64,000 bases of DNA from Spirochaetales bacterium (GTDB taxonomy: Bacteria > Spirochaetota > Spirochaetia > JABEVK01), in assembly GCA_037142615.1 (NCBI GenBank), contig JBAXAI010000004.1:32001-96000 (forward strand), given 5' to 3'. Of this stretch, positions 1 to 64,000 are shown piece by piece. How positions within the stretch are numbered: the stretch's first letter is position 1; the number at the start of each line of letters is the position of its first letter. Below the pieces are notes generated by a model. The model saw only the letters and a program-made list of their open reading frames with translations. It did not search any database and was not told the DNA's origin. The position numbers and the translations under genes were made by a program.

Positions 1-1
1 G

Positions 2-1621
2 ATGACCGTTGCGCTGGTAGGTACTCTGGCCGTTGCCGGCTCGTTTCTTGTCTTTGCCCTCGACCAAGCGTATTCAGCGCAACTTCGAGTCGGGCAAGAA
101 AACGAGGCTCGTCGGCAGGCCGACTACCTGAAGGAGACGTTTTCGCGCATGCTGTGGAACTTCGACCTGGCCGAGATCGAGGCCGTTGCCGGTTCGGTGA
201 CCCGAAGCGATGCCGTGCTCGGGTTGTCGATCGTCACCGACGAGGGCAAAGAAATCTACAACGAGTCCAAACCAGGTCAAGCTTTCCTGACAATCACGAG
301 CCCGTTGTCGTTTCAGCTCGCCAACCTGGGCACGATGACGCTGACGATGTCGGCCCGAGCCTTCGAACTCCAGCGGGCCACCGTGCTGGTCGTGGCCCTT
401 GAGGCTTTTCTCGGCCTGCTGATTCTGCTGCTCCTTCTTGCCCCGTTGATGTTGAACCGGACCCTCTTGCGGCCCTTCAACCGGCTTGCGCTGGCGCTGG
501 TTCAGGACAAGGAGGGCGAACCGTTCCCGTTTCTCCCTCCGCCGAGTTCCCGGATCACCGAGGTCCGTACCTTGGAACTTGCCCTTGCCAAGCTCAACGA
601 TGCTGTGGCCCGGCAGGTCAACGAGTTGGAGACCAGGGTGAGAGCGCGGTCCCGTGAGCTTGAAGAGGCGCAAGCGATGCTGGTGCGGACCGAAACCCTG
701 GCCACGTTGGGGCAGTTGGCCGCCGGCATCGCCCACGAACTGAATACCCCGCTGGCTGCCATCACCTCGTCGGTCCGGCTGCTGCAAACCGAGTGGGAAG
801 AGGTTCTCCTGCCGTTGTTCGCCGGCCAGCTTTCGACCCCTGGCCGTGAGTCGGCGGGCTACTTGCGCGAGCTCAGTTTGCTGGCAGCCAATCTGGAGGA
901 TTTTCCGGATGCCAGCGTTCGGCGCGAGATGCGCAGACGCTGGACGGAACTCGGTCAGGATCCCGACGCGCCGTTTTTCGATATCGTCAGCAGTACCGGG
1001 TTGTCGTCGCGGCTCGAAGAGCTTGCCGCCTTTCCTTCGGGGTCCGAGCTACACCGCGTGCTGGCCTATACGGCAGACTGGGTGCGCTCTTTGGCTATCA
1101 TCGGGTCGGCCTCACAAAAGAGCGCGGCTGTCGTTGCCGCGCTGCGCACTCAGGTTCAGCCCGGAAATGCCCAGGAGCCCAAACCCCTCGAACTGCGCCG
1201 CGAGGTCGATCAGGCGTTGGCCCTGCTTCAGAACAAACTCAGGGAGGGGGTGCAGGTTGAAATGCGCTCTCCCGACCCCGTTTGGGTCTTGGGCGATTCG
1301 ACCGAGCTCAGTAAGGTCTGGCTCAACCTGACCCTGAACGCCGTTCAGGCTCTTGGTGGCACTGGCAAGCTCGAAATCGGCATCCACCGCGAAGGGACTT
1401 GGGCGGTCGTCGACGTCACCGACAGCGGTCCGGGCATTCCCCCTAGCCTGCGCGAGCGCATTTTTGAACCCTTCTTTACCACCAAATCGACCGGCATGGG
1501 GTTGGGTTTGGACATCACCCGCAAGGTGGTCGAGCAGAACCAGGGCCTGATTGAGTTTGACAGCGTTCCGGGACGCACCACGTTCCGGGTTCGTCTGCCC
1601 GCCTTCGAACATCAGGAGTGA
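2..1621 (+). CDS. Membrane sensor histidine kinase (2 TM, HisKA, HATPase_c); may be 5'-truncated by the window edge
   Basis: H-box LAAGIAHELNTPL, N-box WLNLTLNAVQA, G1 DSGPGI, F/G2 FEPFFTTKSTGMGLGL; two hydrophobic segments. Confidence 0.9.
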   Translation: MTVALVGTLAVAGSFLVFALDQAYSAQLRVGQENEARRQADYLKETFSRMLWNFDLAEIEAVAGSVTRSDAVLGLSIVTDEGKEIYNESKPGQAFLTITSPLSFQLANLGTMTLTMSARAFELQRATVLVVALEAFLGLLILLLLLAPLMLNRTLLRPFNRLALALVQDKEGEPFPFLPPPSSRITEVRTLELALAKLNDAVARQVNELETRVRARSRELEEAQAMLVRTETLATLGQLAAGIAHELNTPLAAITSSVRLLQTEWEEVLLPLFAGQLSTPGRESAGYLRELSLLAANLEDFPDASVRREMRRRWTELGQDPDAPFFDIVSSTGLSSRLEELAAFPSGSELHRVLAYTADWVRSLAIIGSASQKSAAVVAALRTQVQPGNAQEPKPLELRREVDQALALLQNKLREGVQVEMRSPDPVWVLGDSTELSKVWLNLTLNAVQALGGTGKLEIGIHREGTWAVVDVTDSGPGIPPSLRERIFEPFFTTKSTGMGLGLDITRKVVEQNQGLIEFDSVPGRTTFRVRLPAFEHQE

Positions 1622-1657
1622 CGGGCTGGCAACACGGGTGCACGCTTCGCGCCAGGG

Positions 1658-3661
1658 CTATTTGTCGGTGAGGGTCCACACCCCATCCCAGTTCGGTGGC
1701 GGCCGCTTGAGCAGTTCGTCGCAGCGGCCGAGCATCAGCGCGGTGGGGTTGATTCCTTCCGGATGAGCCTCGAGCGCCAAGCAGGGCTCAAACAGCTCGC
1801 GGGCCTTGGCAAACTTCCCTTCGCGGTAGGCGAGGGTGGCTGGTACGAAAGCAGTCCGAAGAGCCGCTTGTCGCTCATCCAGCTGGGCCAGGGTGCCGAA
1901 CAGCTCGAAAACCGCCACAGGCTTGTCCTTGCCCTTGACCCGGATCAGGTCGATCGGCCTCACCGCGAAAGTTTCATGCAGGCCGGCCAACGTGAACTCG
2001 CTCACCAGGTTATCCAGGCCGTACTGCTTGGCTCCCGACTCCAGACGGGCCGCCAGATTCACCGCGTCTCCGATCAGGGTCAGGTCGATGCGGGCCTCGG
2101 CGGCCCCGATGTCGCACAAAATCACCTCGCCGGTATTCAGGCCCATCCGGATGAAAATGGGGTCGTCTTTGAGCAGCGGATGGCTGGCGTTCATTGTCGC
2201 GATTTCTTCGCGGATGCGTGACATATAGCCCAGCGCCGCTGCGGCTGAGCGGGCCGGGTCCTCGTCCATCCAAAAGGCCATGCACGCGTCGCCGATGAAC
2301 TTGTCGATATCGCCCCCGGCGCTCGTAATGGCCCGCGTGATCACCGAAAACAGCGTGTTGATCTGGTCGACAACCTCGCGCGGTGCGTAGCGCTCGCAGC
2401 GGTTGGTGAAGTTCTTGATGTCGCTGAAGAAAATGGTGGCGTTTTTGCGGTAGGCGCGGCTGGTGTTGTCGGCCCCCGAGAGGATGGACTTTTCGACGGC
2501 CATTTTTCGCGAGGCTTTGGAGACGTACTTTTCGATGTGGGCCTTTTCAATCTCGGCCCGCTGATTGGCGATCGTGCGCTCCACGTTGGCGAGCAGGTTG
2601 TCCTGGTTGAAGGGCTTGAGAACCACACCCTTGGCGCCGGCCTGCATCACCATTTTGACTTCGGCCTGGTTGTCCTGGTCGGTGAGCACCAGCAGGTCGC
2701 TGTTTTGAGCCTTGGGGAGCATGCGCATGGCCTTGATCAGGTCGATGGCGCTTCCATCGCCCAGGTCGGCTTCGCTGATCACCAGTTCGTGGGTAAAGCG
2801 GCGTAGCACCTTGATGGCATCTTGGATGGACGTGCAGACGCGAGGTGAAAAGCCCTGCTTGGCCAGGGTCTTGCTCATGTTGCGGGCAATGTTCAGGTCG
2901 GGCTCGACCACCAGAATGCTCTCGCGGCCCACCAGACTGTGCTGAAAAATCCGCTCGAGCCGCACCAGCAACTCGGGAATGTGCACGGGCTTGGTGATGT
3001 ACTCGTCCACCCCGGCCGCAAACCCCTTCCGCTGGTCAGAAACCGAGCCGAGAGTGCTCGACATGATGATGGGAATCTCGGCCAGCGCAGGGATCTTCCG
3101 GATGGCGCTGCAGGCCTCAAAGCCGTTCATCCGGGGCATCTCGATGTCGCTGATGATCAGGTCGGGAAGGATCTTCTGGGCCATTTCGAGCCCTTCCTGC
3201 CCATCCATGGCCGAGAAGGTTTCGTAGCCCTCTTCGGCCAGCGGCGGGCAAAGGTGCTTGTGGACCAGCTTGGAATCGTCAATCAACAGGATTTTGCGCC
3301 GGGTTTCGACCAGTTGACCGAGGGCCATCACCAGCTCTTCCTTCGACACCGGAAACTGAAGGAACGCGTCAACCACCGTCTTGGAGTATTCCTGCACCTG
3401 ATAGTCGGCCGACAGCAACACGATCTTGATGGTGCTCCCAAACAGGCGTTTGAGCTTTTTGCACATTTCGATGACGTCGTACTCGTGGGTTTCGGACTGG
3501 AGCACCAGCACCCCCCGGGGATCCTCGGCCACCCGGTACACGAATTGGTCGTAGTCGACGAAGCTGTCATCCTTGGTTTGAAAGTGCGACTCGAGGTAGT
3601 CTCGAAAGAACCGGTCCTCGACGCAAAAGAGCAGTTTGTTGGCCAGCGGTTCGGTTTTCAT
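1658..3661 (-). CDS. Multi-receiver class III adenylate/guanylate cyclase (pseudo-REC, REC, pseudo-REC, cyclase, TPR-like tail)
   Basis: Intact REC ILLIDDS..ISDIEMPRMNG..ITKP; complete cyclase motifs FSDIKNFT, DKFIGDA, LTLIGDAVNLAARLE, VKGK; start overlaps the cheA stop. Confidence 0.9.
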   Translation of the reverse strand: MKTEPLANKLLFCVEDRFFRDYLESHFQTKDDSFVDYDQFVYRVAEDPRGVLVLQSETHEYDVIEMCKKLKRLFGSTIKIVLLSADYQVQEYSKTVVDAFLQFPVSKEELVMALGQLVETRRKILLIDDSKLVHKHLCPPLAEEGYETFSAMDGQEGLEMAQKILPDLIISDIEMPRMNGFEACSAIRKIPALAEIPIIMSSTLGSVSDQRKGFAAGVDEYITKPVHIPELLVRLERIFQHSLVGRESILVVEPDLNIARNMSKTLAKQGFSPRVCTSIQDAIKVLRRFTHELVISEADLGDGSAIDLIKAMRMLPKAQNSDLLVLTDQDNQAEVKMVMQAGAKGVVLKPFNQDNLLANVERTIANQRAEIEKAHIEKYVSKASRKMAVEKSILSGADNTSRAYRKNATIFFSDIKNFTNRCERYAPREVVDQINTLFSVITRAITSAGGDIDKFIGDACMAFWMDEDPARSAAAALGYMSRIREEIATMNASHPLLKDDPIFIRMGLNTGEVILCDIGAAEARIDLTLIGDAVNLAARLESGAKQYGLDNLVSEFTLAGLHETFAVRPIDLIRVKGKDKPVAVFELFGTLAQLDERQAALRTAFVPATLAYREGKFAKARELFEPCLALEAHPEGINPTALMLGRCDELLKRPPPNWDGVWTLTDK

Positions 3662-6606
3662 GCTTCCACCTTCTCAAGCAACCGGCTGTCGAGAAGGTTG
3701 ATGAGGTCTTCACTTTGCACGGGCTTTTTGAACACCTGGTCGATCTTCAGGCTGGCAATACGCATTTGATCCACGTCCTTGCCGGTGATCAGTACCACCG
3801 GGGTCTGCTCGTAAAGTGGGATCTTGCGCAACCGCTCGACAAACTCGTAGCCGTCCATCAGCGGCATCAGGATGTCGACACAAAAGGCGGAGTAGGTTTT
3901 GCTTCGGCAGGCCTTGAGGGCTTCAAAGCCGTTTTCGGCGGTGTCGACCCGGTATTGGGTGTCTTTGAGAATGGTCTTGAGGTTTTCACGCTGAATGGCC
4001 GAATCATCGACAATCAGCACCGTGTGGAGCGTCTGCCCGCCCAGAGTTGTCGGCGCCTGGGCGACCAGATTCATCGTCCCGGCCTGTTTGACGGCCTCGA
4101 CAATTTGCCGGGGGTCGAGGATCAGCACCAAGCGACTGTCGCGGAGGATGGTGCAACCCATCACAAACGGAGCCTTCTTGAGGAACCGCCCCAGGTTCTT
4201 GATCAGGATTTCTTGCCGCCCGAGCACCGAGTCGACCAAAATGCCGGTCAGACGGTTGTTTTCGTTGAGCACCACCATCTGCACCTTGTCGAGCTGAAAA
4301 CGGCTCTGCGGGAAGTTCAGAATCGCCGAAAGACTGGCCACGGGGATAGTTTGACCCTGGTAGTTGAAAATCAGGCGGTTCTCGACGGGGCGGATCTCTT
4401 GGCGCTGCACGGTGATCAGCGCCTCGATGTTGAGGATGGGCAAGGCGAACTGGTACGAGGATTCCTGCACCAGCAGAATTTTCACGATGGCCAGGGTGAG
4501 CGGGAGCTTGAGCTTGAAGCACGAACCATGGCCGGCCTGGCTTTCGGTTTCGATGGTGCCGTGCAGTTGATTGATGGCGGTTTTGACCACATCCATGCCG
4601 ACGCCGCGCCCCGACAGCTCGGTCACCTTGTCGTTGGTCGAAAAGCCGGGGAGGAAGATCAGTTCGAGGATTTCGGCATCGGTCAGCTTTCCCTTCTTGT
4701 TTTCGGGGATCAGATCCTTTTCCAGGGCCTTGGTGAGCACCCGGTCGACGTTGATGCCCCGCCCATCGTCGCGAATTTCGATGACGGCGTACGAACCGTG
4801 GTAGTAGGTTTCGAGCGTGATGGTGCCGACTTCGGGTTTGCCGAGCGCCAGGCGTTCTTCGGGGAACTCGATGCCGTGGTCGATGGAGTTGCGCAGCATG
4901 TGCAGCAGGGGGTCGGCCAGTTTGTTGATCAGCACTTTGTCGAGTTCGGTATCGCCGCCGACGATGTCGACACGGATCTTTTTGCCCACCGTTCGCGCCA
5001 GGTCGCGCAGTTGCAGCGGGAAGCGCTCAAAGAGGTTGGAAATCGGCACCATGCGGAAGCTCATCGCTCCGTTTTGCAGGCGGGTCGATAGCTGCTCCAG
5101 CGTCTCCAGGTTCTTTTGCAGCTGCTTCTGAATCTCTTCTATGGTCAGATAGTTGAGGTTCAGCTCTTCCTGCAGCGACATTTCGGCGCCCGAATTGTCG
5201 GGAATGAGCCGCGTGACCATTTGCGACAGCAGTTCGCCAAGTCGGTTTCCTGAGCTTCGACCGGAGCTGCGGCCGGGTTCGTTCAGGTGTTTGAGTTCTT
5301 TGGCAAACTCGGGAATGTAGAGGTTCAGTTTGGCCAGCATTCTCGAGCGCTGCAGCTCGGAAGCGCGCTCCAAAGTCGACTTGAACGACTTGAGAAACCC
5401 CTCAATGGCGGTGATTTCGTTCTGGAACCGGATGCGGCCGATGAAAATCTCGGAAGCTGTGTTGAGAACCTCGTCGAGTTTTTCGGAGCTCACCCGCAGC
5501 GACTCGGTGTTTTTGCCCCGGTCTTTGTCGGTTCCCCCGGCCCGCGGGGCTGGCGGGGCCACGGGCCCGAGCACCGGCGCAGAAACGGCGGGAGTCGGGG
5601 CCGGTGCCGGTGCCGGTTGACCCGCGATCAGGGCCTGCAGACGTTCCACCAACGGCCGGATCCGGGTGACAAAAGGCCCCCGCGAGGCGGTCTCCTCGAC
5701 CATTTCGGACAAAACGGCCTTGCCATCGAGCAGCAGGTCTACCACCTGCGAGCTGGCCTTCAGTTTGCCCTTGCGCACCAGGTCGAGCAGGTTTTCCATG
5801 TTGTGGGCCAGGCATTCGAGCTTCTTGATGTTGAGCAGGCGCGCGCCACCCTTGACGGTGTGAATCATCCGGAACAGGTCGTCGACGAGGGCAGGCGTGT
5901 CGGTGGCATTTTCGAGGTCGATGAGCAAGTTCGCGAAGTTGGCCAGGATTTCCGAGTTTTCTTCGTAGAAGTCGCTGATCATCCCCACTTTGTCGAGCGG
6001 CACGTTGAGCGGCTCCGGCTCGTCATCAAAGGGAATCTCGAGCGCTGGCAGGGTCGTGGCCGCGACGGGGCCTTCCACAACGGCCTCTTCGACCGGAAGG
6101 TCGTGCACCGGTTGGCTTTGATAGGCCTTGCTCGCCTCGTCGATCCGCAGGTTCCACTCGCGCAGCGGATTCTGCAGGTAATTGCGGCTCTCGTCCACGA
6201 GGTCGGTGATGTCCGGGTCCTGGGTTGCGGCGGACCCCAGGGTCTCCGCCAGTTCGCTGCCCTTGGTATAGAGCAGTTTGATCAGGTAATCGATGGAGTG
6301 CTCGCGAACCGTCTTGCGGTAGCGGGCCCAGTCAAGGGCGAAATCCAAAATCTGAAACAAGTGAGCGAGCTTGTCCAAACCGTGCAGCTTGGCCATCCCC
6401 GCCATGATGTGGTTATTGCGGTACAAATGGTCGAGAAGCTCCTCGCTTTCGGGAGTCAGGCTCAGTTCGTCGAGCAGGTCGAGTTGCGCTCGCACCGAGG
6501 CCGGCAAGCTTTGGGCAAAACTCAGGGCCGCAGGCGAAAGTCCGTCGGGTGCTGCGCTCTGGTGGTCCGACGAAAGGTTGGCGAGCACGCTGTCCTGGTA
6601 CTTCAT
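3658..6606 (-). CDS. cheA: CheA-REC hybrid chemotaxis kinase with two Hpt-like domains
   Basis: Hpt LFRMIHTVKGGA plus an N-terminal Hpt-like LYRNNHIMAGMA; HMLRNSIDHGIE, DDGRGI, FLPGFST, SGRGVGMDVVK; CheW domain; C-terminal REC. Start moved from the ORF track to ATG 6606 after AGGAG. Confidence 0.92.
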   Translation of the reverse strand: MKYQDSVLANLSSDHQSAAPDGLSPAALSFAQSLPASVRAQLDLLDELSLTPESEELLDHLYRNNHIMAGMAKLHGLDKLAHLFQILDFALDWARYRKTVREHSIDYLIKLLYTKGSELAETLGSAATQDPDITDLVDESRNYLQNPLREWNLRIDEASKAYQSQPVHDLPVEEAVVEGPVAATTLPALEIPFDDEPEPLNVPLDKVGMISDFYEENSEILANFANLLIDLENATDTPALVDDLFRMIHTVKGGARLLNIKKLECLAHNMENLLDLVRKGKLKASSQVVDLLLDGKAVLSEMVEETASRGPFVTRIRPLVERLQALIAGQPAPAPAPTPAVSAPVLGPVAPPAPRAGGTDKDRGKNTESLRVSSEKLDEVLNTASEIFIGRIRFQNEITAIEGFLKSFKSTLERASELQRSRMLAKLNLYIPEFAKELKHLNEPGRSSGRSSGNRLGELLSQMVTRLIPDNSGAEMSLQEELNLNYLTIEEIQKQLQKNLETLEQLSTRLQNGAMSFRMVPISNLFERFPLQLRDLARTVGKKIRVDIVGGDTELDKVLINKLADPLLHMLRNSIDHGIEFPEERLALGKPEVGTITLETYYHGSYAVIEIRDDGRGINVDRVLTKALEKDLIPENKKGKLTDAEILELIFLPGFSTNDKVTELSGRGVGMDVVKTAINQLHGTIETESQAGHGSCFKLKLPLTLAIVKILLVQESSYQFALPILNIEALITVQRQEIRPVENRLIFNYQGQTIPVASLSAILNFPQSRFQLDKVQMVVLNENNRLTGILVDSVLGRQEILIKNLGRFLKKAPFVMGCTILRDSRLVLILDPRQIVEAVKQAGTMNLVAQAPTTLGGQTLHTVLIVDDSAIQRENLKTILKDTQYRVDTAENGFEALKACRSKTYSAFCVDILMPLMDGYEFVERLRKIPLYEQTPVVLITGKDVDQMRIASLKIDQVFKKPVQSEDLINLLDSRLLEKVEA

Positions 6607-6608
6607 GG

Positions 6609-7556
6609 TCACTCCTGATAGGGCAAGAGGTGTCGGCTGGCAAAGATCTTGGGCCCCGAGATGACGAAGATTCGCTCGGTTCCCGCCTCGATGATGCCCA
6701 AAAGGTAGTCGGCAAGTTCGCCCGAAAAGATATGGTCCACATTCTGGATCTGGCTGCGCAGGAACTTCTGCTTCTTCGAAATCGAGTCGATGCAAAGGGC
6801 CAGGTCCTGCTCCTCGTGCTGCAGCAAAATGTACTGGTTCTTTTCTTCCATCTTGCGGCTCGAAAGCCCGATCGCCTCCGAGATATCCACGCAGGCGATG
6901 ATCTGGCCACGCAGGTTGATGAGCCCGCGCAGAAAGCTGTTGGTTTGAAACAGTGGCTCGACGCTGTAGCCCGAAACCACCTCGATCAGATCGGTGATCG
7001 GGATCCCGAACCGGTGGTGGTCGATGCCAAAACAGACCATCTCGATTTCGTCCTTGGGGTCCACATGTTCTTCTTCCGGATGGAGTTGGGTGTCTTGCCC
7101 CTGCAGCTGAACGTGGATGTTGTTTTCGACGAACGACTTCAGGTAGTGCAAATTGAGGCGGTTCAGGGCCTTCCCCCGGTAACGGAACACCTGGTCGACC
7201 AGTTGCCCCGAGACTTCGGGCAACGGAGGAGTTTCTTCGGCCCCCTCTGCAGTCTCCAGGACCAAGGATTCGACAAAACGGTCGATCAGGACGGCAAAGA
7301 GCCGCGACTCGCACTCCAGCACCATCAAAGTATGCGGTCCGGCGGCTTCGCTCGGAGGCCGACTTCCGCCGGCCGCGTGAATATCAATCACCGGGCATAG
7401 GGTCTGGCGAAAGTCCAGATACCCCAGGAACCCCGACGTGAGGACCGGAGCCAGTACCAGTGTGGGCGTCCGAATCACCTCGCGGACGTGGTCGATCTGG
7501 ACGCAATAGTGAAACTCGTCCTTGGTGAAAACGGAATAGTGGCTACCGGTATCCAT
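6609..7556 (-). CDS. cheW: Tandem-domain CheW adaptor
   Basis: Two CheW repeats: FLGYLDFRQTLCPVID and FLRGLINLRGQIIACVD. Confidence 0.85.
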   Translation of the reverse strand: MDTGSHYSVFTKDEFHYCVQIDHVREVIRTPTLVLAPVLTSGFLGYLDFRQTLCPVIDIHAAGGSRPPSEAAGPHTLMVLECESRLFAVLIDRFVESLVLETAEGAEETPPLPEVSGQLVDQVFRYRGKALNRLNLHYLKSFVENNIHVQLQGQDTQLHPEEEHVDPKDEIEMVCFGIDHHRFGIPITDLIEVVSGYSVEPLFQTNSFLRGLINLRGQIIACVDISEAIGLSSRKMEEKNQYILLQHEEQDLALCIDSISKKQKFLRSQIQNVDHIFSGELADYLLGIIEAGTERIFVISGPKIFASRHLLPYQE

Positions 7557-7579
7557 GGGGGGCCTCTTTTACCGACGGT

Positions 7580-9325
7580 TCAAAAGTCTTCGTCCGCGGC
7601 CTCGCCTTTGCTGCCAGCCGAGCTCAGCGACTTGCGCCGGGAGGGCGGTGACGACAACCGCTCCGTCTGCCGATGCGAGGCCGAGGAAAGTTGCAGCGGT
7701 CGGTCTTCCTTGTGCACCCGGAAGAAGCTCAACGTTTCTTGGAGCAACTGAAGCTGGGCCAAGGAGTCTTTGGCGATGGCGGCCAACTCGACACCGACAC
7801 CGGCGTTGCTCTGCACGCCTTCATCCAGTTGCTGGATGGCTGAGTTGATCTGGTGCACTCCCGTGCTCTGTTCGGCCGAGGCTTCCGAGATTTGCTGCAC
7901 CAGGTCGGCGGTGCGTTGAATATCGGGGGTCAACTTGATCAGTTTTTGCCCGGCAAGTTCGGAAATCTGCATGCACGACGCCGTGAGGTTGGTGATTTCG
8001 ACCGCCGCAGCCTCGCTGCGCTCGGCCAGCTTTTGCACTTCGGAGGCGACCACTGCAAAACCCCGGCCCTGTTCGCCGGCTCGTGCCGCTTCGATCGCCG
8101 CGTTGATGGCCAACAAGTTCGTCTGGCCGGCGATGTCCTGGATGACCGAGATCTTGGCGGCGATTTCTTTCATCGCCTTCACCGTATTGCTCACCGACTC
8201 GCCGGAGTCTTTGGTGTCCATGGTGGCTTGAATGGCAATTCTTTCGGTGCTGATGGCGTTGTCGGCGTTTTGTTGAATGCTGACCGAGATCTCTTCCATT
8301 GCGGCAGCCACTTCTTCGAGCGAAGCCGCCTGCGAACTGGTGCTCAGCGACATTTCCTGCGCAGAGGTGGTCATTTGCCGCGCTCCGGTCGAGATGCTGT
8401 CGACAGCCGTGCCCAACTCGCCGATGATGCGGGTCAGCGACTCCTTCATCCGGGCCAAGGACATCCCCAGCACGTCGCGGTCGTTGAGCGGTTTGATTTC
8501 GAGCAGCAACGAGCCTTTGGAAATCGTTTCCAGCGATTCGGCCCGGTCGCGCAGCGTCACCATCATCTGGTCCATCGCGGTGGCCAACTGGCCCAGTTCG
8601 TCCTTGCGTTTGAGGTCTTTCGGGCGCAAGGTGTGGTCCAGGTCTCCTGCCGCGACCTTGGCGGCGAGGTCCACCGAGCTTCGCAGCGGACCAGAAATCG
8701 AGAAGGCGAGCAGGAAAGCCAAGAGCAGCGAAAGCACCACACCCACCACCATGATCACCGTCAGCAAGACGACCGAGCCCTGAACGTCGAGCTCGCTTTG
8801 TTTGAAAAGGCCTTCCACCTCGCTCACCGTCGAGGTGGTCATCGTACCGAGACTCGCGAGCAAGTCGGTTTTGGCCGCCAGCAACTCCGGCGACTTGAGA
8901 AACGCGACAAAAGCCGGAGTCTTGCCCACCAGCCCCAGACTCATGGCTTTGTCGCAAGCCTGAAACCACGCTACCGACGCCTTTTGCCAGGCTTCGAAGT
9001 TCTTCTGGTCTTGCGGGCTGCTGAAACCCGTGCTGTAGTTCTTGAGCACTTCCACGCAGATCGCCGAGGAATCGTCATAGCTTCGCTTCAAGGCCTCGTC
9101 TTCGGCCAACACCGAAGTGAGGGCCATGTCGCGGACCTGCTGGTTGACCTCGCTGAGGCCATCGGTGTACTTCAGGACCATCAACAGGCTTTGGGTCCCG
9201 TTGTTGTACGAGTCGTCGACCGCCTTGAGGGCCTTTTGAAGGCTGATGATCCCCAGGGCCCCCATCAACAGACCGACCAGGGCGACCCCCACAAAGCCTG
9301 AAATGAGTTTCACACGAATGGACAT
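7580..9325 (-). CDS. Methyl-accepting chemotaxis protein (periplasmic helical sensor, HAMP, signalling domain)
   Basis: 2 TM; hairpin tip [40 protein letters not shown]; SD GGAG upstream. Confidence 0.95.
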
Positions 9326-9492
9326 GAGTTCTCCTCCACAGCGAAGGCTGTAGTTTGAAGTTTAGGCCTATGAAAACGAATAGTCTAGAGATTTTGGAAA
9401 AAAGGTTGATGAATCCCGGCTCCGGTGACGGAACTAAACAATATTGACTGGCATAAACTTCTGATCGATCCTTAGGAGTGCGGAGGCCACCC

Positions 9493-11496
9493 ATGGCGCG
9501 TTCAGTTCTTGCGGGGTTCAAGCACATTTCCACCAAGTTGCAGTTGATTTTCGGGGGGCTGATTCTTTTGGCCCTCGTCGCTCTCGGTGCCGTGGTGTTC
9601 AGCTTTCTTTCGGCCAACCTGGCGGCTCGCGGTAGTTGGGAACTGGGGGTGAATACCCAGATCATCGCGGCGATGACCGAACACCAGATCAACAAGTCAA
9701 TTGAACAGGGCCTGACAAAACACGCCCAGGACGCGGCGGCGGTTGCCCAGTTTCTGTACCAAAAGGCGCTGGATGGAACCCTCAAAGAGCCCGCAGCCCG
9801 CGAATTGTTCACCCAGTTCATTCTGAAGTCCAACATGTCGAAGATCGGCGACACCGGGTATTTGGCGGCGATCAACAGCAACGGCATCGCGGTGGTTCAT
9901 CCGACGAGCCCGGGCAAGGACTTCAGCACCTACGAGTTCATGCAAAGGGCCCTCAAGCAGAAGAACGGAATCATTTCGTACATGCTCAAGGGGGCCAACG
10001 ACACCGAGGAACGCCAAAAGGTAGGCGGCATGGCCTATTTTGAGCCTTGGGACATGATTATCTGGGCCTCGTCGTACCAGTCGGAGTTCACCAACCTTCT
10101 CGACGTTCCCTCGCTGACAAAAATGCTTTCTGAGGTGGCCAAGGAGCAGAAGGTCGAAATCTTCGTCGTGACCAAGGATGGCAAGGCGATCCTGAACCCC
10201 TACCAGAGCAAGCCTCAGATGCTCGAAGCCGTCGATGCCCAAGGTGTACCGTGGGTTCGGCACCTGCTCGAAAACCCTGCGGGAGTGAGCCTTTTTGAGC
10301 CGCTTGATCCGGCGGGCAAACCCCTGGGCCAACGGACGGCCCAATCCGCGAAGCTCGACCTGCTCCCCTGGGTCATCGTCGTCGCTGTGCCCTCGGTGAC
10401 CATTTCGGAGGCGGCCACGACCTCGCTCCTGATCATCATCATCGCCTCGGTGGTGCTTTTTGTGCTGTTCGTTCTGATTACCAACCGGGTGACCCGCAGC
10501 CTGACGCTGCCCATCACCAACACGCAGGCGCTGCTTTCGAAGGCCCTGGCCGGCGATCTGGCCAAGAGAATCCAGATCGAGAGCGCCGATGAGGTGGGCC
10601 AGATGGGTCAGCACTTCAACGAATTGCTGGCCATGTTGTCGGACCTCATCCAGCAAATCCAGTCCAACTCCACCGAGATCACCGACATGGTGCAGGGTCT
10701 GTCGGCCTCGACCCAGGAGATCAGCGCCACCGCCAACGAGCAGGCAGCGGCCGTCAAGGAAATTGTTTCCACCATTGAAGATACCAATCATCTGGCCAAG
10801 AACATCTCGACCCGGGTCGAGGAAGTGAGCCGCATCGCCACCGACACCAAGGGCAATGTCGAAGAAGGCTTCACCGCTGTGCGCGACAACATCTCCAAGA
10901 TGAACGAGATCCACGACGCCAACGGCAAGACCATTTCGGGTATCAACTACCTCAGCGACAAGATCAAGAACATCTGGGACATCGTGAACATCATCAACAG
11001 CATCGCCGACCAGACCAAGATCATCGCCTTCAACGCCGAACTCGAAGCCTCGAGCGCCGGCGAAGCGGGTAAAAACTTCCAGATCGTCGCCTCCGAGATC
11101 CGCCGTTTGGCCGACAGCACCGTCACCTCGACCAACGAGATCAAGATCCGCATTCAGGAAATTGAACGCAGCAGCGACGCCCTGTTGCTGTCGAGCGAGC
11201 AGGGGACCCTGCAAATTGTTCAAGGCAAGGACCTTTCGCAGCGCATGAACAAACTTTTCGGCGACATCGCCCTGAGTTCCGAAGTCAGCAGCAGTTCGAC
11301 CCAGCAGATCGCCGTGTCGATCCGGCAGCAGGTGAGCAGTTTTGAGCAGATTCTCATCGCCATCAAGCAGATTTCGCAGGGGGTCGACAACTTCGTCGTG
11401 GCCACCAAATCGACTTCGGGCACCACCGAAAACCTGCGCAAGATGGCCAACAAGCTGTCGGCCATGCTCGGCAAGTTCGACATGGGGCAAGGCTGA
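9493..11496 (+). CDS. Methyl-accepting chemotaxis protein with Cache-type periplasmic region
   Basis: Cache-like IGDTGYLAAINSNGIAVVHP; HAMP DEVGQMGQHFN; tip IADQTKIIAFNAELEASSAGEAGKNFQIVASEIRRLA; ATG 9493 after GGAGG. Confidence 0.93.
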   Translation: MARSVLAGFKHISTKLQLIFGGLILLALVALGAVVFSFLSANLAARGSWELGVNTQIIAAMTEHQINKSIEQGLTKHAQDAAAVAQFLYQKALDGTLKEPAARELFTQFILKSNMSKIGDTGYLAAINSNGIAVVHPTSPGKDFSTYEFMQRALKQKNGIISYMLKGANDTEERQKVGGMAYFEPWDMIIWASSYQSEFTNLLDVPSLTKMLSEVAKEQKVEIFVVTKDGKAILNPYQSKPQMLEAVDAQGVPWVRHLLENPAGVSLFEPLDPAGKPLGQRTAQSAKLDLLPWVIVVAVPSVTISEAATTSLLIIIIASVVLFVLFVLITNRVTRSLTLPITNTQALLSKALAGDLAKRIQIESADEVGQMGQHFNELLAMLSDLIQQIQSNSTEITDMVQGLSASTQEISATANEQAAAVKEIVSTIEDTNHLAKNISTRVEEVSRIATDTKGNVEEGFTAVRDNISKMNEIHDANGKTISGINYLSDKIKNIWDIVNIINSIADQTKIIAFNAELEASSAGEAGKNFQIVASEIRRLADSTVTSTNEIKIRIQEIERSSDALLLSSEQGTLQIVQGKDLSQRMNKLFGDIALSSEVSSSSTQQIAVSIRQQVSSFEQILIAIKQISQGVDNFVVATKSTSGTTENLRKMANKLSAMLGKFDMGQG

Positions 11497-11501
11497 CGGC
11501 C

Positions 11502-12011
11502 ATGGACTCCACCGAGATTCTCGAAGGGATCGAGCGGTCTCAAGACCTCGGAGGGCAGGGCACAGTCGTGGCCTCAAGCGACACCAAGTACATCATCTTC
11601 ACGGCAGGGGCCAAGCTCTACGCCTTGCTCGCTGACGACGTTCAGGAAATCATGCTGGGTTCCGAGATCCACTACCTGCCCTTTTTGCCAAGGTTTGTCC
11701 GTGGTTTGATCAACCGCCTCGGAGAACCGCTCACCGTGCTGGATCTCGAGTGCCTTCTCCAGGGACAACCGTTGCAGGGCAAGGCGTTCATCATCCTCAA
11801 GCCCCACCTTTCGAAGATGGCCCTGCTCATCGATGCGGTGCAGGACATCAGTCGGGTTCCCTCGCTGTCTATCCGCACCGTTTCGGAAGGCAGCCAGGGC
11901 CAGGACGCGTTTGTCGATGGCGTCTTCAGCCGCAAGGACGGCGATGTGACCCTTCTGTCGCTGCCCCACATCATTGCTGCGGTTCGGAAGGCCGTCGATG
12001 CTGCGAGCTGA
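11502..12011 (+). CDS. cheW: CheW adaptor
   Basis: YIIF..LYAL..VQEI, LPFLPRFVRGLINRLGEPLTVLDL. Confidence 0.85.
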   Translation: MDSTEILEGIERSQDLGGQGTVVASSDTKYIIFTAGAKLYALLADDVQEIMLGSEIHYLPFLPRFVRGLINRLGEPLTVLDLECLLQGQPLQGKAFIILKPHLSKMALLIDAVQDISRVPSLSIRTVSEGSQGQDAFVDGVFSRKDGDVTLLSLPHIIAAVRKAVDAAS

Positions 12012-12528
12012 CTTTTTGGTGCTGCATTACGGGACTTTCGACCTCCTCTTTGCCCGGGACACGCTCTACGCTTCGACCTTTCGAAAGCCTTGCGAGGGAG
12101 TGACGGGCCGAGCCCGCGTGTCGTTTGGGCAGAAGGCCATCCTCGATATTGACCTTGATTCCTACGTGCGGCACCTGTTTCCTTCGGCCAGCGCGAGCCC
12201 GCCCCACCTGGGTGCCGTCTGCAAGGCCGCCGATCTGGCGGGTGGGAGCGACCAACTCGAGGGCGAGGAGCTTTTTTCGTTGGCCATTCCTTCGGATTCG
12301 GAAGTGCGGGCCTTGGAACTGTCGGAGTTCCGGCCCCTCCCGTTTCACCTGCGCCCTTGCCTCGACCGTCACGGCCTGCGGGCCCTTCGCTTTGAAGGGA
12401 GCCTGATTCAGTTCTTCTGCGACGCCGGAGTCTTTATTCCCGGGTGTCTGGCCTTTCATCAGTACAAAGGAGATAACGATGACCGTTCTGGTAGTTTCCC
12501 CGTCGGCTCTGCTACGCTCCACGCTTAA
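11998..12528 (+). CDS. Hypothetical protein, possibly a highly diverged CheW-like beta domain
   Basis: Fills the gap between cheW and cheB and overlaps both; weak CheW-like pattern (GVTGRARVSFGQKAILDIDLD). Confidence 0.55.
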   Translation: MLRADFLVLHYGTFDLLFARDTLYASTFRKPCEGVTGRARVSFGQKAILDIDLDSYVRHLFPSASASPPHLGAVCKAADLAGGSDQLEGEELFSLAIPSDSEVRALELSEFRPLPFHLRPCLDRHGLRALRFEGSLIQFFCDAGVFIPGCLAFHQYKGDNDDRSGSFPVGSATLHA

Positions 12529-13450
12529 AGAACTTCTGGGCCAGGTGGCAGGGGTCGATGCGGTGAGGGAGTTGGGCTCCGAGCTCCAGTTGGAATCGAC
12601 TCTCGGCCAATACGACCCCGCCCTAGTTCTCGTCGACGAAGCGCTGAACCTCAACCTGGCGCAGGTTGGCGGAGTATCTGGCACCGCGCCGGTCGTGATC
12701 CTCCTTCAAGGTCCCTCAACGCCGTCGCGAGCGCGGGCGTTGGCCAAACCCGATTTTGCCAGCGCGAGCCAAACCGACCTGAAAAAGACCTTTCTGCCCC
12801 TCCTGAGCGAGCTGGTGGTGGCTGCCGACGAAAAGCGTCAGCGAGGGGCCAACCCGCGCAACGGGGGCTCGACGGGGGCGTTTTCCCTGCTCGTGATCGG
12901 GGCTTCCACCGGCGGACCGGCTGCTGTCCGGACGGTCTTGTCCCATTTCGGCCCCGATTTTCCTTACCCGATAGCGTTGGTGCAGCACATCGATACCGGC
13001 TACGACGAGGGCTACGCCGCGTGGCTGGCACAAAACACCCGGCTGAAGGTGCGTTTGGCGCACGAAAACGACAGACCGTTGCCTGGCGAGGTGATCGTCG
13101 GGCCCAACGACGTGCACCTGGTTTGCCAAGGCGAAACCTTTGGCCTCGACGATGGCCCCAAGGTCCTTAGCCAGAAGCCCGCTGTGGACCGGTTGTTTTC
13201 CAGCGTGGCCCGCTACCATGGGGCGGGGGTTCTCGCGGTGCTTCTCACCGGAATCGGCTCGGATGGAGCCAACGGTTGCCTCGACATCGTGAAAGCCGGG
13301 GGCGTCACGATCGCCCAGGACGAAGCCACTTCGACCGTGTACGGCATGCCCCGGGCCGCCGCCGAGTTGGGGGCCGCCACCTACGTCTTGGGCCTCGACG
13401 CCATCGGCCCGGCGGTCCTGGAGCTGATCGCCAAGCGGCAACCATTGTGA
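12479..13450 (+). CDS. cheB: CheB methylesterase with a degenerate N-terminal receiver
   Basis: Catalytic motifs IGASTGG, VQHI, LTGIGSDG, AQDEATSTVYGMP; SD AAGGAG. Confidence 0.92.
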   Translation: MTVLVVSPSALLRSTLKELLGQVAGVDAVRELGSELQLESTLGQYDPALVLVDEALNLNLAQVGGVSGTAPVVILLQGPSTPSRARALAKPDFASASQTDLKKTFLPLLSELVVAADEKRQRGANPRNGGSTGAFSLLVIGASTGGPAAVRTVLSHFGPDFPYPIALVQHIDTGYDEGYAAWLAQNTRLKVRLAHENDRPLPGEVIVGPNDVHLVCQGETFGLDDGPKVLSQKPAVDRLFSSVARYHGAGVLAVLLTGIGSDGANGCLDIVKAGGVTIAQDEATSTVYGMPRAAAELGAATYVLGLDAIGPAVLELIAKRQPL

Positions 13451-14286
13451 TCGGCGAGCAGCGGCTCGAAGAACTGCGCCACTACCTCGAGCACCGGCTG
13501 TCGCTGGTGGTCCCCGAGACCAACTTTTCGCGGTTGGCCGAGTTCGTCGGCGAGCGCCTGGCCGCCCGGGTTTGTTCGTTCGCCGAGTACCTGGAGTACC
13601 TGGCGATCGACGCGGCCGAAATGGACCTGCTCATCCAGGTCTCCACCATTGGCGAGACCTACTTCTTCCGTGACGAAGACCACTTCACCTTGTTGCAACA
13701 GCAAATCCTGCCTTTCTTTGCCTCCCAGGGGCATACCCCCCTCGCTTGGAGCGCCGCCGCCTCCACCGGTGAAGAGGCTTTGTCGCTCGCCGCCCTTTAC
13801 GCCGACTTTTTCGGCAGTACCCTGCCTTTGGGGGGCAAAATCTGGGCCTCCGACATCAACAACCTCGCGCTCGAATCCCTCGTGTCGGGCTCGTATTCCT
13901 TCCGGTCCCTTCGCGACGACGGAAGCCGGTTTCACCCGCTCTTGGAACCCTGGCTTACTCGCGGCACAGACCATCTCCAGGTCGATTCGCGCCTCAACAG
14001 TCAAGTCCAAGCTCGGCATATCAACCTGATGACCGACAGCTTCGAGAGCATCCCTGGCCGCGTTGATATTCTGTTTCTGAAGAACATGCTGATTTACTTC
14101 CCGCTGGAACGTCGAAAGGCCATTTACCGCAAGGTGAGCGAAAAGCTCTCGCCGGAGGGGTTCTTGATACTCGGGAAGTCCGAAGTCCCCTTTTTCGAGG
14201 ATCCCGGGCTGAAACTCCTGGAACACGGAGGACTGTTCTTCTTTGTCGCCAAGACCTCGTCCTTCGAGGCAAGGAGCCTGCCGTGA
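13447..14286 (+). CDS. cheR: CheR methyltransferase
   Basis: TIGETYFFRD, WSAAASTGEE, ASDIN, DILFLKNMLIYF; GTG start overlaps the cheB stop. Confidence 0.88.
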   Translation: MIGEQRLEELRHYLEHRLSLVVPETNFSRLAEFVGERLAARVCSFAEYLEYLAIDAAEMDLLIQVSTIGETYFFRDEDHFTLLQQQILPFFASQGHTPLAWSAAASTGEEALSLAALYADFFGSTLPLGGKIWASDINNLALESLVSGSYSFRSLRDDGSRFHPLLEPWLTRGTDHLQVDSRLNSQVQARHINLMTDSFESIPGRVDILFLKNMLIYFPLERRKAIYRKVSEKLSPEGFLILGKSEVPFFEDPGLKLLEHGGLFFFVAKTSSFEARSLP

Positions 14287-16364
14287 TCTCGACGGAACTT
14301 CTGAGTTTGTTCCAGACCCAAACCCGCGCTACCCTTGTAACGCTTCGCGCACTTCTGGTGCAGGCCCTTCGCAACGCCGACGACGAGATCCTCTGGATAC
14401 GGCTGCGGCGCCTGCTCGAAGCGCTGGCTGCCGACGCCCAGGCTGCCGAAAACACCGGTTTGGCCACGTTGGCAACCGCGATGAACCAGATTCCTACCGG
14501 ACTCCTCGAGGGGCGGTATTCGTTCGGCCCGCTCTACGTCAAGCTTTTGATGCTGCTCGCCGAGCACCTCGAAGACCTTCTGGGTGCCGTGTCGCAAACC
14601 ACCACCGAAAGGCTCGTCACCCTGTGCGACCTGTGCAACCGGGCCTACAACCGCGAGTCGTTTTCGCTCAAGGGGTTCTCGCTGGCCGAAATGCTGCAGC
14701 AAAAGCTGGCGCCGGAGGCCGCCAAGCTCGAGGCCAAGGGTGAGGAGTCGGTCCAAGTGAGCCTCGAGACGGTGGAACGCCTGGGTGAGAGGCTTAATTC
14801 GGTGATCGTGCACCAGTTCCAGCTCAAAAAGAACGGCGACGGCCTCTCGCTGGTCGAAGAAGCCGTGCGTGACCTCCTCGGGGGGTTGGCCGCCGGAGAA
14901 GCGGGGCCCAAAACGCGGCAGCGGGCCGAAACCGTTTTGAAGGACCTGCAGACTCTGGGAACCGGCCTCAAGGAAGACCTGCTGGCGGTGGACCGCTCGT
15001 CGTTTGGACTGCAGGAAGAGATTGCCCGGCTGCGCATGTTGCCCTTCCAGGTGATCTGCGAGCGATTGTCGGCGCACGCCCGCAAGCAGGCCCAGGGGGC
15101 TGGCAAAACCGTTGAGTTAGGCGTTCAGGGCCAAGACACCCTGCTCGACAAATCGATTCTCGAGCTGGTTTTGGTCCCGCTGTCGGAACTGCTTTCGAAC
15201 GCGGTGGCCCACGGAATCGGGCCCGGTGGCGACGGACAGGTGAAACTCGAGTGCTCGAGCGACGGCACCTCGATCCGCATCGCCGTGGTCGATCACGGTC
15301 CCGGGGTTGACTTCGAAGCGCTCCGCACGGCGGCTTTGGCGGCTTTCCCGTTGGAGCGTGCCGAAATCCTGGCCATGGGCGCCGAGCAGTTGACGAGGTT
15401 CCTGTTCGAGCCGGGCCTGGGAAACCGAACCGGGCTCGCCGCTGTCAAAGAAGCTCTCGACGCCATGCAGGGCAAAATCACCGTGGAATCGCCAACGGGA
15501 GCCGGTACGACGGTCGTGCTGCAAATCCCGGCTTCCGTGTCGCTGGTGAGCGGTTTTTTTGTCCGGGCCGGGGGCGAGAGGTTCTTCATTCCCGCCGTGT
15601 ACGTGCGCGAAGTGGTCATTTTTCAGCGCAGCCAACTGGTCAGTTTGCCGGGAGGACCCGTCTACCCGCTGCGGCAGGAAATGGTGCCCGTTGTTCCCCT
15701 GGCGAACGTGTTCGAAGGCAAGGAGGCCCTGCGCAAAGAGGTCGAGCAGATGGCCGTCATTTCGCTGCTAGGCGAAACCTGGGGCCTCATTCTCGACACG
15801 ATTGTGCGCCACGCGACCCTGGGCTACAAACCGCTTCCCGACAACCTTTCGTCGCTCAAGGAGGTGCAGGGCCTCGTCTACGACGAAAAGTTCAACCTGG
15901 TGCCCATCCTGAGCATCCCGGCGATCATCATCCAGATCCGACGCCTGCGCTCGATCGAGTTTCGCCAGCGCTACCAAAGAGCCGACGTTTCGGGGCGCAA
16001 TATCCTCTTGGTGGATGACAGCCTGGTCTCCCGCCAGACCTTGGGGCGCATCCTGACCGACGGAGGTTTCACCGTCGAGGTGGCCGAAGACGGTATCGCG
16101 GCGCTCGAATTGCTGCACCACAAATACTTCCATCTGGTGATCACCGACGACGAAATGCCACGGATGGATGGCCTGACTCTGGTCGAGAATCTGCGCAAAG
16201 AACCCGAGTACGTCGAAGTGCCCGTCATCGTCCTGGTCGCCGAACGCGACGGTGAGGCCGAAGGCCGGTTCCGCAACGCTGGCATCCGCGACTTTTCCCT
16301 CAAGTCCGACTTCGACCGCCACGCCTTGCTGCGCGACATCCGTCGGCTCTTGGCGCGGGGCTAG
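14283..16364 (+). CDS. Degenerate CheA-REC hybrid (His-less Hpt, truncated ATP lid, CheW domain, REC)
   Basis: RLRMLPF, ELLSNAVAHGI, DHGPGVD, GKITVESPTGAGTT, CheW domain, REC ILLVDDS..ITDDEMPRMDG; the Hpt helix reads LRRLLEALAADA. Confidence 0.85.
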   Translation: MISTELLSLFQTQTRATLVTLRALLVQALRNADDEILWIRLRRLLEALAADAQAAENTGLATLATAMNQIPTGLLEGRYSFGPLYVKLLMLLAEHLEDLLGAVSQTTTERLVTLCDLCNRAYNRESFSLKGFSLAEMLQQKLAPEAAKLEAKGEESVQVSLETVERLGERLNSVIVHQFQLKKNGDGLSLVEEAVRDLLGGLAAGEAGPKTRQRAETVLKDLQTLGTGLKEDLLAVDRSSFGLQEEIARLRMLPFQVICERLSAHARKQAQGAGKTVELGVQGQDTLLDKSILELVLVPLSELLSNAVAHGIGPGGDGQVKLECSSDGTSIRIAVVDHGPGVDFEALRTAALAAFPLERAEILAMGAEQLTRFLFEPGLGNRTGLAAVKEALDAMQGKITVESPTGAGTTVVLQIPASVSLVSGFFVRAGGERFFIPAVYVREVVIFQRSQLVSLPGGPVYPLRQEMVPVVPLANVFEGKEALRKEVEQMAVISLLGETWGLILDTIVRHATLGYKPLPDNLSSLKEVQGLVYDEKFNLVPILSIPAIIIQIRRLRSIEFRQRYQRADVSGRNILLVDDSLVSRQTLGRILTDGGFTVEVAEDGIAALELLHHKYFHLVITDDEMPRMDGLTLVENLRKEPEYVEVPVIVLVAERDGEAEGRFRNAGIRDFSLKSDFDRHALLRDIRRLLARG

Positions 16365-16366
16365 CG

Positions 16367-17914
16367 ATGTTCGTCGTGCTGCTGGGCGACGCGGCGTTGT
16401 GGCCCGAGGTGTGGCGTGCCCCGCCGTTGCAGTTCCTGTGCCTTGCCAGCGACGACGGGTTCGCCGATTTCGACGGGGGCTCGCTGGACACGGTTCCCGA
16501 CCTTGTCGTGCTCGACCAACCGGGCGCCCCAGGGTTTCTCGCCCTTCTGAACCACCTCAAGTTCCAGTTTTCCGAGAACCGGACCCGACTCGTCGCCTGG
16601 TCGGGAACCCCGAGCCCGCGCGAAGTGTTTGTGTGCCACAACGCGGGGCTACTCCTTTTGCACCCCGGCCTGGTCGAGGAACTTCCTTCGCTGGAGGCTC
16701 TACCCAGGCCCGTTCTTCCTGGTTCGCCGAGGCCGGAGGCGCTGAACCTCGAAAATCTCGGGTTCGCGCTGAGCCTGCACCAAAACCTGACCCAGTCGTT
16801 TTTGGAAAGCCAGAACCCGACGGCGCTGTTTTGGCACCTGCGAAATGCCTTTTCCCTGGTTTCGAATCCGGACATCCTGGTATTCATCCTGAAGGACCGC
16901 CCGCAAATCAAGGCGACAATCTTCTCTGGGCCCGGCCTCGCCACCACCGAGTGCGATTATTTTTTACGTTTCTGCCAGCAGGATTTTTTGGGGACCGACC
17001 GGTTTGTCGACCTCGAGTCGATGGAAGTCGAGTACCTCGAAAAGGACCAGCGGCTCTTGACGGGGCGGGGCCGGGGAGCGCTGAGCTCGTATTGGTTCCA
17101 CGAGCTGAAGGACCCGCAGGGAACGAGCCTCGGGACGGTTCACAGCGGCAGTTTCAGCAACCAGTATTTTACCCCCCTGGTCGAGCGGCGTCTGTCGTAC
17201 CTGGCGGTTCTGGTGGGGCCCCTGGTCGGCATGATGCAGCGCGGCCAGCAACTGAGCCGACGTTTCGTGTCGCTGAGGGCCCTGTTCGGAAAGTTCCTCC
17301 CCGACCCGGTGGTGGAAAAACTTCTGGCCGCCGAGCAGGATGGACCGTTGGAAGAGGGCCGGAAGCAGGAGCTGGCCATTTTGTTTTCCGACATCCGGGG
17401 CTTCACGTCGATCACCGAGCGAAACGGTGCCGAGGCGGTGGTCGGCTTCCTGAACCGGCATTTCGACGCCATGGTGACGGCCATTGTGGCCCACGGCGGC
17501 GTTGTCGACAAGTTCATCGGCGATGCCATCGTCGCGGTGTTTGGCATCAACCCGCTGCCGACTTCGGCGGCCGAGGCCGCTGCCCGGGCCGCGCGGGCCA
17601 TGATGGCAACCCTGAACACCGTGGACCTTTCGGGTCTTGCACTCGAAGGCAACGCCTACCGCATCGGCATCGGCCTGCACTTCGGCGAAGTCGTTCTCGG
17701 CTACCTGGGCTCAGACGAAAAGACCTCGTTCACCGTCATCGGAAAGGCCGTGGAAACCGCCGAACTCCTGGAGTCGTCCACCAAGCTTTACCACGTCGAT
17801 ATTTTGGCTTCCGGGGAACTGCGCGACCAGATTCAGGCCGAAGACCTGGCGTTCATCGACCTCGGCAAGCTGGAAGACGCCGAAGGAGACACCCTCAGGG
17901 TGTATACGGTATGA
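16367..17914 (+). CDS. Class III nucleotide cyclase subunit: metal-binding Asps present, transition-state Asn/Arg absent
   Basis: FSDIRGFT and DKFIGDA present; FTVIGKAVETAELLE replaces GDxVNxAxRLE; no KGK. Confidence 0.85.
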   Translation: MFVVLLGDAALWPEVWRAPPLQFLCLASDDGFADFDGGSLDTVPDLVVLDQPGAPGFLALLNHLKFQFSENRTRLVAWSGTPSPREVFVCHNAGLLLLHPGLVEELPSLEALPRPVLPGSPRPEALNLENLGFALSLHQNLTQSFLESQNPTALFWHLRNAFSLVSNPDILVFILKDRPQIKATIFSGPGLATTECDYFLRFCQQDFLGTDRFVDLESMEVEYLEKDQRLLTGRGRGALSSYWFHELKDPQGTSLGTVHSGSFSNQYFTPLVERRLSYLAVLVGPLVGMMQRGQQLSRRFVSLRALFGKFLPDPVVEKLLAAEQDGPLEEGRKQELAILFSDIRGFTSITERNGAEAVVGFLNRHFDAMVTAIVAHGGVVDKFIGDAIVAVFGINPLPTSAAEAAARAARAMMATLNTVDLSGLALEGNAYRIGIGLHFGEVVLGYLGSDEKTSFTVIGKAVETAELLESSTKLYHVDILASGELRDQIQAEDLAFIDLGKLEDAEGDTLRVYTV

Positions 17915-19662
17915 GCACCCCACCGAAAACCCTGCTGGTGCTCGATGACTCGGAGTTCTTCTCGGCGTTCCTTGAGCCCATTCTCGAAGCTTCGGGCTAC
18001 GCTGTCACCACGCGCCCGGAACTGGCCGGCGCGTTGCTGATCGATCCCACGTGGCATTCCGATTCGGGCTACCTGCTGCTGGCGGCGCTGCGCGAGCTTG
18101 CCCCCCGCACAACGCTTCCTGTCGTGGTTCTGCTGGCCTCGACGAGCAGCCAGTCGAGGGCCTTTCTTCAGGGCCTGCAGTTCCCCTGGACGGTGAAAGG
18201 TCGGCTGAAGGCCGAGTCTCTGGGCCGCTACGTCGGCCGCCACTTGGGGCAGCAGGCCTGGGCCGGAGAGTTTGGCCGCCTGGTCGAAGAGGCTCTGGCC
18301 AAGTCGCTCCAGGTCGACTCCCGGCCGTTTTTGCACCCGCTGATCAGCGGCTCGTTGCTTCACGCGATTTCCGAGGCCGATCACCTGGCCAGGGCCCTCG
18401 AATTGGGCGTCCAGTCGCTGTTGGATCATTTTCCGTTGCTCGCCGCGGGCCTGGAAGTGAATGGTTCCCGTCTGTTGGCCTGTTGTGCGAACCCCGAGGC
18501 CAGGCGGGCGGCCACGGCAGTCCGCGAGACCTTGGGTTGGTCCCCGGAACCGTCCGAGCCCGAACTGCGCGAACTTTCGGCTGATTTTCCGGGGTGGCGG
18601 GCAACCGGCGGGCAGGCAACCGGGGGGCAGTTCGAGCGGAGTTTCACGTTGCCTCGCTGCGGTGGCCGGCTTGTCGCCGTATTCGGTACCGACGACGACC
18701 TGATTCTCGATTACTTTGGGCGTGCGCTCGACGATTTCGACCGGGCTTTGACGGTCCTGACCCAAGGCCTGGCTCTGGCAAACTCCGAGCGGCGCGTGTT
18801 TCGGGTCTTTTCGCGCTTTGTGCCCTCGGTGGTGATCGAGGATCTGCTGCGAAAACGTTCGGCCGCCGCCCTGCTCACCGGCGAAAAGCGACGCATCGTC
18901 GCGCTGTTTTCCCACGTGCGCGACTTTTCGTTCTACGTCGAGGAAAATGACCCGAAAGAACTGGTGCGGTTCTTGAACCGCCATTTCAGCCTTTACGCCA
19001 AGGTCATCCGCAAGCACGGAGGGTTCATCAACAAATACATCGGCGACGCCGTGTTTGCGATTTTTGGAGCGCCGGTCAGCCACATCGACAACGCCCGCCG
19101 GGCGCTTGCCGCTGCCCTCGAGATCCAGCAGGAACTGGCCCAATTGCCGTTGCTGGACCTGCACTATCCCCCCAGTGGCTACCGGGTCGGCCTGGGCCTC
19201 AACGAGGGCGAGTCCATCGTCGGCAACATCGGCAGCCGGGACTCCTTTGACTACACGGCCATCGGCGACACCATCAATCTCGCGGCCCGTCTGGAATCGC
19301 TGTGCAAGCACTACCAGGTCGAGCTGCTGCTGTCCCAGGATTTCCGGCAGGCCTTGGAGTCGCAGGAAGATCCGCACCCGCTGCGGCAGGTCGACCGGGC
19401 ACGCGTCAAGGGAAAGCTGGTGCCGACGGTATTCCATACCGTGTACCCCGCCGAGTTTGACCTCGAGTTTGACCGCTGCTACCGCAAAGGCCTCACCATG
19501 TTCCGCCTCGGCAACTGGACCACGGCGCTCGAGTTTTTCGAAAAAGGCCTCGAACTGGATCCCAGCGACTTCCTGTGCGGCCTGTACTCGCAGCGCTGCC
19601 GCGAGTTCTTGAAGGCACCTCCTGTGAGTTGGGACGGCGCCATCACGCTGGGGTTCAAATAG
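17911..19662 (+). CDS. Class III nucleotide cyclase subunit (REC-like N-terminus, TPR-like tail): first metal Asp replaced by His
   Basis: FSHVRDFS, NKYIGDA, DYTAIGDTINLAARLE, VKGK, terminal WDG; ATGA overlap at 17911-17914 gives the real start. Confidence 0.87.
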   Translation: MSTPPKTLLVLDDSEFFSAFLEPILEASGYAVTTRPELAGALLIDPTWHSDSGYLLLAALRELAPRTTLPVVVLLASTSSQSRAFLQGLQFPWTVKGRLKAESLGRYVGRHLGQQAWAGEFGRLVEEALAKSLQVDSRPFLHPLISGSLLHAISEADHLARALELGVQSLLDHFPLLAAGLEVNGSRLLACCANPEARRAATAVRETLGWSPEPSEPELRELSADFPGWRATGGQATGGQFERSFTLPRCGGRLVAVFGTDDDLILDYFGRALDDFDRALTVLTQGLALANSERRVFRVFSRFVPSVVIEDLLRKRSAAALLTGEKRRIVALFSHVRDFSFYVEENDPKELVRFLNRHFSLYAKVIRKHGGFINKYIGDAVFAIFGAPVSHIDNARRALAAALEIQQELAQLPLLDLHYPPSGYRVGLGLNEGESIVGNIGSRDSFDYTAIGDTINLAARLESLCKHYQVELLLSQDFRQALESQEDPHPLRQVDRARVKGKLVPTVFHTVYPAEFDLEFDRCYRKGLTMFRLGNWTTALEFFEKGLELDPSDFLCGLYSQRCREFLKAPPVSWDGAITLGFK

Positions 19663-19714
19663 GCGCCTTTCTCGAAGGCGGAGAATCCGTGCTACTATGC
19701 GCTGGGGGCCCCAC

Positions 19715-20923
19715 ATGGAGCGACTGCAAGACGGTTACTGCCTCGTCCTTTCGGGCGGTGGTGCCAAGGGCGTGTACCACATCGGGGTGTGGAGGGCCCT
19801 CAAGGAACTGGGAATCGGCGTGCAGGCGTTTGTCGGCACCTCCATCGGCGCCATCATGGCCGCTCTTTTGGCCCAAGGTTCCGACGCTGAGCTCGAAACC
19901 ATCGGCAAGACCATCACCCTCGACGCCATCCTTGCTCTGCCTCCCGAGTTGCTCGGTGGCTTGGTCGAACACCGCGGTTTGGACACGGCTCCACTCCGGG
20001 CCCTGTTGGAACAGCACATTCAGGAACCTGCTCTGCGTCGCAGCGGAGTCGATCTGGGCATTGTCACGGTCAACCTGAGTTCGCTCAAGGCCGAGGAACT
20101 GTTCCTCGACAGCATCCCCGAAGGGAGCCTGATCGACTACCTGATGGCCAGTTCGGCCTTCCCGGGGTTTTCCACGCCCGTGATCGAGGGAAAGCGGTAC
20201 GTCGATGGGGGACTTCACGACAACATTCCGCACGCGGTGGCCCGCAAGCGCGGCTATACGAAAGTGATTGTCAGCGACATCTCGGGTTTCGGTTTCAAGA
20301 AGGCGCCCGACGTGGAAGGTTCGGTGACCGTCTTCATCAAAAGTTCCATCAAAATGGGCAGCGTGCTCGACTTTCGTCGGGAGTTCCTCGACGACTTCAC
20401 GCTGCTGGGCTATCTCGATACGCTGCGGACGTTCGGGGTGCTCCACGGACGCGACTACGCGGTTGAGCCCAACCCCGAAGCCGAGGTTGCCTTCGCGCGC
20501 GAGCCCACCAGGATTGCGACCGCGCGGGAGGTCCTTCCCGACGAACGAAAGTTGGATCGACTGGTTTGGTTGCAATTGCTCGAATGCTCTGCCCTCGTGT
20601 TTGGCGTTCCCCGGGTTCGGCGCACAACCTACGAAGAACTGGCGCGGGCCGTCGTGGACCGGCGAACCGCCGAAGACGCCCAAGTCGCCGAACTAGCGCA
20701 GGTGGAGGGAAGCGGGAGGCTCTCGCTGCTCAACACCCTGCGCGAAGCCGTGTCGAAGAAGAGCCTCAACTGGAGTCCCTACGTGACTTGGAAGCTGTTG
20801 GAGCATTTGGTGCCGGCACAAGCTGACCGGCTCGTGCTGAGAACCTTGTCGGCGTTGCAACCCGAGTTACCGGCCGCCCTGCAGGCCTTGCAGACCCTGG
20901 ATCAGGCCACAGCCCTAACTTAG
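19715..20923 (+). CDS. Patatin-like phospholipase
   Basis: LSGGGAKG, nucleophile GTSIG, DGG; start approximate. Confidence 0.9.
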   Translation: MERLQDGYCLVLSGGGAKGVYHIGVWRALKELGIGVQAFVGTSIGAIMAALLAQGSDAELETIGKTITLDAILALPPELLGGLVEHRGLDTAPLRALLEQHIQEPALRRSGVDLGIVTVNLSSLKAEELFLDSIPEGSLIDYLMASSAFPGFSTPVIEGKRYVDGGLHDNIPHAVARKRGYTKVIVSDISGFGFKKAPDVEGSVTVFIKSSIKMGSVLDFRREFLDDFTLLGYLDTLRTFGVLHGRDYAVEPNPEAEVAFAREPTRIATAREVLPDERKLDRLVWLQLLECSALVFGVPRVRRTTYEELARAVVDRRTAEDAQVAELAQVEGSGRLSLLNTLREAVSKKSLNWSPYVTWKLLEHLVPAQADRLVLRTLSALQPELPAALQALQTLDQATALT

Positions 20924-20989
20924 CTTTGACGCTAGCGGGGGCTGCGGCCCAATTGTCGGTGGTCTTGAGCCTGGTGGTCTTGTCGGCAC

Positions 20990-21313
20990 CTACATCATGC
21001 GTGTGTTGAGCGTGAAGATGACCCACACCGTGCCGAAGATGAAGATCAGCAGGATGATCGCGGTGAATGTGATCGAGATAAAGTCCCACTGCTTGTCCTT
21101 CGAAAGGTCCAAGTGCAGGAAGTAGTACAGGTGGACCACGATTTGCGCCACGGCGGCGATCACGATGCCCAGGATGGCGGCTACCGGCGGAAGACCGCCG
21201 AACATAACCAATCCGAACGAAACCAAGGTCAAGACAATCGCCAGGGCGAACCCGACCATGTACTTGCCGGCGCTCGAGTGGCCGGTTGCGTGGCTAACTT
21301 GTTCATGCGACAT
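20990..21313 (-). CDS. cyoD: Cytochrome bo3 quinol oxidase subunit IV
   Basis: YMVGFALAIVLT, QIVVHLYYFLHL; operon position. Confidence 0.92.
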   Translation of the reverse strand: MSHEQVSHATGHSSAGKYMVGFALAIVLTLVSFGLVMFGGLPPVAAILGIVIAAVAQIVVHLYYFLHLDLSKDKQWDFISITFTAIILLIFIFGTVWVIFTLNTRMM

Positions 21314-21335
21314 TTGTTTTGCTCCCCTCTTTCCG

Positions 21336-21926
21336 CTAGACCACGCTCAGCAGGTACACGAACGTGAACACGCCGACCCAGACAATGTCCAGGAAGTGCC
21401 AGAACAGGCTCAACCGGGACAGGCGTCCCATTACCCCAGGGGTCAGACCCTTGGTCAGCACCTGCGTCATCAGGACGATCATCCAGATTAGGCCGCAACT
21501 GACGTGAAAGCCGTGCGTTCCTACCAGTGTAAAGAAGCCAGACAAGAAGCCGCTGCGGTCCGGTCCGGCACCTTCCGCGATCAGGTGCACGAACTCCGAA
21601 ACTTCCATGGAGATGAACGCGACGCCTAGCGCGAACGTCACCAGCAACCAGCCGAACACGAGGTTCTTTTTGCCTTGGTGCATGGCGACGACGGCCAGTC
21701 CGTAGGTGAAGCTACTGATGAGCAGGAACATTGTCTCGACAAACACGTAAGGAAGGTCGAAGAGTTCTTTGGCGCCTGGCCCGCCAGCTACGTTGTTGCG
21801 GATCACCGCGTAGGTGGCGAACAGGAGGGCAAAGATGATCAAGTCGCTCATCAGGTAAATCCAGAACCCGAAGAGTCTGTTGCCGGAGGTGTGTTCCTCT
21901 CCGTGCGAAGTCACTGCACTACTCAT
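21336..21926 (-). CDS. cyoC: Cytochrome bo3 quinol oxidase subunit III
   Basis: FGFWIYLMSD, FFTLVGTHGFHV, LFWHFLDIVW. Confidence 0.95.
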   Translation of the reverse strand: MSSAVTSHGEEHTSGNRLFGFWIYLMSDLIIFALLFATYAVIRNNVAGGPGAKELFDLPYVFVETMFLLISSFTYGLAVVAMHQGKKNLVFGWLLVTFALGVAFISMEVSEFVHLIAEGAGPDRSGFLSGFFTLVGTHGFHVSCGLIWMIVLMTQVLTKGLTPGVMGRLSRLSLFWHFLDIVWVGVFTFVYLLSVV

Positions 21927-23946
21927 GAGCCTTCCCCTCTGCCTTCACGGTTGTTGGTTTCCAGTCTGGTCCGAACGCCGCCGAAAGCTTGGCGTAGCGT
22001 GCGTCCTCGATTCGCTTCACCTCTTCGGCCGGAATCACGTATTCATTCTCGTCTCGGTTGGCGGCGGCGATCAGCGTCACGATGAAGCCCGCAAAGCCCA
22101 AGATAGCCATCCACCAGATGTACCAGATCATGCCGAAGCCGAAGAAGAACGACGCGATGCCGAGCCACGGGCCATAGGGCGCGTTCTTGGGCATGTGGAT
22201 GTCTTCGTAGGTTTCGGGCCTCTGGTAGGCTGTGCCGGCCTCTTTCTTGGCGGCGAAGTCGTCGAGCTGGGAAACCTCAGGAATGACGGCGAAGTTGTAC
22301 ACGGGGGCCGGAGAATCGATGGACCACTCCAAGGTGCGCCCGTTCCAAGCGTCTCCGGTCTGGTCGGCATTCTTCTTGCGGTCCCTGACGGTCGTGATCA
22401 CCTGCACGGCCATGGCGACGATGCCCAAGGTGATAATGGCCGTACCGATGGCCGCCACAATCAGCAAAGGCTGCCAGGCGGGGTTATCGTAGTGTTCCAG
22501 CCGGCGCGGCATGCCCATCAGGCCCAAAATGTAGAGGGGGAAGAAGGCGAGCGGGAAGCCGATGGCCCAGCCCCAGAACATCAGCTTGCCCCACTTTTCG
22601 TCGAGCTTGAAGCCCATGATCTTGGGGAACCAGTAGATGAGTCCGGCGAAGTACCCGAACAGCGCCCCTGGGATGAGCACGTTGTGGAAGTGCGCTACCA
22701 GGAAGACAGAGTTGTGGACCACGTAGTCGATGGGGGGAACAGCCAGCATGATGCCGGTGGCCCCACCGATGGCAAACAGGACCATGAAGCCCATCGTCCA
22801 GTACATGGGGGTCGAGAAGTGGATGCGCCCCCGGTACATGGTGAACAGCCAGTCGAGGATCTTCACACCCGTGGGGATTCCGATGAGCATGGTGGCGATG
22901 CCGAACGCGATATTCACATCCACCGTGTTGCCCATGGTGAAGAAGTGGTGCAGCCAGACTGTGAACGAAAGGAAGGTGATGACCACCGTGGCCCACACCA
23001 GCGTCGGGTAGCCGAACAGGGTTTTTCGCGAAAAAGTAGCCACCACCTCGGAGAACACGCCAAACGCGGGCAGGATGACGATGTAGACCTCGGGGTGCCC
23101 CCACATCCAGAAGATGTTGTTGTAGAGCATCGAGATGCCACCCATGTCATTGGTGAAGAAGTGCATCCCCAGGTAACGGTCGAGCGACAGAAGGAACAGG
23201 GCCACGGTCAGGGCCGGGAACGACAGGATGATGATGGCCGTGGTGGGCAGCACCGTCCAGGTGAACATTGGCATGCGCATGAACTTGAGGCCCGGGGCCC
23301 GCATGCGAATAATGGTCACGAAGAAGTTGACACCCGTGAGTGTCGTTCCTACCCCTGATATCTGCAGTGCCCATAGCCAGTAGTCGACGCCGGTGCCGGG
23401 ACTGTACTGCTTTTCAAAGAAGGGCGCGATGCCCGTCCAACCTGCCGTCGAGAACTGTCCGATCGAGAGTGACAGCATCACCAGGATCGAGGCAGCGAAC
23501 GTGAGCCAGAAGCTGATTGAGTTCAGCACCGGGAATGCCACGTCGCGGGCACCAATCTGCAGCGGCACCGCGATATTCATCAACCCGAACAGGATGGGCA
23601 TGGCGGCGAAGATGATCATGATGGTGCCGTGCGCCGAGAAAATCTGGGCAAAGTGGTCGGGGTCGAGGTACCCTAGATTGGCCCCTTCGGCGACCGACTG
23701 CTGCGCGCGCATCATGACGGCATCGACACCGCCGCGCACGAACATCAGCAGACCAAGAATCACGTACATGACACCAATCTTCTTGTGGTCGACGGTGGTC
23801 AACCACTCGCGCCAGATGTACTTCCACTTCTTGAAATAGGCAACGATGGCGATCAGGGCGATAACGGCGACCGGCATACCGATCGTGGCGGTCGCAAGGA
23901 AGGGATCGCTCAACGCGAAAGAATCCCAGGTTAGTCTTCCAAACAT
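21919..23946 (-). CDS. cyoB: Cytochrome bo3-type quinol oxidase subunit I
   Basis: TVDHKKIG, quinol-site RGGVD and HFAQ, WGHPEVY, WLHHFF, AHFHN. Confidence 0.96.
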   Translation of the reverse strand: MFGRLTWDSFALSDPFLATATIGMPVAVIALIAIVAYFKKWKYIWREWLTTVDHKKIGVMYVILGLLMFVRGGVDAVMMRAQQSVAEGANLGYLDPDHFAQIFSAHGTIMIIFAAMPILFGLMNIAVPLQIGARDVAFPVLNSISFWLTFAASILVMLSLSIGQFSTAGWTGIAPFFEKQYSPGTGVDYWLWALQISGVGTTLTGVNFFVTIIRMRAPGLKFMRMPMFTWTVLPTTAIIILSFPALTVALFLLSLDRYLGMHFFTNDMGGISMLYNNIFWMWGHPEVYIVILPAFGVFSEVVATFSRKTLFGYPTLVWATVVITFLSFTVWLHHFFTMGNTVDVNIAFGIATMLIGIPTGVKILDWLFTMYRGRIHFSTPMYWTMGFMVLFAIGGATGIMLAVPPIDYVVHNSVFLVAHFHNVLIPGALFGYFAGLIYWFPKIMGFKLDEKWGKLMFWGWAIGFPLAFFPLYILGLMGMPRRLEHYDNPAWQPLLIVAAIGTAIITLGIVAMAVQVITTVRDRKKNADQTGDAWNGRTLEWSIDSPAPVYNFAVIPEVSQLDDFAAKKEAGTAYQRPETYEDIHMPKNAPYGPWLGIASFFFGFGMIWYIWWMAILGFAGFIVTLIAAANRDENEYVIPAEEVKRIEDARYAKLSAAFGPDWKPTTVKAEGKAHE

Positions 23947-23995
23947 CTCAGTGACACTCCTCTATGGTGTACATATGCGGCATTTCGACGGGTGG

Positions 23996-24880
23996 CTACA
24001 TTTTCCCGTCGGTCTTCGTCGCGTCGGCCATCGGTTTCAAGAACTCACCCACAATATGGCCAAACAGGTTGGGCTCCACAGAACCGTACGTGGTGGCCGC
24101 CAAACCAGCCTGGGGCTTGTTCAGCTTGTTGAACTCGTCGGTGCTGAGCGGATTGCCCTTGCTCTTGGCGTCTTGCAACCACGTGGCATAGTCGCCCTTG
24201 GTGACCGCGTCGGCCGCGAAGCTCATCGCGGAGTAGCCGATACCGGTAAACTCCATGTTGTGACCGACATAGTGACCCGGCTTGTCGGAAAGCAGGTTCA
24301 GGTGTGTGACCATGCCAGCCATGACGTACATCTGAGTCCCCAATTCGGGAATGAACATGGACGACATGACGGTGGCCGAAGTCAGGTCAAAGGTCACCGG
24401 CGCTCCGGCGGGAATGACCAGCTTGTTGAGCGAGGCCACTTGCTCGTCGGGGTAAATGAACAGCCAGTTCCAGTCGAGCGACACAACCTGCACATGCACC
24501 GGTTTTTCGGTCGACACGATGGGCTTGTACGGGTCCAAGTCGGTGGTCTTCACCCACGTGAGGTACGAAAGCACCCCAATGATCAGGATGGGAATCAGCC
24601 AGATCAGAACTTCCAGCTTGAGGTTTCCCTCCCAGTGCGGCTTGTAAGTGGCCTTGGTGTTCGTCTCGCGGTAGCGGATCGCAAACCAGATGACCATGAT
24701 GAACACGGGCACGATTATGATCAGCGCCAGGCCAACGGCCATCAGGATAAGGTCACGCTCTTGGGCTGCGATCGGCCCTTGGGGGTCGAGCAACGCGACC
24801 CCTTGGCAAGAACTCGCCATAGCGACAAAAAGCAAGATTCCCAAGCGGGTCAGGAATCGTCCAATCTTCGTCTGTCTCAT
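23996..24880 (-). CDS. cyoA: Quinol oxidase subunit II (lipoprotein, no CuA)
   Basis: Lipobox-like ASSC then LLDPQGPIA, SLDWNWLFIYP, MFIPELGTQMYVMAGM; start set at ATG 24880 after GGGAG. Confidence 0.92.
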   Translation of the reverse strand: MRQTKIGRFLTRLGILLFVAMASSCQGVALLDPQGPIAAQERDLILMAVGLALIIIVPVFIMVIWFAIRYRETNTKATYKPHWEGNLKLEVLIWLIPILIIGVLSYLTWVKTTDLDPYKPIVSTEKPVHVQVVSLDWNWLFIYPDEQVASLNKLVIPAGAPVTFDLTSATVMSSMFIPELGTQMYVMAGMVTHLNLLSDKPGHYVGHNMEFTGIGYSAMSFAADAVTKGDYATWLQDAKSKGNPLSTDEFNKLNKPQAGLAATTYGSVEPNLFGHIVGEFLKPMADATKTDGKM

Positions 24881-24937
24881 CAGGCTCCCCTGGAGCGTGG
24901 ACGTGACCCGAGGATCCACCACACTCTCATAGCAATT

Positions 24938-24966
24938 AATATTGGGGAGATGACTGATCTTGTCAA
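24938..24966 (-). promoter_or_regulatory. Putative sigma70 promoter of the cyo operon
   Basis: TTGACA (24966-24961), 17 bp spacer, AT-rich AATATT; -10 match is weak. Confidence 0.35.
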
Positions 24967-24999
24967 CAAAGAGTTTACACGCCTGCCTAAACTCTTTGG

Positions 25000-25464
25000 T
25001 TACAAAGCGGCTTCGACCCGGTTCCAGTCGAGAGCGCTGGTGATGCGCAGCACTTCGCCGCCGTTGCCGTCGAGCAGAATCAAGGTGGGGGTGGCCATCA
25101 CGTCGTGCGCCACGGCCGCGTCGAACCCCTCGCTGTTGCTGACGTTGAAGGTGACGCCTTCGAAGGGCAGCAGGGGGAGTTTGTTCTTCAGGGCCGGGCA
25201 CTGGGGGCAGTTGTCCTTGACGAACGCGATCCAGCTGGTGGGCTTGGTGGTTTTTTCGTGGGGCTGGCTGGCGAGGTCTTCGCGGAACGTGACGCGGTGG
25301 TTGTACTCCTCGCGTTTGCCGGCGTTCCAGTTGGCCAGCGACCGGTAGTAGCCCACGATGCGGGTGTAGATTTCGGTGGGATGGTGGCCGGGCTGGGCCG
25401 CCTTGGCTTCGAGTTCAGCGATGCGGGTCGTGATTTCGGTCGTGGTCATTTGGTTGGTGGTCAT
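25000..25464 (-). CDS. Stand-alone NrdD glycyl-radical domain fused to a glutaredoxin/thioredoxin-like CxxC domain (154 aa)
   Basis: EIYTRIVGYYRSLANWNAGKREEYNHR, then FVKDNCPQC..VMATPTLILLD; ATGA overlap with the nrdD stop; SD AGGAG. Confidence 0.88.
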   Translation of the reverse strand: MTTNQMTTTEITTRIAELEAKAAQPGHHPTEIYTRIVGYYRSLANWNAGKREEYNHRVTFREDLASQPHEKTTKPTSWIAFVKDNCPQCPALKNKLPLLPFEGVTFNVSNSEGFDAAVAHDVMATPTLILLDGNGGEVLRITSALDWNRVEAAL

Positions 25465-27542
25465 AGTTGGCTCCTGAGGGTGACGAGTTCGGTTTCGATG
25501 GCGTGTTTTTCTTCGGCTTCGCACTGGGGGCAGCTGAAATGCTCGCCAGCGAGGTAACCGTGGACGGGGCAAATGCTGAACGTGGGGCTGATGGTGAAGT
25601 ACGGGATGCGGTAGTTGCTGCACATGGCTTTCACCAGGCTGCGACACGCCTTCCAATCGCTGATGCGTTCGCCGAGGAACCCGTGGAACACGGTGCCGCC
25701 GGTGTACTTGGTCTGCAGGCTTTCCTGGTGGTCGAGCGCGTCGAAGATGTCGGCCGTGAAGTCGACCGGCAACTGACTGCTGTTGGTGTAGAACGGCTGC
25801 GCCAGCCCGCTGGTGATGATGTCGGGGTGGTGCTTGCGGTCGTGCAGGGCCAGGCGGTAGCTGGTGCTTTCGGCGGGGGTGGCCTCGAGGTTGAACAGGT
25901 CGCCGTAACGCTCCTGGTAGTCCTGCAGGCGCTCGCGCATGTGCACCAGAATCTCTTCGGCAAACTGCTTGCCCTCGGGGGTCTCGATGCCGTGCTCGCG
26001 GCCTAAGAAGTTCTGGCAGGTTTCGTGGATGCCGCTGAGCCCGATGGTGCTGAAGTGGTTGTCGTAGTGCTTCAAGTAGCGCTTGGTGTAGGGGAACAAG
26101 CCCGCGTCGGTGAGGCGGCTGATCACCTTGCGCTTGATGGTGAGGCTCTGCGCAGCGAGGTCCATCAGGTGGTCGAGGCGGTTGTAAAAGTCCAGTTTGT
26201 CGGGCTTTCCACCACGCGAGGCGAGGTAGCCGATGCGCGGCAAGTTGATGGTGACGACGCCGATGCTGCCGGTGAACTCGTCGCTGCCGAACAAACCGCC
26301 GCCTCGCTTGCGCAGTTCGCGTTTGTCGAGCTGCAGGCGGCAGCACATGGAGCGCACGTCGCTGGGGTCGAGGTCGCTGTTGAGGAAGTTCTGGAAGTAC
26401 GGGGTGCCGTACTTGGCGGTCATGTCGAACAGCAGCTGCGCGTTGGGGCTGTCCCACGCGAAGTCGCGGGTGATGTTGTAGGTGGGAATGGGGTAGGCGA
26501 ACCCTCGGCCCTGAGCGTCGCCGGTGATCATCACTTCGAGGAAGGCCTTGTTCACCAGATCCATCTCGGCCTGGCAGTCGCCGTAGGTGTAGTCCAGGTC
26601 CTTGCCACCGACGACGGCCTGGCGGTCCTTGAGGTCGCTGGGAACGGTCCAGTCGAGCGTGATGTTGGTAAACGGGGCCTGGCTGCCCCAACGGCTGGGA
26701 GTGTTGACGCCGTAAATGAAACTCTGCACGGCCTGCAGCACGTCGTCGTAGCTCAGGTGGTCTTCGCGCACGAACGGGGCCAGGTAGGTGTCGAAGCTGC
26801 TGAGCGCCTGCGCGCCGGCCCACTCGTTCTGCATCACGCCCAGAAAGTTGACCATCTGGTTGACCAGCGTGCTCAGGTGCTTGGCAGGGCTGGAGCAGAT
26901 TTTGTCGTTCACGCCGCCCAGGCCTTCGACGATGAGCTGTCGGAGGCTCCAACCGGCGCAGTACCCGCTGAACATGCTCAGGTCGTGCAGGTGAAAGTCG
27001 GCGTTCTGGTGGGCTTCGGCAATGGCCTCGGGGTACACGTTGCGCAGCCAGTAGTTGGCCGTCAGCGTGCCCGAGTTGTGCAGGATGAGGCCGCCCAGGC
27101 TGTAGTTCACGTTGGCGTTTTCTTTGACCCGCCAGTCGGCGCCCGAAAGGTAGCCTTCCATGGTCTCGCCGATGTCGAGCATGAGCTTTTTGCTGTCGCG
27201 CAGGGCCGCGTGGCGCTCGCGGTAGAGGATGAACGCCTTGGCCAGGTCGGCGTGGTTGCCCTCGATGAGCGCGACCTCGATGCGGTCCTGGATGGCTTCG
27301 ATATCGGGGGTGCCGCTCAGACCGTGGAGCACCTGGTTGGTCAGGTGGGTGACGAGGTCTTCATCGACCGCGCCGCGCACGGCGGTGAACGTTTTGCGGA
27401 GCGTCGCCTTAACGCGCTCAGGGTCGAATGGACGAGTCTCTCCGTCACGGGTGACGACGAGCGGAACGGGTCCGGCCGGCGCGATTTCCTGGCGTGTGAA
27501 CCCCAGAAAGTCCTGCCAGACTTCACGAGAACTATTGGACAT
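25461..27542 (-). CDS. nrdD: Anaerobic (class III) ribonucleoside-triphosphate reductase lacking the C-terminal glycyl-radical loop
   Basis: ATP cone VVTRDG, SGYCAGW, SMCCRL, EATPAES, YTNSSQ, Zn site CPVHG..CPQC, then stop. Confidence 0.93.
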   Translation of the reverse strand: MSNSSREVWQDFLGFTRQEIAPAGPVPLVVTRDGETRPFDPERVKATLRKTFTAVRGAVDEDLVTHLTNQVLHGLSGTPDIEAIQDRIEVALIEGNHADLAKAFILYRERHAALRDSKKLMLDIGETMEGYLSGADWRVKENANVNYSLGGLILHNSGTLTANYWLRNVYPEAIAEAHQNADFHLHDLSMFSGYCAGWSLRQLIVEGLGGVNDKICSSPAKHLSTLVNQMVNFLGVMQNEWAGAQALSSFDTYLAPFVREDHLSYDDVLQAVQSFIYGVNTPSRWGSQAPFTNITLDWTVPSDLKDRQAVVGGKDLDYTYGDCQAEMDLVNKAFLEVMITGDAQGRGFAYPIPTYNITRDFAWDSPNAQLLFDMTAKYGTPYFQNFLNSDLDPSDVRSMCCRLQLDKRELRKRGGGLFGSDEFTGSIGVVTINLPRIGYLASRGGKPDKLDFYNRLDHLMDLAAQSLTIKRKVISRLTDAGLFPYTKRYLKHYDNHFSTIGLSGIHETCQNFLGREHGIETPEGKQFAEEILVHMRERLQDYQERYGDLFNLEATPAESTSYRLALHDRKHHPDIITSGLAQPFYTNSSQLPVDFTADIFDALDHQESLQTKYTGGTVFHGFLGERISDWKACRSLVKAMCSNYRIPYFTISPTFSICPVHGYLAGEHFSCPQCEAEEKHAIETELVTLRSQL

Positions 27543-27607
27543 GGTACCGAGCCTCCCAGCTTTCAGCGCTTCCCCAAGCGCATGGCGCTCAGCGAACGCC
27601 GAGCTAA

Positions 27608-27623
27608 CCCCTAGCTGTAGCGT
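27608..27623 (-). promoter_or_regulatory. Possible NrdR box upstream of nrdD
   Basis: ACGCTACAGCTAGGGG resembles the NrdR palindrome (acaCwAtATaTwGtgt) about 65 bp upstream of nrdD; imperfect, and no clear second box. Confidence 0.35.
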
Positions 27624-27729
27624 GTCAGCGGGGTTGTTTAGCAGGGTAAAACACTATGGAGAAGTTGACAAGGGTAAAACTCGGTAAACTTCTGCTGACT
27701 TGGCGTCAGTTCCGTGCGACACTGGTCGA

Positions 27730-28953
27730 GTGAAGAGCCGACTCACCCTAGCCTTGAACGAACTGATCAGCCTGATCCGCGATATCGGTACCGTCTACGA
27801 CCTGTCCGACGTGCTCAAGCGTGCCGCCGACGTGGTTGCCCGGGTGCTCCCCGCCAATCGCGTCACCATCATCATCGTGAACCGAGAGGAACGCGCCGTT
27901 GAGTACTTCTGCGAGGGTGGACACGGGGCGGGTGACACGGTGGAGTTTAGCTACGACGAGTTCGAGAACAGCCCTGCGGGTTGGGTACTTGAGCACCAGA
28001 CCAGCACCCGTTCCGACACTGGATCCAGTTTGGTTGTGCCGCTGCTGGTGGGCGGTACCGTGCGCGGGACCATGTCGGTCAACAACCGTGCCGACCAATC
28101 GGCGTTCACTGCCGACGACGGTACAGTGCTGGAGATCGTGGGTAACTTCTGTAGCGCCGCGTTTGAAAAGACGGCCGAAGTGTTGCGGGGGCAGCAGGTG
28201 AGCGCGGCCCTCGAAACGGCTAACTTGCTGCTGCGTCACGAAACCGACCTGAAAACCAAGCTGTTCAGCATCCTGGCCCACGACCTGCGCGGCCCTATGG
28301 GCAATGTTCGCGAGGCCCTCCGACTTCTCGTCGATGGTCCCGAGTTTGAAGCTTCGGATCGGCTGGAATTGCTGGCGTTGACGGCTGACTCTGCTGACAA
28401 GGCGTACGGTCTCACGGAAAACGTTCTCGGCTGGATCCAGAATCAGCTCGACCACGATCCGGAACGGTTCGTCGACACGTCGCTGGCCGAGGCCGTGGAT
28501 CAGGTGATCACATGGCTGGCGCCTTTGGCCGTAAAGAAGTCGATTCGCCTGGCCGCCGAGACGTCACCGGAACACCGTTTTTTCGCCGATGCGGGAAGCG
28601 TGGCTGCTATCGTGCGCAATCTGGCCTCGAATGCCATCAAGTTCTCACCTGCGGGGACCACCGTGACCCTTCGTACGTTGCGGGACGACGTCATGACCTG
28701 CGTCGAAGTGCAGGACCAAGGTGTCGGCATTCCTCAGGAAAAGGCCCAGGGGCTTTTCAGTCGGGCAAAGAACGACTCCACAAAGGGAACCAGTGGCGAG
28801 GCCGGCAGCGGCTTGGGCTTGATGTTCTGCTGCGACTTGGCGCAGAGCTTCGGGGGAATTCTGGAAGTAGAGAGCGAGGTGGGCCGGGGGTCCCTCTTCC
28901 GACTGGTCGTTCCCAACGGTTCGGGAACCGACAACGGCGGGATGGAGTTTTAA
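27730..28953 (+). CDS. Cytoplasmic GAF-sensor histidine kinase
   Basis: GAF SLVVPLLVGGTVRGTM..FTADD; FSILAHDLRGP, RNLASNAIKFS, DQGVGI, GSGLGL; start uncertain (27700 or 27730). Confidence 0.9.
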   Translation: MKSRLTLALNELISLIRDIGTVYDLSDVLKRAADVVARVLPANRVTIIIVNREERAVEYFCEGGHGAGDTVEFSYDEFENSPAGWVLEHQTSTRSDTGSSLVVPLLVGGTVRGTMSVNNRADQSAFTADDGTVLEIVGNFCSAAFEKTAEVLRGQQVSAALETANLLLRHETDLKTKLFSILAHDLRGPMGNVREALRLLVDGPEFEASDRLELLALTADSADKAYGLTENVLGWIQNQLDHDPERFVDTSLAEAVDQVITWLAPLAVKKSIRLAAETSPEHRFFADAGSVAAIVRNLASNAIKFSPAGTTVTLRTLRDDVMTCVEVQDQGVGIPQEKAQGLFSRAKNDSTKGTSGEAGSGLGLMFCCDLAQSFGGILEVESEVGRGSLFRLVVPNGSGTDNGGMEF

Positions 28954-28994
28954 TCGACCGACTTCATACTGACGAAAGCAAGATCTCTCTGGGA

Positions 28995-29157
28995 TCAAAC
29001 GAGCAGAATACCCGTATCGTAGGCCGCCACCTGGGCCTCGCTGGTGACCAGGCGGTAGGGCTCGTGCAAAGCCTGAGCACCGAGAAGGCGATCAAAGGGA
29101 TCGGTGTGTGCTTGATCGAGATCTCCCACACGGACGCCGCGCTCACGGCTACCTCGA
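28995..29157 (-). pseudogene. Remnant of a VapC/PIN toxin gene with an internal deletion and missing 5' end
   Basis: EVAVSAASVWEISIKH joined out of frame to HTDPFDRLLGAQALHEPYRLVT; both are hallmark PIN motifs normally separated by several tens of residues. Confidence 0.75.
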
Positions 29158-30010
29158 TAAAGACAAGAATCTCGTCGTTCCTCTGATCTTGGGCAACTAC
29201 CCCGTCCAAAACTTCGATAGCGGCAAGTCGCACAGGATCTTTGATGTATCGGTGCATTCCGACGATCCAACGGTCGTGGTCAGTGGGGGATATCTCGTGA
29301 ATCTCACCACGGGTGCGATGCTTCGAGTCGGCGACTCAGGGGCTTTTCCGTCGGCCCTGATGTATGGCGGCACACTCTTGTGGGGACGAACGGACGCGGG
29401 AGCGAGCGCCGGGGGAACGGTTGTCAACAAATCCCATTTCTATTCTTACCCCACCGAGACTGGGCTGACTACCGAGCTGGCCGGCATTGGCAACTTCTGG
29501 GTAGGGCAAGTGGCACCAGTGAAGCAAGTTGACCAAAGGTGCCGCGTCCGTGGATGCCACAGTCGTCACCCAGCTGACTTTTCCCGAAGGGTCGGTCGCG
29601 CCCCTGGGTGACCGTCCAACCCGACCCCACGTTGACAGTCGCCCGAGCCCTCAAAGTCCAGGTGGGGGACGAAACGGCTGCGAACAAAAACCTGCGATCT
29701 GCGGCGAAGAGTCTGGTCCTCGGGGGCGCGGGGACGCTCATTGGCCGAACGCCCATCGCGCTGGCGTTTCCCGATACGTTGGCCTATCTGGACCTCGTCG
29801 GTGGCAACTTGGTGATTCAGTCTGCCATCGAGGACGCGGTGCCGACCGTCAAAACTGTGACACTCCCAGCCGCGCTGCTTGCGGCCAACTCGTTTGATCC
29901 TGGCCTGCTTCAGGCGGGCGAGCACACCATTTTCTGGAAGGACCAGAAAACTATCCGCATCGCCTGGACGAAGGCCAACCAGATGACGACGGGGCTCGAT
30001 TCGATTGACC
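29150..30010 (+). pseudogene. Fragmented gene for an unknown beta-rich protein
   Basis: Protein-like sequence continues across three frames (ORFs 29108, 29529, 29608) with no credible start or RBS; boundaries approximate. Confidence 0.5.
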
Positions 30011-30115
30011 CGCCCGGGGGACGCCGCAGCCATGCGCGGCGTGGGGGGCGTGTCAGCCGGCCCTCTTGTGGCAAGGGTCTGACGCCCCCCGGACTCCTGT
30101 GATAAACTAGGGCCC

Positions 30116-31318
30116 ATGGACCCTCGCCTCAAGGCCTATCAGAAGCAAAACGAACCGCCGAAAGCCGAGGCGACCAAACCCGCTGCGCCCAGGCCGGCGC
30201 CGACCGCGACGGCGCCCAAGTGGAACCAGTTTGTGCAGGATGCCGCCGTGCCGAAGACCAAGGCCGCGCCCGAGGCCAAGAAACCCGACCCGACGGCGCC
30301 AACGGCCATCGGCAAAGCGAGCCCCGACGGCGACAAATCGATCCGCAAGGTGGCCAAGTTCCTGATCTTGCTCGGGCAGGACGAAGCGGCCAAGGTGGTG
30401 CGCCACCTCGAGGCCAGTCAGATCGAGGCGATCAGCCACGAAATCGCCACCATCAAAAAGATCGACCCCTTGGAGGCCGAGCATATTTTGAAGGAGTTCG
30501 GCTACATCGCGGCCCAGCAGGTGGGGGTGATGCGGGGTGGCAAGGCGGCGGCGCAGGAGATCCTCGACGAGGCTTTTGGCAAGGAACGTTCCAAGAGCAT
30601 TCTCAACCGCGCCGTGCCCGAAACGCAGATCAAGCCGTTCCTGTTCCTCAAAGACGTCGAAAAAGAGGTGCTGCGCAGCCTGTTGGTCGGGGAATCGTTC
30701 ACGGTGCTGTCGATCGTGGTGCCCTTTTTGGAAAAAACCCAGGCCGCGGTGGTGATGAAGGGGCTTGATCCCAGCTTGAGGCTCGACCTGGTCAAACGGC
30801 TGGCCAAAATGGAAAAAGTCGCCAGTGAAATCGTCGCCAAGGTCGAAGAGGGCCTGCGCGAAAAGCTGCACAACATGAACCCGGCCACCACCGAAGAAAT
30901 CGACGGCAAGTCGCGGCTGGCCGACATTCTGCGGCACATGAGCGTCGACAAAGAGGAGCGCATCCTCAAGGACCTCGACAAGGCCAGGCCCGAGCTCACC
31001 GAGGAACTTCGGCGGCGCCTGTTCACGCCCGAACACCTGGTGCGCGTGGGCGACGACGGCTTTGAAGACATTCTGCGCGCCAAGACGGAGCAGCAACTGG
31101 CACTGCTGTGGCTGGCCAGCCACGACGAACTGCGGGCCAAGATCGAAAAGAACATCTCGACCCGGCGTTTCCTCATCGTGCAAAGTGAAATCGACCTGCT
31201 GCAGGAAACGCCGCGCCGCGAACTGCAAAAAGAAATGCGCTTCTTTCTCGAAGAGGTGCGCGAGGCGGTCCGGTCGGGCAAAGCGGCGCTGTTTGACGAC
31301 ACCGAGGAGTACGTATGA
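30116..31318 (+). CDS. fliG: Flagellar motor switch FliG paralogue with a Pro/Ala/Lys-rich N-terminal extension
   Basis: RKVAKFLILLGQDEAAKVVRHL, GGKAAAQEIL, KPFLFL, IDGKSRLADIL, PELTEELRRRLFT. Confidence 0.85.
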   Translation: MDPRLKAYQKQNEPPKAEATKPAAPRPAPTATAPKWNQFVQDAAVPKTKAAPEAKKPDPTAPTAIGKASPDGDKSIRKVAKFLILLGQDEAAKVVRHLEASQIEAISHEIATIKKIDPLEAEHILKEFGYIAAQQVGVMRGGKAAAQEILDEAFGKERSKSILNRAVPETQIKPFLFLKDVEKEVLRSLLVGESFTVLSIVVPFLEKTQAAVVMKGLDPSLRLDLVKRLAKMEKVASEIVAKVEEGLREKLHNMNPATTEEIDGKSRLADILRHMSVDKEERILKDLDKARPELTEELRRRLFTPEHLVRVGDDGFEDILRAKTEQQLALLWLASHDELRAKIEKNISTRRFLIVQSEIDLLQETPRRELQKEMRFFLEEVREAVRSGKAALFDDTEEYV

Positions 31319-31785
31319 TGGCGCAAGTCTGGATTGCCTACGTGCTGTGGCTCATGAGCGGGTTCGGGGCCCTGGGCTTTCACCGCTTCTACCTGGGCAA
31401 GATTCCAACCGGCATCCTGTGGATGTTTACCGGCGGCCTGGGCATGGTGGGGTCGATCTACGACTTTTTCACCTTGCGCGGCCAGGTCGAACAAGCCAAC
31501 TTCCGGCGAGGCTTCCTGGGTTCGCCTCAGTCGATCGAGGTGCACCACACCCGTGAAAAGCCACCGCTGGAACGGGTGATCCTGAACTTGGCCCAGCAGA
31601 ACTCGGGCCGGGTGACGGCAGCGCAGGTGGCCGCCGGCAGCGACTGGACGGTCGATCAAGCGCAAAAGGAACTCGACAACCTGGTGCGGCGCAACGTGTG
31701 CGAGCTCCGCGTGCTGAAAAGCGGTACCGTGGTGTACCACTTTGCTGAGTTTGACCCCGCGAGCAGTCAAGAGTTCGAGGTGTAG
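31315..31785 (+). CDS. TM2 (NINE) domain membrane protein with a C-terminal wHTH-like region
   Basis: IAYVLWL..GFHRFYLGKIPTGILWMFTGG. Confidence 0.85.
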   Translation: MMAQVWIAYVLWLMSGFGALGFHRFYLGKIPTGILWMFTGGLGMVGSIYDFFTLRGQVEQANFRRGFLGSPQSIEVHHTREKPPLERVILNLAQQNSGRVTAAQVAAGSDWTVDQAQKELDNLVRRNVCELRVLKSGTVVYHFAEFDPASSQEFEV

Positions 31786-31786
31786 C

Positions 31787-32734
31787 ATGAGCGAAGCCCG
31801 AGCGTGGCGCGACAAGGTTGCGGCCGAGATCGGCAAGGTCTTTTTCGGTGACGGGCGTGCGGTGGACTGGCTCTTGACCAGCCTGCTCGCTGGCGGACAC
31901 GTGCTGCTCGAAGACGTCCCCGGGGTGGGCAAGACCCTGCTGGCCAAAGCGGCGGCGCAGGCTCTGGGCGGAAGTTTCGCCCGCGTGCAAGGCACCCCCG
32001 ACTTGTTGCCCAGCGACTTGCTGGGGTTCTCGGTGTACAACCCCCACGACGGCAGTTTCAGCTTCCGCACCGGTCCGCTCGAAAACACCATCATTCTGTT
32101 TGACGAGATCAACCGGGCCAGCCCGCGCACGCAGTCGGCGCTGTTGCAGGCCATGGGCGAGGGCGAGCTCAGCCGTGACGGCCGGGTGGTGGCGCTGCCC
32201 GACCCGTGGCTGGTGATCGCCACCGAGAATCCCGTCGAGTTTGAAGGCACGTTTGTGCTCCCCGAGGCGCAGAAAGACCGGTTCTTGATGGGGTTTTCAC
32301 TCGGTTACCCCAGCCGCGAGCACGAAACGGCCCTTGTCACGGGAGGGGGCTACCAGCGCCGCGGACTCGAAGGCGTAGCGGCCGTTTCGGGTCCCGACGA
32401 GGTGCGTCGCTTGCGCGGTCTTCTGCCCGGAGTGTTCGTCGATCCCAAAGTGACCGGGTACCTGCTCGATCTGACCGAGGCGACCCGGCAGGATCCGAGC
32501 TTCCGGTTGGGACTTTCGCCCCGGGGCAGCCAGGCGATGTTCCAGGCTTGCCGGGCGCTGGCGCTGATCCGGGGCCGTGATTTCGTGCTGCCCGACGACG
32601 TGCGCGAGCTGTTCTTGCCGGTGCTGGGGCCCCGCATGGTTCTCAAGCCCACGGCGGCGGCGCGCGGCCACGACGTGAAAACCCTGCTTGCCAGCCTGCT
32701 GGACCGGCTGCCCACCCCAGCCCTGCGGCTATGA
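31787..32734 (+). CDS. MoxR-family AAA+ ATPase
   Basis: HVLLEDVPGVGKT, TPDLLPSD, DEINRASPRTQSALL, ATENPVEFEGT, LSPRG. Confidence 0.95.
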   Translation: MSEARAWRDKVAAEIGKVFFGDGRAVDWLLTSLLAGGHVLLEDVPGVGKTLLAKAAAQALGGSFARVQGTPDLLPSDLLGFSVYNPHDGSFSFRTGPLENTIILFDEINRASPRTQSALLQAMGEGELSRDGRVVALPDPWLVIATENPVEFEGTFVLPEAQKDRFLMGFSLGYPSREHETALVTGGGYQRRGLEGVAAVSGPDEVRRLRGLLPGVFVDPKVTGYLLDLTEATRQDPSFRLGLSPRGSQAMFQACRALALIRGRDFVLPDDVRELFLPVLGPRMVLKPTAAARGHDVKTLLASLLDRLPTPALRL

Positions 32735-33813
32735 TCGCGGGCGCGGCTCTGGTGCTGGCGGGGTTGGCGGTTCCCTGGCCGCTGGTGCGCTGGAGCTTGG
32801 TGCTGGTCGGGCTGTTCGTGGCCGCCTCGCGGGCCTGGGCACTGCTGCTGTCGACCTCGCTGCGGGTCAAGGCCGAGTTTCCCACCGAAAGATCGTTCAG
32901 CGGCCAGGTCCTCGAAGTCCGCTACCGGCTGGAAAACCGGGGGCCGCTAGCCTCGGGAGTGGTCCATTTGGCTGACTTTGCCGGCAACCTCGAAATCCTC
33001 GGTTCTGCCCGTCATTTCGTCAGTCCGGGACCTCTGGGTGTGCGGCGCTTTGGCTACCGGCTGAAGCCCAACGCGCGCGGTCTGGTCGAATTGGGACCGT
33101 TCGAAGTGAGCGCGAGCGATCCGGCGGGGTTTTTCCCGTTCCGCAACGTGCAGAAAGGCGATCAGCGGCGGCTTGTCGTGTACCCGCCCCTGCGCCCGGG
33201 GACAGACCTCAGCGACGACGGGCTTCCACCCGGGTCGCGGCAGCGCGACCACTATTGGGAAGAAGACAACACGCGCTTCCGGGCCTACCGCGAGTTCCGC
33301 GAGGGGGACGAGTTGTCGCGCCTGGTGGCTTCGGCCTCGTCGCGCCTTCAGATGCCGGTGGTGCGCACCTTTGACCGCACGCGGGCGTACCCGGTGTTGG
33401 TGTTTCTCGACCTGCGGCTGCACCGCTACCCTCTCAAACAGCGCTGGGCCGTGGTCGAGCGGGTGGTCGAAACGGCCGCGGGGATGCTTTGGGCCGCTTT
33501 GTCCCGGGGTGAAACGGCGTGGATGTCGGCTATTGGTCACCGCGCCACAGATGACATCGCCGGCGGCGCAGAAAGGTGGGGTCCCGGTAACGACCCCGCT
33601 TCGGCGCAGGGTTTTCTGGAGGCGCTGGCGGTGATCCGGCCTTGGGAGGGTACTCCTGCCCTGGATTGGGACGAAGCGGCTTGGTGGGGCAGTTTGCCCG
33701 CACCCCCCTTGCAGGTGTTCCGGCTCGGACCGCGGCCGCAACAGATCGGCGCCGCTACTGACGAGTCTGCCGACTGGAAGCGCCGCTGGAAGGTGACCGA
33801 TGTCTGGCTCTGA
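32731..33813 (+). CDS. DUF58-family protein
   Basis: RGLVELGP..DPAGFF, LVVYP, FRAYREFREGD; follows moxR. Confidence 0.8.
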   Translation: MIAGAALVLAGLAVPWPLVRWSLVLVGLFVAASRAWALLLSTSLRVKAEFPTERSFSGQVLEVRYRLENRGPLASGVVHLADFAGNLEILGSARHFVSPGPLGVRRFGYRLKPNARGLVELGPFEVSASDPAGFFPFRNVQKGDQRRLVVYPPLRPGTDLSDDGLPPGSRQRDHYWEEDNTRFRAYREFREGDELSRLVASASSRLQMPVVRTFDRTRAYPVLVFLDLRLHRYPLKQRWAVVERVVETAAGMLWAALSRGETAWMSAIGHRATDDIAGGAERWGPGNDPASAQGFLEALAVIRPWEGTPALDWDEAAWWGSLPAPPLQVFRLGPRPQQIGAATDESADWKRRWKVTDVWL

Positions 33814-35272
33814 ATTGTCGCCTCGGAGCGAGCTTCAGCCGTTTCACGCGCCGCAGGGGTTGCACCTGGTGTTGGCGGTCGGGCTCCCATGGCTGGCCAC
33901 GGCGCTGCTGACGTGGGAGGCGTTTTCGCCCTGGCCGTGGGGCCTGTGCGTACTTGCGCTCGCCCACGGGCTGGCGCTGGGGTTCTGGGCGCCGTGGAGC
34001 CTGTTTTCGCGCCAGAATCCGCTGGTGAAGTTCTGGCTGTGGCTGGGGCTTCAAGTACTCACCGGGGCCTTTCTCTTCCTCTTTGGCGGCGAGTTCTGGT
34101 GGGGCTGGGGCCTGCTGTTGTTTGTGCAAGGGCAGCTGACCGTCATCTTGCAGAACCAACTGACGCCCCGGGCCCGGCTGTACTTCAAGCTCGAAGGGAT
34201 CGCGGACGGTCCGGCTCTCGAGGCCCGGGTGCACGATTTTCAGCTGGACGCGGACTTTTCGGCCGGCAACCGGCACGAGCTGCTCGGGCACCTCGCCGCG
34301 CTGGGTGTGGTGGTCGTGGCGGTGTCGTCCAGCCTTCCCCGGGGAATGACCTCGTTGGGAACGCTGCTGGCCGCCGGGTTTGTCGTGCTGCTGCTCGTGG
34401 TGGCGGCGATGACCGGCGGGTGGCGCCGCGAGATGGGGGCGCTGGTGTACGGACGGCGCTTCACCTGGGCCGAGAAGGCGAGGTCCCTCGCACTCGCCGT
34501 GGGCTTGCTGGCGGTTTGTGCCCTGGGCGCGTGGCTGCTGGTCAGCACCGTGGGAACCTTGGTCGACTGGAGGAAGCTCCTTTCCGGAGCGCCGCACATC
34601 CCGGTCCCTGAGGCACCTCAGTACCCGATCCAACCCGTGTTGCCTCCCGAGGCCAGCGAGGGTCCGTCGTTCTCGGCCCTCGTGATCGCCTTTTGGTACC
34701 GGGTGCTGCACGTGGACCGGCTTGTCCTGCTGGTGGGCGTGGGGCTGCAGGTGCTCGCGGTGGCCCTTCCGTTGGGCCTGCTGTTGTGGGCGCTGTGGCC
34801 TCTGTTCCGCCTCTTGGGGCCCGACAGACCCCGAACCCCGGGTCTGCTCCGGCTCTGGTGGAAGCTCTTGTTGTTGCAGTGGAAGGAGTTCTGGCACCGG
34901 CTGTGGGTGCTTCCTGGCGAACTCGCCCCTTCGGCCGACCGCGAATTGTTGCCTCTGCAAGGGGTCGATGCGTGGCTGGCGTCGTTGGTACGTTCGCAAA
35001 AAGGCAAACGCCTCCCGTTGTACCCGGAATTGCTGGCCGCGTTTGTGCGGCTGTTGGAATGGGCCCGGCCCGAAGTGGAGTACCAGCTTGGCGAGACGAC
35101 GACCGCCTGGGCCCGCCGCGTGGCAGCCGTTTTTCCGCTTCAGGCTGCCGAGGTGCTGCGGGTCTCAGAGCTGCTCGAAGTCGAACTGTTCTCGTCGCGG
35201 CGCCTCGACGCCGGGGGGCGGCGGGAGTTCCTTGCGGCAGTGAACTCAGTCGTTGTAAGCTCCAAAGTATGA
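33800..35272 (+). CDS. Multi-pass membrane protein, possible DUF4129-type C-terminus
   Basis: Many TM segments; C-terminal GETTTAWARRV..ELFS; typical third gene of moxR-DUF58 operons. Confidence 0.65.
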   Translation: MSGSELSPRSELQPFHAPQGLHLVLAVGLPWLATALLTWEAFSPWPWGLCVLALAHGLALGFWAPWSLFSRQNPLVKFWLWLGLQVLTGAFLFLFGGEFWWGWGLLLFVQGQLTVILQNQLTPRARLYFKLEGIADGPALEARVHDFQLDADFSAGNRHELLGHLAALGVVVVAVSSSLPRGMTSLGTLLAAGFVVLLLVVAAMTGGWRREMGALVYGRRFTWAEKARSLALAVGLLAVCALGAWLLVSTVGTLVDWRKLLSGAPHIPVPEAPQYPIQPVLPPEASEGPSFSALVIAFWYRVLHVDRLVLLVGVGLQVLAVALPLGLLLWALWPLFRLLGPDRPRTPGLLRLWWKLLLLQWKEFWHRLWVLPGELAPSADRELLPLQGVDAWLASLVRSQKGKRLPLYPELLAAFVRLLEWARPEVEYQLGETTTAWARRVAAVFPLQAAEVLRVSELLEVELFSSRRLDAGGRREFLAAVNSVVVSSKV

Positions 35273-35877
35273 ACGCCGAGCCCGAGTCCCTGAGCGGCCA
35301 GTTCCTCATCGCCGACCTCGACCTGACCGATCCGAGCTTTCTGCGGTCGGTGGTGCTGGTGGTGGAACACAACGCCGAGGGGGCCTTCGGGCTGATCATC
35401 AACCGTCCCTTGGGCCTGACGGCGGCCCAGATTGTGCAAGAGAACGCCGAGCCGGTCGAGTTTCCCGAGCGCCGGGGCAAGATTCCCCTGTACGGGGGTG
35501 GCCCGGTGGAAAATCAGGCGGTCTTCACCTTGCATTCCGGCCTGGAGCCTTCGTCGTGCTCGCCAGCCGTGCGCGAGATCGCTCCCGGGCTGTTCTTTGA
35601 GCCGAGTTTTCCGGCCGTGCGGCGCTACGTTTCGGGCATCGCTCCCGAGTACCCGCCCGACGACACGCCGACCATCCGGCTCTACCTCGGGTACGCCGGC
35701 TGGGGCGAAGGCCAGCTCGAAGCCGAACGCCGCCAAGGCAGCTGGCACCTGTTGCCCGCCCGCGCCAGTCTCGTGTTCCAGACTCCCCCGCAGGACATCT
35801 GGCAGCGCGCCATGGAACTCAAGGGTGGTTTTTGGAGCATCGTTGCCCAGACCGGCTTCAAACCCTCGTTGAACTGA
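35269..35877 (+). CDS. YqgE/AlgH (DUF179) family protein
   Basis: GQFLIA..DPSFLRSVVL..GAFGLIINRP, GGPV, YLGYAGWGEGQLEAE, terminal PSLN. Confidence 0.92.
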   Translation: MNAEPESLSGQFLIADLDLTDPSFLRSVVLVVEHNAEGAFGLIINRPLGLTAAQIVQENAEPVEFPERRGKIPLYGGGPVENQAVFTLHSGLEPSSCSPAVREIAPGLFFEPSFPAVRRYVSGIAPEYPPDDTPTIRLYLGYAGWGEGQLEAERRQGSWHLLPARASLVFQTPPQDIWQRAMELKGGFWSIVAQTGFKPSLN

Positions 35878-35924
35878 AACCCGCTTTGCGCTATTGATGC
35901 AATCGGGTGTGGTACACTCCAATC

Positions 35925-38900
35925 ATGCCGCTTACTTTGATTCAGCACTACGACTTGAGCTGGCTCGCCCTCCGTTTGGCCACCGACCTGAGGCATCGCC
36001 CCTCCGGTTTGGGTGCCCTCGAGGCCGAGCCTCTGATCGTGCAAACGCCAGGGATGGAAAAGTGGGTGGCGCTCGAGTGCGCGCGGCTCAACGGGTCGTA
36101 CACACGGGTTCAGGCGCAGACTCCGGTGCAGTTCTTGATGAAGCTGGGTTTTCTGGCGCTCAAAAAGACCGAGGACCGAAGCGTGTTCGAAAAGGACGTT
36201 CTGCCGTGGGCGCTCTACCGTATTTTGCAGGAGGACCTGAAACTCGGGCTGGACGAGCTGGACGCGTTGCGCTCGTATGTGCACTTCGGGACCCCAGGGC
36301 AAGGCGAGGAAGCTTCCGTTAGGCTGTTTTCGCTGGCCAGTTCGCTGGGTGACCTCTTTGACCAGTACATGCTCTACCGGCCGGAATGGCTGGCGGTCTG
36401 GGAAGGCCACGGCCAAGTTGCCGAACTGGCCAAGTTTGCCCGCGACGAAGAGGCGTGGCAGGGTCACCTGTGGCGCCGTTTGCAGGCCTTGGCTCAGCTG
36501 ACCCCGTCGCCGGTCAACCGGGACCAGTACTTTTCGCGTCTGTTCGCCGCGCTGGAGCACCCCGATCCTAAGTGGCCCATCCCGCCCCGGATTTTCCTTT
36601 TCGGCATGTCGGTGTTGCCACCCCGCTTTCTCGAAATCTTTCAAGTGCTCGGGGAGCACACTCAGGTGCTGGTGTACCTCCAGACGCCCACTTTGCACTA
36701 CTGGGGCGACCTTCAGCGCGACTCGGTGGCTCTCAAGGCCGGGGTGGCTCCCACAGGCAACCGCCTTTTGGCCAACCTGGGCGAGGCCGGTCAGGAGTTT
36801 CTCGACTTGTTGCTTGCCACCAACCCCCATCAGATCGACACTTGGTCGGACGCCGACTTTTTTCCCCCGGAACCGACCACCTTGCTGGGTTGGTTGAAGC
36901 AGGACGTGCTCCTTTGCCGGGAGGCGGCCAACGAGCCACGGGTTCTGACCGACGACGACTCGCTTCGGTTGGCCCGCTGCACCTCGCCGCTGCGTGAGGT
37001 CGAAGTCTTGCATGACCTGCTGCTCGATGCTCTGGCCGACCATCCAGAGCTCACGCCGTCGGACCTTCTGATTGTGTCGCCCGACCTCGAGACCTATGCG
37101 CCACTGATTGAGCAGGCTTTCACCCGCGTGCCGTTCACCGTCGCCGATCACCCCGCTCTAGCCGAGAATCGCCCGATGCGCCTCGCGGCAGACCTGCTGC
37201 AAGCGGCGGCCGGGGGGTTTTCTCCCGCCGAAGTGGTGGGGCTGTTTGAAGAGGCCTGCGACGTGGCCGGGAAACCCCTCGACGCGCGGGAACGTGAGGT
37301 GGTCACTGACTGGGTACTGAACTCGGGCATCCGGCACGAGTTTTCGGGCCCGGAATTGACGTGGGAAGCGGGGCTGGCAAGGTTGATGGCCGGCTACTCG
37401 ATCGACGGACAGGAACCGGCTGAAGGCGGCCTGTTGCCGGTTGCCGGGGTCACCTCGCAGGCCCCCTTGCTGGGACGCTTGGCCGAGTTTGTCCGTACGC
37501 TGGCGGCACTGGCAGAGCTCAAGGGCCGTTCGATGCTTCTTGCCGACTGGATCGGGCAGATCCGCCGTCCGCTGGCCCTGCTGCTGGGGGGCGAAGACGA
37601 GGTGGACGGCGGCGCCGATTTCACGCCGCTGGGCCCGCTGACGTTGGCTGCCGACCGGTTGTCCGAGCGCTTCGTGCTCACCGGCCTCGAGGCGCAGAGC
37701 CTGTCTTGGGACCTGGTGTTGCGGGCCTGGATCGATGAACTGGCCGTTGCCGCTGCGCCGGGCTCATTCCTCTCGGGCAGGGCTACGGTCTGTGGCATGG
37801 TGCCGATGCGTTCGCTCCCGTTTCCGGTGATCGCCGTCTTGGGCCTGCAGCAGGGCCTTTATCCCCGGCATTCCGAAGCCCCGGAGTACGACCTGATGCG
37901 TCTGGTTCGCCACGGCGGCGACCGGGACGTCCTTCAGTCCGACCGCTACCTCTTCCTCGAGCTCCTTACCGCGGCTGGGGACCGGCTCATCCTCACCGCC
38001 AGTGGCCTTACCGATAAGGGCGAGGCTTCGCCACTGTCGAGCGTCGCTCAGTTGCTGGTCAGTTGGCTCGACCGCGAGTATCTGGTCGAACGAAAAGGCG
38101 GGCCCAAACCTGCGGGCGAGGCCATCACCGTGACGTACCCGCTGAGTCCCGCTTCGCTTCGCTACCAATGGCAGCACGGCGGAGTAGAAGTCTCAACCTG
38201 GAACACCCGTTGGTTTGAGGTCCTGCCCGAAGCGCCACCGGCGGTCCCGTTTTGGGATTGGAGGGCGCGGGCACCCGAAAGGGCCGCCGAAGTTGGGGCC
38301 GGTTGGTTGGTGAGGGCGCTCGACGACCCGCTGAAGGCTTTTTTCGAGCAGGGGCTCGAAGCCCTTGAACCACGCGCGGCCGAGGCCCTGCCCGAGTCCG
38401 AGCTCTTCGGTGTGCACGGCCTCGACGAGTATCAATTGCGCAGCGCAGTTTACGCCGTCGACCGGGGTGACCTTTGGGCACTGGCAAGACTTCGGGCCTC
38501 TGGTGGACTCCCCCCGGGTAACGCGGGCGACCACTGGCAGAACGCCGAAGTCCGCAATCTGGCGTCGCGACTGGCCGCTGCCGAAAGAGCACTCGGAACC
38601 AAGCCAACCTACCAGCGGGTATGCCTGGGCGGCAACGGCCTCCACGCCCTTGTCTGGGAAGGTGAACTGGCCCGCCATGGTTCGCGGCAGGTTCTGCTTG
38701 ATCCCGGCAAGGTCAAGGGCAAGCGACGCTTGAACGCTGCCATTGTCCATGCGCTCGCGAACCTGGCGGGTCCGTGGACGACAGTCTTGGTGGCCCTCGA
38801 CGCGACCCTCCAGTTTGGGCCCCTGCCGGGCGACGAGGCGCGCGCCTACCTGGATCGCTGGCTAGGACTGGGCTACCAAAGCGTGGAACGGCCCTTGCCC

Positions 38901-39149
38901 TTCACCCTCAACGCAGCCTGGGCCGCCTGCGAAAAGCCAGGTGCGGACCGAGAAAGTCGATTGCACGATGCCTGGAAGCAACTGGAAGGCCCCTTGGGTA
39001 CCAAGTACAATGGTAGCCGTTGGGAACTCAACCCTCGGTTGATCCGCGCTTTCGACGGAGCGCTAGACTTGGAAGAAGCTGGCGTCGCCGAGCTATTTCT
39101 GACGTGCGCCGAACAGCTGTTCGCCCTTTGGCCAGGGGAGCGCCTATGA
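35925..39149 (+). CDS. recC: Exodeoxyribonuclease V gamma subunit
   Basis: LIVQTPGMEKW, DLFDQYMLYRPEW, SPLREVEVLHD, MVPMRSLPF, DRYLFLE. Confidence 0.92.
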   Translation: MPLTLIQHYDLSWLALRLATDLRHRPSGLGALEAEPLIVQTPGMEKWVALECARLNGSYTRVQAQTPVQFLMKLGFLALKKTEDRSVFEKDVLPWALYRILQEDLKLGLDELDALRSYVHFGTPGQGEEASVRLFSLASSLGDLFDQYMLYRPEWLAVWEGHGQVAELAKFARDEEAWQGHLWRRLQALAQLTPSPVNRDQYFSRLFAALEHPDPKWPIPPRIFLFGMSVLPPRFLEIFQVLGEHTQVLVYLQTPTLHYWGDLQRDSVALKAGVAPTGNRLLANLGEAGQEFLDLLLATNPHQIDTWSDADFFPPEPTTLLGWLKQDVLLCREAANEPRVLTDDDSLRLARCTSPLREVEVLHDLLLDALADHPELTPSDLLIVSPDLETYAPLIEQAFTRVPFTVADHPALAENRPMRLAADLLQAAAGGFSPAEVVGLFEEACDVAGKPLDAREREVVTDWVLNSGIRHEFSGPELTWEAGLARLMAGYSIDGQEPAEGGLLPVAGVTSQAPLLGRLAEFVRTLAALAELKGRSMLLADWIGQIRRPLALLLGGEDEVDGGADFTPLGPLTLAADRLSERFVLTGLEAQSLSWDLVLRAWIDELAVAAAPGSFLSGRATVCGMVPMRSLPFPVIAVLGLQQGLYPRHSEAPEYDLMRLVRHGGDRDVLQSDRYLFLELLTAAGDRLILTASGLTDKGEASPLSSVAQLLVSWLDREYLVERKGGPKPAGEAITVTYPLSPASLRYQWQHGGVEVSTWNTRWFEVLPEAPPAVPFWDWRARAPERAAEVGAGWLVRALDDPLKAFFEQGLEALEPRAAEALPESELFGVHGLDEYQLRSAVYAVDRGDLWALARLRASGGLPPGNAGDHWQNAEVRNLASRLAAAERALGTKPTYQRVCLGGNGLHALVWEGELARHGSRQVLLDPGKVKGKRRLNAAIVHALANLAGPWTTVLVALDATLQFGPLPGDEARAYLDRWLGLGYQSVERPLPFTLNAAWAACEKPGADRESRLHDAWKQLEGPLGTKYNGSRWELNPRLIRAFDGALDLEEAGVAELFLTCAEQLFALWPGERL

Positions 39150-42100
39150 GCCCGCTTCGCTTGCTCGACCTGAAAGTTCCGCTGACAGGAACCCACCTCA
39201 TCGAGGCCAGCGCCGGAACTGGCAAAACTTACACGCTCGGCCTCCTTGTGTTGCGGTTGGTGCTCGAAAACGACTTCGACGTGCGCCAGTTGGCGGTGGT
39301 CACCTTCACCGAAGCGGCAGCGGCCGAATTGGCCGACCGGATAGGCCAGTTCCTCCGTCGCGCGAGGCAAGCTTTGCTGGGAAACAACACCGACCCCACG
39401 GCGGACCCGGACATTGCTGCCCTCGTCGACGGTCTTTGCGCTGCGAGGGGGGCCCCGCTGCTGGCCCAACGGCTCGATCTGGCCGAGTTGCGGCTCGATC
39501 AAGCGCGAATCACTACGATTCACGGTTTCTGTTCCCGGTTGCTGACCGAGTTCTCGTTCGAATTGCACGCCGGGCTTGGCTACGAGCATCTGGAGTCCGA
39601 AGACGGGCTGATCGGCGAAGTCTTGGCTGAGTTTTGGCGTACCCACCTGAAGCCTCTGCCGGCCGCCTGGCAGGCTCAGGTCGCAGGTTTGGACCCGACT
39701 TCGCTGGCAAGCTTGCTGGGGCCCCTGCTGAATCATCCTGGCTTGCCCGTCGTCGGCGAGGTTACGGATTCCGTGGCCACCCAGGCAGCTTGGGGAGCCT
39801 GGGGTGCCCTCCGTCGGAAGTTTGAGGCCGACCGGCCGCAGCTTGAGCAGCTTCTGTTTGAGACCCCGACGCGCTTTGGCACCAAGGCCGTCGTGGGAAA
39901 AGACCCTGCCAGGGCGCTCCGCGAGGCCGAAGCCGCCCTTCAGAACGATTCGTTTGGCGCGGACGAACTCGCCCGGTTTGGTTTCACGCGGCTGACCAAG
40001 GCGCTGAACCAAGAAAAGCGGGACTTTGCTGAACTGGGGGTGATGCGGGCCATCGAGGAGTTCGACCGCGACCACCTGGTGCATCTGAATCAGCAGAAGT
40101 CCTCGCTGTTGGTGGCGGCGTGGAAGTACCTTCAGGAGCACCTTCCCGCCCGAAAGGCGCAGCTCCGTCTGCGCTCGCCCAACGACCTGATTAGGGGAGT
40201 CTACGACGGGCTGGCCGTAGCGAGCCCCCGAAGTCTCGAGGCCATCCGTTCGCGGTTCCGTGCCGTGTTCGTCGATGAGTTCCAGGACACCGACCCGCGG
40301 CAGTACGACATTTTTCAACGCCTGTTCGGGCCACCCAACCCTCAGTTGTTTGTGGTGGTAGGAGACCCTAAGCAGGCCATCTACGGCTTCCGTGGCGGTG
40401 ATATCGAAGCCTATCTGCGGGCCGCCAACGACATAGAAGTGTCCAACCGCCACTCGCTGGCCACCAACCACCGGTCGTCTGCCCGCTTGCTCGAAGCCCT
40501 CAATCTCGTTTATGAACCTCACCTCGATCCGTTCCAAACCGCCAGCGGGCGCTACCAGATCGGCTACCAACGAGTGGGGCCCACTACTTCCCCACCGCCC
40601 GAGGTCACTGGCGAGGGCATGGTTCTGCCCCCGCTGACGTTGTGGGACTTCGACACCGGCAAGGCCCCTCGGCCTTCGGTCATTGCCGCCCGTATCGCGT
40701 ACGAGGTCCAGCGCCTCAAGGCCGGGGCCCGTCACAAAGACCGTGCACTTCAAAACCGCGACTTTGCCATCCTTGTCAGCTCCCACGCCAACGCCCGCAA
40801 GCTCCGCCGGGAGCTCGCGAAGCCACCGTTTCAACTCCTGGCGGTTACCGGTCAATCGGGCTCGGTACTGCAGTCCGACGAGGCGTCGAACCTGAAGCTG
40901 ACGCTGCAGGCACTGGTGAGTCCGTCGAACCTGGGGCTGGTGAGGGCCCTTCTCCTTTCGAGTTTGCACGGCTGGGACAACCTCCAGCTTGAGGCCTGGA
41001 ACAACGACTCGCGGGCCGTCCTCGGCACTCTCGGGCAACTTTCCCGGACCCGCCTGCGTTGGGAAGCCCGTGGAGTCGCCCGCGCCCTCGATGAGTTGCT
41101 TCACACCTGGGGGGTCTGGACTCCACCGTCCCGGTCCGAGACGTCGCTGGGGCACCAGCGGACCGTGACCAACTACCGCCATCTTCTCGAGATCCTTCAC
41201 GCCCAAGACGAGAGGCTCGGTCGACAGCCGGTTCGTACCCTGCGGTGTTTCATCGACCTGATGGCCAACCCGGACGACCAGGCGTACGAGCAGAGGCTCG
41301 AGGCCGACGAGGGTGCGCTTCAGATTGTTACCATGCACAAGGCCAAGGGGCTGCAATGGCCGGTAGTTTTCGCGGTGGACCTCGCGCGGGATCCCAGTCC
41401 CAATTCCAAGACCCCGCCGCTCGTCGAGGGGGCCGAAGGTCGGCAGATCGATTTTCGGGCCAGCGCAAGTGAGGCTGCCAAGGCCTACCAAAAAGCCGCC
41501 TCGGCCCAGGAGCGTCAACGTCTGGGCTACGTGGCCCTGACGCGCGCCGAAGGCTTGCTCTACGTGGTACGCTGGAAGTCAGACAAGAACGCCTCGTCTC
41601 CGGCCCAGTACCTGTTCGGTTCCGTAGTTGCGCCCTTGGCCGGGACGGACAGGCAACCCTTGATCGATGTTGCGCCCCTGACCGAGTTGGGTCCCTGGGT
41701 GCCCACGCCGTTGACTCACTCGCCCGACCCTCATCCGGGCGTCCGCACCTGGGACGAAACCCGTCACCTTGTTCCCCGTTTCATGGTGGGGAGCTATTCG
41801 GGCCTCACCCGGGACCTTTCCAAGCACCCTGCCATACCCCCGACCTCATCGTCAGGGTCCAGCTTGCCCGAGTTCCCTCGTGGCAAAGAGGCAGGGACCG
41901 CTCTCCATACCGTGCTCGAGAAGATCGACTTTGTCAGCCCCGACCAGGCAAGGATACGTTCGCTGCTTGCGTCCGCTGGAATCGAGCCCCAATACAACGA
42001 AACCGGCATTCAGCTTGTCGAGACCGTCCTGCAAACTCAACTCATACCGGGACGAGAAAAGGCCAGCCCGTTTTCGCTGGCTTCGCTGTCACGGCAGGAC

Positions 42101-42589
42101 CACGCGGCCGAGGTGCCGTTCTACTTGACCGCTCAGTACGGCCAGAGGGACCGGGCCCTGACGGCTGGGCGGCTGGCAGAGGTTCCTGGCGCCCGCGAGG
42201 CCGGCTTGGAACTCGCACCCAACGCCAACTTGTCAGGCTACCTCAACGGCGTGATCGACCTCGTGGTTCGCCACGAGCAGCGCTGGTACCTGCTCGACTG
42301 GAAGTCCAACTACCTCGGGGGTTCGCCCGAAGACTACCAGCAGGCCCAACTTGATCACGCGATGCGGAGCAACCACTACCTGTTGCAGGCGCACCTTTAC
42401 ACCGTGGCTTGGGATCGCCACCTCCGATTGCTGGCTTCTGCCCCCGGAGCCGAGCCCTACGACTACAACCTGCACTTCGGAGGCGTGTTCTATCTCTTCC
42501 TGAGGGGCGTTCAGCCCAGTTCTTCGTCGGGGATCTGGTTCCACAAACCGCCGCAAGCACTCATCACGGCGTTGGCGGAGTTGCTATGA
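39146..42589 (+). CDS. recB: Exodeoxyribonuclease V beta subunit
   Basis: IEASAGTGKT, VTFTEAAAAE, DEFQDTD, GDPKQAIYGFRG, TMHKAKGL, YVALTRA, nuclease GVIDL..LDWKSN. Confidence 0.95.
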   Translation: MSPLRLLDLKVPLTGTHLIEASAGTGKTYTLGLLVLRLVLENDFDVRQLAVVTFTEAAAAELADRIGQFLRRARQALLGNNTDPTADPDIAALVDGLCAARGAPLLAQRLDLAELRLDQARITTIHGFCSRLLTEFSFELHAGLGYEHLESEDGLIGEVLAEFWRTHLKPLPAAWQAQVAGLDPTSLASLLGPLLNHPGLPVVGEVTDSVATQAAWGAWGALRRKFEADRPQLEQLLFETPTRFGTKAVVGKDPARALREAEAALQNDSFGADELARFGFTRLTKALNQEKRDFAELGVMRAIEEFDRDHLVHLNQQKSSLLVAAWKYLQEHLPARKAQLRLRSPNDLIRGVYDGLAVASPRSLEAIRSRFRAVFVDEFQDTDPRQYDIFQRLFGPPNPQLFVVVGDPKQAIYGFRGGDIEAYLRAANDIEVSNRHSLATNHRSSARLLEALNLVYEPHLDPFQTASGRYQIGYQRVGPTTSPPPEVTGEGMVLPPLTLWDFDTGKAPRPSVIAARIAYEVQRLKAGARHKDRALQNRDFAILVSSHANARKLRRELAKPPFQLLAVTGQSGSVLQSDEASNLKLTLQALVSPSNLGLVRALLLSSLHGWDNLQLEAWNNDSRAVLGTLGQLSRTRLRWEARGVARALDELLHTWGVWTPPSRSETSLGHQRTVTNYRHLLEILHAQDERLGRQPVRTLRCFIDLMANPDDQAYEQRLEADEGALQIVTMHKAKGLQWPVVFAVDLARDPSPNSKTPPLVEGAEGRQIDFRASASEAAKAYQKAASAQERQRLGYVALTRAEGLLYVVRWKSDKNASSPAQYLFGSVVAPLAGTDRQPLIDVAPLTELGPWVPTPLTHSPDPHPGVRTWDETRHLVPRFMVGSYSGLTRDLSKHPAIPPTSSSGSSLPEFPRGKEAGTALHTVLEKIDFVSPDQARIRSLLASAGIEPQYNETGIQLVETVLQTQLIPGREKASPFSLASLSRQDHAAEVPFYLTAQYGQRDRALTAGRLAEVPGAREAGLELAPNANLSGYLNGVIDLVVRHEQRWYLLDWKSNYLGGSPEDYQQAQLDHAMRSNHYLLQAHLYTVAWDRHLRLLASAPGAEPYDYNLHFGGVFYLFLRGVQPSSSSGIWFHKPPQALITALAELL

Positions 42590-44211
42590 AACTGGACCTC
42601 AGGGCCCTTGACCGCGAGTTTGCCCACTTGCTGCAACAACATTGGCAGGCCACGTCCGAGGTAGCCGAGGCCGGTGCTCAGGTGAGTGCGGCGCTCGGCC
42701 AGGGCGACACCAGGGTTGCGTGGAGCGCGGTCCCCGACCTAAAGGGAGTTCCCGCCGTTGCTGAGGTCGCTTCTGACACTGATCTTGGCGTCAGGACCGA
42801 ACCCGCACGGCGGCCCTTGGTACTCGACGGCGATTTTATTGCCCTTCATCGTCCGTGGACGCAGGAACACCGATTGGCGCGGACCTTTCGTAGTTTGTCG
42901 CTCCCCACGGCCGAAACGTTGCTCCCTGGTACCCTCGGACTGCTCGACCAGTTGTTTCCTCCAAGACTCGCCGAAACTTTGCAGCGTCAGGCGGCCTTGT
43001 TGCCCTTTCAGTCGCGCTTGGCGGTCATTTCCGGCGGTCCCGGCACGGGCAAGACCCGGGTTCTGGCCCGCTTGCTGGCCTTGGTCTACGAACAGGCCCT
43101 GGGAGCAGGCTTGGCTCCGCCCCGGGTGGCTCTTTGCGCCCCCACGGGCAAGGCCGCCCGGCGCATGGCCGAGGCTTTGGCCAAAGCCGTTGCCGACGAT
43201 CCAGAGACGCTTGCGCCCTACGCCGAGCTCAAGGCCCTGCTTCCGGTTACGATCCACCGCCTGCTCGGCCTCGGCGGGCCGCTCAACGTGGATCTGGTTG
43301 CCGTCGACGAAGCCTCGATGGTCGACTTGGGGTTGATGGACGCCTTGCTCAGCGCGCTCCCGCCCAGGGCAAAACTCGTGCTTCTTGGTGACGCCGACCA
43401 GTTGCCTCCCGTCGAGCCAGGCCGAGTACTTGGCGATCTCGTGGCTGGCCTGGTCAGTCTGCAACCCACTCCAGTGGTGGTGCTCACCCACTCGTACCGC
43501 TTCGACGGGCAGCAGGCCATCGGCCTCGTCGCACAGGCCGTGAACTCGGGCAACGCCTCGGCAACGCTGGAGGCCCTGCGTCGTCCCGTCACGTCCGACT
43601 CCAGTTGCACCCTGGAGCCACTTTTCGTTCCTCAGCAGGTCGTAGAAATGTTGCGTCGGAAGTTCGCGCCTTTTTTGGCGACCCGGACCCCTCAAACGGC
43701 CTGGGACGCGCTCGATTCGTACTTGGCGCTGGCTGTCGTGAACGATGGCCCTTGGGGTCAGGTCGGCCTCAACCAGGCCCTCGTGGAAGTCTTGCACCCC
43801 GCCGAGCCTCGTCCCGTCATGATCACCGAAAATGACCCGCGGACGGGTCTGTCCAACGGCGAATTGGGCGTAATTCTTCCGGGACCCGGTGGCAATCTGG
43901 CCTGGTTCCGGGGTTTTGAGCGGCCTTTCCCCGAGCCGTTGCTTCCGCCTCACCAAACGGCCTTTGTCATCACCATCCACAAATCTCAGGGCTCGGAGTT
44001 TGATTCGTTGACCGTCGTTCTGCCCCCGGACAGGGAACGCAGCAGGCTCACCCTCAGCCGTGAGTTGCTCTACACAGCCATCACCCGCGCTAAGCGTCAC
44101 TGTGTGCTCGTTGCCACCGAGGACCAGCTGCGCCAAGCGGTGGCCACGCCCAACCAGCGTCAGTCGGGCCTGCTCGACAAGCTCGCCCGATGGAAAAACC
44201 CGACCCCATAG
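42586..44211 (+). CDS. recD: Exodeoxyribonuclease V alpha subunit
   Basis: SGGPGTGKT, APTGKAA, TIHRLLG, DEASMVD, GDADQL, TIHKSQGSEF, YTAITRA. Confidence 0.95.
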   Translation: MKLDLRALDREFAHLLQQHWQATSEVAEAGAQVSAALGQGDTRVAWSAVPDLKGVPAVAEVASDTDLGVRTEPARRPLVLDGDFIALHRPWTQEHRLARTFRSLSLPTAETLLPGTLGLLDQLFPPRLAETLQRQAALLPFQSRLAVISGGPGTGKTRVLARLLALVYEQALGAGLAPPRVALCAPTGKAARRMAEALAKAVADDPETLAPYAELKALLPVTIHRLLGLGGPLNVDLVAVDEASMVDLGLMDALLSALPPRAKLVLLGDADQLPPVEPGRVLGDLVAGLVSLQPTPVVVLTHSYRFDGQQAIGLVAQAVNSGNASATLEALRRPVTSDSSCTLEPLFVPQQVVEMLRRKFAPFLATRTPQTAWDALDSYLALAVVNDGPWGQVGLNQALVEVLHPAEPRPVMITENDPRTGLSNGELGVILPGPGGNLAWFRGFERPFPEPLLPPHQTAFVITIHKSQGSEFDSLTVVLPPDRERSRLTLSRELLYTAITRAKRHCVLVATEDQLRQAVATPNQRQSGLLDKLARWKNPTP

Positions 44212-44225
44212 CTCATACTGTTGGG

Positions 44226-45101
44226 ATGATTCACCTCGAAAATGATTACCTCAAGGCCTCGTTCCTCACCAAGGGCGCCGAGTGGCGCAGTTTTGTCGCC
44301 AAACCCAAGGGGCAGGAGTTCCTGTGGAACGCCGACCCCGCCTTCTGGGGAAAGTCCTCCCCTCTTCTGTTTCCCATCGTGGGCAGCCTTCGCGGCGGTG
44401 AATACCAGTATGAGGGACAGACCTACCGCATGGGACGCCATGGGTTGGCCCGCGACCGGGAGTTTGTGGTCAAGGAGCAAGAGGTCTGGCGAGTCGTGTT
44501 GGTCCAAACCTCCGACGCCGAAACCCGCAAAGCCTATCCTTTTGACTGGGAACTTGAGGTGGAATACCGGTTGTGGAAGCGCGTGATGCACACCACGTGG
44601 CGCGTGCGCAATACCGGAACCCAGGTGATGCCCTTCAGCATCGGCGCCCACCCGGCTTTCGCGCTCCCTCTGGGTGGCGGAGACGGGGCTTTTGAAGACA
44701 GCTTTCTCGACTTTGAACTGGTGGAACCGCTTGAGCGCTGGATGCTCGACGCCAACGGCTTGCTGTCGGGCGAAACCCGCCCGTTGCCAACCGTCGGCCG
44801 CTCGCTGGTGCTCACCCGCTCGCTTTTCGCCGAAGACGCCGTGGTGATCAAACGGCCCAAGTCGAGCCGGATCACCTTGCGTGCCAAAGACTCGCCCCTC
44901 AGCCTGAGCCTCGAGTTCCCTGGCTTCAGCCATCTTGGCCTTTGGAGCGCTCCCAACGCGCCCTTCGTCTGCCTGGAACCTTGGTGCGGCGTCACCGACA
45001 GCGTAACGTCCACCGGCAACATGGCCGACAAAGAGGGCATTCAGCTCCTCGCTCCCGGGGGACTCTTCGAAAAGAGCTACGCGGTCACCGTAGAGGCCTA
45101 A
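44226..45101 (+). CDS. Aldose 1-epimerase family protein (LacX-like)
   Basis: LWNADPAFWGKSSPLLFPIVG, RHGLAR, FSIGAHPAF, FVCLEPWCG. Confidence 0.9.
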   Translation: MIHLENDYLKASFLTKGAEWRSFVAKPKGQEFLWNADPAFWGKSSPLLFPIVGSLRGGEYQYEGQTYRMGRHGLARDREFVVKEQEVWRVVLVQTSDAETRKAYPFDWELEVEYRLWKRVMHTTWRVRNTGTQVMPFSIGAHPAFALPLGGGDGAFEDSFLDFELVEPLERWMLDANGLLSGETRPLPTVGRSLVLTRSLFAEDAVVIKRPKSSRITLRAKDSPLSLSLEFPGFSHLGLWSAPNAPFVCLEPWCGVTDSVTSTGNMADKEGIQLLAPGGLFEKSYAVTVEA

Positions 45102-45110
45102 GTACCTCTA

Positions 45111-46421
45111 TCAGAACGAGAAGGCCTCGAATATGATACGGCGCTTGGGAATGCCCAGACTCCGGAGCGCCGGTACCACCTGTGAACGGATGCGCTCGGA
45201 AGAGCACAGGTACACCTGAAACTTCTTGGGGTGCACCAACTCCTCGGTGAACAACTGCGCATCGTAGAGCTTGTAATCTTCCTTGTACACAAAGGTCTTG
45301 ACCTTGAGGTTGGGCATGATTTTGACGAGTTCCGAGATCTTCTCGGGCTCCAGCAGTTCATCGCGCTCCGTGACAGCCTGCAGGTACACCACCTCGCGGG
45401 TCCTGTCTTTGTACCCGAGTTCCTTGAGCAGTCCGATCAAAGGTGCCACGCCGATGCCCGAGCCGATCAGCGCCAGCGGACGTTGAGTGTGTCCCCGGCG
45501 GATCGGGTTGAAGGACCCAAAGCCGGCGTTGATGCGCACCTTGTCTCCCGGCTTTATCTGCCCGAGCCTATTGGTAAAGTCCCCCAGTTCGCGGATCGCA
45601 AAGCCCACGGTGTCTTCCTCTTCCGTCGAGGTGAAGCTGAAGGGATGCTCTTCGCCGCGCATTCCGGGAACGAGGAAGCGAAGAAAGGCAAACTGTCCCG
45701 CGTGGTATTTCATCTTGGGGTGCTTGCCCAGCGCCAAACGGGCGATGCCGCCGGAATGCGAGATGGACCGGACCTCGAGCACCGGGAGCATGTATTCGCG
45801 CACCCTGGAAATCAGCCACAAGAGCACCGTGGCGGCGAACAGAATCTGAAACGCCCAAGCGGAAACCGGCGGCAGGTTGTGCGAGTTGTTGGGGTCCAGG
45901 ATGGCCAGGCCTCGGTCGGCCACGTGCCACCAACTGAAGGCCGCCAGTACAATGAACAGCACCCGGTGGCTGCTCTTGAGGAAGTCGTAGGCCCGAGCCA
46001 GCACGAGTTTACGCAGCCCGGGCAGGGGGATCCAGATCACCGAAAGCACCATCAGCACCCCAAAAACTGGCAGCGGGATCCAGCTGAACAGGTCAATGGA
46101 CTGCGGATTCAAGAAGATCGTGTAGACCCCGTGCCACAGCAGCAGAGCCGTCACGCCGAAGGTGCTCCAAATGTGGTAACGGATGCGCAGGTCGTGGGGT
46201 AGGCCGTTCTGCAACAGCGGCAGCTTGAGCGAAAGCAGCACGTTGGCCAACAGCCAATGGTAGCTGAAAATCGACGAGACAAAATTGAAGGCCTGCAGCG
46301 GATCCAACTCGGCCGCGAACGGTCCACCCCCCGCCAGAAACTGCTGTATGTACGCAAAGCTCTGGAGGGCAGGCAGGACCAAATACAAGAACAGAAGAAC
46401 CAGCGTTCCGCGGGGTTTCAT
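45111..46421 (-). CDS. Ferric reductase / NOX-like membrane oxidoreductase (heme TM domain plus FAD/NAD(P) domain)
   Basis: TM His pairs (YHIW..WHG; SHRV..WHV), HPFSFTS, GSGIGVAP, terminal FEAFSF. Confidence 0.85.
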   Translation of the reverse strand: MKPRGTLVLLFLYLVLPALQSFAYIQQFLAGGGPFAAELDPLQAFNFVSSIFSYHWLLANVLLSLKLPLLQNGLPHDLRIRYHIWSTFGVTALLLWHGVYTIFLNPQSIDLFSWIPLPVFGVLMVLSVIWIPLPGLRKLVLARAYDFLKSSHRVLFIVLAAFSWWHVADRGLAILDPNNSHNLPPVSAWAFQILFAATVLLWLISRVREYMLPVLEVRSISHSGGIARLALGKHPKMKYHAGQFAFLRFLVPGMRGEEHPFSFTSTEEEDTVGFAIRELGDFTNRLGQIKPGDKVRINAGFGSFNPIRRGHTQRPLALIGSGIGVAPLIGLLKELGYKDRTREVVYLQAVTERDELLEPEKISELVKIMPNLKVKTFVYKEDYKLYDAQLFTEELVHPKKFQVYLCSSERIRSQVVPALRSLGIPKRRIIFEAFSF

Positions 46422-46430
46422 GGCAGAGCC

Positions 46431-46919
46431 TTACTTGGTGGCCAGGTAGTCGGCGAGAACTTGCACCCACTCGACGTGCATCTGCTGGGCACCGCGTCCC
46501 CACGAGGTGGCAGCCGACACACCATCAACGCCTGCGACGTTTGATTTGGCCGTAAACGGCGTCACTGCCATGCTGTTGCTGCGGCTCAGCATATCCACCA
46601 GATAGAGTTCCTTCGGTGCCGAGTACGACTTCATGAACCTGGCCAGCGTCGGGTCGACTCCGCTTGTCGTGTTGGTGCTGATGACGACGACCGACTTGAA
46701 CTGACCGGCCTTGACAGTGCTGGGATCGAGCGTCGCGTAGATGCTGTAGGGCAGTCCCGCCATTTGGAACTCCTGGCGGATGAAGTTGTACGTATGGCGG
46801 TTCACCTCGGTATTTCCGTTGAACACCAGCATGATGTTGTTGGCCGTGGCGGCGAACCCAGCCAGGGGCGTGAGGGCCAAGAGGGCGGTCAGGAACACGG
46901 TCTTCAAAAGGGCTTTCAT
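46431..46919 (-). CDS. Secreted hypothetical protein
   Basis: Signal peptide MKALLKTVFLTALLALTPLAGFA; SD AGGAG; good codon bias. Confidence 0.75.
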   Translation of the reverse strand: MKALLKTVFLTALLALTPLAGFAATANNIMLVFNGNTEVNRHTYNFIRQEFQMAGLPYSIYATLDPSTVKAGQFKSVVVISTNTTSGVDPTLARFMKSYSAPKELYLVDMLSRSNSMAVTPFTAKSNVAGVDGVSAATSWGRGAQQMHVEWVQVLADYLATK

Positions 46920-46953
46920 GAGTATCTCCTATCCTGAGTAAAGCAATCATCAT

Positions 46954-46997
46954 GCCAAAAAAAAAGGCCCCCGGTAGCCGGTAGGCCTCTTTTTGGC
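46954..46997 (-). terminator. Intrinsic terminator after the rubredoxin-like gene
   Basis: AGGCC..CCGG-N3-CCGG..GGCCT stem followed by a 9-nt T tract on the minus strand. Confidence 0.7.
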
Positions 46998-47031
46998 GGG
47001 AAAAACTTTCCGCTTGGGAAAAGCTTTCCCG

Positions 47032-47676
47032 TTATTCCGACTTCGGCGCCGCTGGTTTGGGAGCGACCGGAGCCTTCTTCTTCTTTTTGCCCAGGAAGAC
47101 CTTGTCGCCGGGCATGGCCGCGCTGAACAGCGCCGAACCCCACTTGCCCAACACCGAAGCCGCGACAAGCGACACCAACGCACAGATCACATAGCCCATC
47201 CAGAGGCCAAACGCAGCCTGACCTTCAAACGTGCCGAGGGCTGGAAGAATGGCCTGTACGATCGAGGCTACCATAAGCACCGACCCGATCACCAGTTTCT
47301 GGGTAAGTCGCGGTGTACTGAGTTTGCGATAACGGACCTTACCATCGACAACACCGGTCGCGAAACCACCGAGAACCATGAGCGGGAACAGCCAACTGAG
47401 GAACTGGATGACCGGCCAGAAGAACGAAACCTGGTAGGCGGCCGGAATCAGTGGGTAAGCAACGGCAAGCAACAAAAGCATCGGGGAAATCGCGTTGGGA
47501 AGGTGCACCACGATGGGGTGAACGTGCAGTTCGAGCCACATGCGGCGGGCGGCACCGACTTTGTCTTCCCAGGGCTCGAACATCTCTTTCTTGACGCCGC
47601 AAGCAGGGCAGACTTCGCCGAGCGCGTCCTTGTCCATGATGTACCCGCAGGCTTTGCAGCGCACATGTTCTTTCAT
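47032..47676 (-). CDS. Rubredoxin-like domain fused to a DUF2231-like membrane domain
   Basis: CKACGY..CPACG; HPIVVHLP followed by 4 TM helices. Confidence 0.8.
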   Translation of the reverse strand: MKEHVRCKACGYIMDKDALGEVCPACGVKKEMFEPWEDKVGAARRMWLELHVHPIVVHLPNAISPMLLLLAVAYPLIPAAYQVSFFWPVIQFLSWLFPLMVLGGFATGVVDGKVRYRKLSTPRLTQKLVIGSVLMVASIVQAILPALGTFEGQAAFGLWMGYVICALVSLVAASVLGKWGSALFSAAMPGDKVFLGKKKKKAPVAPKPAAPKSE

Positions 47677-47705
47677 CGCGTACTCCTGTTGGAAAAAGCC
47701 TCTTG

Positions 47706-47743
47706 AAAAAAAAAGGAGTCGCGAGCGCGAAGCCCACGACTCC
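47706..47743 (-). terminator. Intrinsic terminator of cydAB
   Basis: GGAGTCG..CGACTCC stem followed by T9 on the minus strand, just after the cydB stop. Confidence 0.8.
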
Positions 47744-47753
47744 CTTAGGTCAA

Positions 47754-48806
47754 TTAATAGTGCAGGTTGGTCTTGTGGTCAACCTTGCCCTTGAAAATCC
47801 GGAACACGAGAATGGTGTAGACCGCCGTGATGGCCAAAGCGATCACGGCAGCGATGCCGATGAACTGGAGGCTGTTCAGCGGGTTCGACACGCCTTCCTT
47901 GAAGATGGTCAGGTCAAACTGCGCGCCCAGACTCGAGTGCACCATGGTCGGGAACTGGATGGCACCGATGAGCACGAAAGCGCCCGCAATGATCGAAGAC
48001 GACCCGATAAACGCCAGGGTCTCTTTGTCCTTCTTGTAGTTCAGGAACACGACGGCAAGGCCACCAAGCACCAGAACCAGTGCGATCACCAGACCAATCA
48101 CGTAGAGCGGATGAACAGCGCCGTCAAAGATGCTCGGCAGGAACAGCGACTGGGCCACGACAGCCACCAGCAACACGGCCGCCAGAACCAATTGCAGGGG
48201 CAGGTTCTTGCGCGCGTCTTCTGCCACCGGACCTACCATCTTCTTGATGACGTAGGTGGAGCCGTGAACCCAGCACACCGACACGACGGCGAGGCCCATA
48301 GTCACCGAGAAGGGACTCAGGACTTCCCAGAACCCGTTGGCGGGGTCCCATTCCATCTTGGCGTTGTAGGGCAAGCCGGCGATCGTCCCACCGATGGCGA
48401 CACCGGCCACGAACGGAATCGTGAAGCTGGCGGCGGCAAAGGTCCATTCCCAAAAGGCCTTGTTGCCGGTCTCGTTGTTCCAAGCCTCGAACACCACCGG
48501 ACGAAGCATGATGAAGACGAGAACCACAACCAGCCAGGGGTACAGCCCCGAAAGCAGGCCGGCAAACACCACGGGGAAGGTCGCGAAGATCGCGCCGCCG
48601 CCGATGAGGCCGTAGAGCTCGTTTCCGTCCCAGACAGGCCACATGGTGTTCAGGACACCGCGTTTTTGGTGCTCGTCCTTGAGGAAGGGAAGGTTCATCC
48701 CGATGCCGAGGTCAAAGCCGTCCAGCCAGATGAACAGGAAAAGCGCGGCCCCGATAAGCAGGAACCACAGGGTCTGCCAAAAGGCAATGTTGTTGAAGAA
48801 ATCCAT
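47754..48806 (-). CDS. cydB: Cytochrome bd oxidase subunit II
   Basis: LDGFDLGIG, WPVWDGNE, FATFP. Confidence 0.93.
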   Translation of the reverse strand: MDFFNNIAFWQTLWFLLIGAALFLFIWLDGFDLGIGMNLPFLKDEHQKRGVLNTMWPVWDGNELYGLIGGGAIFATFPVVFAGLLSGLYPWLVVVLVFIMLRPVVFEAWNNETGNKAFWEWTFAAASFTIPFVAGVAIGGTIAGLPYNAKMEWDPANGFWEVLSPFSVTMGLAVVSVCWVHGSTYVIKKMVGPVAEDARKNLPLQLVLAAVLLVAVVAQSLFLPSIFDGAVHPLYVIGLVIALVLVLGGLAVVFLNYKKDKETLAFIGSSSIIAGAFVLIGAIQFPTMVHSSLGAQFDLTIFKEGVSNPLNSLQFIGIAAVIALAITAVYTILVFRIFKGKVDHKTNLHY

Positions 48807-50176
48807 TATGCCTTACCTCCTTCGCTGTGGCCGCCCGAGATTCCGGCCTTGATCATCTTGGGCAGGAAGCGGAAGAACACGATGTAGACCACCACATAGA
48901 CCAAGTTGAAGAAAATGAGTGAGAACCAGACGTTCCCCTCAGACTGATTCTGGGTGATCGCCTGCTGGAGTACCATCCCCGGGTAGTTGTCAAACGGGTA
49001 GATGATGAAAGGCTGGCGACCGACTTCGGCGGTGAACCAACCCGAAAGCAGCGAGACGTAGGGCAGCACCGAAGTCCAGATGACCACGTTCAGCGACTTC
49101 TTCTTGCGGATCAGGGTATCCTTCCAGAAGAAGATCATCGCGAGCAGAATGACGCCCAACGCGGTGGTTCCGGTGAGCACCATCAGGCGGAACGACTGGA
49201 AAATCGCGTTCACCGGTGGAATCTGGCCGCCGGTCTTGGCCAGCAGAGCCGGATCATTCAGGCCCTTGACTTCGAAGTTGGTGTCAAACGTGTAGAACCA
49301 GCTCAACATGCCCGGAACCGAGAAGCCGCTCGTGGTCTTGGTGGCTTCATCGACCCAGCCGAAGAAGTACAAGGGAGCGTTCTTCTGGGTTTCGTAGATG
49401 CCTTCCATGGCAGCGCCCTTGGCGGGTTGGGTCTTTTCGATCTCGAGGGTCGAAGCATGGCCGATCAGGGGCATGGCAATGGCGGCGACAAGCGCGACCG
49501 AACCGGCCCACAGCATCAGTGTCTTGGCCAGCGGAACTTCGCGCTCGTGCTTGAAGTGCCAGGCGGCCGCGGCAACCAGAAGGAAGGCAGCGGTCATCCA
49601 CGCACCGGTAATGGTGTGCAGGAAGCGCAACAGGGTCGACGGGTTGAAGTTCACGGCCCAGAAGCTGTCCATGATGAGCTTGCCGGTTGCTGCGTCGAGG
49701 TGCACGCCGGCCGGGGTTTGCATCCAGCTGTTGGCCATGATGATGATCAGGGCCGACACGTGCGAGCCCAGGAAAACGAACACTGCGCTCAGCCAGTACC
49801 AGACGGGTTTCATCTTGTCGCGGCCGAAGAACAGCACGCCGATGAACACCGATTCCAGGGTAAAGGCTACGGTGGCCTCGACGGCCAACTGCACGCCAAA
49901 GTACGAGCCGGCATGCTTCGAGAACTCGGCCCAGTTCATACCAAACGCGAACGGGAGGGGCAGACCAGTCGCCACGCCCAAAGCGAAAACCAAGGTCAGA
50001 AGGCGGATCGCGAAGTTGCTAAGCTTCTTGAACTCTTCCTTCTTCGTGAAAAGGTAGGCACTTTCCACCAGCAAGATGAAAAACGCCAGGCCCAGCGTGG
50101 TGGGCGGGAAAATGAAGTGGAGCCCTGCTTCGAGTCCGAATTGGACCCGGGAGAGCAGGAGCACTAAGCCATCCAT
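48806..50176 (-). CDS. cydA: Cytochrome bd oxidase subunit I (short Q-loop)
   Basis: SRVQF..HFIFP, FTLES, ANSWMQTP, RFLH, QPAKGAAMEG, GWFTAEVGRQP. Confidence 0.95.
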   Translation of the reverse strand: MDGLVLLLSRVQFGLEAGLHFIFPPTTLGLAFFILLVESAYLFTKKEEFKKLSNFAIRLLTLVFALGVATGLPLPFAFGMNWAEFSKHAGSYFGVQLAVEATVAFTLESVFIGVLFFGRDKMKPVWYWLSAVFVFLGSHVSALIIIMANSWMQTPAGVHLDAATGKLIMDSFWAVNFNPSTLLRFLHTITGAWMTAAFLLVAAAAWHFKHEREVPLAKTLMLWAGSVALVAAIAMPLIGHASTLEIEKTQPAKGAAMEGIYETQKNAPLYFFGWVDEATKTTSGFSVPGMLSWFYTFDTNFEVKGLNDPALLAKTGGQIPPVNAIFQSFRLMVLTGTTALGVILLAMIFFWKDTLIRKKKSLNVVIWTSVLPYVSLLSGWFTAEVGRQPFIIYPFDNYPGMVLQQAITQNQSEGNVWFSLIFFNLVYVVVYIVFFRFLPKMIKAGISGGHSEGGKA

Positions 50177-50198
50177 AACAATACCTCTCTTTAGATTT

Positions 50199-51077
50199 CT
50201 AGTTTCTGCCTACGGCAAAACTTTCAAAAACGAAAAAAAAGACCATCAGACCCGAGGCCATCAGGTTCATGCCCATTGTGCGGCCAAAGTCTGCGCGCGA
50301 TGGTTGCCCCCAGCAGGTCCAGGCCCACCAAAGAAAATATACGACAGTGGGCGCCTCGAGGCCGAGGAACAGGAAGACCAGCGGCCAGCCACCATGGCCC
50401 AAGAAAAGGAACACAAACGAAAGCACGGCCAAGAACAAAAAGGCACCCGACAACACGAACGTGCCCCGGATGCCAACGCGCCGACTTACGGTCAAATCGC
50501 CGTGCGCCGCGTCTTCCTCATGCTGGTAAATCTGCGTCAGCGGATACACCCCCATCAGGAACAACGCCGCTGTCAACGCCCCTAGCCAAAGCAACGGATC
50601 GCTCCATAGCCGCATGCTCCCGACGGTCTGAACCACCGCCAAGTAGGTCAGCGCCCCTTGAACGACGCCGACACCAAGCCAGCCCGCCCAGGGACGGCGC
50701 TTGAGACGGGTCACCTTCCAGCTGTAAGCCTTTGAGGCCAAAGTGTACAGCAACATCGCTGCAAAGAACCACGGGCTGACGAACCACGAAGTGACCAGCA
50801 CCGCCGCATCGAGCGCCCAGGCCGTCCAAAACAGGCTTTGGGTCACCGGCGGTGGATTCTTGATACCGCCGATGCTCTTCTCGTCGCGGTCGTACCAGGT
50901 GTTGAAGGCGTGGCTGGCGGGGTAAAGCAAAAAATGAATGATGAAGAACGACAGCCACAGCCGAAAGGTGTCGGGGGCAAGGGTGTCCCAAGCTGCAAAA
51001 AGCCAGATCGGCAACAGGAAGAACGAGAAGGGAATCCGGAGGTGGATCAGCGTGCCGAGCCAGCGTGAGTGAAGCAT
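50199..51077 (-). CDS. UbiA-family prenyltransferase
   Basis: YPASHAFNTWYDRDE and YPLTQIYQHEED Asp-rich motifs; multiple TM. Confidence 0.82.
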   Translation of the reverse strand: MLHSRWLGTLIHLRIPFSFFLLPIWLFAAWDTLAPDTFRLWLSFFIIHFLLYPASHAFNTWYDRDEKSIGGIKNPPPVTQSLFWTAWALDAAVLVTSWFVSPWFFAAMLLYTLASKAYSWKVTRLKRRPWAGWLGVGVVQGALTYLAVVQTVGSMRLWSDPLLWLGALTAALFLMGVYPLTQIYQHEEDAAHGDLTVSRRVGIRGTFVLSGAFLFLAVLSFVFLFLGHGGWPLVFLFLGLEAPTVVYFLWWAWTCWGQPSRADFGRTMGMNLMASGLMVFFFVFESFAVGRN

Positions 51078-51188
51078 AACGTCAGCTTAAATGAGAATTC
51101 CCGCCTTGAAAAGGTTAATCTTGTTGAAGATAGCCTAAACGGTTTGGATGCAATACTTTATAGGAATAGTCAGAAATAGGAGCCTATC

Positions 51189-52280
51189 ATGCTGAACGAC
51201 CCGCGCCTGCCTGTCACCCTGCTGTCGGGCTTCCTGGGAGCGGGAAAGACGACCGTGCTCAACCACCTGCTGAGCAACCCGCAGGGGCGCCGCCTGGGAG
51301 TGATCGTCAACGACCTGAGTCCCGTCAACATTGACGCGGGGTTGATCGTCCGAAACGACCACGGTCTGGTGGAACTTTCCAACGGCTGTATTTGCTGCAC
51401 CCTCCGTGAAGAACTGGTTGCCCAGATCGCGGCGCTCGCACGCGCTGGTTCCCTGGATGCGCTGCTGATTGAGTCGACCGGAGTTTCGGAGCCGCTTCCT
51501 GTGGCCCAGGGCTTTTTGCTTGAGTCCGACGGGGTGCCCCTGAGCCAACTCGCCCGCGTTGATACCTTGGTAACGGTGGTCGATGCGTCAACTTTTGCCC
51601 AGGACTTCGCCACACTCCAGAAGGTGGAAGACCGGGATTCTGCCGCCCCCGTGGAAGACCGGCGCAACGTGGTAGACTTGCTGGTGGACCAAATCGAGTT
51701 TGCTGACGTGCTGGTGCTCAACAAGACAGACTTGGCTTCAAAGAGGCGACTGGCCGAGACAAGACTGCGGCTCAAAGCGCTCAATCCGCAGGCACTGGTG
51801 ATCGAAACCGTGCGGGGAGCGCTCGACCCCTCGGTGGTTGTCGCCTCCCGTCGCTTTGGCTGGGAAGCCAGCCAGAGTCTGCCGTCCTGGCAACGCGAGC
51901 TCACGGCCAAGCACGTGCCCGAAACGCTGGAGTACGGCATCGCCAACTTCTCGCTGGTCAGCGAAGTCCCCTTTCATCCCGGGCGGCTGTACCGCTTTTT
52001 CGCCAAACGCCGCCCCGCACTGCTGCGCGCCAAGGGGTGGTTCACGCTGGCGACGCAACCGGGTTTCAGTTGGCTGTTCCACCTGGCCGGCCGCAAAAAG
52101 ACCATCGAGTTCGCTGGTCGTTTCACGGGCCGCCACGTTGAGCTGGTTTTTATCGGGCTGTGGAACCCTCGCCAGCGCGAGACTTTCAAGAAAGAACTGG
52201 AAGCGTGTCTGCTGCGCCCCGGCGAGAGCGTCGGCGCGGAACAAGACCCGTTCGCGAGCTATCTGGAGGCAGCAAAATGA
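51189..52280 (+). CDS. COG0523 (CobW/YciC-type) metallochaperone GTPase
   Basis: GFLGAGKTT, GCICC, IESTG, NKTD, CobW_C PFHP..LRAKG. Confidence 0.92.
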   Translation: MLNDPRLPVTLLSGFLGAGKTTVLNHLLSNPQGRRLGVIVNDLSPVNIDAGLIVRNDHGLVELSNGCICCTLREELVAQIAALARAGSLDALLIESTGVSEPLPVAQGFLLESDGVPLSQLARVDTLVTVVDASTFAQDFATLQKVEDRDSAAPVEDRRNVVDLLVDQIEFADVLVLNKTDLASKRRLAETRLRLKALNPQALVIETVRGALDPSVVVASRRFGWEASQSLPSWQRELTAKHVPETLEYGIANFSLVSEVPFHPGRLYRFFAKRRPALLRAKGWFTLATQPGFSWLFHLAGRKKTIEFAGRFTGRHVELVFIGLWNPRQRETFKKELEACLLRPGESVGAEQDPFASYLEAAK

Positions 52281-53095
52281 CTTGGTTGGTAACGGGAGCG
52301 TCGTCGGGGGTCGGTCGGGTGTTGGCCGTGGCTTTGTCTGGTGCCGGTCACCGCGTGCTCCTGACGGGGCGCAACAAGGCTTGGCTGGCCGACACCCAGC
52401 GTTGGTGCCTCGGTTCCGAAGCGCACGCCGCCGACTTGGCCGACCCAGCGTCGGTAGACCAACTGGAGGCCTGGGTGCGCGACCAAGTTGGGCACGGGTC
52501 AACTTCGCAAGGCCTGGCGGGAATCGTCCACGCGGCCGGCCTCATGGCTTGGGACAGTCCTGCCACGGCGTCGGGCTGGAGCCTCATCCCTGCGGTCAAC
52601 GCGGTGGCCCCCTGGCGCCTGACCCGGAAGCTGGAGGATCTGCTGCTGGTCTCGGAGCATCCCCGGGTGCTTTTCATTGCGGGGGCTGCCTTTACGTTGA
52701 AGGGCGTGTTGCCACACCTCGAGAACTGGAAGGGTGAGCAGAAGGGGCGGGGCTTGGCCTTGGCCCTCGAGGCCGCCAGCGCCAAGGTGTGGATGGCGCG
52801 CGAACTGCATCGCCGATGGGCCGGGAAGGGGAGCACTTTCGCGTTTCATCCGGGCTTTATCAAGTCGCACTTGGCGGATGGGTTGCCCTTTCCCCTCAGC
52901 TTTCTGGGGTGTTTGGCCCAGCCCTTTTTGGCAGCCCGGTGTTTCAACGGCGAGTTTTTGGCGCTCGACCCTGCCGCACCCTTGCTGTCGGGCAACCTCG
53001 TCGAAGGTCGCAAGGCCAAGCCCGAGTGCCCCGACGGACCCGGAAGTGAGGCCCAAGCCAGCTTCCTGTCCTCTTGGATTTCTGAACTAGACTAA
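52277..53095 (+). CDS. Atypical SDR-family oxidoreductase
   Basis: LVTGASSGVG, ADLAD, VHAAG, FHPGFIKS; no YxxxK. Confidence 0.78.
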   Translation: MTWLVTGASSGVGRVLAVALSGAGHRVLLTGRNKAWLADTQRWCLGSEAHAADLADPASVDQLEAWVRDQVGHGSTSQGLAGIVHAAGLMAWDSPATASGWSLIPAVNAVAPWRLTRKLEDLLLVSEHPRVLFIAGAAFTLKGVLPHLENWKGEQKGRGLALALEAASAKVWMARELHRRWAGKGSTFAFHPGFIKSHLADGLPFPLSFLGCLAQPFLAARCFNGEFLALDPAAPLLSGNLVEGRKAKPECPDGPGSEAQASFLSSWISELD

Positions 53096-54351
53096 CTGAA
53101 CTTAGCTAATACCTGCCAGAAGTCGGGAAAGCTCTTGGCGACGCAGTCCGGGTTCTCGATCCTCTGGTTTCCGGTGGCAAGTCCGGCCACTCCGAAACTC
53201 ATCGCGATGCGGTGGTCGTTGTAGGTGGCGATTTGGGCCCCGGCCAGTGGGCTGCCCCCTTCGATGGTGTAGGTTTCGCCGTCGTGGTGGCTCCTGCAAC
53301 CCATCTTGGCGAGTTCAGCCTGCAGAGCGGCGACGCGGTTCGACTCTTTGTGCACCAGATGCCCGATGCGGGTAAACCGGCTTCGGCCTGCGGCAAACGC
53401 GGCGGCTATGGCCAGAGGCGGCACCAGGTCGGGCACGTCGCTCATGTCCTCTTCCAGACCCCTGAGGTCTGTCCCTGTGACCTTGACCGACTCGCGGGTC
53501 CAGTCCACCTGGCAACCCATGCGCTCCAGCAGGTCCAAAAAGCGCTTGTCCCCCTGCACGCTGTCACGCGAAAGCCCCTCCACGGTCACCGAGCACTTCA
53601 GCACCGCCGCAGCCAGAAACAGGAACGAGGCGCTCGAAAAATCACCCTCCACCAGCAGTTCGCGCCCTTGGTACGGCTGGGGCGCGTTCACCGTGATATG
53701 CCGGTAGTCGTCGTTTTGGCTCTCGGCGCCAAATTGCCGCATCATCGAAGTCGAGATGTCGAAGTAAGGCCTTTCGGTCATGGCGTCGAGACACTCCAGC
53801 GTCACCGGGCCGCGCGCCAGTGCACTGCTGATCACCAGACTGCTGAAATACTGGCTGGTGACGGCCCCGTGCAACGCCGCTCGGCCACCGTTCAGGCCTG
53901 TCGGGTGCACCCGCACCGGCGGCAAGCCTTCCTGCCCCAGATAGTCGATGTGGGCCCCCAATTGCCGCACCCCGTCGACCACCTCACGAATGGGGCGCTC
54001 GTTGAGTCGTGGAGTGCCGCCGAGGGTCACCGCGCGGTCGGCCAAGCAGGCCGCCGAGGTGAGAAAGTTCATCGTCACACCGGAGTCGCCGACAAAAAGC
54101 GCCTCCTGGATGGGGTGGAACCTGCCCCCGGTCCCGACCACCGTCACCAGGTTTTCCCCGACGGTCACCGAAACACCCAGAGCCCTCAGGCAGGCGATCA
54201 TGTTGTGCTGGTCTTCTGCCAAAAGCGGCCGCCTAAGGGTGGTGGTGCCGTGCGCCAGGGCACCCAGCAGAAGGGCTCGCAGCGTGTAGGCTTTTGCGGG
54301 CGGCGCCAGGAAGGTCACAGGGCGGGCTGATACCCGGTTGATCGTTATCAT
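53092..54351 (-). CDS. aroA: 3-phosphoshikimate 1-carboxyvinyltransferase (EPSP synthase)
   Basis: RLNERPI, TSQYFSS, EGDFSSA, QGD, KESNR, DHRIAMS, KSFPDFW. Confidence 0.95.
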   Translation of the reverse strand: MITINRVSARPVTFLAPPAKAYTLRALLLGALAHGTTTLRRPLLAEDQHNMIACLRALGVSVTVGENLVTVVGTGGRFHPIQEALFVGDSGVTMNFLTSAACLADRAVTLGGTPRLNERPIREVVDGVRQLGAHIDYLGQEGLPPVRVHPTGLNGGRAALHGAVTSQYFSSLVISSALARGPVTLECLDAMTERPYFDISTSMMRQFGAESQNDDYRHITVNAPQPYQGRELLVEGDFSSASFLFLAAAVLKCSVTVEGLSRDSVQGDKRFLDLLERMGCQVDWTRESVKVTGTDLRGLEEDMSDVPDLVPPLAIAAAFAAGRSRFTRIGHLVHKESNRVAALQAELAKMGCRSHHDGETYTIEGGSPLAGAQIATYNDHRIAMSFGVAGLATGNQRIENPDCVAKSFPDFWQVLAKFS

Positions 54352-54357
54352 GCCGCC

Positions 54358-54386
54358 ACCGTAGCCCAATCTTTTCCCCGAGTCAA
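54358..54386 (-). promoter_or_regulatory. Sigma70-like promoter placing the transcription start at or near the aroA ATG (leaderless)
   Basis: TTGACT-17bp-TACGGT-6bp-ATG; no SD. Confidence 0.55.
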
Positions 54387-54428
54387 ATTTCACTGGTCAA
54401 ACCTCCCCCCTACCACTACAGTCAACAG

Positions 54429-56336
54429 ATGGACTTCACGTCGCGGGATTTTTCCGAGCGCTACACGACCAACGCTGGGCTGGGGGCCTTTTGGTCGCCC
54501 CAAGGAACGACTTTCCGGCTTTGGGCCCCTCAGGCGCAGGCAGCCAGGGTACGGCTCTACGATTCCTGGGAGGGTGGAACCTGCACCGAGGCCGACCTCA
54601 AGCTCGGCGAGCGCGGCGTCTGGGAAGCCCTGGTCGAGGGCAATCTGGCCGGACGCTACTACACCCTGGCCACCGAATACGCGGCGCGTGGCTGGGAAGA
54701 AGGTGTTGACCCCTACGCACGCGCCGTGGGACCCCAAGGACGTCGCGGCTATTTGTTCGATCCTGCGCCGACCAGTCCCGAAGGTTGGGAGTCCGAGTCT
54801 TCGCCCGAGTTGCATCATCAGTTGGACAGCGTGCTCTACGAGTTGAGCGTGCGCGACGCCTCCAGCCAGCCGTCGTCGGGAATTGTTCACCGCGGCAAGT
54901 TTCTCGGCCTCACCGAGGAGCACACCACGAGCCCCGAGGGCGAAAAGACCGGCTTGGACCATCTGGTTGAGCTCGGGGTCACCCATGTGCACCTGTTACC
55001 CATCTACGATTTCGACGGTGTCGATGACCTGGCCGACAGTCCGAGCGACTACAACTGGGGGTACAACCCCCGCAATTTCAATGCCCTCAAGCCGGCGTTT
55101 TCCACCGATCCCCGCGACCCTGCGGTCGGCATCCGCGAGTTCAAACAACTCGTTCAGGCCTTTCACCGCCGTGGCCTGAGAGTCGTCATGGACGTCGTCT
55201 ACAACCACACCTACGCCACCGTCGACAGTCACCTGAACCGGGCGTACCCTTTCTACTACTACCGCATGTACGGGGCCGAGTTTTCCAACGGTTCCGGTTG
55301 TGGCAACGAGCTGGCCACCGAACGCCCCATGGTCCGGCGCTACATCCTCGACTCGCTCAAGTACTGGAAGAACGAGTTTCACCTTGATGGTTTCCGTTTC
55401 GACCTGATGGGCCTGTACGATACCGACACCATGAACGAGGTCGCGCGCGAGCTGCGCAAGGATGATCCCAATTTCCTGCTCTACGGCGAGGGCTGGACGG
55501 GCGGGCTCTCGACGCTTCCCGACGAGCGGAAAACCATCAAGGCCAACGCCTCGCAAGTGCGCGAAATCGCCTTCTTCAGCGATGAGAACCGTGATGCGCT
55601 CAAGGGTCATGTGTTCGAGGTGGCCCTCAAGGGCTTTGCCAACGGCGGCCAGCACCTCGAGGAGGCCGTCAAGTTCGCCGCCGCTGGTTGTGTGGCGCAT
55701 CCGGCGCTCCACCGGGGCAGTTGGGCTCAGGGGCCCCACCAAACGGTGAACTACGTTGCCGCCCACGACAACCACACCCTGTGGGACAAACTGGCCCACA
55801 CCAACCCCGAGGCCACCGAGGCCGAGCGCATACGCATGGTGAAGCTCGCGCAAGGGGCCGTGTTCCTGTCGCAGGGCTTTCCCTTCCTTCATGCCGGCGA
55901 GGAGTTTCTACGATCGAAGAAGGGCGTCGAGAACTCCTACAACTCGTCCGATGGCATCAATGGCCTCGACTGGCACGCCAAGTCCCGCTACCGCGAAGTG
56001 TTCGACTATCTGCGCGGCCTGATTGCCTTGCGGCGGGCACATCCCGCGTTGCGCCTGCGCTCGGCCGAGCAGGTTCGCGAACACTTGGCGTACCCGGAAC
56101 TCCTGGAGCCTGGCTTGGTGTCGTGGATTCTGCGCGACAATGCTGGTGGAGACGAGGCACACCGCCTTCAGGTCATCCTCAATTCGACGCAGCGGGGGCG
56201 CGAGGTCCACTTGGAAAAAGGCAACTGGGACATTCTGGCCGACGGCGAGCGGGCCGGTATCAAATCGCTCGGCAAGCCGCGTAACCGGATTGTGAATGTG
56301 GCACCCGTGAGTCTCCTGGTCGTCGCCTCAACTTGA
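54429..56336 (+). CDS. pulA: Type I pullulanase (GH13), cytoplasmic
   Basis: YNWGYNP, MDVVYNH, GFRFDLMG, YGEGW, YVAAHDN; no signal peptide. Confidence 0.92.
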   Translation: MDFTSRDFSERYTTNAGLGAFWSPQGTTFRLWAPQAQAARVRLYDSWEGGTCTEADLKLGERGVWEALVEGNLAGRYYTLATEYAARGWEEGVDPYARAVGPQGRRGYLFDPAPTSPEGWESESSPELHHQLDSVLYELSVRDASSQPSSGIVHRGKFLGLTEEHTTSPEGEKTGLDHLVELGVTHVHLLPIYDFDGVDDLADSPSDYNWGYNPRNFNALKPAFSTDPRDPAVGIREFKQLVQAFHRRGLRVVMDVVYNHTYATVDSHLNRAYPFYYYRMYGAEFSNGSGCGNELATERPMVRRYILDSLKYWKNEFHLDGFRFDLMGLYDTDTMNEVARELRKDDPNFLLYGEGWTGGLSTLPDERKTIKANASQVREIAFFSDENRDALKGHVFEVALKGFANGGQHLEEAVKFAAAGCVAHPALHRGSWAQGPHQTVNYVAAHDNHTLWDKLAHTNPEATEAERIRMVKLAQGAVFLSQGFPFLHAGEEFLRSKKGVENSYNSSDGINGLDWHAKSRYREVFDYLRGLIALRRAHPALRLRSAEQVREHLAYPELLEPGLVSWILRDNAGGDEAHRLQVILNSTQRGREVHLEKGNWDILADGERAGIKSLGKPRNRIVNVAPVSLLVVAST

Positions 56337-56360
56337 CAACCCGGGAAAATTGTTTATTCT
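56333..56360 (+). promoter_or_regulatory. Putative sigma70 promoter
   Basis: TTGACA-16bp-TATTCT upstream of the small membrane gene and rplM. Confidence 0.5.
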
Positions 56361-56388
56361 GAAACCGATTTACCCTTGGGAGGATTTC

Positions 56389-56646
56389 ATGGCGATTGTC
56401 GTAGGTTTGGTGTTTCTGCTGCTATCTGTGTGGGCTGTTTTGCCTGCCAACCTGTTCGGCCTGAACTGGGGGGCCGACGTCCTGACGTTCCTTCGCGGTG
56501 GAGCCCCCATCCTGGGCCTGTTCATCGGCCTGATCGCCGTGTTCATCGGCATTGCGGACATGAAAGACAAGGCCGAGGCCAAGAAGGAAGAAGAGGCCGA
56601 AAAAGCCAAGGCCGCCGCTTCGACCGATGGCAGCTCTGCCTCTTGA
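56389..56646 (+). CDS. Small two-TM membrane protein
   Basis: ATG after GGAGG; two hydrophobic helices and a charged tail IGIADMKDKAEAKKEEE. Confidence 0.8.
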   Translation: MAIVVGLVFLLLSVWAVLPANLFGLNWGADVLTFLRGGAPILGLFIGLIAVFIGIADMKDKAEAKKEEEAEKAKAAASTDGSSAS

Positions 56647-56724
56647 CCGAAAGGGGGGATCCGTGACATCTTGTCTCACCCCGCTATTAGTCGAGTCAGT
56701 GAAAAAGAGAAAGAGAAGGCAGAC

Positions 56725-57153
56725 ATGAAGACGATTTTTGTGAAGCCTGCGGATGTTGTACGCAAATGGTACATCATCGACGCCGAAGGCCAGATGCTCG
56801 GACGAGTCGCTACCAAAGTGGCGACCATCCTCCGTGGCAAGAACAAGCCCCTGTATACTCCCCACCAGGAAGTCGGTGATTACGTGATTGTGATCAACAC
56901 CAGCAAGATGAAGGTGTCCGGCGGAAAGGAATTCAAGAAGATTTACTACCACCATACCACCCACATCGGCGGGATCAAGGGTGAGTCGTACCAGTCGCTG
57001 CTCAAGCGTCGGCCCGAACGCCCCCTCGAGTTGGCGATCAAGGGGATGCTTCCTCATACCCCTCTCGGCTACCAGCTTTTCGGTAACGTCAAAGTGTACG
57101 GTGGCGACCGCCATCCTCACGCCGCCCAGCAACCCCAGGCCTTGAGCCTTTAA
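56725..57153 (+). CDS. rplM: 50S ribosomal protein L13
   Basis: RKWYIIDA..LGRVA..LRGKNKP.YTPH..GDYVIVIN; IKGMLP. Confidence 0.98.
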   Translation: MKTIFVKPADVVRKWYIIDAEGQMLGRVATKVATILRGKNKPLYTPHQEVGDYVIVINTSKMKVSGGKEFKKIYYHHTTHIGGIKGESYQSLLKRRPERPLELAIKGMLPHTPLGYQLFGNVKVYGGDRHPHAAQQPQALSL

Positions 57154-57168
57154 GGTCAGGAGAACAAC

Positions 57169-57561
57169 ATGGCTGAAAAAACCATCAACGGAACCGGACG
57201 CCGCAAGACTGCTGTCGCCCGCGTCTACGTCACCAAGGGAAAGGGCGTGATTACGATCAACCACCTCCCTCTGGAAAAGTACTTCCCCTATCCCATCCAG
57301 CAGATGACCGTCAAGGCTCCCTTGACCGTCCTCGACATGGACGGCAAGTACGATATCAACATCAACTGCAAGGGTGGCGGGTTCAACGCTCAGGCCGAGG
57401 CCATCCGCCACGGAATCTCGCGCGCTTTCGACGAAATGGATGCGACCAACCGTCCTGTCCTGAAGGCCAACGGCTTTCTGACCCGCGACTCCCGCATGGT
57501 GGAGCGAAAGAAGTACGGTCAGAAAAAGGCCCGCAAGCGGTTCCAGTTCTCGAAGCGCTAA
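57169..57561 (+). CDS. rpsI: 30S ribosomal protein S9
   Basis: GTGRRKTAVARV, GGG..QAEAIRHG, LTRDSRMVERKKYG..QFSKR. Confidence 0.98.
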   Translation: MAEKTINGTGRRKTAVARVYVTKGKGVITINHLPLEKYFPYPIQQMTVKAPLTVLDMDGKYDININCKGGGFNAQAEAIRHGISRAFDEMDATNRPVLKANGFLTRDSRMVERKKYGQKKARKRFQFSKR

Positions 57562-57621
57562 AGCGCTTCTTGGCGCTAAAGCGCTTCCTGACGATATATC
57601 GTTTCTTGGCGCTAAAGCGCT
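57552..57621 (+). repeat. Three copies of the hairpin unit GCGCTAAAGCGC
   Basis: Copies at 57555-57566, 57573-57584 and 57609-57620; copies 2 and 3 share TTCTTGGCGCTAAAGCGCT. Confidence 0.85.
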
Positions 57622-57685
57622 GCGAGATCCAAAGTTTGGAGACTTCGAGTCCAAACGGGCAGTTGTCCGGCTTTTGGTTCCACTG

Positions 57686-57713
57686 CCGTCCCGTTTTGGG
57701 ACGGTTTTTTTTT
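57686..57713 (+). terminator. Intrinsic terminator of rplM-rpsI
   Basis: CCGTCCC-GTTTT-GGGACGG followed by T9. Confidence 0.88.
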
Positions 57714-57721
57714 GCTCCGCG

Positions 57722-57750
57722 TTGACAAGCGCGTTGGCGAGAACTATCCT
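57722..57750 (+). promoter_or_regulatory. Sigma70 promoter
   Basis: TTGACA-17bp-TATCCT. Confidence 0.65.
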
Positions 57751-57776
57751 GCTCCCACGGAGTGTTCATCAAAGCT

Positions 57777-58370
57777 ATGCCACCGACGCCCAAACAGAAA
57801 GTCTTTTCCGCGCTCGAAGTTGCCAAGGTCTGCGGCGTGGTCAATCAGACCGTCATCAACTGGATTCGTGCTGGCAAACTCAAAGCCTCGACGACACCCG
57901 GCGGGCAGTTCCGCGTCTATCCCGAAGACCTTCGGGGATTCCTTCTTGAAAATGGGATGAAAATCCCCGACGACCTGAAGGAACTCTTTCGCCAGCAGCG
58001 AGCTTCGGTTCTCGTGGTGGAAGATGACCGCGTTCTCAACGACCTGCTTGCGGTCCAACTGCGGCGGCAGTGGCCAGAAGCCGACCTCTTCCAGGCCTTC
58101 GACGGCTTTGAGGCCGGGTCCCTCCTTGGCGTGAATCGACCTGAGGTAGTGCTGCTCGACCTGAACCTGCCTGGTGTGGACGGCTTTGAGCTGTGTCGAC
58201 GTATCAAGCAAGAGCCGGGTTTTGAGCAGCCCTGGGTTGTCGCGATGACCTCGAGCGACGAACCCGGACTGGAAGACCGACTTGCGGCACTCGGTGCCGA
58301 CGCCTTTTTTCGTAAGCCGTTCGACTTTGAACTGCTTGCGGAAAGCCTCCACAAGCGCCTTTCGCGGTAA
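57777..58370 (+). CDS. Excisionase-type HTH plus receiver-domain response regulator
   Basis: FSALEVAKVCGVVNQTVINWIRAGKLKA..TPGGQFRV; REC VVEDD..LLDLNLPGVDG..RKP. Confidence 0.9.
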   Translation: MPPTPKQKVFSALEVAKVCGVVNQTVINWIRAGKLKASTTPGGQFRVYPEDLRGFLLENGMKIPDDLKELFRQQRASVLVVEDDRVLNDLLAVQLRRQWPEADLFQAFDGFEAGSLLGVNRPEVVLLDLNLPGVDGFELCRRIKQEPGFEQPWVVAMTSSDEPGLEDRLAALGADAFFRKPFDFELLAESLHKRLSR

Positions 58371-58381
58371 CAGGAGTTCGC

Positions 58382-58726
58382 ATGGAAGTGAGCAATGCCT
58401 ACATCTTGATCGTCGAGGACGAGGATTCCATCCGTATACCGCTCAAGGACTACCTGACGCGTATCGGATTCACCGTGCTGGTGGCGTCTGACGGTGTGGG
58501 TGCCATCAAACAGTTGCTCGACTTTCCGGTGCAGTACATCATCACCGACTACCGAATGGAAACCCTTGGTGGCGACTATTGGATTCGATTTCTGCAACGC
58601 TACTGCCATGAGATCAAAGTTTTGGTCACCAGCGGCTTCCTGAAGTCCGACCTACCCATCCCGTTCGAGTTCCTGGCCAAACCGTATTCCTTCAAGGAAC
58701 TCGAAGCCAGATTGCGGGCGCTGTAG
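58382..58726 (+). CDS. Single-domain response regulator
   Basis: ILIVEDE, ITDYRM, VTSG, LAKP; SD AGGAG. Confidence 0.88.
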   Translation: MEVSNAYILIVEDEDSIRIPLKDYLTRIGFTVLVASDGVGAIKQLLDFPVQYIITDYRMETLGGDYWIRFLQRYCHEIKVLVTSGFLKSDLPIPFEFLAKPYSFKELEARLRAL

Positions 58727-58727
58727 C

Positions 58728-60557
58728 TCACATACCGAGGATTTCGTCGGGGATGGGTGTGATCAACTTCACCAGCTCATCGAAGATGAAGTCGACGTCC
58801 ATGACTCCGAACATTTGGCCGCCAGCATCGAAAAGCGGGTGCGCCGAAGTGAGAATCAGGCGGTTGGTGTATTTCGAGAAAAACAAGTCCGAATCGTAGG
58901 CTTCGCGGGTTTCGAGAACCCTCATGAACCATTCGTGCTTGCGGAAATCCTTTCCAAGCAGATTGCGGAACAGGGCCTTTTCGCCACGCTGTGTATGCAC
59001 TTGGGTAATCCTGCGGCCTTCGACGTTGGTCACGGCGAGCAATTGGATCGAACCTTCGCGCATGACGGCCTCACTGAGGTCCGCTTCCATCAGCTCCAGG
59101 TCAAAGGTCCGGAACGACTCCTTGGCAGAAAGGTGGCCCGCCAGATCGTGGGCGATACGCACGGCCTCGGCCTTCACCTTCTCGAAATCGGACACAAAGA
59201 GGCTCGGCAGGAAACGCTTGGTCTGCGCCAGCATTTCCTCCGGAGAGATCGAGGTGGTACGGCCCTGGGCGTACTCCTCCAGGATCCACGTGTGGATGTG
59301 CTTCAACCCGTGGGCGCGCTTTCCAATCGATTCCTTGTGACCGGAAGCAATCTCGGAGATGTTTTCATTGATCCACTGGGCGATGCCGGCCATGCCCGAC
59401 TTGTCGGTAACCTGAATGCGCAGCGGCCGGTCGAGCAACTTCTCGGTGTCGAAGATGTTGTAGATCTCGGGGTTCTTCATGATGCCGTCAGCATGGATCC
59501 CAGCCCGGGTCGTATTGAACTCCAGGCCCACAAAGGGGTAATTCGGCGCGATGGACGCCTGGATCTCTTCCCGGAAGAAACGCGCAATCTTGGTGATCAC
59601 GCGGGTGTCCATGCCGTCGTTGGTGCCCTTGAGCGCGATGTATTCCATTACCGCACCTTCGAGCGGCGGGTTGCCGGTCCGCTCGCCGAAGCCCAGCAGG
59701 CTCGCATTCAGGCTCGAGCACCCGTACAGCCAGGCCGTGGTGGCATTGACGTGCACCTTATGGAAGTCGTTGTGACCGTGCCATTCGAGCCAAGCGCTGG
59801 GGTAGGCAAGCTCCTGGGCAAAGGCGTGCACGAGCTTCGGCACACTTCGAGGCAGCACCGAACCAGGGTACGTGACCCCGAACCCCATGGTATCGCAAAG
59901 CCGGATCTTCACCGGGAGTTTGGCCTCGCGAGCGAGGAGGAGCAACTTTTCGGCGAAAGGAAGCACAAAGCCGTACAGGTCGGCCCGGGTAACGTCTTCG
60001 AAGTGGCAGCGGGGCACAATGCCGGCCGCGAGCGCTTCTTTGACGATGCCTAGGTACTGGTCTTGGATTTTGGCGCGGGTCTTTTTGAGCTTGAGAAAGA
60101 TGTGGTAGTCGCTCACAGACGTGAGGATCCCCGTCTCTTTGAGTCCGAGGCTTTTGGCCAGCACAAGGTCTTCGGCATCGGCCCGAATCCAGCCGGTGAT
60201 TTCGGGAAACTCATAGCCTTTGGCCTGGCAGAGTTCGAGGGCCTTCTGGTCGCGCTTGGAATACAGGAAGAACTCGGTCTGGCGGATGATTCCCTTGGGC
60301 CCGCCTAGCTCATGCAACAGATCAAAGATGGTGCTGATCTGCTCGGGGGTATAGGGCGGGCGCGACTGCTGGCCGTCGCGAAACGTGGTGTCGGTGATCC
60401 AGATGTCGTGGGCCGGATGGGGTATCACGTCGTGACCATCGAACAAGATGCGCGGCACGTCGTCGTAGGGAAACTGATCACGGTAGAGCTCGGGTTCAGA
60501 AACATCGGCCAAGGGAAAGTTCCCCCGGGTGCGTAGCGGCGAAAAAGGACTGTGCAT
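58728..60557 (-). CDS. DRE-TIM metallolyase, probable Re-citrate synthase, with a C-terminal Cache/PDC-like domain
   Basis: DVSEPELYRDQFPY, DTTFRDGQQSRPPY, EWHGHNDF, GERTGN, TRAGIHADG; C-terminal FFSKYTNRLILTSAHPLFD..GVMDVD. Confidence 0.8.
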   Translation of the reverse strand: MHSPFSPLRTRGNFPLADVSEPELYRDQFPYDDVPRILFDGHDVIPHPAHDIWITDTTFRDGQQSRPPYTPEQISTIFDLLHELGGPKGIIRQTEFFLYSKRDQKALELCQAKGYEFPEITGWIRADAEDLVLAKSLGLKETGILTSVSDYHIFLKLKKTRAKIQDQYLGIVKEALAAGIVPRCHFEDVTRADLYGFVLPFAEKLLLLAREAKLPVKIRLCDTMGFGVTYPGSVLPRSVPKLVHAFAQELAYPSAWLEWHGHNDFHKVHVNATTAWLYGCSSLNASLLGFGERTGNPPLEGAVMEYIALKGTNDGMDTRVITKIARFFREEIQASIAPNYPFVGLEFNTTRAGIHADGIMKNPEIYNIFDTEKLLDRPLRIQVTDKSGMAGIAQWINENISEIASGHKESIGKRAHGLKHIHTWILEEYAQGRTTSISPEEMLAQTKRFLPSLFVSDFEKVKAEAVRIAHDLAGHLSAKESFRTFDLELMEADLSEAVMREGSIQLLAVTNVEGRRITQVHTQRGEKALFRNLLGKDFRKHEWFMRVLETREAYDSDLFFSKYTNRLILTSAHPLFDAGGQMFGVMDVDFIFDELVKLITPIPDEILGM

Positions 60558-60565
60558 GGACCATT

Positions 60566-60594
60566 TTGACAAAACACCCGCGATGATGCAAGAT
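60566..60594 (+). promoter_or_regulatory. Putative sigma70 promoter for the leader ORF and rsgA
   Basis: TTGACA-17bp-CAAGAT. Confidence 0.5.
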
Positions 60595-60623
60595 AGAGCA
60601 ATATTTCCCGCAGGAGGCGCTTC

Positions 60624-60677
60624 ATGAACACCACTACCAAGGATTTTGCCCGTCTCCCGGTCGGGACCCGCACCTAA
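60624..60677 (+). CDS. Putative 17-aa leader peptide MNTTTKDFARLPVGTRT
   Basis: AGGAGG 6 nt before ATG; TAA at 60675; hairpins follow before rsgA. Confidence 0.55.
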   Translation: MNTTTKDFARLPVGTRT

Positions 60678-60758
60678 CCGCGCGTTGCGCGTTCAGGGCC
60701 TGTTGAAAGGCCCAGCCCGACCGGTTTCAACCAAACTTCTGAAACCGAGGGACCTCCG

Positions 60759-61883
60759 TTGTCCGATTTTTCTATTCTATCTCGCTGGGGTTGGAACTCC
60801 CGCTGGCATGCCGTGTGGAATGGTCTGCTTCAGTCGCTGTCTGGCACCACGCTCGCTACTTCCGGCTTGTTCCCGGCCAAAGTGACCGGCAGGGAAGGGC
60901 CCCTTTTTGCGCTGGAGACCCCCGAGGGCTCGGCTTGGGGTCACCTTTCAGGCCGCTTTCGCCACGAAGCCGTGGCCCTGGATCTTCCGCTCGTAGGGGA
61001 CTGGGTTGCCGTTCAGTCTGCCGAGGTGGGCAAGGCCGTGATCCACGCGGTGCTGCCACGCCGCACCCTGTTCTCGCGCATGGTCGTCAAGGGCCAAACA
61101 GAAACCAACAGTCCGCTGGCTGCCAACTTGGATGTGCTGGGCATCGTCACCGGCCTCGACGCCAACTTTAACCCTCAGCGGGCTCAGCGGTTGGCTACTC
61201 TGGCTCGTCAGGGTGGAATCCTCCCCCTCTGGATCCTGAGCAAGGCCGACCTGCCCGGTGCCGAGGCCAAAGTGACGCTGGCGCGCAAGGCGGCAGGCTC
61301 CGACCCGGTGATAGCGCTCAGCCCGCTGACCGGCGAAGGGGTGACCGACCTCGACCCCTGGTTGCAACCAGGCTGGACCGTCGCTCTGGCGGGCTCGTCG
61401 GGGGTGGGAAAAACCACGCTGACCAACCTTCTGCGCCAATCCTCTGGCGCGGGAAATGACCTCGATACCGGCGAAGTGCGCGCCGCCGACAGCAAGGGGC
61501 GCCACACGACGACCAGCCGACACCTCTACCGCCTCGAGAACGGGACGCTGCTGATGGATGCCCCCGGCTTCCGGACGGTGGGGCTTTGGGCCGACGAAGA
61601 GGCGCTCGAGGAAAGCTTTGCCGACATTGCTGAACTTGCGCTCAAATGCCGTTTCGACGACTGCAGTCACGAAGGGGAGCCCGGTTGCGCGGTCCGTGAC
61701 GCGCTTGACTCAGGCGAACTGGATGTCGGTCGGTGGAAGGGCTGGCAAAAGCAGTTGCGCGAAGTGCGGCACCTGGAGCGCCAAGGCGATATTGTCGCCC
61801 AGCGGGCCGAACGCGACAAGTGGCGGGGCATCCACCAAAGCATGCGAGGGTTCAGCAAAGAAAGGCGGGCCGGGGGGCGGTGA
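60759..61883 (+). CDS. rsgA: Ribosome small subunit-dependent GTPase A
   Basis: VGDWV, AANLD, SKAD, GSSGVGKTT, GRHTTT, DAPGFR, Zn site CRFDDCSHEGEPGC. Confidence 0.93.
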   Translation: MSDFSILSRWGWNSRWHAVWNGLLQSLSGTTLATSGLFPAKVTGREGPLFALETPEGSAWGHLSGRFRHEAVALDLPLVGDWVAVQSAEVGKAVIHAVLPRRTLFSRMVVKGQTETNSPLAANLDVLGIVTGLDANFNPQRAQRLATLARQGGILPLWILSKADLPGAEAKVTLARKAAGSDPVIALSPLTGEGVTDLDPWLQPGWTVALAGSSGVGKTTLTNLLRQSSGAGNDLDTGEVRAADSKGRHTTTSRHLYRLENGTLLMDAPGFRTVGLWADEEALEESFADIAELALKCRFDDCSHEGEPGCAVRDALDSGELDVGRWKGWQKQLREVRHLERQGDIVAQRAERDKWRGIHQSMRGFSKERRAGGR

Positions 61884-61897
61884 GGCCCCCCAGACTA

Positions 61898-63475
61898 CTA
61901 ATACTTTCCGGTACCGAAGTTGACGCCGACATTGAGGGTCAGCTTCTTGCCCTGAAACTGAAGCGGGAACTGGGTTCCAGCGTCGCCCCAGACGACGTTG
62001 GCGCCCACGTTCAGGCTCAGCTCGTCCCACGGGGAGTAGCTGAAGCTAGGCTTTGCCCAGCCTGACCAGTCGCTCAGGTTTTGTTGCACCAGGGCGCTGA
62101 AGTTGACCTTGGTGCCGAGGAGCTTACTCAAGCTGACCAGCGAGGTCAGGTTGTGAATGCCAGGGTTGGCCACGTCGCCGAAGCCGTAGACCCGGTCCGC
62201 ATGGTTCACCGGATCGATGTAGGCCGTCTTGGTCGCGCTGACTTGTCCCAGGCCGAAGGTGTTGAACGCACGCTGAGCGTACCCCGCCTCGTCGCTGCCG
62301 AAGGGATTGTACCAGTACTCGGTACGCAGGCTGAAGTTGAGATCGCTGTTGCTGTAGCTGGCACCCACGGTGCCGGTGTAGTAGATGGTTGTGGCATCGT
62401 ATTTGTCGATCGACGCGAAGATGTCCTTGGTTCCAACGCTCGGAATGGTGATGGTTTTGGTACCCGTACCATGGAGCACGTCGGCGCCGTAGAGCGCAAT
62501 TCCTTCCGAAAACAGATTGACCTTGTTCAGTTCTGGAATCGGCAAGAAGCCCAGGCCTGTGTTGAGGGTGGCGACAGCCTTGGGCGCATTGTTCTTCTGG
62601 TAGAAGCCCCCGACGCTCAGTTGTGCTTCACCAACGAGAATGTCACCCTGAAGCGCGTAGCCCGGAAGTTCGAGCGTCGGTGTCACTGCTTTGCCGGTGG
62701 TCGGGTCAAGAAAGTACTCGTCGCGCAAAATCACGTAGGCAGCGAGGTTTGCTTTCTGGTTGGGGAAGGGGAGGGTGGCATTGAGGGCCACCGGACCTTC
62801 GCGGCTGGCCGTTGGGTCGGTGGCGTCCTTGGCCGTGAGCGAAATCACGTCGCCGGGGCTGTAAAAGTACGCCACTCCCCAACTGGCCGACTGCTTGCCG
62901 AAGCGCAAAAACAGCGTGTCGGCGATGGTCACGTCGGTGTACATTTCCCAAATCTTGAGGTTGGGAATCTCGAGGGTCGTGGACGTCGTCGTCACACCTG
63001 CGGCGATCGGGCCAACGGCGGCGTTGTAGGTCGCCCCTGTCAGCACCGATTTGTCGTTCGTGAAGGGTGCACCGGCCTTGAGGCCCAGGTGAAAGCGGAA
63101 GTCAGCACTTGGGCGACCGTCGAGGTTAAGCGACGTCGAAAGGTTGTAGCCCAGCGACTCGGTGTAGTTCTTGGCCAGGTCGGCGGTGTCGGGCCAATCG
63201 GTCCAGCTGCCATTCCAAGTGGCCCCACTCGAAACATTGCCACCCCAACGAATGCCTTGGGCAGACTGGGTAAACGCAGCGGTGGGGTCTACCTTGGTCG
63301 CCGAAGCCGGCTTGGGGGCTTCGACGAGAACGGCATCCTCGCCAAAAAAGTCGTCGGATGCGGCAGCGTTTTCGTCGGCCGTCTGGGCGGCGATACCTGC
63401 GGGAAGTGCCATCAGACCAAGGGCAACAAGCAGGGTCCAGAGCGCCCAGTTGGACTTGCGGGTTGGGAGGTTCAT
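61898..63475 (-). CDS. Exported hypothetical protein, probable outer-membrane beta-barrel
   Basis: Signal peptide; amphipathic beta strands; FGKQSASWGVAYFYSPGD; downstream of the LolA-like gene. Confidence 0.7.
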   Translation of the reverse strand: MNLPTRKSNWALWTLLVALGLMALPAGIAAQTADENAAASDDFFGEDAVLVEAPKPASATKVDPTAAFTQSAQGIRWGGNVSSGATWNGSWTDWPDTADLAKNYTESLGYNLSTSLNLDGRPSADFRFHLGLKAGAPFTNDKSVLTGATYNAAVGPIAAGVTTTSTTLEIPNLKIWEMYTDVTIADTLFLRFGKQSASWGVAYFYSPGDVISLTAKDATDPTASREGPVALNATLPFPNQKANLAAYVILRDEYFLDPTTGKAVTPTLELPGYALQGDILVGEAQLSVGGFYQKNNAPKAVATLNTGLGFLPIPELNKVNLFSEGIALYGADVLHGTGTKTITIPSVGTKDIFASIDKYDATTIYYTGTVGASYSNSDLNFSLRTEYWYNPFGSDEAGYAQRAFNTFGLGQVSATKTAYIDPVNHADRVYGFGDVANPGIHNLTSLVSLSKLLGTKVNFSALVQQNLSDWSGWAKPSFSYSPWDELSLNVGANVVWGDAGTQFPLQFQGKKLTLNVGVNFGTGKY

Positions 63476-63485
63476 CGGCGGCTCC

Positions 63486-64000
63486 TTACTCGTTCACTTT
63501 CTTGAGGTAGGCCTGGCTGAACACGCTGTCGGCCAGTTTCTCGGGCGAGAAGTTCTCGATCTTGATCGTGGTCACTTCGCCTTTTTTCAGCTCGTCCTGG
63601 ATGCGGACCAACTGGGCGATGTACTTGCCTTCGACCGGAAGGTACTTGCCGTACATGCTGGTACGTAGCAGGCGGTCCGACAGCGAGTAGGCCTCGGCCT
63701 GCAGCAACAGCCCCGTCGCCTTGTCGACCCAGATTTTCTGCTTGGGGTAGGTGACTTCGTTGGTCTTGCCCTTGAGGGTCAGGATCCAGGTCTCCAGCTT
63801 GCCAAGGGCGCCGGTGGAAGAACCTTCGATCGTGTAGTCGCCGCTGAGGGTGCTGTTCTGAAAGTCGGAGTTCTTGGCGTTGGAGTCCTGGAAGTTCCCC
63901 GCTCCGGTCTGCTTGGCGAACTTGCCGCTCGAAGGATCGTAGAAGAAGATGTTGGTATCGATCTTCAGGTAGCCTTGGCCTTTGTTGATCTCGGGCTTGA
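63486..64000 (-). CDS. Outer-membrane lipoprotein-sorting (LolA-like) protein, 5' end outside the window
   Basis: Frame open to the window edge: KGQGYLKIDTNIFFYDP..FQDSNAKNSDF..VTYPKQKIWVDK..VFSQAYL. Confidence 0.8.
   Translation of the reverse strand, partial: KPEINKGQGYLKIDTNIFFYDPSSGKFAKQTGAGNFQDSNAKNSDFQNSTLSGDYTIEGSSTGALGKLETWILTLKGKTNEVTYPKQKIWVDKATGLLLQAEAYSLSDRLLRTSMYGKYLPVEGKYIAQLVRIQDELKKGEVTTIKIENFSPEKLADSVFSQAYLKKVNE

Follow-up and report, generated by a model that had tools for sequence, protein, structure and literature searches.

Two adjacent genes of a Spirochaetales bacterium, here called A and B, probably encode a class III adenylyl cyclase that works only as an A:B heterodimer and through which a Che-type chemosensory pathway gives its output; the binding of A to B and the activity of the pair are inferred. 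The genes lie on the plus strand of a window of 64,000 nucleotides (the whole stretch of DNA that was analysed), with A at 16367-17914 (515 aa) and B at 17911-19662 (583 aa). An earlier sequence-only reading had proposed such a heterodimer from the residues of the two proteins. Our comparison strongly supports this proposal without proving it, on the basis of reciprocal pairs in ten of ten cases, canonical single-copy relatives and a mirrored tree.

Catalytic residues of A and B

Both proteins match PF00211 in Pfam (A 6.4e-18, 65.4 bits; B 4e-16, 59.6 bits; cut-off 21.9), and the top PDB matches of each are solved class III cyclases. A is read as a C1-like subunit with a degenerate REC-like N-terminus, a GAF-like middle part and the cyclase domain at residues 331-515. 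B is read as a C2-like subunit, in which a REC-like N-terminus and a diverged middle domain are followed by the cyclase domain (residues 328-505) and a TPR tail (residues 523-553). At the junction (...ACGGTATGAGC...) the ATG of B (17911-17913) overlaps the TGA of A (17912-17914), which agrees with the ATGA overlap noted earlier (17911-17914, plus strand), and the two genes are translationally coupled. The start of B was placed at 17911 because the N-termini of homologues set it there. An open reading frame of 1136 aa at 16252-19662 was rejected as an artefact, produced by the frame of B remaining open upstream through A.

Catalytic residues were assigned by alignment to solved cyclases and by an HMM-column read-out. 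A keeps the metal-binding pair D342 (LFSDIRG, 17390-17392) and D386 (FIGDAIV, 17522-17524) together with the substrate lysine K382 (17510-17512). In the stretch from 17732 to 17881, T456 is kept and the other positions are substituted: E463 (17753-17755) stands for the transition-state Asn and L467 (17765-17767) for the Arg (KAVETAELLES), and the KGK loop is gone, with E503 and A505 at the lysine positions of VKGK. In B, H335 (LFSHVRD, 18913-18915) takes the place of the first metal Asp, and K375, D379, T449, N456, R460, K500 and K502 (19033-19416; TINLAARLES, VKGK) are all kept. Both halves of the split described in the sequence-only reading, namely both Asps without Asn, Arg and KGK in A and the loss of the first Asp with retention of Lys, Thr, Asn, Arg and KGK in B, are thereby borne out.

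Measured by the class III criterion for a single protomer, each protein fails: the two metal Asps are found together in A only, B keeping the second one alone (D379), and the transition-state Asn and Arg are present in B (N456, R460) and missing in A. The residue criterion for a C1/C2- or alpha/beta-type enzyme, a reciprocal split of catalytic residues between two different domains, is met. The substrate pair Lys/Thr occurs in both proteins (K382/T456 in A, K375/T449 in B). Class IIIb cyclases are defined by substrate-specifying Lys and Thr instead of Lys and Asp. The pair in A and B fits ATP as substrate and gives the proteins a class IIIb look, the activity itself being inferred.

Conservation and origin of the pair

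In the genome carrying A and B, 20 of 30 cyclase-domain rows read DDK(T/D)NR, and the only full-length deviants are A/B and one other adjacent pair. A second complementary cyclase pair, made up of NHL-repeat cyclases unrelated to A and B, lies elsewhere in this genome. Among the first 240 proteins retrieved, Asn/Arg were lost only in the 19 A-family proteins, and the first Asp was replaced by His or Lys only in the 25 B-family proteins (His in 24, Lys in one).

One A-directed and one B-directed scan of 401 genomes, each with 30 loci, picked the same eight genomes. In the B-directed scan A lies directly upstream of an H-type B in all eight loci, and in the loci examined neither A without B nor B without A was found. 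All singleton loci (22 of 22 in each 30-locus scan) are fully canonical, and related canonical single-copy genes occupy the operon position of the A/B pair. The search for adjacent pairs with the same reciprocal losses, suggested together with the original proposal, yielded ten tandem pairs in all (G000, G002, one Spirochaetales MAG, G069, G071, G083, G095, G144, G158 and G181), spanning at least eight family codes (f1, f37, f51, f58, f59, f74, f77 and the unplaced MAG). In each of the ten, A reads DDK(T/A) with a residue other than Asn and one other than Arg at the two respective transition-state positions, and B reads His followed by DKTNR. Random decay of these residues in orthologues, which would have refuted the proposal, is therefore not what is found; the complementary loss is conserved.

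The junction is compact in most pairs: three of the ten have the -4 overlap, and in seven the genes either overlap or are no more than 10 nt apart. In G158, the open frame of B has only 375 aa and lies about 840 nt from A. Seven A/B protein pairs sit on contigs of equal size. The pair is accessory, since three of five genomes of the same genus are without it. A contig search with generic motifs (LFSDIR[SG]F, DKFIGDA) gave 80 loci with mostly ordinary cyclases and the pair in one of them only (L021). Searching cluster representatives with an A profile gave further A-type representatives and 15 B-type representatives of the H type. The same search also returned many long two-domain proteins.

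The positions of Asn and Arg vary in the A family (EL, EG, RD, DE, ED, EE, GE, AE, TE, RE, SA, SE, GN, GH). Across 17 A-family sequences, which reach down to 26% identity, D342, D386 and the FSDIRxFT motif do not vary, K382 is nearly invariant and the Thr is invariant or nearly so. This retention indicates that A is selected as a catalytic half. In B, the columns of K375, D379, T449, N456, R460, K500 and K502 are invariant in 29 sequences. The His of B is strictly conserved rather than random. It could serve a purpose in its own right, perhaps metal binding, and B might then be active without A.

In a tree of 108 cyclase domains, A forms one clade (SH-aLRT 99) and B another (90); both are nested among the singletons and fall into three mirrored subclades, so that A and B co-diverge. 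The singleton proteins (REC-GAF-CHD) align by hhalign with residues 33-515 of A and with B from end to end, each with probability 100. Of 78 columns conserved in the singletons, 42 are kept in both families and 6 are changed in both. A further 20 are relaxed in A alone; these belong to the C2-type half and comprise Asn, Arg, VKGK, GEKR, FGAP and others. The remaining 10 are altered in B alone and belong to the C1-type half, among them Asp to His, FT to FS and IDKF to INKY. The invariant parts are the Asp/P-loop half in A and the Asn/Arg/KGK half in B. The comparison shows that A and B descend from one response-regulator gene of the layout REC-GAF-like-cyclase-TPR, which is still single and canonical in other spirochaetes. 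According to the same tree and alignments, one tandem duplication was followed by retention of the metal/P-loop half in A and of the Lys/Thr/Asn/Arg/KGK half in B.

These patterns have to be weighed against three other explanations. It is conceivable, though unlikely, that activity resides in B alone, as a homodimer whose metal site is an unusual His/Asp one, and that A is a pseudo-cyclase which regulates or titrates B, for example through inactive heterodimers, or acts as a nucleotide sensor. That His335 is retained by all but one of the 25 B proteins and at all ten pair loci suggests function rather than decay, every other catalytic residue is kept in B, and A evolves faster, with longer branches. 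However, a mere regulator would not need the Asps, the FSDIRxFT loop, the Lys and the Thr that are (nearly) invariant in the 17 A sequences, and the changes in B (D to H, FT to FS, IDKF to INKY) cluster in the metal/P-loop half, as if this half were catalytically unused. In characterised class III cyclases, exchange of this first Asp is reported to abolish activity.

The full domain set of both proteins, with the helix that precedes the cyclase domain, would also be compatible with two separate homodimers of reduced or altered activity, giving two differently regulated outputs of one pathway, with no mechanistic meaning in the residue pattern. The same genome also contains other neighbouring cyclase genes (C18), which are each canonical and would not require a partner. 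We consider this quite unlikely: a homodimer of A would lack Asn, Arg and KGK in either site and one of B the first Asp in either site, the reciprocity is exact in all ten pairs from at least eight family codes, and in the loci examined A and B are never apart, with overlapping or at most 10 nt distant genes at seven of ten junctions. That both domains are catalytically dead and the pair is a non-enzymatic scaffold or a nucleotide-binding module of the chemosensory array agrees with the failure of each protein alone to show the class III signature. This is highly improbable in view of the one complete and strictly conserved catalytic set which A and B hold jointly, and of single-gene ancestors that are canonical cyclases.

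Che operon and proposed mechanism

A and B close an operon of the order MCP-CheW-orfX-CheB-CheR-CheA/REC, all on the plus strand, which is kept in eight other pair loci and in four singleton loci. Its first gene, in these twelve loci as well, encodes an MCP chemoreceptor (9478-11496; Pfam dCache/Cache, HAMP and MCPsignal). This is followed by genes for a CheW coupling protein (11502-12011; PF01584, 3.7e-17), the conserved operon member orfX of about 180 aa (11974-12528), the CheB methylesterase (12479-13450; PF01339, 6.2e-53), the CheR methyltransferase (13276-14286 as listed, the true start possibly lying downstream; PF01739, 1.8e-33) and a CheA-type hybrid kinase (14283-16364), the stop codon of which is separated from the ATG of A by 2 nt. 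The kinase is recognised by NCBIfam CheA models and by Pfam (HATPase_c, CheW and a C-terminal receiver); an Hpt domain was not detected by Pfam in its residues 1-300. For orfX there is no match in Pfam or NCBIfam, and phmmer matches stand at the same operon position in seven other pair loci and in two of the four singleton loci. It is possibly a divergent CheW, the only lead being Atlas neighbours that are CheW-like at 0.76-0.77. The downstream patatin gene was rejected as an effector, being absent after B in one of the pair loci (G002).

With MCP, CheW, CheA, CheB and CheR together and a C-terminal receiver on CheA, the operon has the gene content of a Che pathway with non-motility output (ACF/Wsp-like). 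Since A and B end this operon and derive from a response regulator, they are best placed as the cAMP output of the pathway. The sequence-only reading had missed the operon, the REC-like and GAF-like N-termini and the descent of the pair from a response-regulator cyclase that was encoded by one canonical gene. In metatranscriptome data, three runs of one study contain 5-14% of the words, and 11 short RNA contigs with at least 99% identity lie on CheR, CheA, A and B, none of them across the A/B junction. These contigs do not demonstrate transcription, as no silent control stretch was compared.

The state of the receivers is less clear. In neither A nor B did Pfam give a match to PF00072, although the threshold was relaxed to E<=10; the singletons match it at 5.2e-22 and 4.5e-19. 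Profile-profile alignment places residues 1-115 of B on the singleton receiver, with D12, D13, D45, S77/T78 and K96 at the corresponding sites. In A, the region shows G7-D8 and a His at the expected Lys, and the Asp column varies across the A family. The candidate phospho-acceptor Asp is not conserved in the A family, and in several subclades of B it is replaced by Asn or displaced. Control by phosphotransfer is uncertain for these reasons, the missing Pfam receiver and the non-conserved acceptor.

In the proposed mechanism, A and B would form a head-to-tail dimer with one complete site, built from D342 and D386 of A and K375, T449, N456, R460 and K502 of B. A second, dead pocket would consist of H335 and D379 of B with K382 and T456 of A; it probably still binds a nucleotide or another ligand and may act allosterically. 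The chemoreceptor would control CheA, which may phosphorylate B on its receiver-like domain, where DD, D and K are retained; the receiver of A looks degenerate. Phosphorylation of B is expected to change cAMP synthesis, with adaptation via CheB and CheR. A more far-reaching idea, which is possible but remains tentative, is that spirochaetes independently evolved the C1/C2 design by tandem duplication of a homodimeric response-regulator cyclase. The product would be an obligate heterodimer whose conserved dead pocket (B His/Asp with A Lys/Thr) has become a specialised allosteric site, for a nucleotide or another ligand, through which a chemoreceptor array's cAMP output is gated. The NHL-repeat pair would mean that this genome did so twice, and two-gene cyclases of asymmetric build may then be a bacterial design that recurs and has been overlooked.

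An asymmetric cyclase with a single active site is regarded as an innovation of eukaryotes, reached by duplication and fusion of genes. If confirmed, a conserved pair occurring naturally in bacteria would change this picture, show why a degenerate second pocket is kept and add cAMP to the second messengers made directly by chemosensory arrays. Because A and B have living single-gene relatives, the route from a symmetric to an asymmetric enzyme can be tested directly in soluble, tractable proteins.

Comparison with known cyclase systems

In the literature searched, we came across no bacterial class III cyclase that is naturally split over two complementary genes; one source available only in part (PMC2447327) may already suggest heterodimers among mycobacterial cyclases. 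Likewise, no Che-to-cyclase pathway in spirochaetes was found in that literature, from which supplements were excluded; Table S2 of PMC3447774, a partially available source, may list related che-cyclase clusters. The accessible part of the latter reports REC-'mononucleotidyl cyclase' regulators within che clusters. GcyB and GcyC of R. centenum are called non-catalytic subunits in one paper (PMC4681086) and cyclase genes in another (PMC10187061). The portions of both that were available do not establish a C1/C2-type pair, and we rejected GcyB/GcyC as a precedent.

A close parallel to A and B is the C1/C2 arrangement of mammalian membrane adenylyl cyclases, where one half provides the metal Asps and the other the Lys, the base-specifying residue, the Asn, the Arg and the C-terminal Lys, leaving one active site and one degenerate pocket. 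In the AC5 chain 8sl3_A, the best stretch for A lies at 466-605 and that for B at 1049-1249, by position the first and the second cyclase domain. The mammalian enzyme is one fused polypeptide with 12 TM segments, whereas A and B are soluble proteins with REC-like and GAF-like N-termini, encoded by two separate, translationally coupled genes. Their substrate pair is Lys/Thr instead of Lys/Asp, their degenerate pocket carries a conserved His, and according to the tree they arose independently, out of a response-regulator cyclase of spirochaetes. The proposed state also resembles soluble guanylyl cyclase alpha/beta and the chytrid rhodopsin-cyclase/NeoR (PMC8815786, available in part), in which two gene products form an obligate class III heterodimer with split residues. 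These systems are eukaryotic, produce cGMP and bear other sensor domains, in contrast to the bacterial A and B with their ATP-type Lys/Thr and Che operon.

Bacterial class III cyclases of the Rv1625c type share with A and B the fold and an active site built at the interface. Guo et al. are said to have engineered complementary Rv1625c mutants in 2001; such Asp-minus and Arg-minus mutants are a laboratory version of what appears to be the natural state of A and B. In the part of PMC9552081 that was available, natural bacterial class III enzymes figure as homodimers whose two sites are equal, and the asymmetry of A and B differs from these in being natural, two-gene and conserved. The operon resembles Wsp-type pathways, in which MCP, CheW, CheB, CheR and a CheA-REC hybrid are likewise followed by a response regulator that makes a second messenger. 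The Wsp output is a GGDEF protein, whereas a class III cyclase takes this place here, and the single regulator of the Wsp-type layout has been replaced in the A/B lineage by what seem to be two complementary half-enzymes with diverged receivers.

Reciprocal catalytic losses in two adjacent cyclases

Gene A (16367-17914, + strand; ORF of 515 aa, P0001) and gene B (17911-19662, + strand; ORF of 583 aa, P0002) encode proteins that both hit PF00211, the class III cyclase profile. At the junction the sequence is ACGGTATGAGC, so that the ATG of B and the TGA of A overlap by four bases. Catalytic residues were assigned by alignment to solved cyclases and by read-out at fixed profile columns. A contains D342, K382, D386 and T456, carries E463 and L467 in place of the transition-state Asn and Arg, and lacks the KGK lysines. 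In B, the first metal-binding Asp is replaced by H335, while K375, D379, T449, N456, R460 and K500/K502 are retained. The sequence-only reading had described these losses and the ATGA overlap, and ORFs, junction, alignment and profile columns bear it out in every statement; the Che operon context upstream of A and B had escaped it.

The comparison was extended to 78 profile columns at least 90% conserved in the singletons, which are related REC-GAF-like-cyclase-TPR response-regulator genes found one per operon with canonical catalytic residues. Both A and B keep 42 of these columns, and 6 are changed in both. Another 20 are changed or relaxed in A only (including Asn, Arg, V-K-G-K, the GEKR strand, FGAP and the D/Y before Thr) and 10 are changed in B only (including Asp to His, Thr of FT and IDKF to INKY). 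We take the A-only columns to serve the C2-type role and the B-only columns the C1-type role, as in known heterodimeric cyclases. In line with this assignment, A aligns best to residues 466-605 of the AC5 chain 8sl3_A, and B to 1049-1249.

In the genome that holds the window (4.27 Mb, 76 contigs), PF00211 yielded 29 matches, and the read-out gave DDK(T/D)NR (Asp1, Asp2, Lys, Thr or Asp, Asn, Arg) in 20 of 30 cyclase-domain rows. Among the remaining rows, four are halves of two split matches, one is a fragment and one has a gap at Thr; apart from A and B, the full-length rows deviate only in another adjacent pair, on contig C7. In the first 240 proteins retrieved as homologues of A and B, Asn/Arg loss was restricted to 19 A-family proteins, and a His or Lys in place of the first Asp was seen only in 25 B-family proteins (24 with His, one with Lys). 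Of the others, six deviate at one position each (P0074, P0117, P0179, P0183, P0188, P0230) and P0239 at two; all the rest are canonical.

The C7 pair, outside the window (L143, 2253-4961 and 4972-7533, both +), encodes proteins of 902 and 853 aa, each with NHL repeats and PF00211, and the defects are again reciprocal. In the first protein, Ser and Gly stand at the two metal Asps and the Arg lies one position off (NLTRHL), while Lys, Thr, Asn and VKGR are kept; the second retains both Asps, with Lys changed to His and Asn to Asp. A C1/C2-like pattern was also seen in many proteins of 1600-2400 aa with two cyclase domains from a representatives search (P0298-P0372), which may be eukaryotic. Their first domain shows DDR(T/S) but no Asn/Arg; in the second, KTNR is present and the first Asp is replaced by Gly, Thr, Gln, Ala or Ser. 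In P0310 and P0374 (~900 aa) the order is reversed.

The Che-type operon and its relatives

Upstream of A, tightly packed on the same strand (+), lie genes for an MCP with Cache and HAMP domains (9478-11496), CheW (11502-12011), the conserved unknown orfX of ~180 aa (11974-12528), CheB (12479-13450), CheR (13276-14286; listed ORF 336 aa) and a CheA-type kinase with CheW and C-terminal receiver domains (14283-16364), whose stop lies 2 nt before the start of A. From this arrangement we conclude that A and B close a Che-type operon. A patatin-like phospholipase gene (19697-20923, +) starts 35 nt past B; no such gene was detected downstream of B at the locus of the same-genus genome G002, and it is therefore probably not part of the system.

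An A-family profile scan covered 401 genomes of the phylum. The 30 best loci comprised 8 with an A-type gene followed by a B gene with His at Asp1, and 22 with one canonical gene. The reciprocal B-family scan (32 of the 401 genomes at E<=1e-110; 30 loci) returned the same 8 genomes, with A directly upstream of B in each, and 22 canonical singletons; since their family tallies match, both scans seem to have drawn the same sample. With G002 and one named Spirochaetales MAG (L021), ten pairs were available. The sequence-only reading had proposed searching other genomes for adjacent pairs with these losses, and all ten conserve the complementary pattern: A shows DDK(T/A) with other residues at the Asn and Arg positions, B shows H-DKTNR. 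Reciprocal loss is thus conserved.

The order MCP-CheW-CheB-CheR-CheA-A-B recurs in 8 other pair loci with longer flanks, and a ninth (L132) ends at a contig end. OrfX was detected in 7 of the 8 (missed in L021) and keeps its position in most related operons. In all four singleton loci with long flanks, a single canonical cyclase closes the same operon. The genes of the pair are coupled: A-to-B spacing is -4 (ATGA) in 3/10 pairs, -1, -14, +1/+4 and +10 in four, and +20/44 and +78 in two; in the G158 pair the B frame is short and lies about 840 nt away. Seven further A/B protein pairs come from equal-sized contigs. In the window's own genus the pair is present in 2 of 5 genomes, the other three being 80-93% complete.

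Several observations concern the surroundings. Neither Pfam nor NCBIfam gave a match for orfX; its Atlas neighbours are CheW-like (scores 0.76-0.77), which is a lead only. A second MCP of ~576-589 aa often follows the cyclase gene(s) (L136 10701-12428; likewise L021, L132, L134, L135, L142), a position held in the window by the patatin gene. The CheR frame spans 466-491 aa in all four singleton operons (L139-L142), with a ~200-aa C-terminal extension unnamed by Pfam, and 243-299 aa in the eight related pair operons with a CheR gene (among L131-L138); the lineage with the split cyclase seems to have lost this extension. Elsewhere in the window, a second chemosensory cluster in divergent orientation (3658-9325, -) encodes a CheA of 1218 aa, which carries Hpt, dimerisation, CheW and receiver domains, along with a double-CheW protein and a 4HB-HAMP MCP. 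Close to the start of the window, at about 1660-3670 (-; C4:33661-35673 in genome coordinates), there is one more cyclase gene with canonical residues.

Common origin of A and B

The A family extends to 26% identity, with FSDIRxFT, DKFIGDA and Thr invariant or nearly so and the Asn and Arg positions variable; the B family carries LFSH, and YTAIGDxxNLAxRLE and VKGK are invariant. The singletons (about 600-650 aa) have a receiver recognised by Pfam and a weak match to GAF_2, together with a cyclase domain that is canonical throughout and the TPR tail of B. In profile-profile comparison, A 33-515 and B 1-583 align on them with probability 100, so that both derive over their whole length from a REC-GAF-like-cyclase(-TPR) response regulator and share a common origin.

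A tree was built from 108 distinct cyclase domains (34 singleton, 33 B, 27 A, 14 outgroup), with 7 identical rows merged, hits spanning <150 profile columns left out, and the root set by the outgroup rows. A forms one clade (SH-aLRT 99) and B another (90), both nested among singletons; B adjoins a few singletons, and three subclades match between A and B. The search was a quick IQ-TREE run, whose support values need some caution. The topology fits one duplication followed by co-inheritance. In addition, contig C9 of G317 (L105, L153) carries two canonical singleton-type cyclase genes ~3 kb apart, one frame being shorter and one match including TAG; this may be an independent, recent, undiverged duplication.

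A putative heterodimer and its alternatives

We infer that A and B would form a head-to-tail dimer with one complete ATP site, combining the Asp pair of A with the Lys/Thr/Asn/Arg/Lys of B, and one dead pocket made of the His/Asp of B and the Lys/Thr of A. As these latter residues stay conserved, the dead pocket may still bind nucleotide. The chemoreceptor-CheA module would control the enzyme. In alignment with singleton receivers, the N-terminus of B retains D12, D13, D45, S77/T78 and K96, and that of A retains neither the acidic pair nor the Lys. In neither protein did Pfam recognise a receiver. Of the steps inferred here, control by phosphotransfer is the least secure. RNA evidence for the locus is weak.

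Without biochemistry it cannot be excluded that B works on its own with a His/Asp metal site and is regulated by A, that the two proteins act as independent homodimers, or that both are dead. What speaks most strongly against all three is that A and B co-occur perfectly and that, between them, exactly one complete catalytic set is strictly conserved.

According to a review, bacterial class III cyclases homodimerise (PMC9552081), and REC-cyclase regulators have already been catalogued in che clusters (PMC3447774). A full-text literature search, which covered few subscription journals, turned up no account of a bacterial cyclase split by nature into two complementary genes. The A:B heterodimer is proposed to work like mammalian C1/C2 and like sGC alpha/beta; it would be set apart by its occurrence in bacteria, its two separate genes, its solubility, its Lys/Thr type, its place in a Che operon and its independent origin.

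Follow-up and report, generated by a model that had tools for sequence, protein, structure and literature searches.

A spirochaete class III ribonucleotide reductase encoded as two proteins, with the predicted glycyl-radical loop on a small chain bearing a thioredoxin-fold domain

How would an anaerobic (oxygen-sensitive) ribonucleotide reductase (RNR) be built if its glycyl radical sat on a protein of its own? Glycyl-radical enzymes are the textbook one-chain radical carriers, and in the one-chain NrdDs of Neisseria bacilliformis and Thermotoga maritima (4coi/4u3e) the radical loop is the enzyme's own C-terminus. The freshwater spirochaete studied here encodes this RNR as two proteins, both located in the 64,000-nucleotide stretch of contig JBAXAI010000004.1 that we analyzed (the window). 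Barrel family, double-cysteine finger loop, zinc site, type of glycyl-radical loop sequence, and NrdG activase are the same as in the one-chain enzymes, but the loop lies on a second chain together with a redoxin and a putative clamp of ca. 46 residues. In the literature, we found neither a split nor a thioredoxin-fused NrdD described, though supplementary tables of RNR phylogeny papers could mention some.

The large chain, nrdD (25461..27542, minus strand; 693 aa), comprises an ATP-cone and a class III RNR barrel without the glycyl-radical loop. It matches NCBIfam NF006126 over positions 5-651 of 684 (1049 bits, cut-off 548) and Pfam NRDD (PF13597) over positions 1-532 of 562 (580 bits, cut-off 26.2), and among solved structures it comes closest to T. 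maritima NrdD (4coi, E 1e-36). The ATP-cone spans residues 28-112 (27207..27461, minus strand; PF03477, E 1.5e-14). A vicinal cysteine pair and a PAES glutamate motif had already been pointed out in the original prediction, and both are present: C400-C401 of the finger loop RSMCCRL (26340..26345, minus strand) are invariant in 39/39 large chains, as are E553 and E558 within NLEATPAES in the large chains aligned (n = 39), either of which may correspond to the catalytic Glu. The C-terminal site C658-x2-H661 ... C671-x2-C674 (25521..25571, minus strand) is of the Cys3His and not the Cys4 type; all four residues are invariant in 39/39 sequences, and by analogy with known NrdDs this zinc site probably binds metal. 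Translation ends only 19 residues further on, where the C-terminus of the product reads ICPVHGYLAGEHFSCPQCEAEEKHAIETELVTLRSQL followed by a stop codon. The RxxGY glycyl-radical motif is absent from this chain and sits at residues 35-39 of the small one.

The small chain (25000..25464, minus strand; 154 aa) carries a zipper helix, the glycyl-radical loop, a linker, and a thioredoxin-fold domain. Its residues 27-61 match positions 648-682 of 684 in NF006126 and 531-562 of 562 in Pfam NRDD (31.1 bits, cut-off 26.2), and the model matches of both chains thus put the break exactly between zinc site and glycyl-radical loop. The loop itself, TEIYTRIVGYYRSLANWNAGKREEYNHR (residues 30-57; 25294..25377, minus strand), corresponds to the last ca. 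33 positions of the NrdD models, with the predicted radical glycine G38 at 25351-25353. Across 33 aligned small-chain sequences this stretch has 19 invariant residues, i.e., G38 and 18 others. The loop matches NrdD models only; the PFL-type Gly_radical family gave no match to the small chain at E ≤ 0.1. Behind the loop, a variable linker predicted to be disordered (residues 60-76; 25237..25287, minus strand; pLDDT about 51-66) ranges from ca. 15 to 60 residues among homologues and leads to the thioredoxin-fold domain (residues 77-154; 25003..25236, minus strand). There, residues 79-154 score 24.9 bits for Thioredoxin_2, just below the cut-off of 27, and the small chain scores 20.1 for Thioredoxin_3 (cut-off 24.8), while precomputed Pfam annotation assigns PF13098 to many of its relatives. 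The predicted fold is beta-alpha-beta-alpha-beta-beta-alpha at pLDDT above 90, which is the order of a thioredoxin, with the CxxC opening helix 1 and a cis-proline loop. Foldseek returned thioredoxins as top matches (probability 1.0), and structural neighbours include the protein disulfide oxidoreductase PDO (1a8l, 9.5e-6) and the small thioredoxins 3zij and 1fo5. The C86-P-Q-C89 motif lies at 25198-25209, the predicted cis-proline is P126, and C86, C89, P90, G113, and P126 are invariant in the 33 small-chain sequences. That one small protein bears both a radical loop and a CxxC redoxin, as first proposed from the sequence of the window, is therefore borne out by the identification of both domains.

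The two ORFs overlap in an ATGA, with the small-ORF ATG at 25464-25462 and the nrdD TGA at 25463-25461. An AGGAG ribosome-binding site read from the sequence (25471..25475, minus strand) lies 6 nt ahead of this ATG, a position that favours M1 as start of the small chain. However, a second in-frame ATG (M6, 25449-25447) is the start of 149-aa relatives, and the N-terminus may consequently be 5 residues shorter. The original prediction had asked whether an indel fusing the two ORFs might hide at this junction; a contig from another study's assembly (X5) spans it with 0 differences and reveals no fusion. Contigs of two other runs (X2 and X8) were examined as well, and neither bridges the nrdD/small-ORF junction. 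The contig from X10 belongs to a relative whose start region is 15 nt shorter. Among the sequencing runs listed for this stretch, none was of RNA.

The split layout is common in spirochaetes. Both ORFs are adjacent in 10/11 loci from relatives of the same class, the remaining one (L004) showing the small ORF without a long NrdD frame. A wider survey of split and fused forms, proposed together with the original prediction, covered the best 80 of 596 related loci, of which 69 are split and one is fused; no NrdD frame was detected in the other 10, mostly at contig ends. We found 109 small-chain homologues of 87-264 aa, and 153 cluster representatives (50% identity) at E ≤ 1e-30, the best 150 of them all 125-320 aa long. 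Since the same break is kept in relatives down to 35-45% identity, its occurrence in NrdD goes far beyond chance. The layout also bears on annotation: the small genes go by thioredoxin, glutaredoxin, hypothetical protein, or RNR, and the large ones look truncated.

Could the two ORFs nevertheless yield one fused product by programmed frameshifting or stop-codon read-through, or be the trace of a misassembly or of a gene only recently inactivated? A -1 shift would suffice at the ATGA overlap, and in 15 of the 69 split loci the ORFs share a frame and are parted by a stop. Yet the 69 loci show all three frame relations (15/25/29) and all three stop codons (TAA 35, TGA 28, TAG 6), with gaps between the ORFs from -26 to +346 nt. 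Both ORFs are conserved over deep divergence, the small ones each with a start of their own ca. 30 residues ahead of the loop, and extra helices at the break are confined to split forms. Given the varied frames, stops, and gaps together with the identical junction in an independent assembly, we reject sequencing error, pseudogene, and recoding, and a fused product appears barely conceivable. That two real genes give two chains is close to certain, in line with the initial claim of an NrdD whose loop lies on a separate ORF.

What would hold such chains together? Split forms have ca. 46 extra residues at the break that are arranged as two heptad helices, one ending the large chain (residues 675-693; 25464..25520, minus strand; core I682, L686, L689, L693) and one near the start of the small chain (residues 8-23, helical in the structure prediction; 25396..25443, minus strand; core I11, I15, L18, A22). 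Among 78 pairs of chains, the large-chain tail positions +8, +12, and +15 are hydrophobic in 99-100%. Opposite charges occur in 50/50 pairs between tail +16 and small-chain -11 and in 47/51 pairs between tail +11 and small-chain -16, a covariation that comprises 3 independent contrasts; these lie on well-supported branches and all point the same way, but are too few for a sign test to reach significance. The equal offset of both covarying pairs had suggested a parallel coiled coil, which is ruled out because the pairs occupy e-e' and g-g' positions. The g-e' controls of a parallel register lack such complementarity, with opposite charges in only 19/52 and 18/47 pairs, and the complex model sets small-chain residues 28-30 beside C670-C671, which speaks against this register, too.

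Modelling of the two-chain complex, likewise suggested at the outset, gave a confident interface with a score of 0.84 against 0.00 for the best control, on a scale where 58/80 solved complexes but only 2/110 mismatched pairs reach the mark; the model was built on our own alignments, so this calibration holds only roughly. Runs share at least 83% of contacts with a partner pLDDT of at least 81, and the confident interface joins tail residues 674-693 to small-chain residues 6-22. The model also places loop residues 25-42 of the small chain inside the barrel, a result that may be owed to likeness to solved one-chain NrdDs. Covariation and model together point to an antiparallel coiled-coil clamp between the large-chain tail and the N-terminal helix of the small chain. 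Both the clamp and the heptad helices at the NrdD break are new here. Because the clamp is conserved, the complex would be stable rather than freely exchanging.

Some spirochaetes have the same parts on one chain. These fused proteins (P0113-P0116, L087, L100-L105; 810-846 aa) comprise NrdD, glycyl-radical domain, linker, and thioredoxin domain and have the same nrdR/nrdG neighbours as the split forms. P0113, for example, shares the barrel (69% identity) as well as loop, linker, and thioredoxin domain (41% identity) with the locus described here. In the fused forms, the loop follows 4 residues after the zinc CxxC, and the two heptad helices are absent. The existence of one-chain forms in related spirochaetes also bears on the sacrificial, exchangeable subunit put forward in the original prediction. 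There is a hint in the tree of a split ancestor for this clade, with the one-chain thioredoxin forms arising later by re-fusion.

A small protein with a radical loop immediately recalls GrcA/YfiD of E. coli and Y06I of phage T4, which the accessible part of a 2026 review describes as autonomous glycyl-radical cofactors of pyruvate formate-lyase (PMC13450708). Like the small chain, GrcA/YfiD is a small loop-bearing protein; it receives its radical from the activase of the enzyme and fits into a large barrel subunit, and this close analogy would suit a spare that rescues an oxygen-cleaved complete NrdD. However, GrcA carries a PFL-type radical domain and steps in, as an optional part, for a complete enzyme that oxygen has cleaved, while the small chain is of NrdD type, the sole source of the loop, and equipped with a zipper helix and a thioredoxin domain. 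The large chain itself lacks a radical loop, and the 96.7%-complete genome contains a single NRDD locus, a single NrdD-type radical loop, and one copy of the small gene, which is translationally coupled to nrdD. With no complete NrdD in this genome, we reject a GrcA-like spare as highly improbable. With one small-gene copy and nothing intact for its product to rescue, we read the small chain as an obligate subunit, and that it is an obligate radical subunit held by the helices seems very probable to us. In the same accessible text, spare-part proteins are said to be known for formate lyases only and their existence elsewhere is called an open question.

Taken as a whole, we consider it likely that this is an obligately two-chain class III RNR with a clamp, a radical on the small chain, and a tethered thioredoxin-fold reductant. 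The large chain would contribute ATP-cone, Cys3His zinc ribbon, and a catalytic barrel whose finger loop holds C400/C401, and the small-chain loop with G38 would enter the barrel as the C-terminus of a one-chain NrdD does. The ca. 19 C-terminal residues of the large chain and residues ca. 8-23 of the small one would form the clamp, like a helical hairpin whose tip has been severed. The radical on G38 would be set by NrdG, whose gene lies on a different contig (C31; TIGR02495, 150.4 bits, cut-off 131). With every turnover completed, the active-site disulfide would be re-reduced by the CPQC domain on its flexible linker behind the loop, and this domain in turn by the cell's thioredoxin reductase TrxB (contig C3, above its cut-off).

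The reductant is the part of this scheme that needs the most caution. One-chain thioredoxin-type NrdDs work with a free, separate thioredoxin, and the thioredoxin-dependent subtype, to which the original prediction had assigned the enzyme, reportedly equals the NrdD2 of Wei et al. 2014. The double-cysteine loop expected from this assignment is there, but RSMCCRL is common to all 83 cores compared, which retain the formate-linked methionine (MCCR). As a marker of the thioredoxin-bearing clade, the motif has no discriminating power (83/83 cores). According to the accessible part of Burnim et al. 2022, NrdDs with a finger loop of this MCCR kind are compatible with formate or thioredoxin, and because of this the subtype is unproven by sequence. 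Formate or a free thioredoxin might then reduce the enzyme, with the tethered CxxC serving redox sensing or gating, protection of the loop, or activation and assembly instead. Consistent with this, the thioredoxin domain lies outside the confident interface of the complex model, which we count neither for nor against binding. Furthermore, other Spirochaetota classes have related split forms with the same MCCR loop and no thioredoxin domain, and one Treponema genus has lost the domain down to a CDCPP remnant, so it is dispensable in some lineages as judged from their sequences. On the other hand, C86, C89, P90, and the cis-proline P126 are invariant behind a variable linker, which is the pattern of a redox-active thioredoxin, and the thioredoxin fusion is kept in split and fused forms alike. 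There is also a precedent in Facklamia ignava NrdB, a class I RNR subunit that generates the radical and carries an N-terminal glutaredoxin as the enzyme's reductant, as far as the accessible text goes (PMC6187632); that protein is of the metal/tyrosyl type, with the redoxin followed by an ATP-cone and no glycyl radical. On balance, we find reduction by formate or free thioredoxin unlikely and lean towards the thioredoxin-fold domain as the turnover reductant.

Whatever the electron source, an entire bacterial class places the radical loop of this essential enzyme of DNA-precursor synthesis on a separate chain, which brings along a leucine-zipper-like natural clamp at the break and a putative reductant on a tether. 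Natural two-polypeptide RNRs have a precedent in class II, where the accessible text on Pseudomonas aeruginosa describes NrdJa/NrdJb (PMC4520616), but these are adenosylcobalamin enzymes whose split sets no radical-bearing loop apart and which have no fused redoxin. More tentatively, the spirochaete enzyme could have a class-I-like build in which a large catalytic chain accepts a small, consumable, and exchangeable radical cartridge with its own thioredoxin, a possibility that we regard as rather doubtful. NrdG would then charge the free small chain, which would dock through the coiled-coil zipper, and the tethered thioredoxin would render the holoenzyme self-sufficient for electrons; upon oxygen cleavage at G38, the 17-kDa chain would be replaced and the 78-kDa barrel kept. 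If true, this would be the first obligate separate glycyl-radical subunit of any glycyl-radical enzyme and would settle whether enzymes other than pyruvate formate-lyase make use of spare parts. The system also lends itself to studying activase access to the glycine, repair of oxygen damage by subunit exchange, and the electron route to thioredoxin-type class III RNRs.

In relatives, an NrdG-like gene lies directly 3' of the small ORF in 79/91 loci and an NrdR gene directly 5' in 34/40, giving the usual order nrdR-nrdD-small-nrdG. No conserved reductase gene was seen beside this operon among 150 of the 159 neighbour ORFs from 40 loci. The genome studied here also has NrdR, and NrdG, TrxB, and NrdR are all encoded away from nrdD. 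Directly downstream in this window lies cyoABC, a neighbourhood not seen in the relatives examined, and the link originally drawn between the split NrdD and two oxidases is only circumstantial. Upstream of nrdD, two palindrome-like blocks (27609..27657, minus strand) may resemble the NrdR box consensus; these possible NrdR boxes are kept in 4/4 aligned upstream regions.

On the minus strand of the window, nrdD runs from 27542 to 25461 and encodes a large chain of 693 aa that ends in ...ICPVHGYLAGEHFSCPQC-EAEEKHAIETELVTLRSQL*, and directly behind it lies a small open frame of 154 aa on the same strand (25464 to 25000). Its ATG forms an ATGA overlap with the nrdD stop codon and is preceded 6 nt upstream by AGGAG. 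Five codons further on, another in-frame ATG (25449-25447) coincides with the start codon of 149-aa relatives but lacks a Shine-Dalgarno sequence. The large chain matches NCBIfam NF006126 over positions 5-651 of 684 (1049 bits) and Pfam NRDD over 1-532 of 562, with an ATP-cone in addition, and thus covers the NrdD models except for their last ca. 33 positions. Exactly these missing positions are found in residues 27-61 of the small chain (NF006126 648-682 of 684; Pfam NRDD 531-562 of 562), and residues 79-154 match thioredoxin-like families with 24.9 and 20.1 bits, slightly below curated cut-offs. The reading of the open frames and the profile matches thus bear out in every particular the original prediction of a split class III ribonucleotide reductase (RNR) with its radical loop on a separate, redoxin-fused protein.

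The residues C195, C400, C401, R402, E553, and E558 as well as the zinc site C658-x2-H661...C671-x2-C674 are invariant in 39 large chains. With the zinc site kept there, the barrel retains its zinc ribbon, and the radical loop is the sole element that has moved. In the solved enzyme of P. copri, the available text describes a highly mobile glycyl-radical domain composed of zinc site, buried loop, and surface tail, while the spirochaete break falls between the first two of these elements. Among 33 diverse small chains, the invariant residues comprise T30, E31, Y33, R35-I36-V37-G38-Y39-Y40-R41-S42, N45-W46-N47, G49-K50-R51, E53, and R57 of the radical loop, and, after a linker of about 15 to 60 residues, C86, C89, P90, G113, and P126, i.e., the thioredoxin CxxC and cis-proline loop. 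An AlphaFold model of the small chain (pLDDT 82.5) shows helices at residues 8-23 and 48-59 and disorder at 60-76. Residues 77-153 fold into a beta-alpha-beta-alpha-beta-beta-alpha domain (pLDDT > 90). The radical-loop region is of low confidence, as expected for a lone chain because this loop needs its barrel. Thioredoxins are the top structural matches, and by sequence profile the P. furiosus protein disulfide oxidoreductase and small archaeal thioredoxins are the nearest solved proteins, with NrdH as a weak match. In three complete genomes of ca. 2.8 Mb from one genus of a Treponema-like family (L110-L112), a small ORF of ca. 95 residues combines the zipper helix and the radical loop with a thioredoxin domain of which a CDCPP/CNCDCPP remnant is left, and a search of the 5-kb locus revealed no NrdD motif on that strand.

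A match to the small protein is present in 29 of 41 genomes searched (the window's own and 40 relatives), and at ten of the 11 relatives' loci fetched a shortened nrdD is directly followed by a frame of 148-226 codons with radical loop and CxxC; no long nrdD frame was detected at the remaining one, L004. The original prediction had suggested surveying split and fused forms in relatives. A scan with one genome per species gave 596 loci, and the best 80 comprise 69 split loci, one fused, and ten in which the small ORF had no detected nrdD neighbor (mostly at contig ends), though this is not an unbiased ratio because similarity to a split query determined the ranking. All but two of these 80 are labelled Spirochaetota, the exceptions being a Marinamargulisbacteria metagenome-assembled genome (MAG) and a "Caenarcanum". 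A word-indexed search returned 109 small homologues, and an exhaustive search 153 representatives at 50% identity with E<=1e-30, the best 150 of which are all 125-320 aa long. Across the phylum, 199 of 401 genomes contain a match, and these matches include all forms (split or fused, with or without thioredoxin domain).

Neither a single recoding mechanism nor an error accounts for the 69 split loci, where the small ORF lies in frame 0 (15 loci), +1 (25), or +2 (29) relative to nrdD, the nrdD stop codon is TAA (35), TGA (28), or TAG (6), and the gap between the genes has values between -26 and +346 nt. An independent study yielded a contig that spans 25195-25510 with 0 differences, and a relative in another study has a 15-nt in-frame shortening in this stretch. 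The split NrdD of the window is therefore a real and conserved variant of class III RNR.

Eleven fused relatives of 810-846 aa (P0113-P0116, L087, and L100-L105) show what lies at the break. Their TE[IV]Y[ST]RI[VT]GYY motif follows four residues after the zinc CxxC, with linker and thioredoxin domain on the same chain. Split forms carry about 19-39 extra residues behind the CxxC and about 29 ahead of TEIY, and in 78 locus pairs both segments are clean heptad helices. Counting from the CxxC, hydrophobic residues occupy tail positions +8, +12, and +15 in 99-100% and +22 in 69%; counting back from TEIY, they occupy small-chain positions -22, -19, -15, -12, -8, and -5 in 64-100%. The remaining positions are charged nearly throughout. 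Charges at tail +16 and small-chain -11 covary with r = -0.92 (opposite signs in 50/50 rows with both charged) and those at +11 and -16 with r = -0.79 (47/51), though this comes down to just three independent contrasts on well-supported branches, all in one direction but not numerous enough for a sign test to reach significance. In an antiparallel coiled coil with +n opposite -n, these are the e-e' and g-g' positions, which form the ionic pairs. The pairs expected for a parallel coiled coil show no complementarity (19/52 and 18/47 opposite).

A model of the two-chain complex, built with our own alignments, scored 0.84 compared to 0.00 for the best of three controls; in a calibration that is only rough, 58/80 solved complexes and 2/110 mismatched pairs reached this mark. 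Runs shared at least 83% of contacts with partner pLDDT of at least 81. Tail residues 674-693 contact small-chain residues 6-22, and residues 25-42 lie inside the barrel against 654-660, 667-671, 346-352, and 556-562. Residues 28-30 adjoin C670/C671, which fixes the antiparallel sense. The loop-in-barrel part may be memory rather than evidence because it resembles solved one-chain NrdDs, and the thioredoxin domain has no place among the confident contacts. Model and covariation agree, and we infer that an antiparallel two-helix coiled coil probably clamps the chains at the break. This clamp is a new point of the present analysis.

The genome of the window (96.7% complete) contains one NRDD locus, in the window, one NrdD-type loop, and one class I/II large subunit on contig C5, and it encodes NrdG on C31, TrxB on C3, and NrdR on C24. 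Two genes with the sole radical loop on the small chain, conserved clamp helices and redox-type thioredoxin residues, and an encoded activase and TrxB are observed. From these, the chains would join through coiled coil and loop insertion, NrdG would generate the G38 radical, and the radical would move on to the finger-loop cysteine; the tethered C86/C89 pair would then reduce the turnover disulfide and be recharged by TrxB. Only this last step is contested by the main alternative, in which formate is the reductant and the thioredoxin domain may have another redox role. The finger loop is MCCR, and formate may still serve because its methionine is kept; class III RNRs with such a loop could use formate or thioredoxin according to the available text of Burnim et al. 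2022. The interpretation in the original prediction is supported in part: the two genes and the sole loop on the small chain are confirmed, and the thioredoxin domain is the probable reductant. Its suggestion that an exchangeable chain is sacrificed to oxygen is attractive but hypothetical, and the single gene copy, translational coupling, and zipper agree at least equally well with a fixed subunit.

The spirochaete enzyme would work like the NrdDs of thioredoxin type from N. bacilliformis and T. maritima, but it lacks the family-defining trait, a radical glycine on the same chain. In being a free protein with a radical loop, its small chain resembles GrcA/YfiD, yet it is neither a pyruvate formate-lyase (PFL)-type domain nor a spare. 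A review of June 2026 (PMC13450708), in its available text, knows spare-part proteins for formate lyases only, calls their existence elsewhere yet to be determined, and leaves class III RNRs aside. Partial parallels, as far as the available texts describe them, are the F. ignava NrdB with N-terminal glutaredoxin (PMC6187632) for the small chain and the split class II enzyme NrdJa/NrdJb of P. aeruginosa (PMC4520616) for the two-chain arrangement. In the available main texts, RNR phylogeny and database papers included, we found no description of a split or thioredoxin-fused NrdD, and this variant is apparently undescribed.

Maximum likelihood gave a quick tree of 83 barrel cores, with NrdDs of other Spirochaetota classes as the root. 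In this tree, the thioredoxin-bearing sequences form one clade (SH-aLRT 99) in which 11 fused forms are nested inside 62 split forms, requiring two changes with one also compatible. By these sequences, the one-chain forms would be secondary re-fusions that lost the helices, a reading with 82-93 support on the relevant branches and a root that depends on the outgroup. Within the outgroup, NrdD is split at this site a second time, independently (L113-L117 and L119); there, large chains end in ...CPxPHTE..L..YGKY.. and are followed by frames of 58-70 codons with the radical loop only and no thioredoxin domain; unsplit outgroup relatives (L107-L109) have an insert of ca. 45 residues there. Fission has evidently recurred at the junction of zinc ribbon and radical loop. 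Several genomes of other Spirochaetota classes have 2-4 matches to the radical loop. A cave MAG labelled Borreliella garinii (L024) groups with free-living Spirochaetales, and the Marinamargulisbacteria-labelled MAG (L040) has a split operon at the base of the thioredoxin-bearing clade; mis-binning or gene transfer could explain these odd pairings of label and content.

The usual operon of relatives is nrdR-nrdD-small-nrdG, with an NrdG-like gene directly downstream of the small ORF in 79/91 loci and NrdR directly upstream in 34/40. The small clade to which the window belongs (L002-L007 and L020-L024) has neither of these two genes at the locus. Among 150 of 159 neighbor ORFs surveyed at 40 loci, no conserved redox gene, thioredoxin reductase included, was found beside the operon. 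Upstream of nrdD in the window lie a divergent GAF histidine kinase gene and, at 27609-27657 (minus strand), a conserved pair of palindrome-like blocks with the sequences ATAGTGTTTTACCCT and ACACGCTACAGCTAGGG. Their counterparts in relatives are TAGTGTTATACACT and ACACTATGGGTAGTG, and the blocks are candidate NrdR boxes. A near-repeat, GTTTTACCCT, is found at 27680-27671. Downstream of the small gene on the same strand are cyoA, cyoB, and cyoC of a quinol oxidase with COX_ARM motif (21336-24886, minus strand), so that an oxygen-consuming oxidase sits directly behind an oxygen-sensitive enzyme, an arrangement that none of the examined loci of relatives showed.

In an uncultured Treponema sp. 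MAG (L078), an unrelated gene whose product has an HD/KH-like tail precedes the small gene and nrdG, with nrdD absent upstream; small chain and activase thus travel apart from the large chain in some genomes. At 4/40 loci (L026, L043, L054, and L088), a gene with HD plus HD_assoc (dGTPase-like dNTP triphosphohydrolase) lies downstream of nrdG on the opposite strand and may link dNTP synthesis with dNTP degradation. Directly upstream of nrdG on C31 of the window's genome, on the same strand, lies a 387-aa FAD-type oxidoreductase-like ORF (locus L013, 2338-3501) with a weak TrxB-model match (58 bits) at the corresponding place and, close to the C-terminus, the cysteine motif CRCE...C..RFC.
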